The notes beneath the pieces are model-generated. The model was not told the origin of the DNA. It did no database searches and saw only the letters and a list, made by a program, of their open reading frames with translations. This document shows positions 1 to 64,000 of a DNA stretch of 64,000 nt, piece by piece. Position 1 is the first letter of the stretch; each line of letters starts with the position of its first letter. The stretch is taken from assembly GCA_963777505.1 (NCBI GenBank), contig CAVZQN010000001.1, forward strand, positions 448,001 to 512,000, read 5' to 3'. The position numbers were made by a program, and so were the translations under genes. This DNA is from an uncultured bacterium (GTDB taxonomy: Bacteria; Acidobacteriota; HRBIN11; JAKEFK01).

Positions 1-131
1 ATATCGCCGTAAAAAAGCTGGCTATCCAAAATACTAAGCTGAAAAAGTTAGAAATCGACGAGTTAACTGTCGGCCGTCTAAGCTTAAAAGAATACCCTGA
101 ATCAGTGTTCTCGCAGAAGCCTGAGCTTTGA
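1..131 (+). CDS. 3' end of small hypothetical protein (truncated by window edge)
   Basis: Open frame from nt 3 reads IAVKKLAIQNTKLKKLEIDELTVGRLSLKEYPESVFSQKPEL, with TGA at 129-131. Confidence 0.5.
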   Translation, partial: IAVKKLAIQNTKLKKLEIDELTVGRLSLKEYPESVFSQKPEL

Positions 132-156
132 TTTATTATAGTTGAAGGAAAAGATT

Positions 157-831
157 ATGCTTACATTGATTCGCGGCCGCACAAATTGATGACTGCCTTC
201 CGAAGAATTTAGAAAGATCGTATCCGCCTTTGAAGCCGTTGTTGTCGACATCGGTACCGGGGATGGATTGTTTATCTACCATCAAGCCAAACAAAATCCG
301 AACAAGCTTTGCATCGGTATCGATCCTAATACGAAACCGCTCGAAAAAATTTCTACTAAGATTTGCCGGAATCCTGCGAAAGGCGGAGCTCCAAACGCTC
401 TATACGTTCAGGCTTCTGTGGAAGACCTTCCTGAAGAACTAAATGGAATTGCAAATGAAATTCACATTCTATTTCCCTGGGGCAGTCTGCTTGCCGGTGT
501 TACAAATGCTGGCTCCCCCATGTTGGAAAACATAAAGAAAATCTGTACGCCAGGAGCCACTCTTCGGATTATGATGGCGTTAGAATCGAAGAAAGACCAG
601 AGTGAAATACAAAGACTTGACCTGCCAGAGCTTTCAAAGGAATTCGTTGAATCATTTCTGGTTCCGCGTTACGAATCAGCAGGATTTAATGTACTTCAAA
701 CGCAATCGATTTCATTCTCCGAACTCGCCGCTCTTCCAACTACCTGGGCAAAAAGACTGCAGCATAATAAGGAGCGATCCGTATTGCTTTTGACTGCAAG
801 TCGAAGCGTTGTAGGCAGTATCAAAAGATAG
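157..831 (+). CDS. 16S rRNA (adenine-1408-N1)-methyltransferase, NpmA/KamB family
   Basis: ATG157 is in frame with ORF 268..831 but TGA-TGA at 187-192 interrupts it. Motifs VVVDIGTGDG, IGIDP, PAKGG.PN, FPWGSLL and TTWAKRL match NpmA/KamB. Confidence 0.8.
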
Positions 832-869
832 CCAGCCATTTGCAACGTATATGATAAAGTACTCTGCAC

Positions 870-3529
870 ATGATAGGCGAAACTGTATCCCATTATCGCA
901 TTCTCAATAAACTTGGCGGAGGCGGAATGGGAGTTGTTTATGAAGCGGAAGATACCGAGCTTGGCCGCCATGTTGCGTTAAAATTCCTGCCTGATCACAT
1001 GGGAAATGATCAAATTACGCTGGATCGTTTCCGCCGTGAAGCCCGAGCAGCATCAGCACTCAATCATCCGAACATTTGTGTGATCCATGAAATCGGGCAG
1101 CACGAAGGACGTCCTTTCATCGCAATGGAATTGATGGAAGGACACACTTTGAAATATGCCATCGGCGGCAAACCGATGGACATCGATCAGACGATTGAGT
1201 TCGGAATCCAAATTGCAGATGCGCTCGATGGAGCACACTCGAAAGGGATTGTTCACAGAGATATCAAACCTGCAAATATTTTCGTTACTGCACGCGGACA
1301 TGCGAAACTTCTCGATTTTGGATTAGCGAAGCAAACCACATCCGAAACAGAACCCAATACTGAAAATGCAAACAGCCAGCGTTCCGGATCAACTCACAAA
1401 ATCAGGATCCACAATGGGAACCGTTTCATACATGTCACCGGAACAAGCGCGTGGAAAAGATCTGGATGCGCGTACTGATCTGTTTTCATTCGGTGTTGTT
1501 CTTTATGAAATGGTCACTGGAGTCTTACCATTCTCCGGACAAAACCCGGGAGAGATTCTGGAATCCATCTTTACAAAGCAACCTGTTGCACCAGTACGAT
1601 TGAATCAAAAAGTTCCCGCCGAACTTGAACGGATCATTAATAAGTGTTTAGAAAAGGATAGGAATCTTCGATACAGCAGTGCTGCAGAATTACGAACCGA
1701 TCTTCAGCGGTTAAAAAGGGATACAGTTCATTCCAGCATCTCAAGCGGTCAAACAGCTGCATCAAAACCATCACGAAATAGATTATGGCTTTTCGCAGTG
1801 ATCGGTTTCATTCTGTTAGCTGCAGGAATTTCCTGGTTCATGCGAGACAAATCCACGGAGGTTTCATCTACACAAAAGTAAACGTACCATGCTTGCGGTT
1901 CTTCCTTTTGAGAACCTCGGGACGGCGGAAGATCAATATTTTGCAGCGGGAATGACCGATGAAATTACCAGCCGTTTATCTACCGTTCCTCAACTTGGGG
2001 TCATTTCACGAACGAGTGCAATGCAATATGACAAAACGAAAAAAAGTCTAAAACAAATCGGGCAGGAACTTGGAGTTGATTATGTGCTGGAAGGAAGCAT
2101 TCGATGGAGTCATTCAGCAGATCTCAGTAAAGTTCGTGTCACACCACAGTTAGTTCGCGTAGCCGACGATACCCAAATCTGGTCCAATATTTACGATCGC
2201 GTCATCAATGATGTATTTCAGGTTCAATCAGAGATTGCGCAAAACGTCATTACACAACTGGGAATTACATTGCTTGAGCCGCAAAAAGCTACGTTAACCG
2301 AAGCGCCAACTCAAAATGTCGAAGCGTATCAATATTACTTGCGCGGCCAGGAACTCGCTATTTCGCCTTCCTATGATCTGACTATGTTCGAAGAAATGAT
2401 CCAGAACTTTCAAGATGCTGTAAGACTGGATGCTAATTTTGCCTTAGCCCATGCGAAGTTAGGAATCGCGCAGCTTCAACTGTTCCACGAAGGCTACGAT
2501 ACATCAACTCAACGCTTAGAGACAGCGAAATCGTCAATTGATAAAGCGCTTCAGCTGAATCCGAATTTGGCGGAGGCAAGGCTTGCGCTTGGGTATTACT
2601 ACTATTACGGATTCACAGATTATGAACGAGCATTGCAGGAATTTAATCCAGCACTGGCCGCATCTCCGAACAATACGGAGGTATTATCTGCGATTGCATA
2701 TGTTGAAAGAAGACAAGGAAAATTTGAAGATTCCATCCGTCATTTGAAAAATGCCATGGAACTGGATCCTCGCAATCCCAACATCGCTGCGAATATTTCT
2801 GTGGTCCTGGCGCGTATGCGCAGGTATCAGGAAGCCGAAACGTATATAGACATGGCGCTCCGTCTCGCTCCTGATCAAGTTTATACCTACGGGATGAAAT
2901 TGTTGAATACACTTCACTGGAAAGGGGACCTCAAAAAGTGTCGAAGAATTCTTGAACGAATGCCTGAAAGAGAACCCGCATTTTACAATTGGTTCTGGAT
3001 ATTCCAAGAAACAAATGAACGAAAATATGAAGCCGCTCTAAACCGGTTAGACCGGATACCCATAGAAATATTTCAGGAAGAGTCTAGATTCGCACCAAAG
3101 TCTTTAATGCGCGCTGAAGTACTTTCTCTGATGAAACAAAACGAAGCTGCGCGTGCGGAATACGAAAAAGCTCGAATTTTTCTGGAAGAAGCAGTAAAGG
3201 AAAAATCGGACTATGCCGCTGTGTATTCATCATTGGGTAAAGCATATGCAGGGCTCGGACGAAAGGAAGATGCGATCCGCAATGGCAAAAAGGCGATGGA
3301 ATTGGTTCCATTGTCGATCGATAAGTTTATGGCGCCAGATTATATAGCTGACATGGCTCAGATATATGTCATGGTTGGCGAATACGATCAGGCACTGAAT
3401 GAAATCGAAACGCTGTTCCGTGAACAATCCTGGTTTTCAGTCAATGGATTGAAACTCCAACCCATGTGGGATCCGTTACGAGACCATCCACGCTACAAAC
3501 AAATCATTCAGAAGTACTCAAAAAATTAG
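870..3529 (+). CDS. Ser/Thr protein kinase with TM segment, TolB-N-like domain and TPR repeats (split into 3 ORFs by frameshifts)
   Basis: 870..1478 has [17 protein letters not shown]; 1366..1881 has [10 protein letters not shown] and a TM helix; 1889..3529 has LAVLPFENL plus TPRs. Confidence 0.85.
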
Positions 3530-4010
3530 GCTGCACAGTTGCGTTCTGTTTTGCATAATCGGTTGAACTGAGAACCACCATCAAGAATATTACACAGCCA
3601 ATTCCATAGAGCGATAAAAATATTCCATCAATCGATAACCATACGTTCAGGATTTGCTTGTTAGGAATGTAATAAAATGCTGGCGAGATTGAATCAAGCA
3701 AACGATAACCGAAAATTCCGTTGAGCAGTACACCTAACACAGCAGTCACACAACAGTAAAAGTGCGACTTCGCTAAACGTAAAGATGGTGATCTACCGTT
3801 TGACCATCGCGGAATGGCATTGTAAACAAGCCCAAACAATGTCATTCCGATCCAGCCAAGCAGAGCAACATGTCCATGAATGGGCGCCCATGGGCATGCA
3901 ACTTTAACGCCTCCCATCAGGTAGTGACCAAGCGGGCCATACCCTGTCAGTAACCCAAGCACAAGAAGTCCTGAGCCCCACCGGATAAATCGCAACGCCA
4001 GCGTTTCCAT
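3504..4010 (-). CDS. membrane protein, cytochrome c oxidase subunit-I-like (HxH-LLGW) hypothetical
   Basis: About 4 hydrophobic segments; motif PIHGHVALLGWIGMTLFGLVY; GGAGG RBS before ATG4010. Confidence 0.5.
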   Translation of the reverse strand: METLALRFIRWGSGLLVLGLLTGYGPLGHYLMGGVKVACPWAPIHGHVALLGWIGMTLFGLVYNAIPRWSNGRSPSLRLAKSHFYCCVTAVLGVLLNGIFGYRLLDSISPAFYYIPNKQILNVWLSIDGIFLSLYGIGCVIFLMVVLSSTDYAKQNATVQPNFLSTSE

Positions 4011-4055
4011 GATTGCACCTCCAATCAATAGAATATCCGGAATCGCGATTTGTGA

Positions 4056-4550
4056 TTAGTCGCGATTGATCCGGCACGCGAAACATCCATAGACAGGAAA
4101 ACGCGCATCAACAAAGGCAGTTTCTGGTAACGCAAGAAAACGCTCCAGCACATTTTGGGCGTCAACATTTTGAACAAGAGCAGCATCAATAATTTCTTCC
4201 CGCTCATTGTATGCACGTAAAACGAATTGTTCGCGCAAATAAGGCTCTGGTTCCGGCTGAGTCAAAGGCAATTCGTTCCGTCGAACTTCTTCATCCGAAG
4301 GTTGTGCGAGCACAAAGATCGGCCCGTATTCTTTGTACGGTCCGCTTTGAGTGAATGCACAAAAGCTGGCGAGGATTACTTCTTCACCCGGGCGTGAGCG
4401 TCTCAAAACATCTCTGCACGGATCACCTCCAGTTTCCGATCGATAGCGTTTCACCGGTTGATTCTGCGCATCCAATCCAGTTTCTCTGACCTTCACAAGA
4501 AAATCTGCTGGAATCTCATTGATGTAAATTGCCGTCTTCACGATATTCAT
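4056..4550 (-). CDS. DUF1203 domain protein
   Basis: PCRDVLR, PYKEYGPIFV, LRAY and GCFACRI motifs. Confidence 0.75.
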   Translation of the reverse strand: MNIVKTAIYINEIPADFLVKVRETGLDAQNQPVKRYRSETGGDPCRDVLRRSRPGEEVILASFCAFTQSGPYKEYGPIFVLAQPSDEEVRRNELPLTQPEPEPYLREQFVLRAYNEREEIIDAALVQNVDAQNVLERFLALPETAFVDARFPVYGCFACRINRD

Positions 4551-4572
4551 TTTCGATTCCTCCGTTAGAATC

Positions 4573-4597
4573 GGGCGGGTCTTAGACCCGCCCCTAC
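4573..4597. repeat. REP-type palindrome with GTAG foot
   Basis: Reverse complement is GTAG-GGGCGGGTC-TAA-GACCCGCCC; sister copy at 45799. Confidence 0.75.
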
Positions 4598-4759
4598 AGT
4601 TGGCATTTTAGTCAGCCGATGAAAGCTCATCTATCCGATTCTTAGGTTCAAACTGAGATACCCGTTTGTATCAATAAACGCGTTATCCAAACTGTATTTC
4701 TCTCCGGTCAGGGACGATTTGGATGACGAAAAACTCGGATCGGTGTAATACTTCTATAT

Positions 4760-5893
4760 ATGAAGCAGCTCTCACGACGCGTCTTTGTGCAACAATCATT
4801 GTTGACGCTGCCTGCATTTTGTTTTTTGAAATGTGGAACGCAGGCAAATGCGAAAGAGGCAACTATGGAAGATGCTATGGATGAAGCGCTGGAAATGCTG
4901 GCGCGAACAGGACCTGAATATCAAGGCGGTCTTGCCAACCATGGACCTATGGCTGCCGAAGCGCTTGTCGCAATGGATCGTCCGAATTCAGTAACTCCGT
5001 GGGTGGAACGATATAAGAGTAGCTTGCAAGATCATCCATCGGCACGTACAAAAATATCCAAAACAGAATGGCGGGAAGAACTTGGTAATTTCAATCTGGC
5101 AGCTGAATGGATCGAATTCTTCGACCGTGAATTAAAAGAGAATTCATGGAAATCAGTTGTTAGTGAATGGGTCACGAATCTTGCTCCTGGATTATCGGCT
5201 GCTGCAGGTCACGGACTTCTGCGAACTGCACACATCATTCGTCGTTTAGAAAAGAAAGAAACAGAAGCGAGACGGCGTGAATTGGCAGAAGGTCTCGGAT
5301 ACTGGGCTGCACGATATCAAATACTTCCGGTTTCAGATGTAAAAGCATCGAAAGTATTACAACCATCTCAGGCTCTCAAACAAGTTCAGCTCTTGCCGTC
5401 CGAACAACGTGGCAGAGGTGGTTCCATCACTGGCGGACTTGTTCGCCTTGATGACTTCCCTCCATTTGCTCAAGCAATCAATCTTGTTGATGTATCGGTT
5501 AAACCTGATCAATTTATTTCAAACTTAACTGAAACTTTCGCGGCGCTCTACGTTGAAAATCCTTCACGCCGTTTCATTATCGCTTTCATTCATGCAGTGA
5601 CAGCGCCTAGTGCGATTCGATTGCTTCTTCCTTACTTGACACCTGAAGCGCAAAAAAGTGCGTTACGTTACGGATGGCAACTTGCAGCAGGAATCTACTC
5701 TGTATTTGCGGACAGTATGATCAGCGCTAAAACAGCGACACAAAAATACGACAAGGAAGATCTGATTGATCGTGCGGTTAAAAATGGAGATGAGCACGCA
5801 ATCAAATTTACTGAAGCTTGTTTGCGAGAGTATGCGCTGAATCCAAAACCCGTGTATTTGGAAGCGGCGAAAATGGTTTCTGATGAGCTGTAG
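4760..5893 (+). CDS. questin oxidase family (DUF4243) protein
   Basis: GLANHGPMAAEAL, GHGLLRTAH, IHAVT and GDEHAIKFTEAC motifs; SRRVFV twin-arginine-like leader. Confidence 0.7.
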   Translation: MKQLSRRVFVQQSLLTLPAFCFLKCGTQANAKEATMEDAMDEALEMLARTGPEYQGGLANHGPMAAEALVAMDRPNSVTPWVERYKSSLQDHPSARTKISKTEWREELGNFNLAAEWIEFFDRELKENSWKSVVSEWVTNLAPGLSAAAGHGLLRTAHIIRRLEKKETEARRRELAEGLGYWAARYQILPVSDVKASKVLQPSQALKQVQLLPSEQRGRGGSITGGLVRLDDFPPFAQAINLVDVSVKPDQFISNLTETFAALYVENPSRRFIIAFIHAVTAPSAIRLLLPYLTPEAQKSALRYGWQLAAGIYSVFADSMISAKTATQKYDKEDLIDRAVKNGDEHAIKFTEACLREYALNPKPVYLEAAKMVSDEL

Positions 5894-5914
5894 TTTTCCT
5901 GCTAGTGAATCGAT

Positions 5915-6272
5915 TCAGGATTGAATCGGTCTTTCCCAATCCAATACGAGACATTGTGGACAATCCTGATCTTCAGGATAGTCAATTCCTTCCTGGTGTG
6001 GACATCCCACGATTCCATCTGAAGCGACAACAGACTTCACGCCACGGCTTGTTAAATATTCAGTGATTTCCATTCCTATCTTGTCGATCATGTCGAACGT
6101 CTTCTTTATCCGCGAACCATACATTCATTTCTGGTTCTGCATTTTCAGATTCGATAAAGCCGACGGCCACTTTATTCGCAAAATTCTCGTCAGGACCATA
6201 AAATGCGAGCGTCCCTATAGGATAGCCATAAAACCCACTATCAAAATCACCCTCTTTCTTATTTTTCTTCAT
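5915..6272 (-). CDS. conserved hypothetical protein with CPH...CPxC motif (frameshifted)
   Basis: ORF 6060..6323 (GYPIGTLAFYGP) and ORF 5915..6124 (GCPHQEGIDYP...CPQC) join with one frameshift. Confidence 0.55.
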
Positions 6273-6294
6273 CTTGAATCCTGTATCCCGAAGC

Positions 6295-7309
6295 TCACTG
6301 GCAAACAGATTGTGGATTATCAATAAACTTCTGAGGTGTACCCGCGCGTTTTAGACGAGCCGCCAACAACATGTTTTTATTAAGGATTTCTGCCACGACA
6401 TATGGCTCAAAATATCCTTCAAGATTAAAAAATGTTTCTATCTTTTCTGCATTAGGCGGCATTAGAACCATCGCAGGACTTTCCTGGAGGCCCAGCTTTT
6501 CAACCAGAGGTCTTGATTGTGGATTGGTTATGTCGAGTCTTACAAAGATCGCACAAGGCACAAGTGACGCCATGTAAGGACTGTAGGGTACACTTTCCTC
6601 AAACTTCTTGTTGGAAGGCCCTTCCTGATAGAACCAAACGATAAGAAATAGTTGACGCTCATAAGCAAGGTTGTATGCTTCGTTAAAATTAGATAGCCAT
6701 TCGATCTTATTGTTTGAGGATCTTTGCCTTTTCAGCCGATCGATCTCGGTTTCCCAATAAGGTCGCAAATCGTTGTTTAACTGAAAACATTTTTCGAAAT
6801 CATTTTCGGCCATCGGATCTATTCTCATTCGAAGGAAAAACACTGCCTCTAACGCAATATGCTTCTGCGACTTCCGGATTTAATGAAATTACTTTTTTAG
6901 CATCCTCAAAAGCAAGATCAGGGTCTCCAAGATTCAGATGCGTTAAGCTTCGACCAAAGTAAGCATCCATAGAATCCGGATCCCTCCTTACCGCTTCATC
7001 AAAGTCATTGAGTGCGGCGCCGAGATAACCAACAAGATAATTCGCAACTCCACGTGCACCATAAGCCGATGAAAGGCTCTTATCTTTTGTTTCAAATAAC
7101 ATCTTGCCCTTTAATGATTCAATGACTTTATCCAATACGACGATTGCTTCCTTGTATTTCCCTTCCTTGATTAACGCCACGCCTTCTTTGAGATTCTGCT
7201 GTCCTTTAAAACGCTTCTCTATGTCTTCCCTAAACGTCTGCGCGTGAAGCGTGCTAAAAGAAACCACTATAAGAATCAAAATTGTTACGGTCTTAAATGT
7301 TGTTCTCAT
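6295..7309 (-). CDS. secreted TPR protein with C-terminal thioredoxin-like region (probably one frameshifted gene)
   Basis: 6800..7309 has a signal peptide and TPRs. 6295..6843 continues the TPR (AENDFEKCFQLN) and then a thioredoxin-like pattern lacking CxxC. Confidence 0.55.
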
Positions 7310-7325
7310 TTTGTTGATCGGTATT

Positions 7326-7748
7326 TTATCGACTCTTTTTAATTTTTTTAGAACGTTTTTTCGGACTGCCTTTTGCGGTTTTCTTTTTGACAGGTGAAGC
7401 TTTCATCGATTTCGGCCTTGCATGACGCGGCTGATAAACGCCAAGTTTTCCACCGCCTGGCAAAGTTACATTTGTCAGGATTCCCCAGCCTTGATCCTCA
7501 ACAGCTGCGCATTTGATTCCACGTTTCCGCATTTCTGAGACAAACGAATTAACGTCATCACACATTAAATAAAATTCGTGGACGTTGTTTTTATCAGAAG
7601 GATGAAAAGCTACTTCCGCAGGCGGCAATCCAAAAATCAACCATCCACCACCTACATCAACACCAGGAAATTTCAATACATCGCGCAGGAAGGCCCGATC
7701 CGAATCAGGATCTTTACTATAGATAATAGAATGCGCACCAATTATCAT
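7326..7748 (-). CDS. VOC/glyoxalase family protein
   Basis: GAHSIIYSKDP, EVAFHP and DQGWG...LPGGGKLGVYQP motifs; Lys-rich tail. Confidence 0.75.
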   Translation of the reverse strand: MIIGAHSIIYSKDPDSDRAFLRDVLKFPGVDVGGGWLIFGLPPAEVAFHPSDKNNVHEFYLMCDDVNSFVSEMRKRGIKCAAVEDQGWGILTNVTLPGGGKLGVYQPRHARPKSMKASPVKKKTAKGSPKKRSKKIKKSR

Positions 7749-7877
7749 TGTCGCTTCTCCTTTACCGGCGATGTTAGCATAAAATAAATGGGAAATAATG
7801 TTCGTTTTTGAACATCAAAAATCCCTAATATGAACATTTTCAGGCGCAATTGGAAAACTCTTACGACCTGACCCGAT

Positions 7878-7893
7878 TGGCATTTCGCTTGCT
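7878..7893 (+). promoter_or_regulatory. sigma54 (-24/-12) promoter
   Basis: TGGCATTTCGCTTGCT (GG-N10-GC) ending 12 bp before ATG7906. Confidence 0.6.
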
Positions 7894-7905
7894 GGGCTGA
7901 CAAGC

Positions 7906-10326
7906 ATGGAAACCATATTTCAAGATATTCGATACGCACTCCGCATGATGTTCAAAAATCCGGGCTTTACCATAATTGCCCTTCTAACCCTGGGATTAGG
8001 AATCGGAGCGAACACCGCAATTTTCAGCATTGTAAATACCTTACTCCTTCGTCCATTGCCTTATGGAAATCCCGAAAGGATCGTAATGGTCTGGCAGGAT
8101 TACACAAAACGAACCGGCCGAGAGCGCGAATGGACATCTCCTGATACTTTTTTTGATTGGCGCGCACAAAATCAGGTTTTTGAAGGAATTTCTGCTCTGG
8201 ATGCATGGCTTCCAACAATTATTGCAGAACAACCAGAACAGCTTGCAGGTGCGCTTGTGAACTACAACATGTTTTCGATTCTTGGAGTTCAACCTTCACT
8301 CGGACGGAACTTCACTAAAGAAGAAGACGTACCGAATGGCCCCAGGGTTGTAATTTTGAGCGATGGTCTCTGGAAAAGGAAATTTGCGGCAGACTCAAAA
8401 ATAATCGGCAAAAATCTGCTGATTGATGGACAACAATTTAACGTCATTGGAGTCATGCCTCATGATTTTGAATTTCCGATGGAACCCTCTGCGCAACTCT
8501 GGACACCAATGCAGGTGGATTCAACAAATTCTTGCGGCCGTGGATGCATCACACTGCGAACAATCGCCAGATTGAAACCTGGCGTGAGTCTACAGCAAGC
8601 AACATCCGACATGAAAGTGATCACAAAAAGATTGGCACAGCAATATCCTGAAGAGTATCGCGACGTTGGAATCATATTACTTCCATTGCAGGAACAACTG
8701 ACTGAAGATATTCGGCCAGCACTTCTTCTTTTGCTTGGCGCAGTGGGTCTTGTTCTATTGATTGCCTGCGCCAACATTGCAAATCTACTTCTTGCCCGAG
8801 CATCAAAACGACGCACTGAAATTGCAGTCCGTTCCGCTCTAGGTGCAAGCAAACTTCGATTAATGCGCCAACTCATGACTGAAAATTTATTGCTTGCTCT
8901 TATCGGTGGAATCGTTGGAATTTTTCTTGGGGTTCAAGGATTGCAAATTCTGATTGGGCTTTTGCCGGACGATATTCAAATCATAGGACTTAGACATATT
9001 GGTATCGATATAACTGTTCTTGGTTTCACACTCGCGCTTTCATTGATCACTGGAATCATTTTCGGATTACTGCCACTCATACAATTTACTGATCCAGGAA
9101 TGGGAGAATCTCTAAAAGAAGCCGGCAAAAACCGGGCCTCAGCAGGCGGAAGCCGCATTAGAAGTATTCTTGTCGTTTCCGAAGTTGCATTCGCATTGAT
9201 GTTACTTGTCGGAGCTGGATTGCTCATGAAAAGCTTTCTTCGCCTGATTAACGTGAATCCAGGATTCCGTGCAGAGAATGTTTTAACCATGCAGCTCAAT
9301 CTTCCCGAACTTCGATATCCGGAACGAGAACAGATTAATGCGTACATTTATGAACTGCTTGAAAGAGTGCAAACACTGCCCGGAGTTCTAAAAGCAGGAA
9401 CGACTTCCGTTCTTCCACTCGGTGGGAATTACACTGATACAGACTTTCTCATTGAGGGCCAATCTGAAGATACAGCAAAAGATCAGGGTGTCTGGTTTCA
9501 AATGATCAGCAAGGATTATTTACAGACTCTTGGAATTCAATTATTGAGAGGGCGTAATTTTACTGATCAAGACGGTGCAGAAGCACCAAGAGTCTTGATT
9601 GTCAGCGAATCATTTGCGAAACGCTATTTTCCAAAAGGCGATGCAATTGGAAAACGATTAAACTTCAACAATCCTGCAAAGCCATTGTGGCGTGAGATCA
9701 TTGGAATCACGGCAGACGTAAAACAATTCGGTTTGGATCGCGAAATTCCTGTTGCACTTTACTTTCATCAAAAACAAAGCGCATCTCCGTTTGTAACACT
9801 TGCGGTACGAACGACAAAAGATCCTTTAAATCTGACAAATGAAATTCGCTCTCAGGTTTGGTCCCTGGATAAAAACCTTGCAGTTTCAAACGTGCAGACG
9901 ATGGATCAAGTTGTTGCAACTACTGTAAACACGCCGCGAATCACACTGATTTTGATTGGCACTTTCGCTGCTGCAGCCCTTTTGCTGGCAGGGTTAGGTT
10001 TATATGGGGTGATCAGTTATTCAACGGCTCAACGTACAAATGAAATTGGAATCCGAATGGCGTTGGGAGCCGAACGTCGTCATGTGTTGCAAATGATTGT
10101 AAAGCAAGGAATCATCCTGACTGCAATAGGTGTTGTGATCGGTTTAGCAGGAGCTTTTTCACTAACTCGGCTTATGGAACGCCTTTTGTTTGGAGTTGAA
10201 GCTACGGATCCGCAAACGTTTATTGCGATTTCCGTTCTGCTTGCGTTAATCGCCTTAATTGCAAGTTATATTCCGGCCCATCGTGCATCCAAGGTAGATC
10301 CGGTGGAAGCTCTACGGTACGAATAA
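7906..10326 (+). CDS. ABC permease, ADOP family (duplicated MacB/FtsX)
   Basis: QDIRYALR...PGFT..., LLIACANIANLLLAR, EIGIRMALGA and DPVEALRYE; 806 aa. Confidence 0.9.
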   Translation: METIFQDIRYALRMMFKNPGFTIIALLTLGLGIGANTAIFSIVNTLLLRPLPYGNPERIVMVWQDYTKRTGREREWTSPDTFFDWRAQNQVFEGISALDAWLPTIIAEQPEQLAGALVNYNMFSILGVQPSLGRNFTKEEDVPNGPRVVILSDGLWKRKFAADSKIIGKNLLIDGQQFNVIGVMPHDFEFPMEPSAQLWTPMQVDSTNSCGRGCITLRTIARLKPGVSLQQATSDMKVITKRLAQQYPEEYRDVGIILLPLQEQLTEDIRPALLLLLGAVGLVLLIACANIANLLLARASKRRTEIAVRSALGASKLRLMRQLMTENLLLALIGGIVGIFLGVQGLQILIGLLPDDIQIIGLRHIGIDITVLGFTLALSLITGIIFGLLPLIQFTDPGMGESLKEAGKNRASAGGSRIRSILVVSEVAFALMLLVGAGLLMKSFLRLINVNPGFRAENVLTMQLNLPELRYPEREQINAYIYELLERVQTLPGVLKAGTTSVLPLGGNYTDTDFLIEGQSEDTAKDQGVWFQMISKDYLQTLGIQLLRGRNFTDQDGAEAPRVLIVSESFAKRYFPKGDAIGKRLNFNNPAKPLWREIIGITADVKQFGLDREIPVALYFHQKQSASPFVTLAVRTTKDPLNLTNEIRSQVWSLDKNLAVSNVQTMDQVVATTVNTPRITLILIGTFAAAALLLAGLGLYGVISYSTAQRTNEIGIRMALGAERRHVLQMIVKQGIILTAIGVVIGLAGAFSLTRLMERLLFGVEATDPQTFIAISVLLALIALIASYIPAHRASKVDPVEALRYE

Positions 10327-10782
10327 TTATTTAGGCCTTCGGGGCCGTTGCTTTGCCGAAACCGATTTTATAATTATTTTACGCGTGGCATTTTGTTCAA
10401 TTCCAACACGGGCACTCTTTAGCGCAAGATTCATCATTGCCTTTACATCCGGTTGATCTAAATCTTTTGCACTTTCCAGCACAATATGCCGCACGACATT
10501 GCCACTTCCTTTAAGTAATTTCTTCGGATCCGCAAGGCTTGCTCCTTGTAGAAAAAATAAATTTATCCATCGCGGATACAGTACGATTGAGAAAATCGCA
10601 TCCGATGCGCGTTCATTTGGACCGAACCCGATTACAAGAGCATTGTAGTTGTCGTACACCATTTCCACGGCGCCAGGTAAACGTTTGCGCATTTTCTTAA
10701 GCGCTTCTTGCGCCAATTTAGCAACTTCAGGTGTAAATCGAGCTATAAAACGATTCAGTTCTTTATCTGCTGTTTTTAACAT
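10327..10782 (-). CDS. DUF1801-like protein
   Basis: EMVYDNYNALVIGF and LADPKKLLKGSGNVVRHI motifs. Confidence 0.6.
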   Translation of the reverse strand: MLKTADKELNRFIARFTPEVAKLAQEALKKMRKRLPGAVEMVYDNYNALVIGFGPNERASDAIFSIVLYPRWINLFFLQGASLADPKKLLKGSGNVVRHIVLESAKDLDQPDVKAMMNLALKSARVGIEQNATRKIIIKSVSAKQRPRRPK

Positions 10783-10869
10783 TCCGCTCTGAGTCTCATA
10801 AGCTTTGAGCCTTTGCGGTTAGACATGATGTTGAACTCGTCGCCATGGCGCCAAGAAGTACGACAAAAT

Positions 10870-13280
10870 CAATTCTATTTCCCAATGAAGACGGCGAATG
10901 GAGCCAGTGTGATATCACTCAACGGTAGTTCACTTTGCTTTTGGTCTGGACTGGTCAGTATTGCGGTTTCATAAATTTGATTCAACGATTCCATGCTGGT
11001 TAAGGTCGACTGCAACTTTTCGCGGTTGTGAGCTCATGTTTAACGCAACGAGTACTACATCACGGGTTGAAGGAATTTCTTCGCTGACCATGGAGAGAAC
11101 ATGTTGGTCTTCACGGTTCAGGGCAATGTATGATCCATTTCTTAACGCAGGACTTTGACGGCGCAGATTGATTAATTGTTTGTAGAAATTCAAAATTGAA
11201 TTTGGATTTTTATCGTCTACAGCAACATTTCTTGTTTTAGAACTTTCGGGTACAGGAAGCCAGGTTTTAGATTGCACTGCTGAAACCTGGTTTAAGGTTG
11301 TGTCCACATTGCAAGCACAATCAGTGAGCGCTCTCCGACACGTTCTTGGTCAGTGGAAGCCAGCTTTGGTTTACCAACCGGATCAGCTCAACAATCCTTT
11401 CAACGCGTTTTAGAGCGTGTCATGATCCCGATTGCATCTCCCTAATAACGTGCGGTTAGCGCGCGTGGCGATAGGAAAACGCCGTTGCTGCAATTTCCGC
11501 AATTGTGATGCATTCAAGTTTTTGCGCCATCACACGAACTACTCGGTCGCTGCATTGCACTTTGTTGACTCACTGATTGCAGATAGCAGGAAATCGGAGT
11601 TGTCCAGCGGCTCACGTCATCGGTGACAATTCGATCGCTCCTCAATTTGCGGACGAATAGCCGATGAATGATTTACAAGCGCAAATTGAAAATCCATCGG
11701 CAATTGAACCTCATCATTCTGTCCATACATTTTGCAAGCTCTGCAATGTTAGGCTGATCTGCCATCACGATATAGGTCCGGATGTCTAGGATAGCGATCC
11801 ACCGATTTGCGGCATTTCGCGCAAGAGATCATGCACTTCAGGAAGATCATCTGCGTAATGCTGATCGATTTCAGGACTTGCCATACGCGTCACTTTGCCT
11901 GGCAACAAGATCAGGCTCAGCCGCTGAAATTCGGATCCTTCAAGCCAAATCGCGAAATCGCATCAGCATGATTCAATCCTGTACCGACATCACGATGCTT
12001 CTTTCCATAAAGCTTTGTCACCTGCTCCAGCGAAGATCTTAACTGAGGCTCTGCTGCTTCATACGAACCAAGACCGTAATACGTTTTTCCTATTGTGCTG
12101 CGAACAGCCGCTTGAATTTCAGGCTGGCTTGAAAGCTCCAATTCAACTCGCTGCGAAGCTTCGTTCAAAACTTTCGCAACAGTAACATCCTTACCTTGAA
12201 CTTCCGGATCAGCAGAACTCAACATGGTCTGAATGAATTGATTGATTTGTGCAGCCTTTTCCGCTTCGATTCGAGCTTTATCCCTTTGTTGAGCGCAATC
12301 TTTGCCTGTGTAATGTCGATCAAATCCACCGATCAATGTCAGAACTACAACAGTCGCAACAGCAACAGCCATAGTATTACGTTTGATAAATTTGCCGGTA
12401 CGATAGCTCAAGGTATCTTTTCTTGCTAATACTGGCATTCCTTCGAGATGTCGTTCGATATCTTCTGAGAATGTTGGACCGATGCATAACGCCTTTGCTG
12501 GATCTTACTGCAGGCCAAATGTTCTCCAGACCACGAAGGCCAAATCTTCGGGGGCTGATCGGAGCTTTTCCATCACGCCAGATGTACCGATCACGTTGCT
12601 CGGATTTTTGCGAGCCGATTTCGATTCCTTGAACCAGGAATGTTGATCTGAAGTATGATTTGGAACAAGATCCACAATGATCCGGATATTTCTTTTCTTT
12701 CCTTCGGCAACCAAGCCGAGTCAAAATCTGCCATTGTGCCATATTGCGAATCGATACTATGTGATCTGAAACATCGTCAGCCAAAGTCTACTTGCGGTAA
12801 AGACGGCGAGCATTGGTAGTAAGTCATCACAGTATTGCATCGATAGGAGTCCACTTCAACATAATCCAAGACCAAATATCGTGAATGCCCTTCATTGGTC
12901 TTACCGCCATCCAAAAGTCTTGCGATGTTAGGATGATCGAGATTTGCGAGGATTTGCCTTTCTCGGATGAAACCTTTGAAACCTCAAGTACATCATCGAC
13001 GCACGGTTTCATCAACTTAATTGCAACATGCTTCCTAAATCTGATTGATCAGCGCGGGCGGCGAGTATGAAACTGCACCCATCGCACCATAACCGAATTT
13101 CAGAATGATCTTGTAAGGCCCTATTCTTTCTGTGTGAATCGAGTCCGTTAGGCATAGAGGGATAGCGATTGAACTGCTCGAACAATATACTACAGGCTTC
13201 CGACATTCATTTTGGAACTGTGTACTGGCTTTACAGATTTTGTGATGAAATAGTCGCAGCAAGACGATCGTCAACTAGGA
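10870..13280 (-). other. scrambled mosaic of GH13 alpha-glucosidase and Ser/Thr kinase-TPR fragments
   Basis: GH13 pieces ([11 protein letters not shown] ~12.6 kb; MYGQNDEVQLPMDFQF ~11.7 kb; SILNFYKQLINLRR ~11.2 kb) alternate with kinase pieces (IGPYKI..GYGAMG ~13.1 kb; PVLARKDTLSYRTGKFIKRN plus TPR at 11.9-12.4 kb). Confidence 0.65.
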
Positions 13281-13287
13281 GAAAACA

Positions 13288-14208
13288 ATGGCCTATTTCA
13301 TTCTGATTCTTTTTCTTTTGTTTACCGCAACTGCAAATGCACAGAGAGATGATTTCAGTAAGGTTGAAATCAAAGTGACACGCGTTGCTGGAACGGTTTA
13401 TATGCTGGAAGGCGCTGGCGGAAATATTGCCGCTTCAGTGGGCGAAGATGGAATTGTTATTGTTGATGATCAATATGCGCCGCTTGTGGAAAAAATCCGC
13501 GCCGCTCTTAAAGGGATCACTGACAAACCAGTCCGCTTTGTTATCAATACGCATTATCATTTTGATCATACAGGCGGCAATGCTGATTTCAGTAAAACAT
13601 CCACACTCGTCGCACATGAGAACGTTCGAAAACGTCTCGAAAAAGGCGGCGTCGCAGGAAACGGCGGCTCTGTTCGCTTTGATCTCAAACCAGAACCGAA
13701 AGAAGCGCTTCCAATCATTACCTATTTGCACGATGTTTCACTCCATTTGAATGGAGAAACGATTCGCGCGTTGCATTATCCTTCCGGACACACAGATGGC
13801 GATAGCATCGTCTATTTTGAGAAATCGAATGTGGTCCATATGGGCGATAATTTTGTAACTTACGGTTTTCCTTTTATCGATATCATGGCCGGCGGCAGTG
13901 TTGAAGGGATGATTAAAGGAGTCGAGTCTGCTATGGCTCAATTTCCAGCAGATGTAAAAGTGATTCCTGGCCACGGCCAGATCTGCAGTAAAAGCGATGT
14001 CACGACTTATGTAACCATGTTGAAAGAAACATCCACAGCTGTAAAAAAAGCGTTAGCGGAAAAGAAAACTCTGGAAGAAATGAAGAAGCAAAACATTCTG
14101 GAACCATGGAAAAAGTACAGCGGAGACTTTATCTCTTCCGACGCCTTTATCGAGACTCTCTACAACTCATTCACAGGCAAAAAGGATTCAGCCTTCATAA
14201 AGCATTGA
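13288..14208 (+). CDS. MBL-fold metallo-hydrolase (cyclase-like), secreted
   Basis: Signal peptide; THYHFDHTGGN, GHTDGD and IPGHG motifs. Confidence 0.85.
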   Translation: MAYFILILFLLFTATANAQRDDFSKVEIKVTRVAGTVYMLEGAGGNIAASVGEDGIVIVDDQYAPLVEKIRAALKGITDKPVRFVINTHYHFDHTGGNADFSKTSTLVAHENVRKRLEKGGVAGNGGSVRFDLKPEPKEALPIITYLHDVSLHLNGETIRALHYPSGHTDGDSIVYFEKSNVVHMGDNFVTYGFPFIDIMAGGSVEGMIKGVESAMAQFPADVKVIPGHGQICSKSDVTTYVTMLKETSTAVKKALAEKKTLEEMKKQNILEPWKKYSGDFISSDAFIETLYNSFTGKKDSAFIKH

Positions 14209-14304
14209 GCAGTGGTTGTTCCAATAGTTGCTTAAGAAGTGACGATAGTTGCTCTATCACCTGGAAAGAGTATCGCTTCTACTCGGAATGCTGTTTCTAA
14301 ATTC

Positions 14305-14320
14305 TGGCATGTCGGTTGCT
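14305..14320 (+). promoter_or_regulatory. sigma54 (-24/-12) promoter
   Basis: TGGCATGTCGGTTGCT (GG-N10-GC), followed by AGGAG RBS and ATG14355. Confidence 0.65.
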
Positions 14321-14354
14321 TCCTGAAGCTGTATCGAAGCAAAAGGAGAACGAC

Positions 14355-14648
14355 ATGCGAATCGAACATGGTAACAATGTATATAAAGCTGCTCAAAAAC
14401 AGGAAGAATCTCAACATCCATCTAAAGAAGAGATTGTAAAAAGAGTTCAAGAGAGTTTTGATCAATTCGACAACAATCCAAGAAACATCTCATATGATGA
14501 TATTGTCAGCCATTTCACCACTCCTCCGACGCCTCCAGAAGTTGTTGGCGCAGCAAATGCTGCTGACATTCCTGAAGAAGCGCTTGATAAACTCAGGCAA
14601 CAAGTAGCAGTTTCTGCTGATCAAAATAAGTCTGAGAAAAAAGATTGA
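14355..14648 (+). CDS. small hydrophilic hypothetical protein
   Basis: AGGAG RBS; ORF starting MRIEHGNN; no recognisable domain. Confidence 0.6.
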   Translation: MRIEHGNNVYKAAQKQEESQHPSKEEIVKRVQESFDQFDNNPRNISYDDIVSHFTTPPTPPEVVGAANAADIPEEALDKLRQQVAVSADQNKSEKKD

Positions 14649-14661
14649 GTCACCCCGGCGT

Positions 14662-15639
14662 TTAGTCGTTTAGTTTTATCGTGCTTTGTCTTTGCCTATT
14701 CACAATCAGTTGCGTGACATCTGGCCGTGAATAGTGTCCGACCGGATCAAAGTTTTGTCTTTCTTCGCGAACGTGGCGGTGATTGATTGTTGCAACCAGC
14801 AATTTGTCTTGATCGGCAAGAGGTTCAATGATCCATTGTCCATCCGGTCCTGCAAGACAGGATCCTCCATTCGCAAGGACATCCGGAACATTAGCCAGGA
14901 TTTTTTGAAGATGAGGTGTTTCAGGTGGAAAATCTTCTTTACGCATTAATCCGCAAACCGACATTACAAAAGAGCGTGATTCCTTTGCAATGAAGCGGGT
15001 GATGTCTTGTGTGTTATGAGTTCCACCTGGCCAAATGGCTACATGGAAATCTTCACCCTGGGCGTACAATGCAGCACGTGGCAAGGGCATCCAATTTTCC
15101 CAACAGTTCAGACCGCCAACTGTGAATGCACCCAAACGGTGTGTTCGCAATCCATGTCCATCACCGGGGGACCAGGTCAAGCGCTCTTCATAAGTTGGCA
15201 TCAGCTTGCGGTGTACGGATCCGATTTGTCCTTGCGGATCTATATATACTAATGAAGCGTACAAACTATGACCGCCGCGATCTGCGGCGCGTTCGATGCA
15301 TCCAACGATTACGGCAATACGATTTTCAGCAGCCGTTTCACAAAGCGATTTCAAGTCACCATTTTCAATCTGCACCGCTTCATGCATATAAAATGCATGA
15401 ATTTCTTTTTGGACGCTTGAGTTGAATCGCGCGCCATCGGTATGTTCAATCCAAAATGGATAGCCGGGAATAAGCGCTTCACCAAATCCAACGAGATGGC
15501 ATCCCTGTCTTGCTGCAAGTTTTATTTTTTCTACTACCTTGCCTAACGTTTTTTCGCGATTGAGCCAGACAGGCGCAATTTGAGCCAATCCAACGGTTAA
15601 TAATTCAGGATTATCAGTGCGTATTTGATCAACCATCAT
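14662..15639 (-). CDS. nitrilase (carbon-nitrogen hydrolase)
   Basis: E-K-C triad in GEALIPGYP, HRKLMPTYEER and LNCWENWMP; DPVGHYSRPD motif. Confidence 0.9.
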   Translation of the reverse strand: MMVDQIRTDNPELLTVGLAQIAPVWLNREKTLGKVVEKIKLAARQGCHLVGFGEALIPGYPFWIEHTDGARFNSSVQKEIHAFYMHEAVQIENGDLKSLCETAAENRIAVIVGCIERAADRGGHSLYASLVYIDPQGQIGSVHRKLMPTYEERLTWSPGDGHGLRTHRLGAFTVGGLNCWENWMPLPRAALYAQGEDFHVAIWPGGTHNTQDITRFIAKESRSFVMSVCGLMRKEDFPPETPHLQKILANVPDVLANGGSCLAGPDGQWIIEPLADQDKLLVATINHRHVREERQNFDPVGHYSRPDVTQLIVNRQRQSTIKLND

Positions 15640-15806
15640 TCACCTCGTGAAGGTATAGCTTATCCAACTTTGCCAAGAAAAGAGAACTCGTGTAAGTTTC
15701 ATAAAAGTGATTTGAATTCGAATCGAGATGAATCGCTTGCCATTATAGGCACTTCATGAGATCGTTCCTTTAATATTCAAGAATGATCCAAACTCCCGGA
15801 GGTTAA

Positions 15807-17148
15807 ATGAAAGAACTAGAAGCGATGCTTGGCTCAATCAGTAATTGGGTTTGGGGACCACCCATGCTAATTCTGCTAGTAGGCACCCACATCTTTTTAA
15901 CCTTCAGGTTAAAAATCATTCAACGGTACTTGGGAACTGCCATCAAACTTTCATTTAAACGAACGAAAGAAGGAACGGGAGATGTCAGTCAATTTGGAGC
16001 GCTCACCACAGCACTCGCTGCAACGATCGGAACGGGAAATATTGTGGGTGTTGCTACAGCGATCGCCGCAGGTGGACCAGGAGCTGTTTTATGGATGTGG
16101 CTTACGGGCGTTTTCGGAATTGCTACGAAATATTCTGAAGCAGTACTCTCGGTAAAATACCGCATCACTACCGATCAGGGAATGATGGCGGGCGGTCCAA
16201 TGTATGTGCTTGAACGGGGGATGAACAAGAAATGGTTGGGCACTGTTTTCGCTGCGCTGACTGCTGTCGCTGCTTTCGGTATTGGCAATATGGTGCAAGC
16301 GAATTCGATTTCAACTCTGGTTCATGAAACTTTCAACATTTCACCCTGGATTAGTGGCATTGTAATGACTGTTTTTACGGCTGTTGTGATTTTAGGTGGA
16401 ATTAAATCGATCGCTACAGTTTGCGAAAAGCTCGTTCCATTTATGGCCATTTTTTATGTAATTGGCTGCGCGATCTTATTGGTGATGAAATACTCAACCA
16501 TTCCTGAAACCATTCAACTCATTTTTAGCAGTGCATTCACTGGACAAGCAGCGATTGGAGGATTTCTCGGAGCCGGAATGAAGGAAGCGATCCGCTATGG
16601 CGTAGCGCGTGGACTTTTTTCAAATGAATCCGGATTAGGAAGTGCACCGATTGTTGCGGCTGCAGCACAAACAAAAAATCCAGTACGGCAAGCTCTTGTT
16701 TCCTCAACCGGAACTTTCTGGGATACCGTTGTTGTCTGCGCGATGACTGGACTGGTCCTGGTTAACTCTGGTGAATGGACTCGCGGATTACAGGGCTCTT
16801 CATTAACGAAAGCTGCATTTTCTGAATTACATACGGTCGGCCCGATTGTATTAACGATTGGATTACTGACTTTTGTATTCTCCACAATTCTTGGATGGTC
16901 TTACTACGGCGAAAAAGCTGCCGAATATTTGTTCGGATCGCGAGTGATTAAACCCTATCGTTTGTTGTGGGTTGTTGCTGTAATGATCGGCTCGGTTGCT
17001 TCTCTACCCGATGGTTTGGTCTTTTGCAGATATCGCCAATGGATTGATGGCTATTCCAAATCTCATTTCCTTGCTTGTTCTCAACAAGGTAATTGTGTCA
17101 GAGACAAAAAAATATCTATGGAGCGAGAATCTGGATCAATCTGCTTGA
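15807..17148 (+). CDS. sodium:alanine/glycine symporter (AGCS/AlsT family), frameshift near 3' end
   Basis: [19 protein letters not shown] and [15 protein letters not shown] motifs; the shifted frame gives [13 protein letters not shown], ending at TGA17148. Confidence 0.88.
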
Positions 17149-17167
17149 AGCGTTTTTAAACGCCGGG

Positions 17168-18214
17168 TTACTCCACTTGCATTAATCCTTCATCGTATTT
17201 TTCGCGAGCCCTGTCGGCGTCCGCTTTAGTGAGTGGTGCGAATCCGGAGCCAGTCTTTTTCATTTGTTCGATGTAGTTATTGTATTCAGGTGATCCGCCA
17301 TAGTGGATTTGAGGTTTCCCAGGCGTGGATTCAGGATCGTAAATAAATGTGCGGCCTTTATCGTCCTTGCCTGCAACGACCCAGTGATTGGGTGATCCGT
17401 CGCCATCAGTATCCAGGTTGACCGGCCAGCTTTGACCGTTTTTGAAAATTTTATCCGGAAGCCCCGGCCCTGCCGGTGGAGTGAGACCGGCAGCAGTATA
17501 AAGCGAATGCATATCTCCATCCAAAACTCCTTTTCCACCTTTTGGATCGGGTACAGCGTATCCGCTATGAATCATTTCGCTTAGCTTTGCTAAATCTCCG
17601 TGCGTTGCCGTTTTGTCTTTTATCCGCTTTTCGATTTCATCGAGTTCTTTTGATGGTGGTAAATTCTTTTTCATAGCACCGGTAAGCTTCAGTAGTCCCT
17701 GTTCTCCACCGCTGTTAATGGCCGATGCAATTACTGCAGTCCCGCCGCATCGATCTTTATCTTCCGTAGTTTTTGGATTTTGATCATGTTGCGAAAGGTT
17801 TTGCAAAACTTTTTCGCGATCCATTTTGCCACTGTCGAAAATCGGCGTATTGTCAGGTACACGTGCTTCTGGTTTATAAGGGACTCCTGCAGGAGATGAC
17901 GGCTGCGATGAAAGTTTTTCGGTGACCCAACCTGAAACTTCGACTTTCTTTTCAACCACTGGATAAGTTCCACCAATAAGATCACTCGTAGTCGAAGCTG
18001 AAGCGGATTTGAACGACTCTTGAAGAGTCTGGCGCATCACTTCACCTGAAATTTGCGATTCAGATGTTTTCGCTGCTTTTCCTTCCGATGTTAAAGGCTG
18101 AGTGGTAGAAGAATTCTGCTGCGCATTGCCAGTAGTCTTTTGCGTCTCCGGCGATGACTCACTCGAAGTAGTTGCCGATACCGATTTGTTGCTAATGCCT
18201 TTAATATCGCTCAT
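17168..18214 (-). CDS. hypothetical protein: Ser/Thr-rich N-terminus plus papain-like (Cys-His-Asp) domain
   Basis: GGAGG RBS before MSDIKGIS; LSQ...DRCGGTA and NHWVVAG...FIYDP motifs. Confidence 0.55.
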   Translation of the reverse strand: MSDIKGISNKSVSATTSSESSPETQKTTGNAQQNSSTTQPLTSEGKAAKTSESQISGEVMRQTLQESFKSASASTTSDLIGGTYPVVEKKVEVSGWVTEKLSSQPSSPAGVPYKPEARVPDNTPIFDSGKMDREKVLQNLSQHDQNPKTTEDKDRCGGTAVIASAINSGGEQGLLKLTGAMKKNLPPSKELDEIEKRIKDKTATHGDLAKLSEMIHSGYAVPDPKGGKGVLDGDMHSLYTAAGLTPPAGPGLPDKIFKNGQSWPVNLDTDGDGSPNHWVVAGKDDKGRTFIYDPESTPGKPQIHYGGSPEYNNYIEQMKKTGSGFAPLTKADADRAREKYDEGLMQVE

Positions 18215-18312
18215 TGGGAACCTCCACAAGAAAATTCGATGACTCATTTTTATTTTCGCCTGGAGCGAAAAAAAATCGCCACCTGTACAGGTAGGTGCGG
18301 GATGGTGGAGAG

Positions 18313-18633
18313 ACCAGCCTTTCAGGAAAATGAGAGAGCAGCGCTTGCGGCTTCTTTCAAAGTCTTCATCGCCTGGAGATACGGATATGGACCATAGCTA
18401 ATACGGGAAACTCCCACTTCAGCAAGTTGTTTTGATGAAGGTGCATCCGGTTGATACATAATATTGATCGGCAGAGGTGAACGTTCGCAAAGCGTTTCAA
18501 TGAATGCAATATTGATCAATCCCGGAACAAAAAAGCCAGTCGCACCGGAATCTGCATAAGCCGAAGCCCGGCTTAAAGCTTCTTCGAGTTGGCTCTCATT
18601 GTGAGGAGCAGAATCGGCATTTAAGAAAATATC
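18313..18633 (-). repeat. partial duplicate (3' ~320 bp) of the ICL/PEP-mutase gene at 22248..23021
   Basis: Direct repeat of 22239..22559 with about 8 substitutions counted by eye; has no 5' part. Confidence 0.9.
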
Positions 18634-18675
18634 TCAAGCCGGACTGAAGCGAACCAAAGCCGAGTTATGTTTGCG

Positions 18676-21354
18676 TTATCGTGGTGTGCGAATTAAATCA
18701 GTCCAGTTCAAAATTACGTTGATTGGAGGACTCGATTGCGCTGTCGCTGTGGAGCTCGAAACAAGAAAGCGCTGGCCATCTGCTGTAACATCGTAATCCG
18801 AGCCATACGGATAAAATGTAGAGGCCGTTATTGGAGCTTTGAATAAAACACGGGGAACACCGGCAACGAAATTTCCTGCGTTGCCATTCACTTCAACTGC
18901 AACGACTTTTCTATCCAACGATAGATAGAACAATTCTTTTCCGTCGCGGCGCCATCTTGGCTGGGCTCCGCCATCCGCAGAAATTCGCCATTTTTTTCCT
19001 GATACAGGAAAGGATTGTACGTACACTTCATAATCTCCAGATTCATCTGACGTATACGCGATCCATCCTCCATCAGGTGAAAATGAAGCTTGAAATTCAT
19101 CGAATTCGGTTTGCAGATAAGGTGAGATTTTCTTTTCTAAGAAATTCATTACCCATATGTCGTTTCTTTTGCCGTACCTGTAGCCGGCTATAAACTTACC
19201 ATCAGATGACCAATCGCTAAGATAAAGGGACTCTTTTAGCAGAACCTGTTCTTCGCCAGCTCCGGTGGAGGACATCAGCAAGATATTAGGTGTATTCGTT
19301 AAAGTTGCTCTGCAATACACAACAGATTTTCCATCGGGAGACCAGACGGGGGTTTCATCAAATTCAGGACGGTATGTCAGGCGAGTTGATACATTGCGCG
19401 AAATATCGGTCACCCAAACATCAGGGGTTAAAGCATCGGGATCACCGCGCAGCCAAGCAACTTGAGTACCGTCCGGGGACAGACGATGGAATCGTGAATC
19501 AACACTATTTTCTAGCTCTCCAACCTGCCCTTGCTGAACACCATTTCGGCCATACCATAAGAATTCAACATCCGACAGTTGGCCTGGCCAATATGCAATC
19601 ACGCCATTATCGGAAACTGAAATCGCAGACTGGCCCGTTGCACTCATCCGTCCACGTTTCGCGATCGGAAACGCTTCGCCCTGAATCCGAAGCGATTGGG
19701 GATCAAACGATTGCGCCAGCATAGCGAAATCTTTGAGATACAAAAGATAGCCGGGAGGCGCATAACTGACCCTGGAACCAGAATCCAACACAAATCTTTT
19801 TTCAGAGGAATCCAGTGAACCAGAATAGATACCTTGATTCTTTTTTGTAAACCGGATCAGATATAGAAAATGGCGCCCATCTGGCAGAAATACTGGAAAG
19901 CGGTGCGTAAGTTCCCCCGCTGATTGATCTAGTTCCGTAACTTGTTTTGGTTTACCTCCATCAGCAGGAACCTGATAAAGTGGACCATTTGGTTGATCAG
20001 CAAAAATGATGATGTTGCTGTTTCCCCAGAAGCCGCCTCGATTTCGAGATGCGTCACATAAAACTTGGGGACGTCCGCCTGAAATCGATATCTTCATTAA
20101 TTTGCCTCTTGCAAAAAACGCAATATACCGGCTGTCGGGTGACCAGAATGGGTTCGTGGAATGTTCTGTGCCTGGAAGCTGACGAGCTTCAGGCTCTTTC
20201 AACGGACGCAGCCAGAGCGTTCTTCTACCATCTGCATTGTTATTAAAGGCAACATACTTACCATCCGGTGAGATTGCTACGGGGCCTGTCCCGGTAAAAA
20301 AGGCGCTGGGATCCGGAGGATGAATCGACAATTGGATTGCAGATTTTTGATGCTGAGGTAAAGATTTGGAAAAATATGCGACTGCAAAGGCCGCTGCGGC
20401 AAGTGCTCCCAATGCTGTTAAAACCCATGGTAGCTTTTGAAAACTCCTATGAGAAACCATCGCAGTCGCTGATGCTTCAGGCTGCGAAATGCTTTCTAAA
20501 ATTCCTTGCAGTTCCAGCATGACATCATGTGCAGTTTGCCATCGCAAATCAGGATCCTTTGCAAGACAAATTTTTATAAGACGCTCAAGCGCGCGTGGTG
20601 TTAACGGCTGAATGCTGGAGATTGGGTGGGGCTCAGCAGACATGATTGCTGTGATCAAGCTTGCGCGGCTTTTTCCTATAAATGCTTTTTTGCCTGTAGC
20701 CATTTCGTAAAGCACAGCACCAAGCGCAAAAATGTCTGTGCGTGTATCTGCTCTCCCTTCTTCTAATTGTTCCGGAGACATGTATTGAAATGTCCCCATG
20801 ATTGTTCCTTCGGCAGTGAGTTCTCTCTCTTCGGTTGCAAGCTCCGATAGTGAATCTGATTTCAATTGAGCTGCAGCTTCAAATTTTGCTAACCCAAAAT
20901 CAAGCAACTTTGCGCCCGATTTTGTCAACATGATATTGCCCGGTTTCAAATCACGATGAACGATTCCTTGCTTATGTGCATTGTGCAGAGCATCAGCAAT
21001 CTGAATTCCATAGCGAACTGTTTGTTCAATCGGAAGAGCGCCTTTCGTTAGTTTTTCTGCGAGAGTCTCCCCTTCCAGGAATTCCATGACAAGATAATCG
21101 ATTCCATTTTGATGACCGATATCATGGAGAGTACAAATATGTGGATGGTTCAAGCTTGAAACTGCACGGGCTTCACGTTCAAAGCGCTGTTTCAAATCAG
21201 TATTTGCCGATAAGTGCGAGGGTAATACTTTGACAGCAACTGTGCGGTTTAATCGCGTATCGATCGCTCGATAAACTTCACCCATTCCACCGGCACCGAG
21301 CGCAGATTGAATTTCAAAGTGGCCAAGCTTCGTACCGGCTTTTAGTGACATCAA
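18676..21354 (-). CDS. Ser/Thr kinase with TM and TolB-like/PD40 beta-propeller repeats
   Basis: GAGGMG, HRDLKPGN, DFG and YMSPEQ motifs; repeated WSPDG/FSPDG. Confidence 0.92.
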   Translation of the reverse strand: MMSLKAGTKLGHFEIQSALGAGGMGEVYRAIDTRLNRTVAVKVLPSHLSANTDLKQRFEREARAVSSLNHPHICTLHDIGHQNGIDYLVMEFLEGETLAEKLTKGALPIEQTVRYGIQIADALHNAHKQGIVHRDLKPGNIMLTKSGAKLLDFGLAKFEAAAQLKSDSLSELATEERELTAEGTIMGTFQYMSPEQLEEGRADTRTDIFALGAVLYEMATGKKAFIGKSRASLITAIMSAEPHPISSIQPLTPRALERLIKICLAKDPDLRWQTAHDVMLELQGILESISQPEASATAMVSHRSFQKLPWVLTALGALAAAAFAVAYFSKSLPQHQKSAIQLSIHPPDPSAFFTGTGPVAISPDGKYVAFNNNADGRRTLWLRPLKEPEARQLPGTEHSTNPFWSPDSRYIAFFARGKLMKISISGGRPQVLCDASRNRGGFWGNSNIIIFADQPNGPLYQVPADGGKPKQVTELDQSAGELTHRFPVFLPDGRHFLYLIRFTKKNQGIYSGSLDSSEKRFVLDSGSRVSYAPPGYLLYLKDFAMLAQSFDPQSLRIQGEAFPIAKRGRMSATGQSAISVSDNGVIAYWPGQLSDVEFLWYGRNGVQQGQVGELENSVDSRFHRLSPDGTQVAWLRGDPDALTPDVWVTDISRNVSTRLTYRPEFDETPVWSPDGKSVVYCRATLTNTPNILLMSSTGAGEEQVLLKESLYLSDWSSDGKFIAGYRYGKRNDIWVMNFLEKKISPYLQTEFDEFQASFSPDGGWIAYTSDESGDYEVYVQSFPVSGKKWRISADGGAQPRWRRDGKELFYLSLDRKVVAVEVNGNAGNFVAGVPRVLFKAPITASTFYPYGSDYDVTADGQRFLVSSSTATAQSSPPINVILNWTDLIRTPR

Positions 21355-21499
21355 CTCATTTCAACATAACAACCGCAGAATGCCAAACAGACTCACGAAA
21401 TCATCAAGCTCAGATTGTAATGTCCGTGTAATGTTTGGGTAATAATCCAGCATTATCGTACCAACGACAGCTTGAAGCGTATGAATAAGCGAGGAAATT

Positions 21500-22213
21500 A
21501 TGAATATTCAAAAACTTGTGTTGAGTTTATTAGTGCTATTGATTTTCACTGTGGCTCCATCTCTGTCATGGTCGAAGGATCGGAAAGCACAAATTCCCCT
21601 TGATGACGCCAGGATGATCATTGAGTTCAACTCCACGGATGAGGATGTCGGTATTCAGGTTTTCCTTGATGGAGAACCCTGGCAGAAAGTCTCAATCGTT
21701 AATCCGAATGGAAATAAAATTCTTGATGTATTCGGCAGGAATAGACTCTCGGGTCTCGCTTAACAGAACTTTTTTTTGAAAGTAATGAGCCCTCCCTTGA
21801 TGAAATGCCACTGCAGGAGTTCCTGGCATTATTTCCGGCGGGACAATACAGATTTACCGATGCAACTGTTGAAGGCGAAACATTGGAAGCTGTTGCAACG
21901 TTCACACACTATATTCCTGATGGACCCTCGATTGTTGCACCCGAAAGAAGGGCTGTCCTCGATCCAAAGAAAGCGATTATTCGATGGGATCCTGTTACAA
22001 CACCGGCAGGAATTCAAATCAGCGGTTATCAGGTCATTGTGGAAGGTGGAACACCACTACGAGTATTGAGTATCGATTTGCCGGCTACGGCAACAAGCGT
22101 AAAAATTTCAGCCGAATTTTTAGAGCCCGACACCAATTACCAGTTCGAAATTCTGGCAAAAGAGGCAGGCGGAAATCAAAACCATTTCGCAAAGAGCCTT
22201 CAGTACTCAGTAA
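21500..22213 (+). CDS. secreted hypothetical protein with FnIII-like C-terminus (frameshifted)
   Basis: Signal peptide; ORFs 21500..21763 and 21805.. join. FnIII-like pattern W.PV...GYQV...YQFEILA; probable stop TAA22213. Confidence 0.55.
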
Positions 22214-22247
22214 ATCCCAAGATGATGCGTGGCGAACAACCAGCCTT

Positions 22248-23021
22248 TCAGGAAAATGAAAGAGCAGCGCTTGCGGCTTCTTTCAAAGTCTTCATCACCT
22301 GGAGATACGGATATGGGCCATAGCTAATACGGGAAACTCCCACTTCAGCAAGTTGTTTTGATGAAGGTGCATCCGGTTGATACATAATATTGATCGGCAG
22401 AGGTGAACGTTCGCAAAGCGTTTCAATGAATGCAATATTGATCAATCCCGGAACAAAAAAGCCAGTCGCACCGGAATCTGCATAAGCTGAAGCCCGGCTC
22501 AAAGCTTCTTCGAGTTGGCTCTCATTGTGAGGAGCAGAATCGGCCTTCAAAAAAATATCCGTGCGTGCATTTATGAAAAGGGGTACTGACAAACGGTCAG
22601 CCGTTTTGCGAATTGCTTGAATCCGTTCCCCTTGGTTCTGAATCGAATACAGGTCAGTTCCACCAACGATTTGATCTTCAAAATTGATTCCTACCGCTCC
22701 GGCTTCAATTACTTTTGCTATAGACACCTGGAGTTCAGCAGGACTCGTTCCATAACCTCCTTCAAAATCGAAAGTAACTGGAAGATCCACATTTGAGATA
22801 ATTCGATTTAGATTTGCCAGTGCAAGTTCAAACGGCAGTTTTTCCCCATCTTGAAATCCATGTGCTGCCGCAACAGACCAACTACCGGTAGCGATTGCCT
22901 TTGCTCCAATCTCTTGTACGATTTTTGCGCTTCCCGCATCCCAGACATTAAACAAAATCACAGGGTTTCCTTTTGTGTGAAGACTTTTGAATGTATTTGC
23001 ATGTTCTTTTTGCTTCGTCAT
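22248..23021 (-). CDS. isocitrate lyase/PEP mutase family protein
   Basis: NVWDAGSA, DFEGGYG, GINFED, INARTD and RISYG motifs. Confidence 0.88.
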   Translation of the reverse strand: MTKQKEHANTFKSLHTKGNPVILFNVWDAGSAKIVQEIGAKAIATGSWSVAAAHGFQDGEKLPFELALANLNRIISNVDLPVTFDFEGGYGTSPAELQVSIAKVIEAGAVGINFEDQIVGGTDLYSIQNQGERIQAIRKTADRLSVPLFINARTDIFLKADSAPHNESQLEEALSRASAYADSGATGFFVPGLINIAFIETLCERSPLPINIMYQPDAPSSKQLAEVGVSRISYGPYPYLQVMKTLKEAASAALSFS

Positions 23022-23171
23022 TTGATCCTCTTTCTTTTGCTTCTTTGTAGTGAGTTACTCATAATAAATCATGAAGGTGCAAGATTAGGTTACCCTCAAA
23101 AAACCGATGTATAATCCTACAGTTTTCATTGTCATTACTTAAATAAAAGCCCAAACCGGAGTCACGACAAC

Positions 23172-26100
23172 ATGAGTTCTTTGCAATCAGGGGAGACGAT
23201 TCTTCATTATAAGATCCTCGAGAAAATCGGTGAGGGTGGAATGGGGGCAGTTTATAAGGCAGAGGACCTGAAACTCGGAAGACAGGTCGCATTAAAATTT
23301 TTATCTTCGGAATCTCCTGAAGATAAAAAAGCCAAAAGCCGCTTGTTGCAAGAAGCCCGAGCAACATCGGCCCTCAACCATCCCAATATCGTAACAATCT
23401 ATTCCATCGAACATGCCGACGGTTTTGACTTTATAGTCATGGAATATGTGGAGGGGGAAACTCTAAAATCGGTCATCGATCAGGGTTTGTTAGACACCTC
23501 CCGGTTGATGGACCTCGGCGCAGAGATCGCGGATGCTCTTTTTGCAGCACACTCTGCCGGATTCATTCATAGAGACATTAAGCCATCAAATATTCTGGTT
23601 ACTCCGCGCGGTCAGGCGAAGATACTTGATTTTGGTCTCGCAAAATTGGTCCCATTTGTTGATGAACAGCTCAGCGGTGAACAAACGATGAGCAAACTGA
23701 CAAGGACCGGCATGATCATCGGCACGGTAGCTTACATGTCTCCTGAACAGACACGCGGTGAGCCTCTGGATTTTCGTACCGATATTTTTTCGTTAGGTGC
23801 TGTTCTTTATGAGGCAGCTACCGGGGTAGTGCCATTTAGCGGGCCAAGCGTGCTGTCGGTGCTTCATGAGATAGCCACTCTGGATCCGCCAACACCAAGC
23901 ACGTTGAGTCAGAGTGTTCCGCAAGGACTCGATACCATTATCAAACGCGCGCTGGCAAAAAATAAAGAGCAGCGTTATTCCTCTGCTGCGGAATTAGCCG
24001 AAGCTTTGCGCTCACTTCGATTTGCAAATCGTTATCAGATACTCCGTGAAATTGGTCGCGGTGGAATGGGTGTCGTTTATCTTGCTCGCGATCCTATGTT
24101 GCAACGCGACGTTGCAATCAAAGTCATCACTCCAGAATTCCTTGGATCAGATGCTGTAGAACGATTTAAACGAGAAGCACGAGTGGTCGCCAACATGGAT
24201 CATCCATCCATTGTTGGCGTCTATGACATTGGAGAACACGGAGGATCACTCTTTTTTGTTATGCCTTTTGTGGCAGGAACGAATTTGCGAGCATTCATTA
24301 AAGATGGAGCGTTGAGCCTTGGTGATGTACTGAACATCGGAATTCAAGTAGCTGAAGCACTTGATTACAGTCACTCCAAGGGGGTTGTTCACCGGGATAT
24401 CAAGCCGGAAAACATTTTAGTCTCACAGGATGATAGTACGACCGAAGGGATTCGAGTCAGAGTGACTGATTTCGGTCTTGCGATGGCATCAGCACAAAGC
24501 CATCTCACAAAAACAGGAACGCTTGTAGGCACCATATCATATTTAAGTCCCGAACAACTTTCATCAAGGGAACTTGATGGCCGTTCCGATATTTATTCGC
24601 TTGGAATTGTTTTATATGAATGTCTTGTCGGAAAGTCGCCTTATTTGGGAGAGCTGCAATCCGTTCTGTACAGAATTGCGCATGAAATTCCCCAATCACC
24701 CAGAGCATTGGGAGCAGAGATAGCAGAAGAATTGGAACAAATCATCATGCGATCGTTGGAAAAGGATCCCGGTAAAAGATTCCAACGCGCAAAAGAAATT
24801 GCAGAGATGTTAAAGCTCCATCGTGCAAAATTACGTGAGAGCGAGAGACTACAAAAGCTTTCCGTAGTTCAGCGCGCTTCGACTTTAATCCAACGTCCGA
24901 CACAATCTCCTTTTATAGGACGCGAAAAGGAGTTTACTGAATTACAGCGGAGTCTGAATGCAGCGTTGCATGGAGAATGCCAGTTTGTAGTAATTGGTGG
25001 AGAAGCAGGAATTGGAAAAAGCAGGTTGTTGGATGAATTGGAAAATCTGGCAAGAGCAAAAAAGATCAGGCTTCTTCACAGCCGATTCGTAGAACAAGAT
25101 CAAACCTTTCCATACCAGGGCTTCTCCGAAGCAATTCAAGAATATTTCAGAATCAAAGTAACTACATCATCCGGGCCTGTGGATTTTTCTGATCTTGCTT
25201 CAGATCTCGTTTCCCTATTCCCCGTTCTTGCGGAAATGGCCGAATTCACAGGCGGTCAAAAGCTAGTCGTATCAGGCGAAGTGAAGAAGACACAAGACCG
25301 TACTTATATTTTTGATCTACTCGCAAGATCGTTTGCCCGTATCGGCGGAGGCAAACCACTCATCATCTTGTTTGAAGATCTGCAAAATGCCGATGTTTCA
25401 CTCGATGCTCTTCAATACATCGTTCGCCGTCTCGGTCCAACACCAACTTTGATGGTGGGAACGTATCGTACAACCGAAGTTGATAAACACCATCCGCTGA
25501 CAAAGATGCTAAAAAGTTTTCAAGGTGACAAACGTTTTAGCCAGATTAACCTTGAACCTCTATCCATTTCTGATTACCGGCCCTTTTTACAAACACTGAT
25601 TGGCGGATCTGATATGGAACAACATTTTGTGGATAAACTCTACGAAGCTACGGAAGGGAATCCACATTTTACAAAAGAACTAGTTCGCTCATTAATTGAT
25701 TCCGGAAAAATTGCCAAAAATGAAACAGGGGCATGGAGTTTGAGCGGTGAAACTGCACTTTCTTCGGAAGAACTGCCGCCGACAATTCAAGAAACAGTTG
25801 AAAAGCGAATTGAACGTCTTCCCCAGGATTGGCGGGAAATTTTGTCCACAGCATCCATATTAGGTAAAACTTTTGATTTTCGTGATCTTGAAGTATTAAC
25901 CGGAAAAAAAGAAAACATTGAAGATGTAATTGACGGTTTAATCACATCTGGTTTTATAGAAGAAGAACGCCGGTCACGCAGCGATCAGTTTATTTTCTCC
26001 AGCGGTATTGTACGTGATGTACTTTATGCTTCTGTACCCAGGCGAAAGAGAAGAACACTTCACAGAAAATATGCAGAGGATCTTGAAGAGCGTAATGCCG

Positions 26101-29100
26101 GACGTCTCGAACGGGTTTACTCGCTTCTTGTGCATCATTATTCGGAAGGTGATGTCCCTGAAAAGGTAATTGAATTCGGAATCCAGTCCGCAAAAAAATC
26201 ACTGGAAGCTTTAAGCTCCGAAGATGCTCTGCGCACGACAAAAGTCGTACTTGAATTCCTCCAGGGCGAAGAAGATTCCAACAGTGAATTAGAAGGAGAT
26301 GTTCGCATGCTTCTTGCTGAGGCTCATCGTCTTGCAAGCAACACAGATGCAGCCCTTCAAGAATTGGAATCAGCAGTCAGTGTTTTCCAAAAAAGTCAAA
26401 ACACTGAGCGCTTGATTGAATCAATCGTGATGGCGGCTCAGACGGCATGGGATGGACGTAAAGCGGATGACACGCGGCGTTGGGTTGAACAAGGATTGAG
26501 CTTAGCGCGGTCCAGCGGAAAAGTTGAAGCTTTAGTTGACTTGCTGTCCGTTGGAATCACTGTTGCGAATCTCAGGGGCGAATTCGATAAAGCCAGGGAA
26601 TATATGCAGGAAACGGAACGGATTAAACCTGCAATGAAAGAAAAAGAAGAATCCGTTTCACAGGGTGGCAGGCTTGCTGTAGGAATCCCCACTCCTGTTA
26701 CGACAAAACATCCAGTCGATATTCTCATTATGGAAGAGGCGGAGATCCTGGGAAATGTTTTTGAACCCCTTCTTGCTATGGATGAGCATGGTTATGTGGT
26801 TCCGTGTCTCTGTGAGAGTTGGGAAGCTCTCGAAAAAGGGAAATCATTTCTGTTTAAACTGCGGCCGAATGTTCTGTTGCACAATCAACAGCCTCTTACT
26901 GCAGAAGCCGTAAAACGTTCTTTTGAAAAAGGAATTCAGTTAACAAAAGACCGCTTACCTGCTTCTTATTCATCCATACGAGGTGTTACCGAATTCTTAA
27001 ATGGATCATCGGATCATGTTGAAGGAATCATAATCCATTCGCCTCATTCTTTTGCAATTGAACTTCTTGAACCTCTTCCTATTTATCCCTCGCTGTTGAC
27101 AGATAGCCGGGCTGCAATCTGTCTGGATCAGGATAGTCGTCTTAGCGGAACGGGGCCTTTCAAAATTGTATCGTTCAAACCGGATCATGTTTCGATGGAA
27201 CGAAATGAAAATTACTGGAATGGCGCGCCGGCTCCACTGGATGGAATCGATTTCCGTTGCGGAGCAACTTCTGCTGAAATGAGATCGGGTTTACTTTCCG
27301 ATGAACTTGACCTGGCAAGCAATTTACTTCCGGAAGATCTTGAATCCCTTTTACAGAATCCGCAATTCCGATCCGGCATTGTTGAGGCACCAAAGAAAAC
27401 AATTTATTTTGCATTCTTCAACAGCTATAGTAAGTTGGGCCAAAACGCTGATCTTCGGAAAGCACTGAGCGGAGTCATCCGCGTTCATGATTTGATTCGA
27501 GGAACTCTCGGACGCTATGCACTTCCAGCAGAAGGTCTCATCCCTCCTGGAATATTAGGTCATGATCCTGGCAGAAGGCGTCAATCACTCTCGCAAGAAC
27601 AAATACACGAACTGATAAAAAATACAGGATTTGAGTTACCAATCCGTGTTCGAGCGTCGGTTCATCCGCTTTTACTCGATCGATATTCCGCTTTAACGAA
27701 AGCTATTTTTTCAATTTGGTCCGAAATCGGTGTGGAAGTAACGAATACAGCTGCGAATATGAATCAATATATTGGTTCATGGAAAAATAATGAAGATTAC
27801 GATTTATTGATCGGACGCTGGAACGCTGACTATGATGATCCCGATAATTTTACATACACACTTTTTCAATCAGAATTCGGCGAGTTCCGAAGTTACTATT
27901 CATCGAAAGAAATGGATCAATTTATTGAAGAAGCCCGCACCGAACCGAATCCACAAACTCGCGAAAAGGTATATCGCAAAATAGAGAGTTTTTTATTAGA
28001 TAACGCCTTTGCAATTCCTCTGTTTCACGAAATTGATTATCGTGTTGCGAATCCAAAAATTCGGCGGCTCAAGCTTCATAGCAGTCCTCCGTTTGTTAAT
28101 TATTCAAAGCTTGGGAAATCCGAAACAGCAAAGCCGGCAGTGGTCCGGAAAACTGAAGGAGGGCTCGTACAGGTTGCAATGGCCGGCAGGATTGAGAATC
28201 TTGATCCTTCATCGTGCACCACCGTTGCCCAGGGCGATGTGCTCCCCAGTATTTATGAGGGTTTGACCAGACAAGCAGAAGACGCCCAAATCATTCCATG
28301 GCTCGCATCGGAATTTAAAGCAGAAGAAGGCGGAAGAAAATTTCGTTTCCGTTTACGGGACGATGTACGCTTTCATGATGGACGACGTCTTTCCTCACGC
28401 GATGTCCGGTTCTCGTTCGAACACACTTTGCAAAATCCAACGAATCCGGCACGTTGGATGCTGGGCTCAATTCGTGGTGCCAAAGCTTTATCCGATGGTG
28501 AAACGAAAGAATTAGCGGGATTTAAAATCATTTCAGCTCTGGATTTTGTAGTGGAGTTGGATCAGCCTCTTTCCTTCTTTCCTGCCCTGTTGAGTTATCC
28601 AGCAACTGCCATTATCCCGGAAGGAACACGAGACATCAGCGGTAATTTTCTGAATCAATGTATTGGAACAGGACCTTTTCGCGTAGCGCGTTTCGAACCC
28701 GGACAACTTCTTGATCTCGAAGCAAATCCTGATTACTGGCGGCGCGGATATCCGAAAAGTGATCGGCTCGTTATGAACATGGGGCTTTCACCGCAGGATA
28801 TATTGAGCGGTTTCCAATCCGGTCGCTTTTCGGTCGTTGGAGATTTATTTCCTGGAGATGTTGATACTCTTCGTCATTCAAAAGTACCTTTCAAGTATGG
28901 CGAAACTCCACAACTTTGCACCTACTATCTTTTTCTCAATACTCATAAACCACCATTTTCTGATGAAAAAACACGTCACGCACTCATTCAATCCATTGAT
29001 ATTGAAGGAATGGTTCGAAGAAATGTTGGCCGGTTCGCTTTTCCTGCTCACAGTCTCATTCCGCCCGGACTGCTCGGATATGAGCCCAAACGTGCCTATA

Positions 29101-29621
29101 ACAAAAAAGCTGCTGCTAATGCTCCAAGTATGGATAATGTGGAACTAAACGTTATTTTGGGTACCGTTTATGAGGGCCCTTATTCATCCCTTTCTCAAGA
29201 ATTCTTTCAGTTGCTTCGGCAAAAAGGATTTCAAATAAAAAAGGAAAATAAAAAGGCCGAAGATTATTTCCTTTTCGATTCTGTTTCGGATACTGATCTT
29301 GTCATGACGCGTTGGTTTGGAGACTACCCTGACCCTGATACGTTTTTCTATGGATTGCTGCATCGAAAAGAAGGAATTCATGGCGCTTTTTCCGGATCTC
29401 CTGAATTAGACCAACTCATTGAAAGAGGCCGAACTGAAACGCTTCCACATTTAAGACATAAAATTTACCAGGAAGCGGAGCAATTGCTTGCAGAACATGC
29501 CATCTTGGTTCCACTCTTCCACGAAAAAACATACCGGTTTGCTTCTCCGGATACGGAATCGTTTGAATTAAATCTTGCCATCCAGGTTGTTCCCTACGAA
29601 AAACTCTGGATCCGTAGATAA
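23172..29621 (+). CDS. 2149-aa multidomain protein: 2x Ser/Thr kinase - STAND/AAA ATPase - helical/TPR - 2x family-5 solute-binding domain
   Basis: Kinase motifs HRDIKPSN/DFG and HRDIKPEN/DFG; Walker A GEAGIGKS and Walker B ILFEDL. Two SBP5 sets: GTGPF, LRPNVLLHN / LRDDVRFHDG, W.ADYDDPDNF / WFGDYPDPDTF, IPLFH / VPLFH. Confidence 0.9.
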   Translation: MSSLQSGETILHYKILEKIGEGGMGAVYKAEDLKLGRQVALKFLSSESPEDKKAKSRLLQEARATSALNHPNIVTIYSIEHADGFDFIVMEYVEGETLKSVIDQGLLDTSRLMDLGAEIADALFAAHSAGFIHRDIKPSNILVTPRGQAKILDFGLAKLVPFVDEQLSGEQTMSKLTRTGMIIGTVAYMSPEQTRGEPLDFRTDIFSLGAVLYEAATGVVPFSGPSVLSVLHEIATLDPPTPSTLSQSVPQGLDTIIKRALAKNKEQRYSSAAELAEALRSLRFANRYQILREIGRGGMGVVYLARDPMLQRDVAIKVITPEFLGSDAVERFKREARVVANMDHPSIVGVYDIGEHGGSLFFVMPFVAGTNLRAFIKDGALSLGDVLNIGIQVAEALDYSHSKGVVHRDIKPENILVSQDDSTTEGIRVRVTDFGLAMASAQSHLTKTGTLVGTISYLSPEQLSSRELDGRSDIYSLGIVLYECLVGKSPYLGELQSVLYRIAHEIPQSPRALGAEIAEELEQIIMRSLEKDPGKRFQRAKEIAEMLKLHRAKLRESERLQKLSVVQRASTLIQRPTQSPFIGREKEFTELQRSLNAALHGECQFVVIGGEAGIGKSRLLDELENLARAKKIRLLHSRFVEQDQTFPYQGFSEAIQEYFRIKVTTSSGPVDFSDLASDLVSLFPVLAEMAEFTGGQKLVVSGEVKKTQDRTYIFDLLARSFARIGGGKPLIILFEDLQNADVSLDALQYIVRRLGPTPTLMVGTYRTTEVDKHHPLTKMLKSFQGDKRFSQINLEPLSISDYRPFLQTLIGGSDMEQHFVDKLYEATEGNPHFTKELVRSLIDSGKIAKNETGAWSLSGETALSSEELPPTIQETVEKRIERLPQDWREILSTASILGKTFDFRDLEVLTGKKENIEDVIDGLITSGFIEEERRSRSDQFIFSSGIVRDVLYASVPRRKRRTLHRKYAEDLEERNAGRLERVYSLLVHHYSEGDVPEKVIEFGIQSAKKSLEALSSEDALRTTKVVLEFLQGEEDSNSELEGDVRMLLAEAHRLASNTDAALQELESAVSVFQKSQNTERLIESIVMAAQTAWDGRKADDTRRWVEQGLSLARSSGKVEALVDLLSVGITVANLRGEFDKAREYMQETERIKPAMKEKEESVSQGGRLAVGIPTPVTTKHPVDILIMEEAEILGNVFEPLLAMDEHGYVVPCLCESWEALEKGKSFLFKLRPNVLLHNQQPLTAEAVKRSFEKGIQLTKDRLPASYSSIRGVTEFLNGSSDHVEGIIIHSPHSFAIELLEPLPIYPSLLTDSRAAICLDQDSRLSGTGPFKIVSFKPDHVSMERNENYWNGAPAPLDGIDFRCGATSAEMRSGLLSDELDLASNLLPEDLESLLQNPQFRSGIVEAPKKTIYFAFFNSYSKLGQNADLRKALSGVIRVHDLIRGTLGRYALPAEGLIPPGILGHDPGRRRQSLSQEQIHELIKNTGFELPIRVRASVHPLLLDRYSALTKAIFSIWSEIGVEVTNTAANMNQYIGSWKNNEDYDLLIGRWNADYDDPDNFTYTLFQSEFGEFRSYYSSKEMDQFIEEARTEPNPQTREKVYRKIESFLLDNAFAIPLFHEIDYRVANPKIRRLKLHSSPPFVNYSKLGKSETAKPAVVRKTEGGLVQVAMAGRIENLDPSSCTTVAQGDVLPSIYEGLTRQAEDAQIIPWLASEFKAEEGGRKFRFRLRDDVRFHDGRRLSSRDVRFSFEHTLQNPTNPARWMLGSIRGAKALSDGETKELAGFKIISALDFVVELDQPLSFFPALLSYPATAIIPEGTRDISGNFLNQCIGTGPFRVARFEPGQLLDLEANPDYWRRGYPKSDRLVMNMGLSPQDILSGFQSGRFSVVGDLFPGDVDTLRHSKVPFKYGETPQLCTYYLFLNTHKPPFSDEKTRHALIQSIDIEGMVRRNVGRFAFPAHSLIPPGLLGYEPKRAYNKKAAANAPSMDNVELNVILGTVYEGPYSSLSQEFFQLLRQKGFQIKKENKKAEDYFLFDSVSDTDLVMTRWFGDYPDPDTFFYGLLHRKEGIHGAFSGSPELDQLIERGRTETLPHLRHKIYQEAEQLLAEHAILVPLFHEKTYRFASPDTESFELNLAIQVVPYEKLWIRR

Positions 29622-29659
29622 TGAGATTTCTTGCGGTGAGGGCCGCCACCAACTTCGGG

Positions 29660-30493
29660 CTATTTAGACGCCGATGCTTCTAAGGCCACCGGTGAGGCAG
29701 TGGGTTGCTGGGCTGGGTTTAGACAATAGTTTGTAAATGTGGTTGAAATCTCCCGTGTTTCGGAATAAATGAATAACGCTTTCACCTTAAGGTTCAAGTG
29801 AAGAGAAGCCGGAAGCATTGAATCGCCGTATGGCATCTGTGTGTAATCAAAATCTAAATTCGTTACCTTTGCCAGACCAAAACCGAAACCGACATCATCG
29901 TTGAGACCCGCCTGCAATCTAACAATCCGATATTCCCGATCCACCCACATCGTGCCGTCAAGATGATTTAACACCTTTTCTATTCGATTGCGAACCGGTA
30001 ATTTGGTTTTCTTATGTTTAAACAACAAAACATAAGCCTCGCTGTGATCGTTCGAATCAATGGTGAAATCATATTTCTGCAATAGTTCGTGCCAGCTAAA
30101 GGGAATTCGCTGCGAATTGTTCCCGTTTTGCACCGACTTTTGCCATTCCTTTTTGTTCTGAGCTTCTTCTTTTTTCTGCTTCTCGTTTAACGGACGATTG
30201 TTGATTTGATGCAGTTCAAGGCGCGGTTTTTCCTGATTCCACAAGGTTCGATAATTTCTTGTTTCCGTCTTTTTCGCATCCCCCTTCCGGTTCAACGAAC
30301 GAATATTCATCGTTACGTCGTAACCATAATTCCGGATATTTGATTCATTCTCTGAAGCCTGTTGGGCAATTTTCTGAATAAGCTCATCATGATTCTCCGC
30401 CCCTTCAAGTGGCAGATATATAGAGCCGATTGCAATGAAGACTAGAACAGTTAGAGGTAAGATTCGAAGCATCTGGATCTTTTGCTTCCTCAT
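29660..30493 (-). CDS. exported hypothetical protein (beta-rich, LolA/DUF2092-like)
   Basis: N-terminal hydrophobic leader; GTMWVDREYRIVRL and C-terminal FTNY pattern. Confidence 0.5.
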   Translation of the reverse strand: MRKQKIQMLRILPLTVLVFIAIGSIYLPLEGAENHDELIQKIAQQASENESNIRNYGYDVTMNIRSLNRKGDAKKTETRNYRTLWNQEKPRLELHQINNRPLNEKQKKEEAQNKKEWQKSVQNGNNSQRIPFSWHELLQKYDFTIDSNDHSEAYVLLFKHKKTKLPVRNRIEKVLNHLDGTMWVDREYRIVRLQAGLNDDVGFGFGLAKVTNLDFDYTQMPYGDSMLPASLHLNLKVKALFIYSETREISTTFTNYCLNPAQQPTASPVALEASASK

Positions 30494-30617
30494 ATAGATA
30501 AAGAATACTTACCTGGTCAATTTGAAATAGCGCACATTTTCCATTTTTCTTGAAACAGTAGACGAGGGTCAGACTGTCGCAGAACGAACGACATAAATTA
30601 GGCTTTAGAGTTTTTCG

Positions 30618-30654
30618 GGGAGCGCCGACGTCCCGACCAGAGGCCTGCGCTCCC
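30618..30654. repeat. GC-rich REP-like hairpin immediately downstream of the TPR gene
   Basis: GGGAGCGC...GCGCTCCC inverted repeat. Confidence 0.4.
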
Positions 30655-30656
30655 GT

Positions 30657-31841
30657 TTAAAAATTCTCGGAATCAATTGCCAGGACCAATCGTTCCGCTT
30701 CCTTATAATATTTGGACTCGCTCGGAGCCGTTTGCATGATTTTGTTGCAATGGCTTTTTGCAATGTCCCATTCACGCAAGGATGCAAATGTCAGGGCAAG
30801 ATTCATCAACGGTTCAGGACGCGATTTATCCAATTCATTTGCTTTTTGGAAAAACGGGATCGCATCATTCCGATTCTGCCCGTTCTGTAGAATCCATACG
30901 CCCATGCCATTGTAAGGTTTCCATTCATCTTCACCTTTGGTCAATGCGGATTCATATTGCTGGCGCGATTCCTCCACTAAATTGGCTGCTGAATAAAGTT
31001 CGCCAAGATTGTAGTGAGCTTCCCAATTTTGAGGATTTAGTTCCAGAGCTTTGAGAAATGCTTTTTCAGCTGTTTCGAATTGTCCTAGTATGACGGAATA
31101 AAGCCCAAGACGAAGGTGGTCGTCATAAGAATTCCGTCTTCGAATACATTCGTAGGTTTCATCGATGGCTTCCTGAAACATTCCTTGAGAGGCGAGAAGT
31201 CCGCAGAGCTGTTCGCGCAGTAGGTGTGCATCAGGCACATATTGAAGTCCTTTTCTGTAAACGTCTATCGCCTCTTCCGGCTTTCCTGCCAAAGCTAAAA
31301 GCGCACCCAGGGCAAAATAACCTTTTACAAAAAGCGGATTGCTATTTACCGATGCTACGAGATGTTTCAATGCATCAACTACTTTTCCCTGATCTGCACA
31401 AATACAGGCCAGTTCATAGTGACCAAGCGTATCCTGTGGGTTCATTTGAATCGCTTTTTGAGCTGCTTGTTCGGCTTCCTGCTTCCTTCCTAATAATGAA
31501 AAACAGCGAGCAAAATACCCATGAATTTCAAGCCGCGGATTGGACGCTTCGGCTTTTGAAAAATATTCGAGTGCCTTTACGGTATCTCCTTTTTCCAGTT
31601 CACTGATGCCGCGAAATGTTAACGCTTGAGGTTCAGCGGAATTGATGGAGATCGCTTCGTCCAACAAGCGATCTCCTTTTTCAGTATCCCCTTGTATGAA
31701 TGCAATTCTTCCAAGCCAAATAATTGCATCCGAAGAACGCGGATCCATCGAAAGAACTTTCGAGAAACAATTCTCAGCATCTTTCAATTTCAAATTACGT
31801 GCGAATTCCGTTCCTTGATCCATCAATTGGGTAGTGTTCAT
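30657..31841 (-). CDS. all-TPR protein (~10 repeats), no signal peptide
   Basis: Repeated A...LG...A...F.KAL.L.P pattern; GGAGA RBS just after the upstream stop codon. Confidence 0.85.
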   Translation of the reverse strand: MNTTQLMDQGTEFARNLKLKDAENCFSKVLSMDPRSSDAIIWLGRIAFIQGDTEKGDRLLDEAISINSAEPQALTFRGISELEKGDTVKALEYFSKAEASNPRLEIHGYFARCFSLLGRKQEAEQAAQKAIQMNPQDTLGHYELACICADQGKVVDALKHLVASVNSNPLFVKGYFALGALLALAGKPEEAIDVYRKGLQYVPDAHLLREQLCGLLASQGMFQEAIDETYECIRRRNSYDDHLRLGLYSVILGQFETAEKAFLKALELNPQNWEAHYNLGELYSAANLVEESRQQYESALTKGEDEWKPYNGMGVWILQNGQNRNDAIPFFQKANELDKSRPEPLMNLALTFASLREWDIAKSHCNKIMQTAPSESKYYKEAERLVLAIDSENF

Positions 31842-31852
31842 GATTTCTCTCC

Positions 31853-33170
31853 TTATACCGCCGGCTGCGTGTTACGCGTTCTTTTATCATTCAATTCATT
31901 GGTCTTTTTATTCTGACGCTCATCGGACTGATCTGACGGAACATCAGATTTACGTGATAGGCTGAAGGCGATATCCAATAGAGCCATCAACGATCCTCCA
32001 TTCACGCCGAGGACGTGCCCTACGTCTTGCAAAAAATCGCCGGCAGGATAAAGCACTTCATGAGCGTCGGGTTTCCATGGCCATGGAAAATTCTCCTCCC
32101 ATACCCAGACCACAGGACGGCCTGTTGCATCCTTCACCATGTTCTCTCCGAGCTTTTCGAACTCAACAACGTTGACGGAGAAGCCCACATTGTAGCCAGC
32201 GCCATATATGGCGGCCAAACCAGCTCCACTGCTGAAAGTGAAAGAGCCATCTTTAAATCCAACATCCAAACCTGCACCTCCACCGACACCCGCATATGCA
32301 TCACCTTTACCGTAGACGCTTGCGAATTTCCCTAACGAGCTTCTGCCGGAAATGGATGCAGTTGCAGTTGCAAAAGCTTGTGCACCAAGCCGCAAAAATC
32401 CATCGCCTTTCGTGACATCAACATTTAGAGTGGCTTCTGCTTCAGCAATAATTCCCGCATACGCATCAACGTTGATAATGGAATGCAATGAAGCATCGCG
32501 GCCGAAAAATTTCACACTGGGAGCATCGTGTTTCAATTCAAGATGGAATCCGATGACTTCCAATGAACCTTGCAGCCCCAATCCGAGTTTCGCAGTTAAA
32601 GTTTCTAGCTTAAAATCAGCCACTCCGAATCCACGCAATCTAGCTGATAGAAAATCCAAACGGCCTGTTGCGGAACCGGTTCCTGCTTTCTCATCCTTCA
32701 ATTTCCGATCAATCGGATGCCGAAACACTGCACCCGGATCCAAATCAAACAAGGTCGTCCCTTTTTTCCAATCAAGAGAGCCCATCACATTGCTGTATTT
32801 CTTTTTTAATTCTTCATTTGTGCCGGCAGATCGTGAATCTTTTTCTTTTACTTTGTCACTGTCGCCCCAAACTTCCTTTCCTGCTGCACCTTTGGGTGCA
32901 GCTTTGGAAACCATATCTGCTCCCATCCGCGCTTTGCGCAGTTGGTCTTCCAGATTGAAAACGTCAAGCTGATTCAACCCCTTGAGTTCCGGCAGTTCGG
33001 GAGTATTTAACAATCCGTTGTTCAAAGGATTCTGGGATGTAACTTCTTCAAATTTGTCTTTTACGAATTCAGAGGCTCCTTTTAGAATCGAAGCCGGGCT
33101 TGTATTTGTCTTTTTGGTCCGGGTTGGCGCCCGGGACATTCTTAAGAATGTCTTTCAGGTCGATTTTCAT
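31853..33170 (-). CDS. Gly/Ala-rich amphipathic beta-strand protein, possible secreted pore-former (probable frameshift near 5' end)
   Basis: ORF 31853..33139. AGGAGA RBS plus ATG33170 (MKIDLKDIL) lies in another frame. Repeated DAYAG/QAFAT/GAGL strands. Confidence 0.55.
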
Positions 33171-33210
33171 TGCGTCTCTCCTTTGCGTTTTGCGGTCCAT
33201 TGGCCTCTAT

Positions 33211-33226
33211 TGCAAGCGGAATGCCA
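33211..33226 (-). promoter_or_regulatory. sigma54 (-24/-12) promoter
   Basis: Minus strand reads TGGCATTCCGCTTGCA (GG-N10-GC), 40 bp upstream of ATG33170. Confidence 0.7.
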
Positions 33227-33380
33227 GCTCTCAAATAACGCTTTTACGAGGAGAACGCGACTTTCGTTCGAGCAATCATTAGACAAGAGTTGCGCGACAG
33301 AATAACAAACGTTGCTTTCTGGCGTACAAAGGAGATCGCGACAAGCTTGAAACTGCCGTCGCTCTTATGCTCAAACGGAT

Positions 33381-35846
33381 CTATTCATTATGAAGCGCAA
33401 CCAAAGGATCTACGCGGGATGCGCGCCATGCTGGAATAATCGATGCGATCAAAGCAACTGTTACTAAGAACAGTAATGACATTGATATTGTAAGAATATC
33501 CGTTGGGGATACACCAACAAGTAAATATTGAATCGCTCTGGTAGCAAAAATCGCGATCGGCACACCAATTAGCAGTCCAGGCAAAGTTTTCTTCAATCCG
33601 TTTAGTACAATCATCCGCAAAACCACTGGTTGTGATGCACCAAGCGCCATTCGAACTCCAATTTCGTGGGTCCGTTGCGAAACCAGTAAGGCCATTACTC
33701 CATAGAGTCCAACAGCAGCCAGAGCAAGAGCAATAATTCCGAATCCACCAATCAGGCCTGTACCGACATCATACAAACGCATTTTTCCATATCGGATGTG
33801 CTCTTCAAGCGTACGAACTTCCGATAACGAAATTTCGGGATCGATTGCACGCACTTCCGATCGAACAGCGGAAATAATTTCCGCAGGTACGCGCAAAGTA
33901 TGAACATGCAAAACAGTATCAGAACCAAAATGTTGATGGAAAGGCAAATAGAAGATCGGTGTTGGGTCTTCAGCCGGCAAAAGGTATTTTCCAGTTTTTG
34001 CAACGCCAACGATTTCGACTGGTTCTGAATCCCGTGTGTTAAAGCGGAACTTTTTCCCTAACGGATTCTCTGCTGGCCAATATCTCTTGGCCATTGCCTC
34101 ATTCACAATCGCAACTTTTTTACTAGCTGGAGTATCGTTTTCACTAAAGACGCGGCCTTGTAAAATAGGCATTCCGACGGTCTTGAAGTAATCGGATGAA
34201 ATAACATTGAAGAGTTCTTGTTCGGACCCTTCGATCCGCTTTGTCTTGCCTTCAATGAAAACTTCGTAACCTCCATTTCGAAAGCCGATTGGAAGGTAGC
34301 GTCCATACGCGGCAGATTCAACACCCGGGATTGAGCGAACTCGTTCAAGAAGGTTACGGTAAAAAGTTCTTGAACGATTCTCATCATAGTGTAATAGTTC
34401 AGTATTCATCGCCATCACGACACGATTTTTTGTTTGTACTCCGACATCCTGTTTTGCTGCATTCATGGTTGATTGAAGAAACAAACCGGCGCAAACCAGT
34501 AAAACGAGTGAGACTGCGACTTGTGCAACCAATAACACATCGCGAAGTCTTTGACGGCCAGCTCCAACTGCGGAAGTACGGCCTCCTTCTTTTAATGATT
34601 CAACAAGATTTGTAGTCGATGCGCGCAATCCTGGCATCAAGCCCGCTAAAACACCGCTGATGACGGCGATCAAAAGCGAATATCTCAGTACTGTTGAATC
34701 AAGAGAGAAATTCATATCAAGGGGAATGTCCGTAGCAAAGTGCACATTTCCAAGCAAATTCGTTAACCAAAAGGCTAATGCAATTCCGGCTACCGAACCG
34801 AATAACGCCAATAAAAGACTTTCCGATAAAAGCTGACGCAAAATCCGCATGCGGCTTGAACCTAAGGCCATGCGGATAGCGAGCTCTTTTTGTCTTCCGG
34901 AAGCACGCGCATACAACAGACTTGCAACATTTGCACACGCCGCCAGCAGCACAAGGCCAACAAGAGTCATAAATATGATTGCGACAGGAGGCAGAAAGGA
35001 TGCTGCGGCGGGCTCTAAACGCGTTCGTGGTTCAGGATACAGGATCGCGCGTTGACCTTTATGAATTTCACTATATTCTTTTTCGAGTCTAGCTGCTTGA
35101 ACGTTTAGCGCTGATTGTGCCTGTTCATGACTGACGTTTTTTCGAAGCCTTCCTATAAAGAAGACGTCACCCATGCGACTTCTTTGTGCAAGGGTCTTTG
35201 AATAATCAGGATATAAATATTCCGCCGCGGTAATCGGAACATACAGCGTTTGTGCAATCAGACCTGAATTACCACGAAACTGCTTTGATACGATGCCAAT
35301 GATGGTGAATGAGGTGCCGTTAATTCGAATGGTTGAACCCACGACACCTGGATCACCGGCAAAACGTTTTTTCCAGAAGTTATATCCAAGGATTGCAACA
35401 TTGGATGCACCTTGTTGCTGGACTTCTTCAACAGTGAAACTGCGGCCAAGACTCATTTTCACACCAAGAACTTGAAAAAAGTTTCCGGTAACCATTGGAA
35501 ACATGATGTGCTCGGCATTCTTTTTTTCGATCTGAAGCTGACCTTCTACGATTGCCCAGCCTGCCGCATCCTCAAATACATTTTTAAGAGAACTGTAGTC
35601 TTGAAAGGTTGGATAACTTAGAGGCCAGGGCATTCCGCCTTCTTTTTCTGCCAAAACAACTGAAACCAGTTCATTGGCATTGGATGCACCCGGAAGAGGG
35701 CGAAACATGATCGAATATACAACACTGAAAATTGCGGTATTTGCCCCGATTCCTAAAGCCAGGGCAAGCACGGCAAGAATTGTAAATCCGGGGTTTTTCT
35801 TTAAGGTTCGAAGACTGAATTGAAGGTCTTTCAAGATTGAGTTCAC
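33381..35846 (-). CDS. ABC permease, ADOP family
   Basis: KDLQFSLR..KNPGFT, ACANVASLL, EIGVRMALGA and DPLVALHNE; 821 aa. Confidence 0.9.
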   Translation of the reverse strand: MNSILKDLQFSLRTLKKNPGFTILAVLALALGIGANTAIFSVVYSIMFRPLPGASNANELVSVVLAEKEGGMPWPLSYPTFQDYSSLKNVFEDAAGWAIVEGQLQIEKKNAEHIMFPMVTGNFFQVLGVKMSLGRSFTVEEVQQQGASNVAILGYNFWKKRFAGDPGVVGSTIRINGTSFTIIGIVSKQFRGNSGLIAQTLYVPITAAEYLYPDYSKTLAQRSRMGDVFFIGRLRKNVSHEQAQSALNVQAARLEKEYSEIHKGQRAILYPEPRTRLEPAAASFLPPVAIIFMTLVGLVLLAACANVASLLYARASGRQKELAIRMALGSSRMRILRQLLSESLLLALFGSVAGIALAFWLTNLLGNVHFATDIPLDMNFSLDSTVLRYSLLIAVISGVLAGLMPGLRASTTNLVESLKEGGRTSAVGAGRQRLRDVLLVAQVAVSLVLLVCAGLFLQSTMNAAKQDVGVQTKNRVVMAMNTELLHYDENRSRTFYRNLLERVRSIPGVESAAYGRYLPIGFRNGGYEVFIEGKTKRIEGSEQELFNVISSDYFKTVGMPILQGRVFSENDTPASKKVAIVNEAMAKRYWPAENPLGKKFRFNTRDSEPVEIVGVAKTGKYLLPAEDPTPIFYLPFHQHFGSDTVLHVHTLRVPAEIISAVRSEVRAIDPEISLSEVRTLEEHIRYGKMRLYDVGTGLIGGFGIIALALAAVGLYGVMALLVSQRTHEIGVRMALGASQPVVLRMIVLNGLKKTLPGLLIGVPIAIFATRAIQYLLVGVSPTDILTISMSLLFLVTVALIASIIPAWRASRVDPLVALHNE

Positions 35847-35965
35847 GGAGTCCTCCGCATCACTTTACCAGTTAATACGGAAGACGAAGGCAGAATGTTT
35901 TAGCAATCATGACTGTCCCCCGGCTAGAAAACACAATACTGTCTTTGCGTCTTTGTGGTGAGTCC

Positions 35966-36011
35966 AAAAACGAAAATTGGGGTGGGTTCCCGAGAGGCGA
36001 ACCCACCCCAA
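35966..36011 (-). terminator. rho-independent terminator of nrdJ
   Basis: 13-bp stem TTGGGGTGGGTTC/GAACCCACCCCAA followed by a T-rich run on the minus strand. Confidence 0.7.
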
Positions 36012-36034
36012 ACCACTCAATCGTAGTTAAAACT

Positions 36035-38296
36035 TTAGCAGTTAGACCAGCCGCAGGCGTGACATTTTTCACAGCCTTCCTGTTTTACAGTTGGGCTGCC
36101 ACATTCCATACAGAGGTTACCGGTTGCAATCCCTTCGGCCGGTGTCAGAAGATCAGGAGCTAATGTCTCCTCTTGTTTTGGCATTTCTGATTTCGAATGC
36201 AAATACGTATGCAACGCACGAGCTATGGCGTCAGGCACTGAACGCACACGTTTTTGTCCAAAACCTACATCACGCGATCCTCCGATTCCTTGCAAATGAC
36301 GCACGATCAAATCAACGCGCTGTTCGGCTGTCAAATGTGAAGGCATTCGCAGCATTAATGAGAGACTCCTGCCCAGCGCTTCTGCATCAGCGGCGACATC
36401 GGATCCGGCTTTGCCCACATTCACGAATATTTCGAAAGCTTCCCCGTTGCCGTTCTCATTCACCGTTGTATATACAGTTCCATGCGGAGACTCTACTTTT
36501 ATCGTCCGGCCTAGCAACACATCCGGACGCCCTTTCATCGTCATCTCTTGGCGAGGCGTAACTTCCGCCGATTTTGCGACGGTTCCATGTGTCAGAACCT
36601 GCATCGGCTTACACCCATCTCTATAGACCGTAATCCCGAGACATCCAGTTTTATATGCCTGCATATAGGCATCACTTATGTCTTCAGGACTTGCTTCATT
36701 GGGAAGGTTAATGGTTTTTGAAACAGCATTATCAGTAAATTTCTGAAATGCTGCCTGCATTCGCACATGATATTCCGGTGGAATTTCGTGCGCGGTCTTA
36801 AAAAGAGTCTTCAGCTCCTGCGGAAGATTTGTTCCGCCGATTGTGCCATGTTTACGCACATGTTCTTTCAACGTTTCCGACCAATATCCTTCTTCTTTCA
36901 TCACCTGTTCAAAGAATGGGTTAAAAAATTCAAACCCAAGGCGATGTTTGAAATAAAGTCCAAAGATCGGTTCAATCCCGCTAGAACATCCAGCAATAAT
37001 GCTGATTGTACCTGTCGGTGCAATCGTTGTTACTGTGGAATTTCGAAGTGGATAGCGGTCTTTGTAAATCGATTCATTCCAGCGCGGAAAGACACCCCTT
37101 TCTTCTGCCAGTGTTCGCGATTCATCGTGTGAAACTTCTTCGATGAATTGCATGATTTTTTCCGCAAGTTGCAACGCTTCTTCGGATTGATACGGAATAC
37201 GGAGTTGAAATAACAAATCGGACCATCCCATTACACCAAGTCCGATCCGGCGATTATTTTTTACGATCTCATCAATCTGTTTCAATGGAAACGGATTTCG
37301 TTCGATGACATCGTCAAGAAAACGTACCGATAAACGTACCGTACGATCCATTTCCTTGTAATCAATTTCCCCATCTTTCACCAATAAACCCAAATTCAGT
37401 GAACCGAGATTGCATGATTCATAGGGATAGAGCGGTTGTTCACCGCAAGGATTCGTAGATTCTACTGGACCACAAGCTGGAATCGGATTTGACGCGCCTG
37501 AATTCACGCGGTCAATGAAAATCAAACCCGGATCTCCGGTTTGCCATGCAGAATCTACAATCTTTAGAAATACCTCCCTCGCATTCAATCTCCCCACCTC
37601 TTTGCCTGTCTTGGGCGAAATAAGAGGATACGTTTCATTGCGCTCATACGCGCCCATAAACTCTTCAGTCACAGCACAGGAAATATTGAAGTTACTGACT
37701 TCCCCCGATAACTTGCAGTCAATAAACTCCATAATGTCCGGATGATCAATCCGGAGTATTCCCATATTGGCACCCCGTCTCGTTCCCCCTTGCTTTAACG
37801 ATTCGGTTGCCGCATCAAATACTTTCATAAACGAAACAGGACCCGATGCAACGCCTTTGGTTGTTGAAACCATATCGTCACGCGGACGGATCCTTGAAAA
37901 TGCAAATCCGGTTCCTCCACCAGATTTGTGGATGATCGCAGCATTTTTTATGGATTCAAAAATCCCTGAAATGCTGTCCTCAACCGGCAAGACATAGCAG
38001 GCGGAATATTGTAAATTGTTGTTTTTGCCCGCATTCATCATTGTGGGTGAATTCGGAACAAACTTCCGCTCAACCATCATCTTGTAAAACTCACCGGTAA
38101 TGTGCTCTGCTTCCTCCTTACTCTTCCAGGAAAGTTCAGCTCTACCAATCTCTACCGCTACGCTCCAACAGCGATCATCTGCGGATTCGATCACATTGCC
38201 GTCTTCATCCTTTAAGAGGTACCTCATTCGGAGAATCTCCAGCGCATTATCCGGCCATGAGCTTTTCACGTTTGGACGTCTGAAAAGGGTCACCAT
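36035..38296 (-). CDS. nrdJ: class II (AdoCbl-dependent) ribonucleotide reductase with TSCPD-type C-terminus
   Basis: PNSPT, SACYV, TNPCGEQPL, CNLGS, TIAPTGT, AVSKTIN and SVPDAIA motifs; C-terminal CxxC...CxxCG.S.C. Confidence 0.93.
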   Translation of the reverse strand: MVTLFRRPNVKSSWPDNALEILRMRYLLKDEDGNVIESADDRCWSVAVEIGRAELSWKSKEEAEHITGEFYKMMVERKFVPNSPTMMNAGKNNNLQYSACYVLPVEDSISGIFESIKNAAIIHKSGGGTGFAFSRIRPRDDMVSTTKGVASGPVSFMKVFDAATESLKQGGTRRGANMGILRIDHPDIMEFIDCKLSGEVSNFNISCAVTEEFMGAYERNETYPLISPKTGKEVGRLNAREVFLKIVDSAWQTGDPGLIFIDRVNSGASNPIPACGPVESTNPCGEQPLYPYESCNLGSLNLGLLVKDGEIDYKEMDRTVRLSVRFLDDVIERNPFPLKQIDEIVKNNRRIGLGVMGWSDLLFQLRIPYQSEEALQLAEKIMQFIEEVSHDESRTLAEERGVFPRWNESIYKDRYPLRNSTVTTIAPTGTISIIAGCSSGIEPIFGLYFKHRLGFEFFNPFFEQVMKEEGYWSETLKEHVRKHGTIGGTNLPQELKTLFKTAHEIPPEYHVRMQAAFQKFTDNAVSKTINLPNEASPEDISDAYMQAYKTGCLGITVYRDGCKPMQVLTHGTVAKSAEVTPRQEMTMKGRPDVLLGRTIKVESPHGTVYTTVNENGNGEAFEIFVNVGKAGSDVAADAEALGRSLSLMLRMPSHLTAEQRVDLIVRHLQGIGGSRDVGFGQKRVRSVPDAIARALHTYLHSKSEMPKQEETLAPDLLTPAEGIATGNLCMECGSPTVKQEGCEKCHACGWSNC

Positions 38297-38432
38297 GGGG
38301 GATCAGTCTCTCCTTATTTTTCTATTGTTTTTTGCCCTGTGCCCCTACATTTCTTCGGGGCGGAAAGTAGACTGATCCAATATACACAAAAGTTCAAAAA
38401 TCCACAACTATTTTTGTATGGTCGAGACTACA

Positions 38433-38448
38433 CCACAATATATAGTGT
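38433..38448. promoter_or_regulatory. NrdR box upstream of nrdJ
   Basis: CCACAATATATAGTGT matches the acaCwAtATaTwGtgt consensus; degenerate second box at ~38402-38420. Confidence 0.7.
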
Positions 38449-38575
38449 TTATGCGGGTTCGGCAAAAAGTCACGAGGATGGGGCTTTTTTAACGCAGAGG
38501 ACGCCGAGTTTCTAACGAGAATTCAGCGAACTCGGCGTTAAAAAATAACGGTCATATTATCAGCATAATATGATG

Positions 38576-38728
38576 TCACTTGCTGGCTTTTTCGAGTTCG
38601 GTAACTTTGATGGCGACTATTCGATCGAGACGCGTATCTTTCGCGCGATAGACCTCACCCATACCACCTGAGCCAGCGATCGATATAATTTCGTAAAGTC
38701 CGAGAGTGGTGCCGGGGGGAAGGCTCAT
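38576..38728 (-). pseudogene. N-terminal remnant of a Ser/Thr kinase
   Basis: [10 protein letters not shown], then a frameshift, then [31 protein letters not shown], then a stop. Confidence 0.7.
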
Positions 38729-38761
38729 GCTCCGATTTTACCGCAGTGCACACAGAGATTC

Positions 38762-39409
38762 CTAAGCGCTTTTTGAAGAATAAAAATACGGATTCAGCTC
38801 TGGATCAGCTTCCTGCGCCTTTCCAGGTGTGTCAAATAAAAACACGATACTAATACGATCCGACATACCACGAAGTGGCTGTACTGAATGCGGGCATCGA
38901 TTTGCTTTCATAATGACCAGTTGTCCGGCTTCAGGCTGAATTACTGAATGTTTTTTTGAAAAAAGCCATCGTGAAAATTTTGATAGCAAAAACTGATCAA
39001 GGACTTTTTGAGTTGAAGACAATGGCATGGAACTCAGCAACAGCCGGTAATCTTCAAAAACTTCGACCTCGCCTCCATCAACTTGATTCAAATAGAGGAT
39101 CGCTTTCACGGCTTTACTTTCGTAATGCCATGGAAGTGCTCTACCTGGGTAAGTGAAATGAACCTGAATGGCTGCTTTTGCGGTTGGGTATAACACAAGA
39201 GGAGTTTCTGAAAAATCATCCACAGCTTTCTGCACATTTTGAATGAGTCTGGCAAACGCCGGGATTTGTTCCGAAACAAAAGCACCATCCAAAACGCGAG
39301 CACGAAACATCGAAAACCTCTCCTTAACTAAATAAATGCTAGTAAGAAGTCTTGTACATTCTGTAGGGCTTAAAAAGTACTGATCCAAATAAAGGTTTGC
39401 ATTTTTCAT
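38762..39409 (-). CDS. 2OG-Fe(II) oxygenase superfamily protein
   Basis: PWHYE, LYLN..GGE and HSVQP...RISIVF motifs. Confidence 0.7.
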   Translation of the reverse strand: MKNANLYLDQYFLSPTECTRLLTSIYLVKERFSMFRARVLDGAFVSEQIPAFARLIQNVQKAVDDFSETPLVLYPTAKAAIQVHFTYPGRALPWHYESKAVKAILYLNQVDGGEVEVFEDYRLLLSSMPLSSTQKVLDQFLLSKFSRWLFSKKHSVIQPEAGQLVIMKANRCPHSVQPLRGMSDRISIVFLFDTPGKAQEADPELNPYFYSSKSA

Positions 39410-39520
39410 AGAGTCTTCCTTCCATAGAGAGAAGACGTATGAAATCAGGAGTGAACGTCGAAAAGTTTAAAGAACCTGTTTTCGCAGAGGAATCGATACT
39501 ACACGCTGAGTTTCAAATGC

Positions 39521-41070
39521 TCAGAAAAATATTGGGACAACGACTTCCGCACTTAAATGTCTTCCAGCTAAACCGACGTAACAATCGGGTCGTAACAGAT
39601 AAAAGGAAGGAATCGGAATGTGCATTCGAGCAAGTGCTTGATCATTACCATACGCGGTTGGAATTTCATGAACCTGAAGCAGTTCAAGTTTCCGAAGCGT
39701 GGAAGGAACTGGCGTTTGACCGACAATCATCAGATTGAAGCATGTATCATCAATTCGTTGGAATAAATCATCTGGGGGATCATCCGCAGAAAATTTGAGT
39801 TGTAACCATGGAAAGCGATCGCCTGCCCGCGGCGCTTCTTCGGGCCAATCTCCAAGTGTTTCAGAAAGGGAGCTTGCACGATATTGGATACCAATTTGTG
39901 AGATTGTGCGAAATGCCAGTTTTCGAATTCGATCGAAGCGCATCGCAAATGCAGCCACTTTAGCAATCACTCGCGTTCGCAAAATCCTACTGATCATCCG
40001 ATCGGAAACAATCATTGAAAAGGCTCTATCGGTTCCGCGGAGTAGTTGATTTGCGACCGGAAGGCGCTCTTCTTCGTACGAATCAAGTAAGGCTTCTTGG
40101 GAAGTCACCTTTTATGACAAGCGCAAGTTTCCATGCAAGATTATAGGCATCCTGTAAGCCGGTGTTCATTCCTTGCGCCCCGACAGGGCTGTGAATATGC
40201 GCTGCATCACCCAGTAAAAAACAGCGGCGGTCACGAAATCGCTTGGCGCGTCGATGATGAATCCGGTATGTTGAAAACCAACTGCATTCTTCAAATTTCA
40301 GTCTAATACCAGCATGCTTCGTTATGGATGGCGTTACGTGTGCGAATTCAAGATCATCGCGTGCGCGCAATTCTGGCGGCACAATTCCAACAATGCGCCA
40401 ATGATGGTTGCCGCGCATTGGAAAGAACAAGTGGAAACCATCTTGCCACAGATAAACGTTAAGCTCATCGGGCACCATAGATCCCGTAGCAGTGGTATCA
40501 GCCACAAAAAACACGTGATCGTAAGGTGCACCTTCGAACTCAATACTATTCAGATTACGAACGGCACTGCGGGCACCATCGCAGCCAACCACCCAAAGAG
40601 CGCGGATTTCATAAGAGCGAACCATCTGGCTGTCTAATGGTTGTTATTACATGATCGTTTTGTTGTGTAAGCCCTGTTAATTCGGTATTCCAGCAAATCT
40701 CCACATTTCGTTTGCGTAAGAGTTCTCCAAGCAATTGTTCATTATCATCCTGACCCAAAATCAAAAGAAACGGATACGGACTTAAACCACGGCCGATGTC
40801 GCTCAGCGGAATCCTTGCTCCATGACGTGCATTATTCCAAAAATTAGCTCCCGCCGTAACCTTCCCCAATTCAATCGCCCGATTTGCAATTCCAAGATGC
40901 GAATAAATTTCAATTGTGCGCGCCTGTACCCCGAGTGCTCTTGTCTCGATCGTAGGAGCGGGATGGCGATCAATGATCATGAAATCTACGCCATGACGTG
41001 CCAATTGATTGGCCAGCATCAATCCAGTTGGTCCAGCACCGACAATTAGCACATCAGTCTCGGTCAGCAA
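39521..41070 (-). CDS. FAD-dependent monooxygenase (PheA/TfdB type), split into 3 ORFs
   Basis: GAGPTGL, GCDGARS, GDAAHIHSPVGAQGMNTG and LLRPD motifs. Confidence 0.85.
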
Positions 41071-41089
41071 ATTTCATTCGGTATGATGC

Positions 41090-42122
41090 TCAACTGCCCG
41101 TTTTTTTGTTTTCGGCCGCGGCAAGAAGTTGGAGTTCCTTTTCAAGCTCTGGGGTTTCCATGCTCGCGATTTTTCGTTTCAACCGCTGTAGACGCTCATC
41201 CGATCGCAGGTAGCTGCTTTGAGCATCGCGGATATGACCTCCGATTTTGGTGAAGTCATTCTCAAATCGAGCCATATCATTTTCAAGCTGTTGAAGCTGC
41301 GCCAGGATTTCTTTTGCTTGATCCGAAATTTGTAAACCGCGAAGTCCCATCAAGATGACCTGCAAATATGCATAAAACGTGTTGGGTGAGACGGGAATCA
41401 CTTTTTGCTTTAAACAATGTTCGTAGAGCTGGCTGTCCTCACGAACAATTAATTCGTAATAGACATTTTCGGCAGGAATAAACATGAGTGCAAAATCAAA
41501 TGTATTTTCGTCCGGATTGATATATCTTTCTGCGATGTCATTGACATGCTTTTTTACATCATTCAAAAATGTTTTCCGAAGCATCTTTTTTTCAGCTTCT
41601 GACTTCCACGGAAAACATTCGCTTAAAATTTTCGAGAGGAAATTTTGAATCCACACATAAAATACGCTGACCTATAAAAAGTGCCGCATCAACGACGGTA
41701 CCTCGTCCGAATGAATGCTGAATTCGAAAGGCATCGCTTTGAAGACATTGCGACAGCAGATCTTCCAGTAAAAATTCTCCAAGACCGCCACGCATTTTTG
41801 GAGACTGCAAAATATTCTGTAAGGATTTAATATCCCGCGCCAAATCCATAATGTGGCGCGTGGACTCTTTCATTTGTCCTAAATCACCTTGAACTTGCGC
41901 GATTACGTTTGTAGTATTACTGACCTGATTGTTGATCATTCCAAGATTGCTCGATAACGTTTGAGAATTCGATTCGAGTCTTGCAGAAAAATCTTGCTTC
42001 ATCTGGTGAATCTGCGTTTGCATATCGCCTCTTACCTGCTGCATCTGGCGATAAACAAACAACAGGACAACGACTATCACGACCGAAAGGATCAAAAGTG
42101 CAATCGTAACTGTTTCCATCAC
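41090..42122 (-). CDS. rmuC: DNA recombination protein RmuC (frameshifted)
   Basis: N-terminal TM and coiled coil; PKMRGGLGE, VDSKFPLE, FALMFIPAENVY and VSPNT motifs. Confidence 0.85.
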
Positions 42123-42135
42123 TCTCCTTTATAAT

Positions 42136-42179
42136 CTTTGTGGCTCTGCGGTTCAATAGTGAACTGCAAAGACACAGAG
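42136..42179. repeat. inverted pair of ACCGCARAGRCDCARAG-family repeats
   Basis: CTTTGTGGCTCTGCGGTTCA / TGAACTGCAAAGACACAGAG. Confidence 0.6.
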
Positions 42180-42184
42180 ATCAA

Positions 42185-42973
42185 GTGAACTTAAGAAACA
42201 AAGTAATTGTAATCACAGGTGCATCGAGTGGAATAGGCCGAGCTACGGCTATCGGTGCTGGTCGTGCAGGCGCCAATATTGTTGTTGCTGCGCGAAGATT
42301 CGATCGGCTGCAAAAAGTTGCTGAAGAAATTGAAGGCTCAGGTGGAAAGGCGCTTGCTGTTGAAACAGATCTATCCGATCCATCACAAATTGAATCATTG
42401 ATTGCAAAATCGATAGCGAGGTTCGGATGCATCGATGTGCTGATCAACAACGCCGCAATAGGAGTCTATGCAACTGTCGATGAAACAACTCCAGAGCAGA
42501 TGGAAAAACTCTGGCGCGTGAATTACATGGGCACATTTCATGCGATTAAGAATGTTTTGCCTTTGATGCGAAAACAAAATTCCGGCCAAATTATTACAAT
42601 CGCTTCCATGTCAGGACGCCGCGGCGCTCACTTCAAGAGCGCTTATTGCGCTACCAAATTTGCGCAAATCGGATTGATGGAATCACTAAGAATGGAATTA
42701 ATGGGTACAAAAATTCATTGCTCGTTGATTTTTCCAGGGGGCACCAACACTGAATTCTTTCAAGTCATTGATAATCCCGGAAATCGTGATGTGAAATTAC
42801 ATGGAGCTGTTCAAAGCGCCGAAGAAGTTGCGAACGAAATTTTGAAAGCGATTGAAAAGCCTCGTACGGAGGTGATCACGCAACCTTTGGGTCGATTACA
42901 AATAATACTGAACGCTATTTCCCCAGATTTTGCTGATTGGTTGGTAAGAAAAAGAAAACCGCAAAGACTCTGA
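42185..42973 (+). CDS. short-chain dehydrogenase/reductase
   Basis: TGASSGIG, NNA and YCATK motifs. Confidence 0.9.
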   Translation: MNLRNKVIVITGASSGIGRATAIGAGRAGANIVVAARRFDRLQKVAEEIEGSGGKALAVETDLSDPSQIESLIAKSIARFGCIDVLINNAAIGVYATVDETTPEQMEKLWRVNYMGTFHAIKNVLPLMRKQNSGQIITIASMSGRRGAHFKSAYCATKFAQIGLMESLRMELMGTKIHCSLIFPGGTNTEFFQVIDNPGNRDVKLHGAVQSAEEVANEILKAIEKPRTEVITQPLGRLQIILNAISPDFADWLVRKRKPQRL

Positions 42974-42985
42974 GTCTCTGCGGTT
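42957..42985. repeat. hairpin of the same repeat family between convergent genes (possible terminator)
   Basis: AACCGCAAAGACTC-T-GAGTCTCTGCGGTT. Confidence 0.6.
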
Positions 42986-42990
42986 CAGAA

Positions 42991-44160
42991 TTACTGCTGC
43001 AAACGACGGATGTAGATGTTGCCGTTTACTGTTTCGAGATTGATGACTTCCCCACCCCCGCCAAGCTGATACGTAGCGCGGATTTCACGCATATCATCAT
43101 CTGTTATATATGAAGCAGATTTGAAATCAGAAGACACTGCATAATCCTCTTTCGAATCTTTCCAATGTCCACGAATACGGATCCGTGCTTCAATTGTGGC
43201 TTTTGAATTTTCAGGGATAAACAATGTGACATCCCCTCCCGCAGTAGCAAGCCGGCTTCCGCCGCTACCAGATGGTTTAAGTTGCGCTTCAACATCACCA
43301 CCTGCAGTTTCTCCCATCACCGAACCGGTCACATTTTTCAGATGTAAGTCGCCGCCAGCAGTTTTTGCCTGCACAACACCGCTAGCGCCATTCAGAACTA
43401 TGTCACCACCAGCAGTCCTCATCGTTGCGCTGCCCGACACTTTTCCTACTTGAATATCACCACCGGCAGTTGACACATTTGCTTCGCCACCAACATCACC
43501 AACAATCACGTCTCCACCGGCCGTGGAAGCTTTTAATGTTTTACCTACATTACCCACGTGAATATCGCCGCCGGAAGTATGAAGTTCAACTTTGTTTGTA
43601 ATTGTTTGAACTTGAATGTCGCCACCTGATGTGTGAAGTTTTGCCTCACCATCAATTTTTCCTGCAGTAATATCACCGCCGGAAGTACTCATATCCAACT
43701 GGCCATTGATGTCACCGAGACGGATATCACCTCCCGATGTATTACCGGAAATCCTGCCCGTTAAATTTCCTTGCAATCGGATATCGCCACCCGAAGTTCG
43801 AAGATTCATATCGAACTGACTTGGGACTTGAATATCAAACCGCACATAACCGGACCATCCATGTGAATCATTAAAACGGATTCGAACTACGTTTCCAGAT
43901 TGGCTCATCTGAAGACTGTCAAGATCTTCATCTGCAATCCCTTCGACTTTGATCGAAACTTCATTCTTTTCCCAACCGCTGATCCAAATATCTCCCGATT
44001 CAACTCCAACCTGGAGTGTATCTCCCTTGTTTACACTGAACGTTTGCGTCCTCGTGTTTGCACCTGTGGAATGTTTTTCGTTTTTATTTCCTGCATCTGC
44101 GATCGGTGGAACCAAACCTAACACCACCAGTACCAGCAGAGCTTGCCAACGTCTCTTCAT
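42991..44160 (-). CDS. DUF4097 beta-strand repeat protein, secreted
   Basis: Signal peptide; many T(S/A)GGD(I/V) repeats; ends ETVNGNIYI. Confidence 0.85.
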   Translation of the reverse strand: MKRRWQALLVLVVLGLVPPIADAGNKNEKHSTGANTRTQTFSVNKGDTLQVGVESGDIWISGWEKNEVSIKVEGIADEDLDSLQMSQSGNVVRIRFNDSHGWSGYVRFDIQVPSQFDMNLRTSGGDIRLQGNLTGRISGNTSGGDIRLGDINGQLDMSTSGGDITAGKIDGEAKLHTSGGDIQVQTITNKVELHTSGGDIHVGNVGKTLKASTAGGDVIVGDVGGEANVSTAGGDIQVGKVSGSATMRTAGGDIVLNGASGVVQAKTAGGDLHLKNVTGSVMGETAGGDVEAQLKPSGSGGSRLATAGGDVTLFIPENSKATIEARIRIRGHWKDSKEDYAVSSDFKSASYITDDDMREIRATYQLGGGGEVINLETVNGNIYIRRLQQ

Positions 44161-45137
44161 TGCTGACTGACCTCCTTCAAGTAATCTTTCGCTCTGCGGC
44201 GAATGTAACTGTTATTGTCTGATTCACTTTTTTCTCTCAACACATCTAACATCTGTTTATCTTGAACTTTACTGCCTTCTAAACTTTTGATGGCATCGAT
44301 GCGCAATGATGCATTTGCATCACTCTCAAGCACAGCCAAAAAGGCTGCCTGAATTTCCTGATCAAACTCATACGTCTTCAGAACTACCATCGCTTCTTTG
44401 CGAACAGCATCATTGGAGTCTGATGTGAGCGCTGTAATTAATGCTTGTTTCACCTCTGGATCTGCCGTGGCTTTTTTCTGCGCGCCGATTGTATTGACTG
44501 CGCGTAGTCTGACGCCGTCATTTTGTTCTTTTAAAAGCGCGTACGTTAACATCTCCTGAATATTTGGATCGTTAACTGGTCCTTTGAATCGCATCGGCCG
44601 AAACGCGTCAAATGCAAATTCAACTTGACCATCGCTTGGATCCGCATCCATAAAACGGATATTGGAAACTTCGATATCAGGCTGAGCGATCAACTCTTTG
44701 AAAGCAACATTCGTTTTAAAGGGATCTTCTTTTGTTACTATTGCAATCGGATTTGATGAAGGAACTTGCGATTTGAACAATACATAACCAGATAGGAGAC
44801 CAACGATAAGCATCGAAGCGAAGCCCAGAGCAACTCGCGGAGTTGGAATCAATCCGGAAAACCATTCGCGCAGACGCGAAGAGCCAGTTTGCTTGTTGCG
44901 TTCGTTACGCAAAGCTGCGCGCAGTTCCTGCCGTGCTTCTTGAAGCAATGACTCCGTTGGAATTTGTACAGCATGATTGTCCATAACTCTATGGAGTCGT
45001 TTCAGCTGTTCCAATTCCTGACTGCACTCCTGGCAAGCATTCAAGTGGTCTTCAGTTAGATTTTTCCGTTCCGCATCCAGCTCTTCATAAGCCAGAAGAT
45101 TTACCCATTCTTTCCATTGTTGATGATTCATGTTCAT
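44157..45137 (-). CDS. anti-sigma factor (zf-HC2) with TM and HEAT repeats
   Basis: HLNACQEC motif, a TM helix and N.GVRL.A / N.AVRKEA HEAT repeats. Confidence 0.8.
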   Translation of the reverse strand: MNMNHQQWKEWVNLLAYEELDAERKNLTEDHLNACQECSQELEQLKRLHRVMDNHAVQIPTESLLQEARQELRAALRNERNKQTGSSRLREWFSGLIPTPRVALGFASMLIVGLLSGYVLFKSQVPSSNPIAIVTKEDPFKTNVAFKELIAQPDIEVSNIRFMDADPSDGQVEFAFDAFRPMRFKGPVNDPNIQEMLTYALLKEQNDGVRLRAVNTIGAQKKATADPEVKQALITALTSDSNDAVRKEAMVVLKTYEFDQEIQAAFLAVLESDANASLRIDAIKSLEGSKVQDKQMLDVLREKSESDNNSYIRRRAKDYLKEVSQQ

Positions 45138-45158
45138 CGCTCCTTCACCTCTCGCGCG

Positions 45159-45752
45159 TCAGAGAAGATCCCTTAACTGATCGCGTAATTTTTCATTTGC
45201 AACGAAGAGGTGTTTTTTAACTGTTCCCTCTGCGCAATTCAACATTTCAGCAATCTCCCGCAATTTATAACCCTGATAATGTTTCATCGTAAAAACCATT
45301 TTTTGCTGGGGAGATAACGTTTCCATCGCTTTTTGTACCTGTTCTGTAATTTCCGAATTCACACTTTGTTGATCCGGCGGCGTACCATCTGCCAGTACAT
45401 CGGAAAGCGAGTACGCCGTGCCATCGTGTCGCGCGATCTCCTGATCGATCGATTGATGTTGATGACGCTTCGTCTTTGTACGATGCGTCAAACAAACATT
45501 GGTTGTTATCTTGTGTAACCATGTCGAAAATTTGCTCTCAAATCGAAATCCCGGTAATGCCCGGTAAACCCGAATAAATACTTCTTGATATACATCTTTA
45601 GCGTCCTCAGCGTGATGTGTATAACTAAGCGCTATCGATAAAACTTGTTGATCGTAGCGGCTTACAAGTCGTTCAAACGCAATAGGATCTCCGCTCTGGG
45701 CATTCTGCACCAGTTCCATCTCATCTGGAATCATCACATCAACCACATACAT
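45159..45752 (-). CDS. ECF RNA polymerase sigma factor
   Basis: AFERLV..Y, DVYQEVF, FSTWL and EIAEML...GTVK motifs; the true start may be ATG45734. Confidence 0.9.
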   Translation of the reverse strand: MYVVDVMIPDEMELVQNAQSGDPIAFERLVSRYDQQVLSIALSYTHHAEDAKDVYQEVFIRVYRALPGFRFESKFSTWLHKITTNVCLTHRTKTKRHQHQSIDQEIARHDGTAYSLSDVLADGTPPDQQSVNSEITEQVQKAMETLSPQQKMVFTMKHYQGYKLREIAEMLNCAEGTVKKHLFVANEKLRDQLRDLL

Positions 45753-45779
45753 TTAGACCGGAAGTTATTGAAAAGGTTG
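45753..45779 (-). promoter_or_regulatory. putative autoregulatory ECF promoter
   Basis: Minus strand reads cAAC-N17-GTCTAA directly upstream of the ECF gene. Confidence 0.45.
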
Positions 45780-45798
45780 GTTCCCAATACGTTACATG

Positions 45799-45871
45799 GT
45801 AGGGGCGAGTCTAAGACTCGCCCGCAAATTGATTGCGGCAATAAGAGGGCGGGCCCAAGGGCCGCCCCTAC
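45799..45871. repeat. REP doublet (REPIN/BIME-like) with GTAG ends
   Basis: GTAGGGGCGAGTCTAAGACTCGCCC ... GGGCGGGCCCAAGGGCCGCCCCTAC. Confidence 0.8.
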
Positions 45872-45877
45872 GAATTA

Positions 45878-46204
45878 TTATTCTACAGAATATTTTACGT
45901 TGCGAACTCGGGCGCTCGAAGTTCCCGCAGGTGGTTCATACGATCCGAAGTCACGGGTATCTCGAGGAGAAAGCCTGCAATCACCCTTGCAGCCTTCATT
46001 CCGTTCTTCGATTGGTGCGCCTTTGGAGTTATAAAAAACAATAAGAATTCCACCCACCCGGATGGCACGATCCGTATCATTCTGAATGCGGACCCAAAAC
46101 ATCCCTTGATCGTCCTCCCACATCGTGTACACGACATCTCCAGCCATAGCCGGAAGACTCAATAACACTATGGCTACGAGCAGTATCGAATGTCTATAGT
46201 TCAC
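45878..46204 (-). CDS. small secreted protein (FxLYD-like Ig fold)
   Basis: Signal peptide; pattern I.N...V.FY..KG...L.P.DT..F; GGAGG RBS. Confidence 0.55.
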   Translation of the reverse strand: MNYRHSILLVAIVLLSLPAMAGDVVYTMWEDDQGMFWVRIQNDTDRAIRVGGILIVFYNSKGAPIEERNEGCKGDCRLSPRDTRDFGSYEPPAGTSSARVRNVKYSVE

Positions 46205-46322
46205 CTTGATGCCTCCACTGCTATCTTACTATACAAAGTTCATGCCGAATTAGCCACGACGAGCCCCTGCTCCCGTCTGCTCATACAATAGGACACTTTG
46301 CCTTACAGCAAAGACACAAAGT

Positions 46323-47444
46323 TTATTCAAAGAGGTTTTGAAATGTCTCCCAGGGTACGGGAGAAACTTTAGCGGTTTCCAGATTTTCTTCTGCATGCGC
46401 AGGAGTACCCATTCCGATTAAGGCAGTGGTAACTCCAGGTGTAGATCGTACGAACTGAATGGCCTTTTGCGCATCTGTTTTCAAGCTTCCAAAAAATTCC
46501 TGAATCGAAGAAGGCAAATTACGCGAGAGTTGTCCTTGTAGTATGGAAGCGCTTGTCATCACGATCATGTCTTGTTTCTGCGCTGCTTCTAACAAGGAAA
46601 CTTTGCTGCTTCCAAAGTTTTGATTCTGCAACGTAAAAGCCTGAGACATTCCAAGATTGTATGGAAGTTGTAACACCCGAAAATGGTGATCATCTCCTTT
46701 TCCAGCAACGCGCGCGAGACCGATCATTTCTTCAAGCGAAAGATAATTCTGCGCACCAGGCTTACTTCTGTAACCATCCCATGTTGCGGTTCCGTAGAAT
46801 TGGATCTTGCCAGCATCAACTTGTGTTTCCAGAAACTGGAATGCCGCAAGCATCCGCTTCAAAAAATCCTGTTTTGAAATTTCGGAAAGTTGCGTCTCAG
46901 GATTATGAATAAAGTAAATATCGATTGTTTCCAGTCCAAGATTTTCCAGACTCTGATTGAGCTGGTTTTCCAAATAATTTGGAGTCATACAATGACAGTT
47001 CGCGACGATATCATCCGCAGAACAGATGCCTTTTTCAATGTAGGTATCATGAAAGTATCGGGAAGGATTTGGCGGATACGATCCATCAAATGTCAGGAAC
47101 CCACCTTTAGTAGAAATGACTACTTCTTCGCGGCTAACTACACTTTCGTTGATCGCTTTTCTTAGCGCTGTGCCGATCGTGCGTTCACTTCGCATAAAGC
47201 GATAATTGATGGCGGTATCGATAAGATTTGAACCGCTTCCAAGAGCTTTCAAAATTGAACTTTCGTAGGCTCGATCACTTTCATCATCAGGATTTCCGAG
47301 ATAGGTTCCCAATCCGATGGACGAAATGTGTAATCCCTGAGCCTGACGGAAGTGATCCGCCGGTATTTTTCCACTGAACCGGTTAACGTATCGCGTTGTA
47401 CCTTCCGGTGTTGCTTTTCCAGTAATTTTCACTTGTGTAGTCAT
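46323..47444 (-). CDS. aldo/keto reductase
   Basis: SSIGLGT, DTAINY, STKGG, DIYFIHNP and QLPYNL motifs. Confidence 0.88.
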   Translation of the reverse strand: MTTQVKITGKATPEGTTRYVNRFSGKIPADHFRQAQGLHISSIGLGTYLGNPDDESDRAYESSILKALGSGSNLIDTAINYRFMRSERTIGTALRKAINESVVSREEVVISTKGGFLTFDGSYPPNPSRYFHDTYIEKGICSADDIVANCHCMTPNYLENQLNQSLENLGLETIDIYFIHNPETQLSEISKQDFLKRMLAAFQFLETQVDAGKIQFYGTATWDGYRSKPGAQNYLSLEEMIGLARVAGKGDDHHFRVLQLPYNLGMSQAFTLQNQNFGSSKVSLLEAAQKQDMIVMTSASILQGQLSRNLPSSIQEFFGSLKTDAQKAIQFVRSTPGVTTALIGMGTPAHAEENLETAKVSPVPWETFQNLFE

Positions 47445-47521
47445 TTGAATAGTATAGGGGCACAAACAATAAGACGCTATGTTGGATTTATGATAGAATT
47501 GTCGAGGGGACCAATCCTTAC

Positions 47522-50159
47522 ATGGTTGATAGAAAAAGTACGATCGGGCGGTTCGAAATTATTGAAAAGATAGGAGAAGGCCCGATCGGGTCCGTTTATA
47601 AAGCACTCGATCCTGTCATTCGCCGCACTGTAGCAATCAAAGTCATCAAACTTTACGCTCTTGAAGAATCGGCAACATTTGCCGAAGTATTTGAAAAAAT
47701 TTACAGGGTTGTTCGTACTTCTACATCACTCAACCATCCAAATATCTGCATCATTTACGATCTAAGTGAAGAAAAAAAGATTCCATATATAACGATGGAG
47801 CATGTTGATGGTCATGATCTGGATTGGATGCTGCAAAATAAGCATCAATTTAAGAGGTCGGAAATCATCAATGTTCTGCAGCAAACTTGCGATGCGCTGG
47901 ATTTTGCACACAAGAAACAGGTTATTCATCAAGATCTTAAATCTACAAATATTATTTTGACACCCGATTTACATGTGAAAATTACTGATTTCGGAATTGC
48001 AGGCCTGGATGAAATTGCTGCAGCACAAACGAAAAAACTTCTCAGCATTCCTTACTACATCGCTCCTGAACAAGCACTTGGCGAAAAAGTAACTCCATCG
48101 AGTGATCTGTTTTCGCTAGGTGTGATTATGTATCAAGTGCTTTCGGGACAACTTCCGTTTCCTGGATCGAGCGCAGCGAATGTAATCATGATGATTGCTC
48201 GCGACAATCCCAGCACGCCAAAAGATATTGAAAAATCTGGAATCAACGCGGATGCCTGGAGTTCATTCTTCAGTGTAGCCCTTGCAAAATCTCCGGAACA
48301 GCGTTTTAAGACTGCCAATGAAATGTTTTCTGCATTTCAAAAAATATTGCCTTCATCTGAAACTTCATACTTTCCTTACTTTGTGGAAGGAGGAGCAGGT
48401 GATTCTACCGGGAAGTTCGAAAAGACATATGTAGGAGATTCTCCAACAATGTTAATCGATCCTTCAACAGATGCTTGATGAAGGACCGGATCAATATGAA
48501 AGTTCAGGGGCAACGATCTCGATACCAGCTCCAGGAAAATCTCCGGCAGCTGCTTCAGAACTGACAATGGCTTACAATCCTGAGCCTGAATCGGCATATC
48601 AACTTCTGGAATCCAGTATGCCTGATCAGGAGGCGCCAACCGGTTCGATTCGAGCTTCGGAAGCTAGCGAAACAATGATTGTTAATACAACACCGGAATC
48701 TACGGTGCCGCCTTCGAAGTCGTACATGCCCGAAGAGGAAGATGCTTCTCCGATGGCGCCAACTCAAATGATTTCGATGTCTGAACTTCCGAAAACATCA
48801 ACGGCGGAAAAGCCGCCTCATCAGACTCAATCGCGTTCACCAGCTCCACCAATACCGCCTCCTCCTCCAAAGCAGCAGACAATTCCACCTGTAAATCGAC
48901 CGCCGGTGCTGCCAACTCCACCGCCACAGAAATATGAAACGTACAATCCTCCTCCATTGGAAGATTCCGGCGTGGAAGAGTTGGAGATGCCAGCAACACA
49001 AATGATTTCGATGCCTCAAGCCACAACAGGAGTAAAGAATCCGCCGCCACCAGCACCCACACCCTCACCAATGCATGTGCCTCCTCCGCCGAAGCAATCT
49101 ATTCCAGATTCACCATATTCATTGCCATCATCTCCGAAACCAGCAGGTGCGGCTGCTCCTCCAGGAGCAAAATCCGCGTTGAAAATGTATTGGATTGGAG
49201 CTATTGCCGCTGCACTCATCATTGCTGTTGCAGGTGCATTTTTCTTACTCCCAAAACTAAAAGGGCCTGAGAAAAAAGAAGTTGTTGTAACTCCGCCAGA
49301 ACCAAAACCGATCCAGGTAGAACCGAAACCAAAAGAACCTGAGGTCGTTGTTCCTGTAATTACAACCGGGAAAATAATCGTTAACTCGGAGCCAGTCGGC
49401 GCGACAGTTCTGCTGAATGAAGAAGATAAAGGAATTACACCAGTTGAACTTCCTGAATTACCATTCGGCACATATATTTTGAAACTGCGATCAAAGGGAT
49501 ATCAAGAAGTTCAACAGGAAGTAGTCCTCAGTGCAGATAGTCCCGAGTTTACTGTCGGCCCGGTGGTTTTGGAGAAAGTAGTTCCTACCTCCGGAACTCT
49601 TGTTGTTGATTCGAACCCTAGCGGGGCTTTCATCATTATTCAAAATAAAGCGCTCGGTGTTACTCCGAAGACTCTTGCTAATCAGAAGCCAGGCACAATA
49701 GACATCCTGCTTCGTAAAGATGGTTATCGTGATTTTTCGGGATCCGTAAAAATCACTGCTGGAAAGAAAGCTTCATTCTCTGGAAATCTGGAAGAAATCA
49801 AACAGGTCGTTGAAAAGCCAGTTGAAGTACCGAAACCTCAGGAACCGACTATAGCAACGGGGTCTCTAGTACAAATCTCTGATCCTGACGTTGTACGTCC
49901 GAAACCAATAAAACGGGTGGCTGCAAAGTATCCTGAGATTGCAAAAAAGCAGAGGGTAGAAGGCGTTGTGATGTTGAATGTTCTGATTGGTGAAACTGGC
50001 AAGATTCTCGATGTCAAAGTGGTTCAGACTGCAAGCCCACTCCTTGAACAAGCTGCAATCGATGCAGTTCGGCAATGGGTATATGAACCGGCAACAAAGA
50101 AGGGTGTCAAAGTTAAAGTCTGGGTCCCCGTTCAGATGTCCTTTAAGTCAGGACGTTAA
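47522..50159 (+). CDS. Ser/Thr kinase - Pro-rich linker - TM - 2x PEGA - TonB C-terminal fusion (frameshift ~48470)
   Basis: 47522..48478 is a kinase (VAIK, HQDLKSTN, DFG, APE). 48471..50159 has a Pro-rich linker, TM, two S.P.GA PEGA repeats and a YPEIAK...GVVMLNV...AAIDAVRQW TonB_C domain. Confidence 0.75.
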
Positions 50160-52354
50160 TTTCTTTTAAAAGCCTGTGTCCCTTGATTTGGATATGTACG
50201 CTTGTATGCTTCGTAGTTTGTCCGGACGATCATGACGTACGTGCGTGTTTCTGCAAGATCGATGTTTGAAAAGAATTCGAATGTCTCATCTGTTGATGTA
50301 CAATCCAGCCAGCGTCTCACATTCGATTCACCGCTGTTATAACCAGCAGCAATCACTTCAACACGTTTTCCAAATCTTCCGCTTAAATCCTGAAGATAAC
50401 GCGTCCCCAAATTGATGCTCACTTCAGGAGTATAAAGGTGTTCAAGCGAAAATTCCTTCAGACCAACGTCTGATGCAAGACGGGTTGCAGTGGAAGGTAT
50501 GATTTGCATTAGACCACGCGCAAACGCCGGAGAACGTGCAAAGCGTTTAAATTTACTTTCCTGCCGCATTATAGAAAGTACGAGAAACGGATCCAGATTC
50601 CGAGCGTTTGAAAAACGATTGATCGGTTCGTGATACGGCATCGGAAATAACGTGCGAAGTACTTCTTCAGGAGCCGAATACAATACGTTCAAATTTGAAA
50701 AACTCTTCACAAAAAGTTCTGAATAGTATGTTGCTGTCCCATAATTCTGTCCGAGCCCTGCAATATGTGAGATCATTAAATATCTTTGTTTGCGGTTGGC
50801 AGGATCCACGTCCAGAAAGTTCCAGGTTTCATTTGAGAGCTCTGGTAAAAAAGTAGCGGCTTCGTCGTAAAGGCGTAAATACAATAGTGCAGGCACCACT
50901 TCGCCTTTCGCATAAAGCTCTTGAACTTTTTCGCGCTTTGAAGAATCCGGCAAAGAACCGAGCTTGAACTCCGCGGTTGCAGGCATCTTTACGAAAGAAT
51001 CACGGCTGTGCAATTGATTGAATTTTTCGGCGGCAAGCAGCGAAAAAAAGTCATTTCCGATTGCAATCCGCTCATACAACTTTACAGCTTCTTCTGGCTG
51101 GCCCATTTTTTCCAGCGCGAGCGCTTTCCAAAATAGATTTTCCCTGCTTGGAACCACGCTACTCTTTATCAATGAATCAAAATCTGTGTAGGCTTCCTTA
51201 TAATGACCACCTTGAAAGAAAGTTTTACCTCGCAAGAGAATTGCCTCATGGCGATGTTTCTTAATGTTTGAACTGCAGTATGGATTTATGGTTTTGATTG
51301 CCTCTGCAATTCTTGATTGAGCGCGTAATGCATGAATATATTTTTCAGTAGCATCATCAAGACCTTTCGCCGGCGAACTGCTTCGTAGTTTTGCAAATAT
51401 TTCACTTGCTTTTTGATACTGCCGGGTACGTAAACAAAGATTTCCATATTGTTGCGTTGCAACTTTTGCCATCGGATCCAACGGCCATGTTTTGACTGCA
51501 TCTTCATAGAGTTTGGCTGCGGTTTGTGTATCACCAAGGAAAGCGAGCGTTCGAGCATACAGGTAAGCATTGTTGATGTTTTCATTGGAATGAGCTTTTA
51601 GGTATTTTTGTGCGAGCTCAAAATTCCAAACACGATACGCAAGCCGTCCGCGAGTTATCGACTGTTCCGATGTTAGGTTCCCAGAATCAAGACTATCAAG
51701 CGCAGTAAGAGCCTGGCTCGTAATATCGTCTTCTTTTTTTGCGGAAATAAGATTGAGCAACGCAGCACGCCCAGCTCCTGGATCGTTCTGCAAAAGATGA
51801 ACCCGGGCAGCGTAAAACTGCGTAACTCTTCCAAGCCCTGCTGATGTCCCCACCTGTATACAAAGCGCCCTTAGAGCTTCTGGCTTTTTATTGATCCATG
51901 CGTATTCCAGGGATTCACGTGCAATCGTTGCATATTCAGGATGAGCACGATGCTGCAGGGAAAGACTGTAAAAACGTAAAGCTTCATCCTTAAAATCTAA
52001 GCTTGCAGCAAGTCTCGCCGTAGAAAGTGCAACGGAGCGAGTTAAATGCGGGATTGATGCAAGCACTCGATACGAATGGATTGCCCGTTCGGATTGTCCT
52101 GATTGTACAAGGGCTTTTGCATATAAGAATTCGTACGGCAGTGATTTGAATCCATCAGGATCTTTTTGTCTAAATTGTTCCAATAACTTTATTGCTTCCA
52201 GATAACGGCCTGCGCTGTATTCTTCCAGGATTTGTTCGGACAATGGCAGCGAAGTTGTGGGAGAAACAACAGGAGGCGAAACTCCATTCCCAGCAGGCGA
52301 AAACCCTGCGAGGAAAATCAGAAACAATAACGCCCTTAACCTCATGTACACCAT
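50156..52354 (-). CDS. soluble lytic transglycosylase (Slt70-like) with TPR
   Basis: IMRQES, ARGLMQI, AGYNSG and ETRTYV motifs. Confidence 0.85.
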   Translation of the reverse strand: MVYMRLRALLFLIFLAGFSPAGNGVSPPVVSPTTSLPLSEQILEEYSAGRYLEAIKLLEQFRQKDPDGFKSLPYEFLYAKALVQSGQSERAIHSYRVLASIPHLTRSVALSTARLAASLDFKDEALRFYSLSLQHRAHPEYATIARESLEYAWINKKPEALRALCIQVGTSAGLGRVTQFYAARVHLLQNDPGAGRAALLNLISAKKEDDITSQALTALDSLDSGNLTSEQSITRGRLAYRVWNFELAQKYLKAHSNENINNAYLYARTLAFLGDTQTAAKLYEDAVKTWPLDPMAKVATQQYGNLCLRTRQYQKASEIFAKLRSSSPAKGLDDATEKYIHALRAQSRIAEAIKTINPYCSSNIKKHRHEAILLRGKTFFQGGHYKEAYTDFDSLIKSSVVPSRENLFWKALALEKMGQPEEAVKLYERIAIGNDFFSLLAAEKFNQLHSRDSFVKMPATAEFKLGSLPDSSKREKVQELYAKGEVVPALLYLRLYDEAATFLPELSNETWNFLDVDPANRKQRYLMISHIAGLGQNYGTATYYSELFVKSFSNLNVLYSAPEEVLRTLFPMPYHEPINRFSNARNLDPFLVLSIMRQESKFKRFARSPAFARGLMQIIPSTATRLASDVGLKEFSLEHLYTPEVSINLGTRYLQDLSGRFGKRVEVIAAGYNSGESNVRRWLDCTSTDETFEFFSNIDLAETRTYVMIVRTNYEAYKRTYPNQGTQAFKRN

Positions 52355-52494
52355 ATCTTAACAAAGCGGCGGCCAGTTCGGCCAGCATAGCTGCAAGAAA
52401 AATGAAACATTTTAAGGAAATCGCAGTAAACTAATTACACTCGGTGTTACTGAGACAGCACCCTTTCAATATAATTCTGGGCCAGAGAGAATCG

Positions 52495-54528
52495 ATGAGA
52501 ACACTATTCGTTCTCGTTGCTATCGTTTGCTGCTTGTTGCAGCCTCGTCTAGAAGCGCAACAAGATCCAGAGGATTATGCCTTCATTGATGTCACCGTTA
52601 TTCCTATGGATCGCGAGCGTACCATTTCTCATCAAACGGTTGTAGTCCATAAAAGTCGCATCGTTGAAGTGAAGGACTCCAACAAAGTGACGTTACCGGA
52701 TGGAGTCGTTCAAATAGATGGACGCGGAATGTATCTCATTCCGGGCTTTGTGGACATGCATGTTCATGCTCACTCGCCACAGGATCTTGCCCTCTTTGTT
52801 GCCAGAGGTGTCACATCGGTTCGAAATATGCGCGGATCACAATATCATCTTGCACTTCGTAATTTGATTGCTGAAGAAAAATTACTGGGTCCAACTCTTT
52901 ATACTTGTGGTGCAATTTTTGATGGCGCTCCCCCAACAGGTGAAAGTGTTACCGTTGTCGAAACCGAAGACGAAGCACGTCAGATGGTGGCTGAGCAAAA
53001 ACAAGCTGGATACGATTGCATAAAAGTCTATACACGATTATCACGTCACGTTTATAAAGCAATCATGAGTGCTGCAAAAGAACATGGAATGACAGTCGCC
53101 GGTCATGTTCCTACGGATGTTGGATTAGATCTTGCGCTGGCGTTACATCAGAACAGCATTGAACATCTTACTGGCTACATGGGAGCAATTAGTGATGGGA
53201 GCAGTGAACCTGTTAATGGCGCCAAAGTTATAAAAGAATCTGACATTCCTTTAGTTTCAAAAGATACAGCACAATCCGGAGTATGGAATTGCCCGACTCT
53301 TGTAGTACAGCAGAATTATGCCTCTGCAACCGAAATCCAAAATGATAAGAACAATCCAGGATTGAAGTACATACCTCCTGTCCGGCTTGCGATGTGGGAT
53401 CCTTCGCGAGAACGACGTTTTGAAGGCACAGATTTTCAAGCAATAAAACGAGGTATCTCTGTTTTACAGAAAATGGTGTATTCGTTACAAAAGCAAGGGG
53501 CAGGACTTTTACTTGGTACTGATGCTCCTAGCCGATTTGTTGTGCCTGGTTTTTCCGTACATCGCGAGTTGAAGAATCTTGTGGAATCCGGACTGACTCC
53601 GTATGAAGCCCTGACGACGGCTACTCGCAATCCAGCAATTTTTATGAAAGCCGCTTCTGAGTTCGGCACAATTAACAAAGGCAAACGCGCAGATTTTGTT
53701 CTCCTTAAAGCGGATCCTTTGAAAGATATTTCACACACGGAAGAAATTGCTGGAGTCATGGTGCGTGGCCGGTGGTTCGCGGAACCTAAACTGAATGCGA
53801 TTTTGCAGGAAGTTCAAAAAGCGTACACGCCGCCACAGAATCGTTTTTCAGAAATGGAAGATTTGCCGGTAAGTAGCAAAACTCTCAAATATCAAATTTT
53901 TAACAGCGGTATTGTCATCGGCGAAGAACGGATAGCAGAACGAATACTTGATGATGGACGTTCCGAAATCATAAGCCAGCAAGTTGGAGATCCTCCGTCT
54001 TTCGGAAAGTACTCTGCGCGGATAATCAGAGAACGTGATGGATCCATCAATCACTTCGAATTGATAGCAAAACGTCCTGAGGGCGAAACGTTAATCACAA
54101 TTCATAATGAAGACAGAAAGTTTACAGGGCGTGCACAAGTGCCATTTCAAAGTGAAAAGATGTATCTCGAAGGAGGAATCCCATATCAGGTATACATGGA
54201 CTTCTCCATGGCAGCTTCACGCACCGCAATCATGGAACAGCTTATTGAAATGAAGCCGGGAGATACCATTGAACGTGAAATGCGTGAGCTGGATTTCTTC
54301 ACAGTATTTAACAAGGGATTCAAAATCGGCATGATCAACTGGAAGATCACGCGACAGAACAATACGACTTATGTCCACAACGGAAATGAAATCCCTGTTG
54401 GAGTTTTTATTGTGGAATCTTCAAAAAAACACTCAAAGGAAACAATTAAAATCCTCGCCGACTCAAGTGGTGTTCCCGTCTTAATCCAACGCGGATCTTC
54501 CCTTTACAAGAGGATTGAGGATGAGTAG
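52495..54528 (+). CDS. secreted amidohydrolase family protein with C-terminal extension
   Basis: Signal peptide; PGFVDMHVH, GHV, IEH, GTD and GKRADFVLL motifs. Confidence 0.85.
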   Translation: MRTLFVLVAIVCCLLQPRLEAQQDPEDYAFIDVTVIPMDRERTISHQTVVVHKSRIVEVKDSNKVTLPDGVVQIDGRGMYLIPGFVDMHVHAHSPQDLALFVARGVTSVRNMRGSQYHLALRNLIAEEKLLGPTLYTCGAIFDGAPPTGESVTVVETEDEARQMVAEQKQAGYDCIKVYTRLSRHVYKAIMSAAKEHGMTVAGHVPTDVGLDLALALHQNSIEHLTGYMGAISDGSSEPVNGAKVIKESDIPLVSKDTAQSGVWNCPTLVVQQNYASATEIQNDKNNPGLKYIPPVRLAMWDPSRERRFEGTDFQAIKRGISVLQKMVYSLQKQGAGLLLGTDAPSRFVVPGFSVHRELKNLVESGLTPYEALTTATRNPAIFMKAASEFGTINKGKRADFVLLKADPLKDISHTEEIAGVMVRGRWFAEPKLNAILQEVQKAYTPPQNRFSEMEDLPVSSKTLKYQIFNSGIVIGEERIAERILDDGRSEIISQQVGDPPSFGKYSARIIRERDGSINHFELIAKRPEGETLITIHNEDRKFTGRAQVPFQSEKMYLEGGIPYQVYMDFSMAASRTAIMEQLIEMKPGDTIEREMRELDFFTVFNKGFKIGMINWKITRQNNTTYVHNGNEIPVGVFIVESSKKHSKETIKILADSSGVPVLIQRGSSLYKRIEDE

Positions 54529-54565
54529 AGATAGAAGATAGCAGGAACTCACTATCCTCCATCCT

Positions 54566-55012
54566 CTATTCTCTATCTTCTCCTAACAGGATCGTCACCG
54601 GGCCGTCGTTAACAAGAGAAACATTCATGTGCGCGCGAAATACGCCGGTCTTTACTGAAATTCCTTCTTCTTTCAACTTCTCTGCAAAAAACAAATAGAG
54701 ACGATCGGCTTCTTCGGGTGGAGCTGCGCCAATAAAGCTCGGACGCATCCCTTTCTCCACATCCGCCGCTAAAGTGAATTGAGAAATCAACAGAACTTCT
54801 CCTTTGATATCAAGCAGTGAACGATTCATTTTTCCGGCGTCATCCGGAAAAATTCGAAGACCTGCTACTTTATGCGCATAATGAGCTGCAAGTTTTTCAT
54901 CATCGTTATGTTCAATGCACAAAAATACCAGAAGGCCTTGGCCGATTTGACCAACAATTCTGCCATCAACAGAAACGGAAGATTCAGACACTCGTTGAAC
55001 GACGAGTTTCAT
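54566..55012 (-). CDS. dtd: D-aminoacyl-tRNA deacylase
   Basis: VVQRV, SQFTL, RPSF and NDGPVT motifs. Confidence 0.95.
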   Translation of the reverse strand: MKLVVQRVSESSVSVDGRIVGQIGQGLLVFLCIEHNDDEKLAAHYAHKVAGLRIFPDDAGKMNRSLLDIKGEVLLISQFTLAADVEKGMRPSFIGAAPPEEADRLYLFFAEKLKEEGISVKTGVFRAHMNVSLVNDGPVTILLGEDRE

Positions 55013-56724
55013 CGGACTCCGGTTTCGACCTGATCACGAAGCTGGCGGGCATGCTGCAGGGCTGACTCTGTCACCTCACTCCCTGAAATCATCCGTGCAA
55101 GCTCCAGAATCCGCTCGTCCTCTGGAAGGTTATCTACTACAGTTATAGTACGATCCTTTTTTACTTTTTTGGCTACTCTGTAGTGATGTTCGCCAAACGC
55201 GGCAACTTGCGGAAGATGTGTAACACAAAGCACCTGAGCATTTTCCGAAAGACGTTTCAGCCTTTCTCCAATTTGGAAAGCGATTCTTCCACCGACACCG
55301 GCATCGATTTCATCGAAGATTAAGCAACGTCCTTCAGCAGTTTGCGTCACAACTTTTAATGCAAGCATCAAACGCGATAACTCTCCGCCGCTAGCAATCT
55401 TGCCTAAGTCGCGAAATCCTTCTCCCGGGTTCGGTTCAATTTGGAAAACAACACCTTCCCGTCCATGTGCTGGAAATTGCGAATTCACGAGCGCGTCATC
55501 ATTATCGAAAGCTTGATCAGTAGACGGCGACAAAATAACCCGAAATTTACATTTTTCCAGAGCAACATTCTTGAGCTCACTTTCAACTTTTAGTTCAAAT
55601 TCTGTCAATCCCTTGTTGCGCGTTGTTGAAACTTTTTCGGCTAGCTTGTTGTAACTTTCAGCAGCCTTACGCAGCGCTAACATAATTTGCTCAGCGCGCC
55701 ATTCAGCCTGAAAATTCGTATTCAATTCTTGTTTGCATCGCGTTGCATGTTGTAAGACTTCGTTAATTGACGGTCCATATTTCTTCTTCAACCGATCAAG
55801 GACATCCAAACGCGATTCAATCTCATCAAGTGATCCATCTTCGAATTCGAGATTGTGTTTCATGGAATCTACTTTCCGGGCAAGCTCATTGAGTTCGTCC
55901 AGCCATTCCATGCAGCGTGTGACATACGTTGAAAATGGCTCCTGAAAATGCTTGAGTTCCTGAAGTTGTTTTCCGACCATTTCAATCCGGCCTAAAAGGC
56001 TTTCATCGCTTTCAACAATGTCTTGCAGCAAAGCATCACAAATGTTCTTGATTCGCTCGCTGTTCTGAATGACAGCTTTTTTTGTTCGAAGAGCTTCTTC
56101 CTCGTCTTCTGAAATTGAAGCACCTTCAATCTCACGAATCTGATATTGAAGAAGATCCATATTCCGCTGCCGTTGCTGTTCTTGCTCACGAAGAATCCTG
56201 AATTCTCCTTGCAATGTGCGAATTTCGTCTGCGACTGCGGCAAGAGCCCGTACTTCATCGTTCAATCCAATTGAACGATCGTAGAGTGCACGCTGTGAAG
56301 ATGAATCAAGCAGTCCCTGATGTTCATTCTGCCCATAAATATCCATTAAAAATGGAGCAAGCTCTTTCAGTTGGGTAAGCGTAACCGTACATTGATTCAC
56401 TACCGCACGGCTTTTGCCTCCGGGCTGAATCTCACGGCGCAGAATTAATTCCTTATCCTCCAGTTCAATGCTCCATTTCTTCAAAAGGTCATTGAATGCG
56501 GAAGGAATTGTGGATACATCAAAAATGGCTTCAAGAATGGCACGCGATGATCCTGCACGAACATCATCCTGACTCGCTCGAGCTCCAAGAATTCGGCAAA
56601 TTGCGTCAATTAAAATCGACTTGCCAGCTCCAGTTTCGCCGGTAAAAAGTGATAGACCGGCTGAAAAATCAATCTCAATTTCCTCAAGCAAAGCAAAATT
56701 TGTGATCCGCAATCGCGTCAACAT
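55009..56724 (-). CDS. recN: DNA repair protein RecN
   Basis: TGETGAGKS, ASGGELSR, FDEIDAG and VTHLPQVA motifs. Confidence 0.95.
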   Translation of the reverse strand: MLTRLRITNFALLEEIEIDFSAGLSLFTGETGAGKSILIDAICRILGARASQDDVRAGSSRAILEAIFDVSTIPSAFNDLLKKWSIELEDKELILRREIQPGGKSRAVVNQCTVTLTQLKELAPFLMDIYGQNEHQGLLDSSSQRALYDRSIGLNDEVRALAAVADEIRTLQGEFRILREQEQQRQRNMDLLQYQIREIEGASISEDEEEALRTKKAVIQNSERIKNICDALLQDIVESDESLLGRIEMVGKQLQELKHFQEPFSTYVTRCMEWLDELNELARKVDSMKHNLEFEDGSLDEIESRLDVLDRLKKKYGPSINEVLQHATRCKQELNTNFQAEWRAEQIMLALRKAAESYNKLAEKVSTTRNKGLTEFELKVESELKNVALEKCKFRVILSPSTDQAFDNDDALVNSQFPAHGREGVVFQIEPNPGEGFRDLGKIASGGELSRLMLALKVVTQTAEGRCLIFDEIDAGVGGRIAFQIGERLKRLSENAQVLCVTHLPQVAAFGEHHYRVAKKVKKDRTITVVDNLPEDERILELARMISGSEVTESALQHARQLRDQVETGVR

Positions 56725-56814
56725 GATGGCAGTAAGAAAATGATAACATATTGACGGATTCCTCATTACGTTTTACGTTTTATTCGAGATGCGGGATGCG
56801 GAAAGGGTTAAACC

Positions 56815-57861
56815 ATGATTAGAACAATTGAGTGGAAAGACGGCTCTGTGCACATGATTGACCAACGTCTGCTTCCAGGCGAGGAAGTCTACAACGAATA
56901 CAACGATTATGAAGACGTCGCTCGCGCAATCGAAGATATGGTAATTCGTGGAGCACCGGCAATCGGTGTCGCTGCTGCGATGGGTATTGCACTTGGAATG
57001 AAGAATGTCAGTTCTGACATCGATAAAAATTTCCAGAAGATTTGCGAACGGATGTCAAAAACAAGACCCACTGCTGTCAATTTATTTTGGGCGATTGACA
57101 GAATGAAAAAGAAATACTCCGAATTAAAAGGACATTCAGCCGAGCAAATCAAACAACAATTGATTCTTGAAGCACAAAAAATTCATGTGGAAGATGTTGA
57201 AGCCAATCGCAGAATGGGAAGTTTTGGAAATGAGCTGATTCCAGAACAAGCAAACATTTTGACACATTGCAATGCAGGTGCCCTCGCCACAGCCGGATTT
57301 GGAACGGCACTTGGAGTGATCCGTTCTGCAGTTGAGAGTGGCAAAACGATCCAGGTTTTTGCAGATGAAACGCGTCCGTTTTTACAGGGCGCGCGCCTGA
57401 CCGCCTGGGAACTTCATCAAGACAAGATTCCCGTCACGTTAATTACCGACAACATGGCTGGCTATTTCATGCATAAGAAAAATGTAGACCTTGTAATCGT
57501 TGGCGCAGACCGGATTGCATCCAATGGTGATGTTGCAAACAAAATTGGAACATATTCCGTAGCTGTTTTAGCTCGCGCAAACGAAATTCCATTTTATGTT
57601 GCCGCACCTTTGTCCACCATCGATCTGAGTCTGACAAATGGAAATCAAATTCCTATTGAAGAACGAACGTCGAAAGAAGTAGTCGAAATTCATGGCAAAC
57701 GTACGGCTCCAGAAGGGATCAGCGTTCGTCACCCCGCATTTGATGTAACGCCTAATGAATATGTTACCGCAATTATCACGGAACAAGGCATCGCACGCGC
57801 GCCTTACACTGAATCTTTGGCAAAACTTTTTGCTAACCGCAAAGACTCAAAGTCCAAATAA
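56815..57861 (+). CDS. mtnA: methylthioribose-1-phosphate isomerase
   Basis: [30 protein letters not shown] and NKIGTY motifs. Confidence 0.95.
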
Positions 57862-57888
57862 TTTCTGTTACTTTGTGTCTTTGCGGTA
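57835..57888. repeat. inverted pair of ACCGCAAAGACDCAAAG repeats at the convergent mtnA/tsaD junction
   Basis: AACCGCAAAGACTCAAAG ... CTTTGTGTCTTTGCGGT. Confidence 0.6.
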
Positions 57889-58908
57889 AAAACTTAATAC
57901 TTGAGGTTTGGTTCGGCATTCAAGTGTCAGTGGATCACGAATACCACGTTCCAATTTGCGATGAGCGATGGAAGCAATCATGGCAGCATTATCAGTCGAT
58001 AGAATTAACGACGGAAAATATACAGGTAGATTTTGAGCGCCACCCCAGTTTGATGCCACTTCGCGCAGGTAACTATTGCAGGCAACTCCGCCCGAAAAAG
58101 AAATGCTCCGCGGTTTAAGTTTAGCAGCAGCCCGTTTCAATGGACTCATCAGCATTTCTATCGCGACAGTCTGAAACGATCTACAGATCGTTACGATCTC
58201 TTCACTGTATTCTCCGCTGGTATAGGAAGGAATATTGTTGCGATGAACATAATACAGGATTGCTGTTTTGATTCCGCTGTAACTGAAATCAAAAGTTTGC
58301 GAATCAAATTGTGCATGAGTTAATCCAATTGTATTTTCTGCTTTCTTATCCGCTATCCGATCGATGATGGGTCCACCGGGATAACCAAGACCGAGCAACT
58401 TTCCCACTTTGTCGAATGCTTCGCCGATCGCATCATCTCTGGTTTGGCCCAGCATTTCAAAATCATCGCGCGTTCGCATCAAATAAAGGCTTGTATGTCC
58501 ACCCGATGCAATAATCGAAAGCATTGGCAGTTCGGCATCAGGATGTTCTAGAAAAATCGAATGCAGATGAGCTTCCAAATGATTGACGCCAACGAATGGA
58601 ACATCGATCGACACAGCAAGACTTTTTGCTACATTCAATCCGACAAGCAATGATCCAACAAGTCCTGGGCCATAGGTGGCACCGATCCCTTGAATATCCT
58701 TCAACTGAAGCGTCGAACGATCCATCGCTTCTTGAAGCACAGGAATGATGTTGTCCAGATGATGGCGCGAAGCGAGTTCTGGCACCACGCCTCCATATTT
58801 TTCATGTATTTTCACCTGTGATGAAATGATATTGCTCAGAATTCGATTGCCATCCAAAACCGCGACGGATGTTTCATCACAAGAAGTTTCAATTCCAAGT
58901 ACGATCAT
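57868..58908 (-). CDS. tsaD: tRNA N6-threonylcarbamoyltransferase
   Basis: GIETSCDET, GGVVPELASR, NHLEAH, SGGHT and TDNAAMIA motifs; extreme 3' end probably frameshifted. Confidence 0.93.
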   Translation of the reverse strand: MIVLGIETSCDETSVAVLDGNRILSNIISSQVKIHEKYGGVVPELASRHHLDNIIPVLQEAMDRSTLQLKDIQGIGATYGPGLVGSLLVGLNVAKSLAVSIDVPFVGVNHLEAHLHSIFLEHPDAELPMLSIIASGGHTSLYLMRTRDDFEMLGQTRDDAIGEAFDKVGKLLGLGYPGGPIIDRIADKKAENTIGLTHAQFDSQTFDFSYSGIKTAILYYVHRNNIPSYTSGEYSEEIVTICRSFQTVAIEMLMSPLKRAAAKLKPRSISFSGGVACNSYLREVASNWGGAQNLPVYFPSLILSTDNAAMIASIAHRKLERGIRDPLTLECRTKPQVLSFYRKDTK

Positions 58909-58986
58909 GCGTTGTAATTGTAAATTATGGCTGGATTCTGCGCCAATCATTTGACTTCACACAAAAGTCCGAATAGCCTTGGTTTT

Positions 58987-59836
58987 ATGATTGATTTTGA
59001 ACTATACCATCAGCAGCTCACGGAAAAAGGATATCTAGCACCATATATCGTTCAACTTTTGTTTGAAGAAGGTCCACAAATAGATAAGAATTCTTTGCTC
59101 GAAGCTTTACGCGAAACACAGTGAAGATGTTGAACCGATAGAAGAACAATCGGGAGTTATTGGTTTTACGCATAAAGAAAAAGTAGTTCGGGAAGGACAG
59201 GCACCTGCTCAATCCTTGTTTGGTACGCCTGAAGTCTGCGAAAACCCTGTCAAAATTTTCTCGGATTCGCTCACACAGACGTGGGATTGGCAGGAAGCAG
59301 AGCAAGTTTTGTCAAATGTAAAGGCCGTTGTAACGATTACGTTTTCCTTTACAGAATCGCACAACCGAAAGGATCGGCTAGAACTTGTTCACAACTTTGT
59401 GCTAAAGGCGACCAACCTTTACTCGCCAGTAGCAATCCACTGGCTTCCATCACAGCGGATTGTGAGTCCTTCACGTTACAAAGAAGATCTGTCGCAAGGC
59501 GGTCAGCTTTTTTCTTCCGCTGTAAATGTTCGAATGTTCAAAGTTGAAAACAGCGATGAACGAGTTATGGATACCCTGGGTCTTACCGCGTTCGGTTTGT
59601 CAGACATTCAATGTAATTTCACAGGTTTGGATCCAAAACGCGTAGGAGTTTATCTGTACGAGTTAGCCGATTATGTCTTCCAACGTGGAGATATTTTTCA
59701 AGAAGGCGATACGATCGATGGGCTTCAAGCCGGAGAAAAGTGGACAATTCGGAAGGAGCAATCCTATGTCAATCCCAGCCGGCGCGTGATCGACATTTTG
59801 CCAGGACAAAACGCGCCTCAAACGACTCAAGAATAA
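58987..59836 (+). CDS. DUF4261 domain protein (frameshifted)
   Basis: DTLGLTAFGLSDIQC...GDTI pattern; 5' part is in ORF 58927..59124. Confidence 0.6.
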
Positions 59837-59845
59837 ATTCGCAAC

Positions 59846-60265
59846 CTAACCTGGTAAGAGTTCGGAATTGGAAACACCGAACGAAAAATGCGCTTGAATA
59901 ATTTTCCATTGTTCGCCGATACGTGCTAAAGCTCCTGTCATCCGCGCATCCTGAGCGATACTCGACTCTCCATATCTTGCGGAAAGCTCGACTTCATCAC
60001 TGAACAAAGCGACGTCTCCAATCTGGTGTACCACCAACTTTTTGCTCATGATCGTCCACTTTCCATATGTACTAAAGAGTTCTTCAAAAAAGGAACGGAT
60101 CTGATCATTTCCATACCATTGCTCATCAGGATCTGTCCCGAAATAAACGGCACGACTGTCCTGAGCAAGAAATGCAAGGAATTGATCCTTACGACCTTCC
60201 GATGCAGCGTAATACCAATCACGAATCAGCGTTGACAATTCATCTTTCGGGATTTCGTGGATCAT
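59846..60265 (-). CDS. SnoaL/NTF2-like protein
   Basis: GTDPDE.W and RMT...WKIIQAHFS motifs. Confidence 0.8.
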   Translation of the reverse strand: MIHEIPKDELSTLIRDWYYAASEGRKDQFLAFLAQDSRAVYFGTDPDEQWYGNDQIRSFFEELFSTYGKWTIMSKKLVVHQIGDVALFSDEVELSARYGESSIAQDARMTGALARIGEQWKIIQAHFSFGVSNSELLPG

Positions 60266-60351
60266 TCTGTGCTCCTTTCTTCATTTTATAATATTCTGGA
60301 AAATCAAATAGATACCTGTTGATTTAGACGAAGAATTTGCGTCGGGGCTTA

Positions 60352-60852
60352 TCACACGGCAGGAACGCGAGCCCGAATTTGCTGCAAATGGCTGAGATCG
60401 TGAGCGGCAAGATGCGGAATTATTTGCGCGACTGTAATCAAACCGTACTCAGGATGTTTACCCTTCCGTTCAAAGAGTGACGGTTCTACAGTTTGAAGCA
60501 GTTCCAGATTAACCCGCCGCAGCGGTGTAAATGCGCGAATGAGCTGCGTAGCATCCTGATCGCCATAGGTAAAGTGATCTACCCAGGCATTTTGATCAAA
60601 TGGCGTTAAGGTTGGATCTTTTTCAGCCATGATGACACGATAACGAAAACCGTATGCAAATTCGGTATCGATTAAATGAATTAAAATTTGACGTGGCGAC
60701 CAATCTGAGTCTGATGGCTTTTTTGATATCGTTTCGAAATCAACTCCATCGAGAAGTTCACGCAACGTATCGGGAGTCTTTCGCAAGATTTGAAAAGCTG
60801 CATCACGATCAAAAGGATGGTCTTTCTTGCAAAATACACATGCCATCAGCAC
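60352..60852 (-). CDS. DinB family protein
   Basis: WS...HL.D.E, FDQ..W and HDLSHLQQI motifs. Confidence 0.8.
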   Translation of the reverse strand: MLMACVFCKKDHPFDRDAAFQILRKTPDTLRELLDGVDFETISKKPSDSDWSPRQILIHLIDTEFAYGFRYRVIMAEKDPTLTPFDQNAWVDHFTYGDQDATQLIRAFTPLRRVNLELLQTVEPSLFERKGKHPEYGLITVAQIIPHLAAHDLSHLQQIRARVPAV

Positions 60853-60876
60853 ACCTCTCCTTTTATTGTACTCGAA

Positions 60877-61542
60877 CTAATCAAAGCCTTCCATCCAGTC
60901 AGCAAAACTGGCAAGAGTAGGACGATTAAAAGCCAGGCGAATATTAGGGTCTCGAGGATTTTCCTGTTTTCTATTAATCCAGGCGACATCAATTCCTAAA
61001 CGGTTACACGGAACAACGTCGTGATGATAACTTTGCGCCGCGTGAATCCACTTGGCATCTTTGATCTTTTTCCGCGCTTCCAGGAAATGCTTTTGTTCTG
61101 GCTTGTAGGATGCAACCATGTCAGCGGTAACAATCAACTGAAATGGAACCGTAAAGTGTTTGCGCGTTTCACTGAGAAGATCTTGGTCGATATTTGAAAG
61201 AATTCCGAGCTTGTAGGTACGTGCTAATCTTTCGAGAGCTAAATTCGTATCTGCAAATGGGCGCCATCGTCCGAGAGTTTCGGAAAGGAAGGAATAATCT
61301 GATGTTTTATAACCGAGATCGATACAAATTCGACGGGCGACGCGATTCAGAATTTCCCGATAACGTCTGTATGTGAATTCCTCTTCGGATTCGTATTTCT
61401 GATAAAGTGCAAGAATTTTGGCAGGATCGAAAGCGTTTCCGGTTAATTTTGCCGTGCGTTCAAAGGCTGCAGTGATTCCATGTTCCCAATCGATCAGAGT
61501 TCCGTAACAATCAAAAGTGATCCATTGATAATCCTGCATCAT
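60877..61542 (-). CDS. HAD-superfamily hydrolase (2-haloacid dehalogenase-like)
   Basis: FDCYGTLIDW, LSN, YKP and HAAQS.HHDV motifs. Confidence 0.88.
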   Translation of the reverse strand: MMQDYQWITFDCYGTLIDWEHGITAAFERTAKLTGNAFDPAKILALYQKYESEEEFTYRRYREILNRVARRICIDLGYKTSDYSFLSETLGRWRPFADTNLALERLARTYKLGILSNIDQDLLSETRKHFTVPFQLIVTADMVASYKPEQKHFLEARKKIKDAKWIHAAQSYHHDVVPCNRLGIDVAWINRKQENPRDPNIRLAFNRPTLASFADWMEGFD

Positions 61543-61568
61543 TTAGTCCCGAACCTTAGAAGGAAATG

Positions 61569-61769
61569 TCAGTCGGTATCCTTGATAGGTTCAAATTCGC
61601 CGGTGTCATCCTCTTTGGATGAGTGAAATGAGCCCGTATCCTCGCCGTTGTAGCTTTTGGCCACGTCATCGGTAATCAAATCCGAGAGCTGGTCGATTTC
61701 ATCCTTGGAGAAAGAGTTTGGGTCTGTGTTCCCTGTTGAAGGTTTTTGAGTGACGGATTTCTCTGCCAT
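61569..61769 (-). CDS. small acidic hypothetical protein
   Basis: 66-aa ORF that fills the gap, co-oriented with the HAD gene. Confidence 0.45.
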   Translation of the reverse strand: MAEKSVTQKPSTGNTDPNSFSKDEIDQLSDLITDDVAKSYNGEDTGSFHSSKEDDTGEFEPIKDTD

Positions 61770-61790
61770 AGAACATAATTATATCAGTAA

Positions 61791-61872
61791 TACTCATACT
61801 CGTGATCGTGCTCGTGATCTTGATCGAAGAGCGAATAGATCACGATTACGACTAAGAGCACGAGTACGAGTA
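61791..61872. repeat. hexamer-periodic inverted repeat
   Basis: Left arm of CTCGTG/ATCGTG units; right arm of CACGAT/CACGAG/TACGAG units. Confidence 0.65.
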
Positions 61873-61907
61873 TAATAACGATGAATTTAGCAACAGGGGG
61901 TCAAGCG

Positions 61908-62909
61908 ATGATTCCGCATGAAGTAATGAGTATTTCGCGCCACATAATGGAGCAGCAGAAAAAATTTCCTGAGGCGCGAGGCGAATTTTCCAGTCTCTTA
62001 AATGAAATCGCTCTTGCTGCAAAACTCATCGCGCGTGATGTCCGTAAAGCCGGACTTGTGAATATCCTTGGATTGACAGGCAGCGAAAATGTACATGGCG
62101 AACGTGTCACAAAACTTGATGATTATGCCAATCGAGTCTTGTATGAAATTCTCGGTAGAAGCGGCCAGGTTTGTGTACTCGCCTCAGAAGAAGAACATAA
62201 CATCATTCCAACACCCAGTGGTTATCCCTTTGGCAAGTATGCATTCTTGTTCGACCCACTCGATGGTTCCAGCAACATCGATGCAAATGTAACGATCGGA
62301 ACAATTTTCTCAGTACACAGACGCATCAGTCCTGCAGGTCCTGGACGGCTGGAAGATTGCCTCCAAATAGGACGCAAACAAGTATGCGCGGGATACATTT
62401 TGTATGGATCAAGCACAATGTTTGTGTATACGGCAGGAAATGGTGTTCATGGATTTACCTATGATCCAAGCTGCGGCGAATTTCTTTTGTCTCATGAAAA
62501 TATTCGTATCCCAGAAAACGGTAAATATTACAGTGCGAATGAGGGAAACTATCATTCGTGGACTGACGGCACAAAAAAATACATCAACTACATAAAAGAA
62601 AGTGATCCGGATACGGGCCGGCCTTATGGATTACGCTATATCGGCTCACTTGTAGCCGATGTCCATCGTACTCTTTTATACGGCGGAATTTTTCTTTATC
62701 CGGGTTCCGTTAAAAAGCCCGCAGGAAAGTTGCGGTTGCTTTACGAAGCTGCCCCTCTTGCGATGGTTATAGAGCAAGCGGGTGGAAAAGCGACAAATGG
62801 CGCCAAATCAATTCTCGATGTCGAGCCTACTGAATTGCATCAACGAACACCGCTTGTGATTGGAAGTCCTGTTGATGTTGATGCAGCAATGAAGTTTCTA
62901 ACTTCGTAA
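61908..62909 (+). CDS. fbp: fructose-1,6-bisphosphatase class 1
   Basis: KLD, SEE, DPLDGSSNID, RYIGSLVADVHR and KLRLLYE motifs. Confidence 0.95.
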   Translation: MIPHEVMSISRHIMEQQKKFPEARGEFSSLLNEIALAAKLIARDVRKAGLVNILGLTGSENVHGERVTKLDDYANRVLYEILGRSGQVCVLASEEEHNIIPTPSGYPFGKYAFLFDPLDGSSNIDANVTIGTIFSVHRRISPAGPGRLEDCLQIGRKQVCAGYILYGSSTMFVYTAGNGVHGFTYDPSCGEFLLSHENIRIPENGKYYSANEGNYHSWTDGTKKYINYIKESDPDTGRPYGLRYIGSLVADVHRTLLYGGIFLYPGSVKKPAGKLRLLYEAAPLAMVIEQAGGKATNGAKSILDVEPTELHQRTPLVIGSPVDVDAAMKFLTS

Positions 62910-62919
62910 TCAACAAAAG

Positions 62920-63525
62920 ATGACCCGTCAAAAAACTTACCTAATTCTTCTTTGCATATTTTTCGCTGTATTGATCTGGTCCGGAATTAATCCAAAAGGT
63001 TATTTCATCTGGTTTCTGGAAGTCATTCCTGCTGTTCTTGCCTTAATCTTGTTGCTGGCCACATTTAAGCGTTTTGAATTCAGCATGCTCAGTTATGTCT
63101 TAATACTGATCCACTCGATCATCTTAATGGTAGGCGGACATTACACATACGCTGAAGTTCCACTATTTGACAAAATTCGTGATCTGCTTGGCACCGCACG
63201 TAATTCCTATGATGGTGTCGGCCATTTTGCGCAGGGTTTTATTCCGGCGATCATTACGCGCGAAATTTTAATCCGTTCAATGAAGTTGAATAGCCGCAAA
63301 TGGCTTTTCTTTCTTTCTGTTTGTATCCCTCTCGCATTCAGTGCATTTTATGAACTGATTGAATGGTGGGTTGCTATTACGACCGGGGAGGCGGCTGATG
63401 CGTTTCTCGGTGCACAGGGCGATCCATGGGACACTCAAAAGGATATGGCGCTTTGTCTTGCAGGTTCGATCGTTTCACTGTTGCTTTTATCAAAAGCACA
63501 CGATAAGTCCTTACAAAAACTCTAG
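62920..63525 (+). CDS. DUF2238 (YjdF-like) membrane protein
   Basis: GGHYTYAEVP, RNSYD..GH and GAQGDPWDTQKDM motifs. Confidence 0.85.
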   Translation: MTRQKTYLILLCIFFAVLIWSGINPKGYFIWFLEVIPAVLALILLLATFKRFEFSMLSYVLILIHSIILMVGGHYTYAEVPLFDKIRDLLGTARNSYDGVGHFAQGFIPAIITREILIRSMKLNSRKWLFFLSVCIPLAFSAFYELIEWWVAITTGEAADAFLGAQGDPWDTQKDMALCLAGSIVSLLLLSKAHDKSLQKL

Positions 63526-63591
63526 AGCGACACTGGTCGCACTAAAATTTGGACCTCAGAGCGGCCCGTACCGGAATGCCCGCAGAACTAA

Positions 63592-64000
63592 TTAAACGTC
63601 AAGGCCGACTGATCGCATTAACGCAAGAGCATTGCTTCGTTGTATAACACCTGGCTTCAATTTGTAATCGAATGCAATTTTCCCGTCTTCAATATGATCT
63701 TCAAAATGCATATTCGAGGCCGATGAACCAAGATCATCAACGATTTTAGAAAGTGCAAGATCATGTGTTGTTACAATTCCAATTGCATTTTTTTTCTGCA
63801 AGCCGCGCACAATTGCTTCAGAACCAATCAATCGATCCGCCGAATTTGTTCCATGCAGAATTTCATCAAGCAGATACAAAACGGGAATCGGTCCATTTGC
63901 AAGATCCATAATTTGTTTGATCCGCATAATCTCTGCATAAAATTTTGAATAACCACTTTGAATTGAATCCTGAATGCGAATTGAAGTTCCCAGGGCCAAA
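63592..64000 (-). CDS. MutS-related ATPase, domain V (3' part; truncated by window edge)
   Basis: S.FYAEI, LLDEILHGTNS and TTHDL motifs. Confidence 0.85.
   Translation of the reverse strand, partial: LALGTSIRIQDSIQSGYSKFYAEIMRIKQIMDLANGPIPVLYLLDEILHGTNSADRLIGSEAIVRGLQKKNAIGIVTTHDLALSKIVDDLGSSASNMHFEDHIEDGKIAFDYKLKPGVIQRSNALALMRSVGLDV

Follow-up and report, generated by a model that had tools for sequence, protein, structure and literature searches.

A predicted cytoplasmic protein family of Acidobacteriota joins Ser/Thr kinases and a STAND ATPase to tandem SBP5 modules

Within a 64,000-nucleotide stretch of DNA from a soil bacterium, referred to here as the window, we identified a gene for a 2149-aa protein that begins with two Hanks-type Ser/Thr kinases; an AAA_16 (MalT/PknK-type) STAND ATPase and a TPR region come next, and two complete SBP_bac_5 (SBP5) domains form the C-terminal end (Table 1). 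The protein is best explained as a soluble member of the MalT/PknK branch of STAND ATPases that signals in the cytoplasm, with one or two kinase domains, predicted to be active, as its N-terminal effector and two tandem Venus-flytrap SBP5 domains, carried on a short TPR/arm region, as its putative C-terminal sensor. It is one of a large and so far unstudied family, whose members probably detect an intracellular small molecule. Full-text literature searches found no description of this architecture, in keeping with the first-pass annotation of the window, which knew of no characterised protein of this kind and had proposed the same domain order that Pfam and NCBIfam return.

Table 1 Features of the kinase-STAND-SBP5 locus, in window coordinates
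Feature	Residues (aa)	Position (nt)	Strand	Basis or remark
Kinase-STAND-SBP5 gene	2149 codons + stop	23172..29621	+	ATG start; ORF listing, translation
Kinase 1	~12-281	23205..24014	+	Hanks-type RD Ser/Thr kinase; Pfam, NCBIfam
Kinase 2	~285-556	24024..24839	+	Hanks-type RD kinase; Pfam, NCBIfam
STAND NOD (NBD-HD-WHD)	~580-955	24909..26036	+	AAA_16, AF2 model, Foldseek
Walker A	G610-S617	24999-25022	+	In STAND NOD
Walker B	Ends E735-D736	25359-25379	+	In STAND NOD
Arm and short TPR region	~957-1151	26040..26624	+	~10 helices; joins NOD to SBP modules
SBP5 module 1	~1165-1645	26664..28106	+	Pfam, NCBIfam, PDB sequence matches, AF2
Module 1 motif Asp	D1553	27828-27830		
SBP5 module 2	~1662-2149	28155..29618	+	Pfam, NCBIfam, PDB sequence matches, Foldseek
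Module 2 motif Asp	D2051	29322-29324		
Upstream neighbour gene		22248..23021		Divergent to the kinase-STAND-SBP5 gene
Downstream neighbour gene		29660..30493		Convergent with the kinase-STAND-SBP5 gene
MacB/FtsX-type permease		33381..35846	Opposite to the kinase-STAND-SBP5 gene	Sole transporter nearby

The reading frame is real and intact. As the first-pass annotation had reported, it is a single uninterrupted ORF; its translation contains every motif cited there (FIGREKE, GEAGIGKS at aa 610, ILFEDL at aa 732, TEGNPHF at aa 827, and LPPTIQE), and an open frame of 2149 codons in DNA of 45% GC is far longer than chance would allow. Homologues keep the frame too: all 120 of those listed, which come from several sources, cover 79-100% of residues 560-2149 with no stops, and each of the 80 loci listed spans at least residues 27-699 of a 701-residue query across the TPR-SBP1 junction. 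A mis-join is ruled out by the same collinear architecture in over 100 independent assemblies, nearly all of which carry an Acidobacteriota label. Split genes do occur in this assembly (a kinase split at window 870..1881, the third paralogue, and, on contig 8, an SBP gene that stands alone and an ATPase), as might be expected if assembly or annotation had produced a chimera by joining a kinase gene to a STAND gene and to the genes of two transporter SBPs. However, indel errors disrupt frames and do not make frames of 2149 codons, and, with the stop-free architecture recurring in 17 of 201 sampled genomes of the phylum as well as in the homologues and loci above, we assign such an artefact practically no probability.

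Both kinases retain every catalytic residue, at K42, E61, HRD133-135, N140, DFG153-155, and SPE190-192 in kinase 1 and at K317, E335, HRD407-409, N414, DFG433-435, and SPE459-461 in kinase 2, and they share 40% identity (Pfam Pkinase, two stretches, E 6e-102; NCBIfam kinase matches at aa 11-281 and 284-570). Kinase 2, whose nearest solved relatives are PknB, PknA, and StkP, has a PknB-like T-x-T activation loop with threonines at T446, T448, and T454. The family exists in two forms, a one-kinase form of ~1880 aa and a two-kinase form of ~2150 aa, the former being commoner among the 120 homologues listed (67 vs 43); kinase 1 occurs only in the longer form, and kinase 2 is orthologous to the sole kinase of the shorter one. 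Across the family, catalytic, Walker, and activation-loop residues are near-invariant: those of the kinase 1 catalytic centre are kept in 42-44 of the 43-46 two-kinase homologues aligned, those of kinase 2 in 110/110 to 114/114 homologues, and its threonines in 114/114 (T446), 107/114 (T448), and 114/114 (T454), while the Walker residues K616, E735, and D736 are kept in 118/118, 118/118, and 106/118, respectively.

The first-pass annotation had called the protein NLR-like, with an effector-NTPase-sensor layout. The STAND layout holds, and the label is apt only in the broad STAND sense: by its sequence the ATPase is an AAA_16 domain of the MalT/PknK kind (aa 580-761, E 1.2e-18, 68.6 bits against a cut-off of 32.6) and not NACHT or NB-ARC, and Pfam detected no LRRs in the 2149 residues; the protein is thus a STAND of the PknK/MalT type and not an NLR in the strict sense. 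Searched with Foldseek, an AF2 model of the NOD-TPR part (mean pLDDT 82.6) returned STAND proteins as its top matches, led by 6MFV (E 4.8e-12) and followed by Avs3 (7.7e-9), Apaf-1 (about 2e-8), CED-4, and MalT (8bob, 4.8e-6), with EfAvs5 also among the fold matches. The arm and TPR helices, residues 398-592 of this model, form a region of ~190 residues that Pfam recognises weakly (TPR_MalT/TPR_12, aa 1013-1148) and that VIA-align superimposes on the TPR domain of LGN (Z 19.6, rmsd 1.6 over 159 aligned residues). Mean column identity among homologues is 0.75 in the NOD and 0.66-0.67 in the SBP domains, the latter about equal to the TPR region.

Among known systems, PknK of Mycobacterium tuberculosis and other MalT-clade STAND Ser/Thr kinases have the same order of N-terminal Hanks-type kinase, AAA_16-type NOD, and TPR-like region. 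PknK carries a single kinase and is not known to contain SBP5 domains, whereas here two complete SBP5 modules stand at the sensor end and a second kinase occurs in many members. Passages of PMC4381067 and PMC6468293 describe PknK, alongside MalT, as a STAND kinase and set out the STAND activation scheme. MalT, the activator of the E. coli maltose regulon, follows the same STAND logic and is probably of the same clade; there, a small-molecule inducer at the C-terminal sensor leads to exchange of ADP for ATP in the NOD and to multimerisation, which activates the effector (passage in PMC4381067). It differs in that its effector is a DNA-binding domain and its sensor has no SBP fold, maltotriose being bound directly by a long SUPR/TPR superhelix. 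For the NOD-TPR part, NCBIfam's highest-ranking match is the TOMM system kinase/cyclase fusion protein (TIGR03903), whose model residues 472-1043 of 1267 align with residues 570-1149, indicating the same kind of kinase-linked AAA_16-TPR module. The total score of 469 bits falls short of the 705.75 that the family cut-off requires, the 2149-aa protein showed no cyclase domain, and the TIGR03903 family lacks SBP5, so the protein is not a TOMM kinase/cyclase member.

Both SBP5 modules show the complete fold of the OppA/MppA/DppA group (SBP cluster C), lying above the Pfam cut-off (two SBP_bac_5 stretches, E 3e-107) and reaching a TM of up to 0.84 against complete peptide-binding SBP5 structures. 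NCBIfam gives OppA/NikA-like matches at aa 1180-1635 and 1666-2146, with equivalog scores all far below cut-off. Module 1 matches 5u4o (2.4e-28), 8upi, and DppA (1dpp, 1.9e-23) in the PDB, and module 2 matches 8upi (1.5e-39), MppA (3o9p, 3.9e-35; Foldseek TM 0.84 normalised by target, rmsd 3.4), and OppA, the matches to the OppA/MppA/DppA group spanning E 1e-23 to 1e-39; the two modules are 29% identical to each other. Each carries a W-x-x-D-Y motif preceded by Arg (R1549-W1550-x-x-D1553-Y and R2047-W2048-x-x-D2051-Y). D1553 aligns with DppA Asp408 and D2051 with the Asp of the OppA/MppA motif, the residue that anchors the peptide alpha-amino group in OppA and DppA.

The modules might instead have ceased to bind small ligands, serving as protein scaffolds for substrates or unfolded polypeptides, or as autoinhibitory lids, with the inducer bound by the TPR region as in MalT. 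The Arg355 of DppA, which clamps the dipeptide carboxylate, has no equivalent in the SBP1-DppA alignment, which leaves a DppA-like dipeptide mode unsupported, and the TPR region shows fold-level likeness to the peptide-binding TPRs of Rap proteins (Z about 16); characterised STANDs, according to a passage of PMC4381067, bind their inducer at a repeat-type sensor. Nevertheless, the TPR region is short, and the pockets do not look degenerate, a possibility that the first-pass annotation had raised: with the fold complete in both modules, the motif Asp is kept in 118/120 and 119/119 homologues and the Arg before the motif Trp in 119/120 and 113/119, and such pocket-strand conservation is hard to explain without a ligand. 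We therefore consider the loss of ligand binding unlikely and favour SBP5 modules that act as small-ligand sensors. An AF2 model of the modules (mean pLDDT 83.6) shows module 1 well folded, but their relative placement is not confident (pTM 0.52, linker pLDDT <50), and we see no support for a cooperative two-ligand sensor, the coincidence detection that the first-pass annotation had thought possible.

SBP5 domains are usually periplasmic or lipoprotein-anchored, and those of the OppA group differ from the present modules, which have no signal peptide, lipobox, or adjacent permease or ATPase and stand in tandem on the same chain as a cytoplasmic ATPase-kinase. By sequence, then, these modules lack export signals despite the normally external use of the fold, and the protein is predicted to be cytoplasmic. 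We found no signal peptide or TM helix in it, in agreement with the first-pass annotation: the N-terminus leads directly into the kinase glycine loop, and the highest 19-residue Kyte-Doolittle mean, located in the kinase core, is 1.38, below the classical threshold of 1.6. Could an unrecognised membrane segment or export route place the sensors outside, as in PASTA receptor kinases? Windows of at least 1.6 (maximum 1.86) occur in 19 of the 120 listed homologues, and in 5 of the 120 a marginal peak (1.62-1.70) falls at the TPR-SBP1 junction. However, these windows are core strands of known soluble folds, all containing Pro or Gly; the junction peaks correspond to the first SBP5 beta-strand (GG-x-L-x-V-A-L-x-x-P-V), and the same junction of the 2149-aa protein scores <1.4. 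A TM segment would also have to fit a linker of ~15 residues, the length of both the TPR-SBP1 and SBP1-SBP2 linkers, which are hydrophilic, between the NOD and kinases and two 500-residue domains. An extracytoplasmic sensor is accordingly very improbable.

Since its upstream neighbour is divergent and its downstream neighbour convergent, the gene is monocistronic by geometry. Pfam annotation of ten neighbours found no Opp-type permease or ATPase beside it, as the first-pass annotation had noted; Opp/Dpp-type ATPase signatures are present elsewhere in the genome. A comparison of loci across relatives, of the sort that annotation had proposed, found no conserved neighbouring gene and therefore points to no particular substrate, phosphatase, or transporter as a partner. 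The source genome holds three paralogues, counting this protein, and the family has at least hundreds of members, ruling out a singleton. The gene is present in 7/7 genomes of the source bacterium's family, with copy numbers per genome from 2 to at least 6, as in a sensor family that is expanding.

These features also bear on whether the protein could be an anti-phage STAND immune receptor resembling Avs, its SBP5 domains recognising a phage peptide or protein and its kinases serving as an abortive-infection or signalling effector. Avs proteins and eukaryotic NLRs such as NOD1/NOD2 have the same three-part effector-NOD-sensor layout, and the NOD is similar at fold level, with matches to Avs3 and EfAvs5. 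Distribution in the phylum is patchy (full-length matches in 17/201 sampled genomes, counted from match rows), copies expand within genomes (several inside 50 kb on one contig of one genome, and paired loci on one contig elsewhere), and context varies even within one genus, a combination also known from immune receptors. Some defence systems use kinase effectors, and the PADLOC models PD-T4-6, mad6, and MkoA match the kinase domains here. Those matches, however, are limited to generic kinase domains: the 1590-aa NOD-TPR-SBP part matches 0 PADLOC families at E <= 0.01, four neighbouring ORFs tested gave no PADLOC match, and ten neighbours showed no defence genes by Pfam. One- and two-kinase orthologues keep constant length in relatives, the small-ligand anchoring Asp is kept in nearly all homologues rather than diversifying, and the 126 kinase-like matches in the source genome suit a signalling-rich lifestyle. 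With no defence genes nearby, a PADLOC-negative non-kinase part, and the gene in every genome of its family, the evidence leans away from defence, which we judge distinctly unlikely; a role in housekeeping nutrient or cell-state signalling is likely, in a phylum with very large kinase repertoires.

We favour, with slightly better than even confidence, a cytoplasmic ligand-gated STAND kinase in which SBP5 closure would free the ATPase, allowing the protein to oligomerise and the kinases to trans-autophosphorylate. Its ligand class, autoinhibition, oligomerisation, trans-phosphorylation, and physiological role, like the two-kinase cascade that the first-pass annotation had suggested, we infer by analogy, the steps following the established STAND scheme. 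At rest, the NOD would be closed on ADP, kept shut by arm and sensor contacts. A small amino-group-bearing ligand, perhaps a peptide, muropeptide, or similar metabolite, would bind one or both SBP5 modules and close the flytrap, shifting the TPR/arm and releasing the NOD; exchange of ADP for ATP and multimerisation would then crowd the kinases, which could trans-phosphorylate activation-loop threonines and, subsequently, substrates encoded elsewhere. NOD1/2 detect muropeptides in the cytosol, a conceptual parallel to the presence of the murein-tripeptide binder MppA among the top matches of module 2. OppA and 8upi are at least as close to the module as MppA, which makes a muropeptide just one candidate ligand among others.

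Precedent for SBP5 as a cytoplasmic sensor fused to an effector comes from SgrR, an HTH regulator with a C-terminal SBP5. It differs in being a one-component transcription factor, with only one SBP5, and is not known to carry an NTPase or a kinase; a table in PMC6408766 gives a 'solute-binding protein, family 5' gene as the equivalent of SgrR. In mycobacteria and corynebacteria, the GlnH-GlnX-PknG system couples a solute-binding protein to a TPR-containing Ser/Thr kinase that reports amino-acid availability (PMC6069109, PMC8546545). There, the SBP is separate and extracytoplasmic and signals through a membrane protein, and no STAND ATPase is known to take part, whereas here all parts lie on one polypeptide, predicted to be cytoplasmic. 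Finally, in three checked proteins from the same phylum, a cytoplasmic MCP signalling domain precedes a C-terminal SBP2-like domain, and no TM follows the MCP, indicating that SBP5 serves as an intracellular sensor in a second architecture.

The first-pass annotation had described one uninterrupted 2149-aa ORF, and the ORF listing of the window does contain a single such frame, opening with ATG, whose product, P0001, carries every motif quoted there. The domain order claimed for it was borne out by Pfam, which found two kinase stretches (Pkinase, E = 6e-102), an AAA_16 ATPase (68.6 bits against a cut-off of 32.6), a weak MalT-type TPR match and two SBP_bac_5 stretches (359 bits, E = 3e-107) covering profile positions 1-364 of 368. 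The kinases thus lie N-terminal of the STAND NOD, and the TPR region and two SBP5 modules C-terminal, which is the effector-NOD-sensor layout of STAND proteins. The label NLR does not hold in the strict sense, as a Pfam scan (E ≤ 0.01) gave AAA_16, AAA_22, ATPase_2 and BrxC_BrxD for the ATPase and no NACHT, NB-ARC or LRR family. In NCBIfam, residues 570-1149 align to the TOMM kinase/cyclase fusion model TIGR03903 over its NOD-TPR part; we rejected assignment to that system, the match being confined to this part and reaching 469.1 bits where the cut-off is 705.75, and Pfam lists no cyclase family for P0001.

Locations of the P0001 domains, nearby ORFs and related genes, with mean column identity for the domains
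Feature	Location	Source	Mean column identity
P0001 gene	window 23172..29621 (+)	ORF listing	
Kinase 1	aa 11-281	NCBIfam	0.82
Kinase 2	aa 284-570	NCBIfam	0.75
NOD (AAA_16)	aa 580-761	Pfam	0.75
Walker A GEAGIGKS	aa 610-617		
TPR	aa 1013-1148	Pfam	0.66
SBP1	aa 1180-1635	NCBIfam	0.67
SBP2	aa 1666-2146	NCBIfam	0.66
Split kinase, overlapping frames	window 870..1478 and 1366..1881 (+)		
Neighbour, 359 aa	window 17168..18247 (-)		
Kinase + PD40 beta-propeller gene	window 18676..21354 (-)		
Neighbour, 277 aa	window 29660..30493 (-)		
Neighbour, 428 aa	window 31853..33139 (-)		
Third paralogue, own genome	G000:C4:1102054-1106095 (L035:7028-11099)		
Several family copies, one contig	G108:C12:274347-326463		
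MCPsignal + SBP_bac_5 protein	L031:777-4028 (+)	Pfam	
MCPsignal + SBP_bac_5 protein	L032:504-3725 (-)	Pfam	
MCPsignal + SBP_bac_5 protein	L033:451-3651 (+)	Pfam	
Full or near-full matches, window's family f1	genomes G000, G041, G071, G096, G108, G144, G155		
Full or near-full matches, other genomes	genomes G010, G024 (unpublished), G045, G081, G083, G101, G154, G175, G179, G200		

We then asked how widely this architecture occurs. A protein search with residues 560-2149 of P0001, in which 8000 candidates were scored, yielded 1039 proteins at E ≤ 0.001, the best 120 of which are 50-76% identical to the query over 79-100% of its length. Among these 120 aligned homologues, both kinases are present in 43 and kinase 2 alone in 67; the remaining 10 are N-terminally short. 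Most of the 7-10 short matches begin within the kinase C-lobe or at the linker and for that reason look like truncated gene calls, so that we claim no kinase-less form. Two-kinase forms fell largely into one clade (33 of 43, support 0.78) of an unrooted FastTree phylogeny, which took 117 of the 120 sequences and left out three rows without a full core; we do not claim a single origin for them. Where a source is named, the listed homologues come from Acidobacteriota, Blastocatellia, Pyrinomonadaceae and Thermoanaerobaculia. Scanning species-representative genomes with the TPR-SBP1 junction (aa 1000-1700, 701 residues) confirmed 297 related stretches; the best 80 all span at least residues 27-699 of 701, and their titles name Acidobacteriota classes except for two Clostridia MAGs, one Nitrospiraceae and seven loci given only as 'uncultured bacterium'. 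Within a phylum sample of 201 genomes, with only two candidates scored per genome, 72 had some match at 1e-30 and 17 a full or near-full match from NOD to SBP2 (counted by rows), with an additional contig-end fragment in one further genome, G095. All seven sampled genomes of the window's family carry the gene, several copies in each. With the same architecture recurring across independent assemblies, the chance that P0001 is an artefact of assembly or annotation is next to nil, and a mis-join is rejected on the same grounds. Each of the three sequencing runs listed contains a share of 0.05-0.06 of the words sampled, and none of the three is an RNA run. We conclude that kinase-STAND-SBP5 proteins are a family, widespread in Acidobacteriota.

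One genome of the window's family (G108) holds at least five two-kinase copies and one one-kinase copy, several of them within ~50 kb of one contig; the locus pairs L066/L069 and L060/L114 each share a contig, and one MAG supplies five of the 80 loci. Such clustered copies point to local duplication and lineage-specific expansion. The window's own genome has three paralogues: the P0001 gene, a one-kinase form of 1875 aa at 53% identity (L029), and a third copy with a single SBP2-like domain and no SBP1. This third copy is split over two overlapping frames, one encoding the kinase and AAA_16 (746 aa) and the next the TPR and SBP2-like part (613 aa), and may represent a pseudogene with a frameshift, an indel introduced in assembly or a one-SBP variant that is split in nature.

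Conservation within the family suggests working catalytic and switch domains. Both kinases possess the Gly-rich loop, VAIK Lys, alphaC Glu, HRD, catalytic Asn, DFG and APE/SPE; in the 120-sequence alignment, 42-44 of 43-46 sequences keep the catalytic residues of kinase 1, and 110/110 to 114/114 keep those of kinase 2. Identity between the two domains is 40%, and hardly any linker separates them. The activation loop of kinase 2 is PknB-like (T446 in 114/114, T448 in 107/114, T454 in 114/114), and that of kinase 1 keeps T172 in 43/43 and T177 in 43/45. In the ATPase, Walker B ends at E735-D736, and the family alignment retains K616 in 118/118, E735 in 118/118 and D736 in 106/118. Judged by these residues and those of the SBP modules, the kinases, ATPase and SBP modules all look functional.

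Structural modeling placed the central region among STAND proteins. The first Foldseek matches of an AF2 model of aa 560-1163 (45-row alignment, pLDDT 82.6) were solved STANDs, namely PH0952 (6MFV, E = 4.8e-12) followed by Avs3, Apaf-1, CED-4, EfAvs5 and MalT, with low TM-scores of 0.2-0.4, as expected for multi-domain chains. The last ~200 residues of the model match TPR domains in VIA-align (LGN: Z 19.6, rmsd 1.6, 159 aligned residues), whose list is taken up by the TPR part and supports the TPR fold only. Searching the NOD-TPR sequence against the PDB gave nothing at E < 0.01, and hence no solved close relative; kinase and SBP matches dominate a profile search of the PDB with the whole family alignment. 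A complex prediction for two NOD copies (residues 20-396 of the alignment's first row) with ATP scored 0.01 against a mark of 0.42, which speaks neither for nor against oligomerisation.

We next considered where in the cell the SBP5 modules reside. P0001 was said to lack a signal peptide or TM helix, and none was found; its N-terminus leads straight into the kinase glycine loop, and its top 19-residue Kyte-Doolittle window is 1.38. Windows of 1.6-1.86 occur in 19 of the 120 listed homologues. The segments concerned all contain Gly or Pro, and each is a strand from the core of a soluble fold already known: that of Walker B, the first one of SBP5, or the SBP5 motif FFPALL. Both inter-module linkers, TPR-SBP1 and SBP1-SBP2, are ~15 hydrophilic residues long. 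These linkers and the lack of any signal peptide or TM helix make an extracytoplasmic position of the SBP5 modules very improbable: P0001 is predicted not to be exported.

The SBP5 modules themselves resemble peptide-binding proteins. An AF2 model of aa 1150-2149 (pLDDT 83.6, pTM 0.52, linker pLDDT < 50) indicates that the tandem would form two well-folded modules without a confident fixed arrangement, and Foldseek matched it to complete SBP5 structures (MppA, OppA, DppA and AapF) with target-normalised TM up to 0.84-0.85 and an rmsd of 3.4 for MppA (3o9p). In HMMER alignments, D1553 of SBP1 aligns to DppA Asp408, counted from Arg355, and D2051 of SBP2 to the Asp of the OppA/MppA W-x-x-D-Y motif. 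This W-x-x-D Asp (DppA Asp408, OppA Asp419) anchors the peptide alpha-amino group. Its retention in 118/120 (D1553) and 119/119 (D2051) family members, alongside that of the preceding Trp and of an Arg peculiar to the family, argues against the modules being scaffolds that bind no ligand. That alternative gains from the absence, in the SBP1 alignment, of a counterpart to DppA Arg355, the clamp of the dipeptide carboxylate, and we hold it to be fairly unlikely. SBP1 and SBP2 are only 29% identical and therefore probably bind different ligands. As scores against the NCBIfam equivalogs OppA, NikA, DppA, GsiB, SapA and Opp4A/5A are all far under cut-off, no particular ligand can be assigned.

A second architecture in the phylum also carries this fold. 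Many genomes contain frames of ~1060-1260 aa that resemble SBP2 (26-35% identity) over their C-terminal ~490 residues, and SBP2-like C-termini in similar-sized frames occur in 14 of 14 sampled genomes of another family, f21. A Pfam check of three such proteins of ~1070 aa, one of them from f21, found MCPsignal with SBP_bac_5, the latter 28-35% identical to SBP2. All three have two N-terminal hydrophobic (TM) helices and none after the MCP domain, so their SBP5 domains should likewise be cytoplasmic. Their sequences suggest chemoreceptors whose SBP5 sensor is intracellular, and they independently support SBP5 as a sensor module inside the cell in this phylum, where the fold would then serve in STAND kinases as well as in MCP-type receptors, two signalling architectures at the least. 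SgrR is a known cytoplasmic SBP5 sensor.

Genomic context names no partner for P0001. The upstream neighbour is a divergent PEP-mutase-like gene and the downstream one a convergent 277-aa ORF of unknown family, which leaves the P0001 gene as a one-gene unit. No BPD_transp or Opp-type ATPase lies within ~10 kb, in agreement with the first-pass annotation, which saw no adjacent ABC permease or ATPase; the sole transporter close by, a MacB/FtsX-type permease, is encoded on the opposite strand. Signatures of oligo_HPY (Opp/Dpp-type) ATPases occur elsewhere in the genome, and the genome has 12 SBP_bac_5 matches, five of them within the three STAND kinases and the others in about four free-standing genes. 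We compared ORFs of at least 100-120 aa within ~6-7 kb at 11 related loci and the window, and then at 80 further loci. None of the window's neighbouring ORFs recurs beside the 11 loci, a same-genus genome included, or the 80. Apart from the gene, the only ORF cluster in at least three loci of the first set comprises the MCP-SBP5 ORFs, which are comparison genes and not flanks; the only clusters in 9-13 of the 80 loci are frames, without a Pfam match, that overlap the gene or run antisense to it. P0001 was rejected as the substrate-binding component of an ABC importer, having neither an export signal or lipobox nor a cognate permease/ATPase operon. Source names, where given, read 'ABC transporter substrate-binding protein' or 'serine/threonine protein kinase/ABC-type transport system substrate-binding protein'; with no export signal, importer operon or conserved neighbour, the former is misleading, and hundreds of database entries so called are mis-named.

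We also looked for signs of a role in phage defence. The NOD-TPR-SBP part (1590 aa) matched 0 families of PADLOC-DB 2.0.0 at E ≤ 0.01, as did four neighbours tested, and the PADLOC matches of P0001 are limited to its kinase domains and generic kinase models. The 277-, 428- and 359-aa neighbours have no Pfam or PADLOC match, and none of the three has a homologue flanking the 80 loci. Given the lack of matches in the non-kinase part and the four neighbours, we consider a defence role quite unlikely.

We lean slightly towards reading P0001 as a ligand-gated STAND kinase, whose parts come from this analysis and whose steps are each inferred. In the STAND scheme, as outlined in sections of PMC4381067 and PMC6468293, a closed ADP-bound NOD is autoinhibited by the arm and sensor; an inducer opens it, ATP binds, the protein multimerises and the effector is activated by proximity. 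Ser/Thr kinases are named as bacterial STANDs in passages of both articles, and PknK in the former. For P0001, a ligand bearing an amino group would close the flytrap of one or both SBP5 modules, and this closure would displace the short TPR/arm, so releasing the NOD. The protein would then multimerise, which would lead the kinases to trans-phosphorylate their T-x-T activation loops; where two kinases are present, the signal may pass from one to the other. A TPR kinase controlled by an SBP is described, in PMC6069109 and PMC8546545, for GlnH-GlnX-PknG.

A bolder combined interpretation, which we think unlikely, would make the family a bacterial counterpart of cytosolic receptors for peptides or muropeptides, NOD1/NOD2 among them. 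Its MppA/OppA-like flytraps would let the STAND switch sense products of cell-wall turnover inside the cell, or peptides that are imported or come from phages, with an in-built relay of two active kinases (kinase 2 to kinase 1) as the response and paralogue expansion giving each copy its own ligand specificity. If true, this would be the first STAND with a solute-binding-protein fold as its inducer-binding module, and also the first family of bacterial Ser/Thr kinases whose cytosolic ligand site for a small molecule can be predicted directly; with a defence or muropeptide role, NLR-like immunity of prokaryotes would gain a new class of sensor.

STAND kinases are already known. To our knowledge, the activating signal is not known for most bacterial Hanks-type kinases and STAND proteins. 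Since this family couples a kinase and a STAND to a kind of domain for which standard screens (thermal shift, ITC, crystallography) quickly reveal ligands, it gives direct access to a signal-switch-kinase pathway, here in an abundant, poorly studied soil phylum, and is experimentally tractable because its sensor is a screenable ligand-binding fold. The first reading knew of no characterised protein of this architecture, and we likewise found no description of one, or of the family, in the openly searchable full-text literature; domain-architecture surveys outside it may mention it. What appears new here is thus a STAND with tandem SBP5 modules as its sensor end and the kinase-STAND-SBP5 family itself.

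The Hanks-kinase repertoire of the window's 5.2-Mb genome is very large: 126 kinase-like matches to P0001 were found, most in frames of 700-1140 aa, and a kinase with a PD40 beta-propeller is encoded just upstream of the P0001 gene. In the window, a Ser/Thr kinase domain is split over two overlapping frames, with P0001 residues 6-161 and 173-283 matched at the corresponding genome coordinates. Contig 8 similarly holds a split free-standing SBP5 gene and a split oligo_HPY ATPase gene, and such splits fit the indels elsewhere that the first-pass annotation remarked on.
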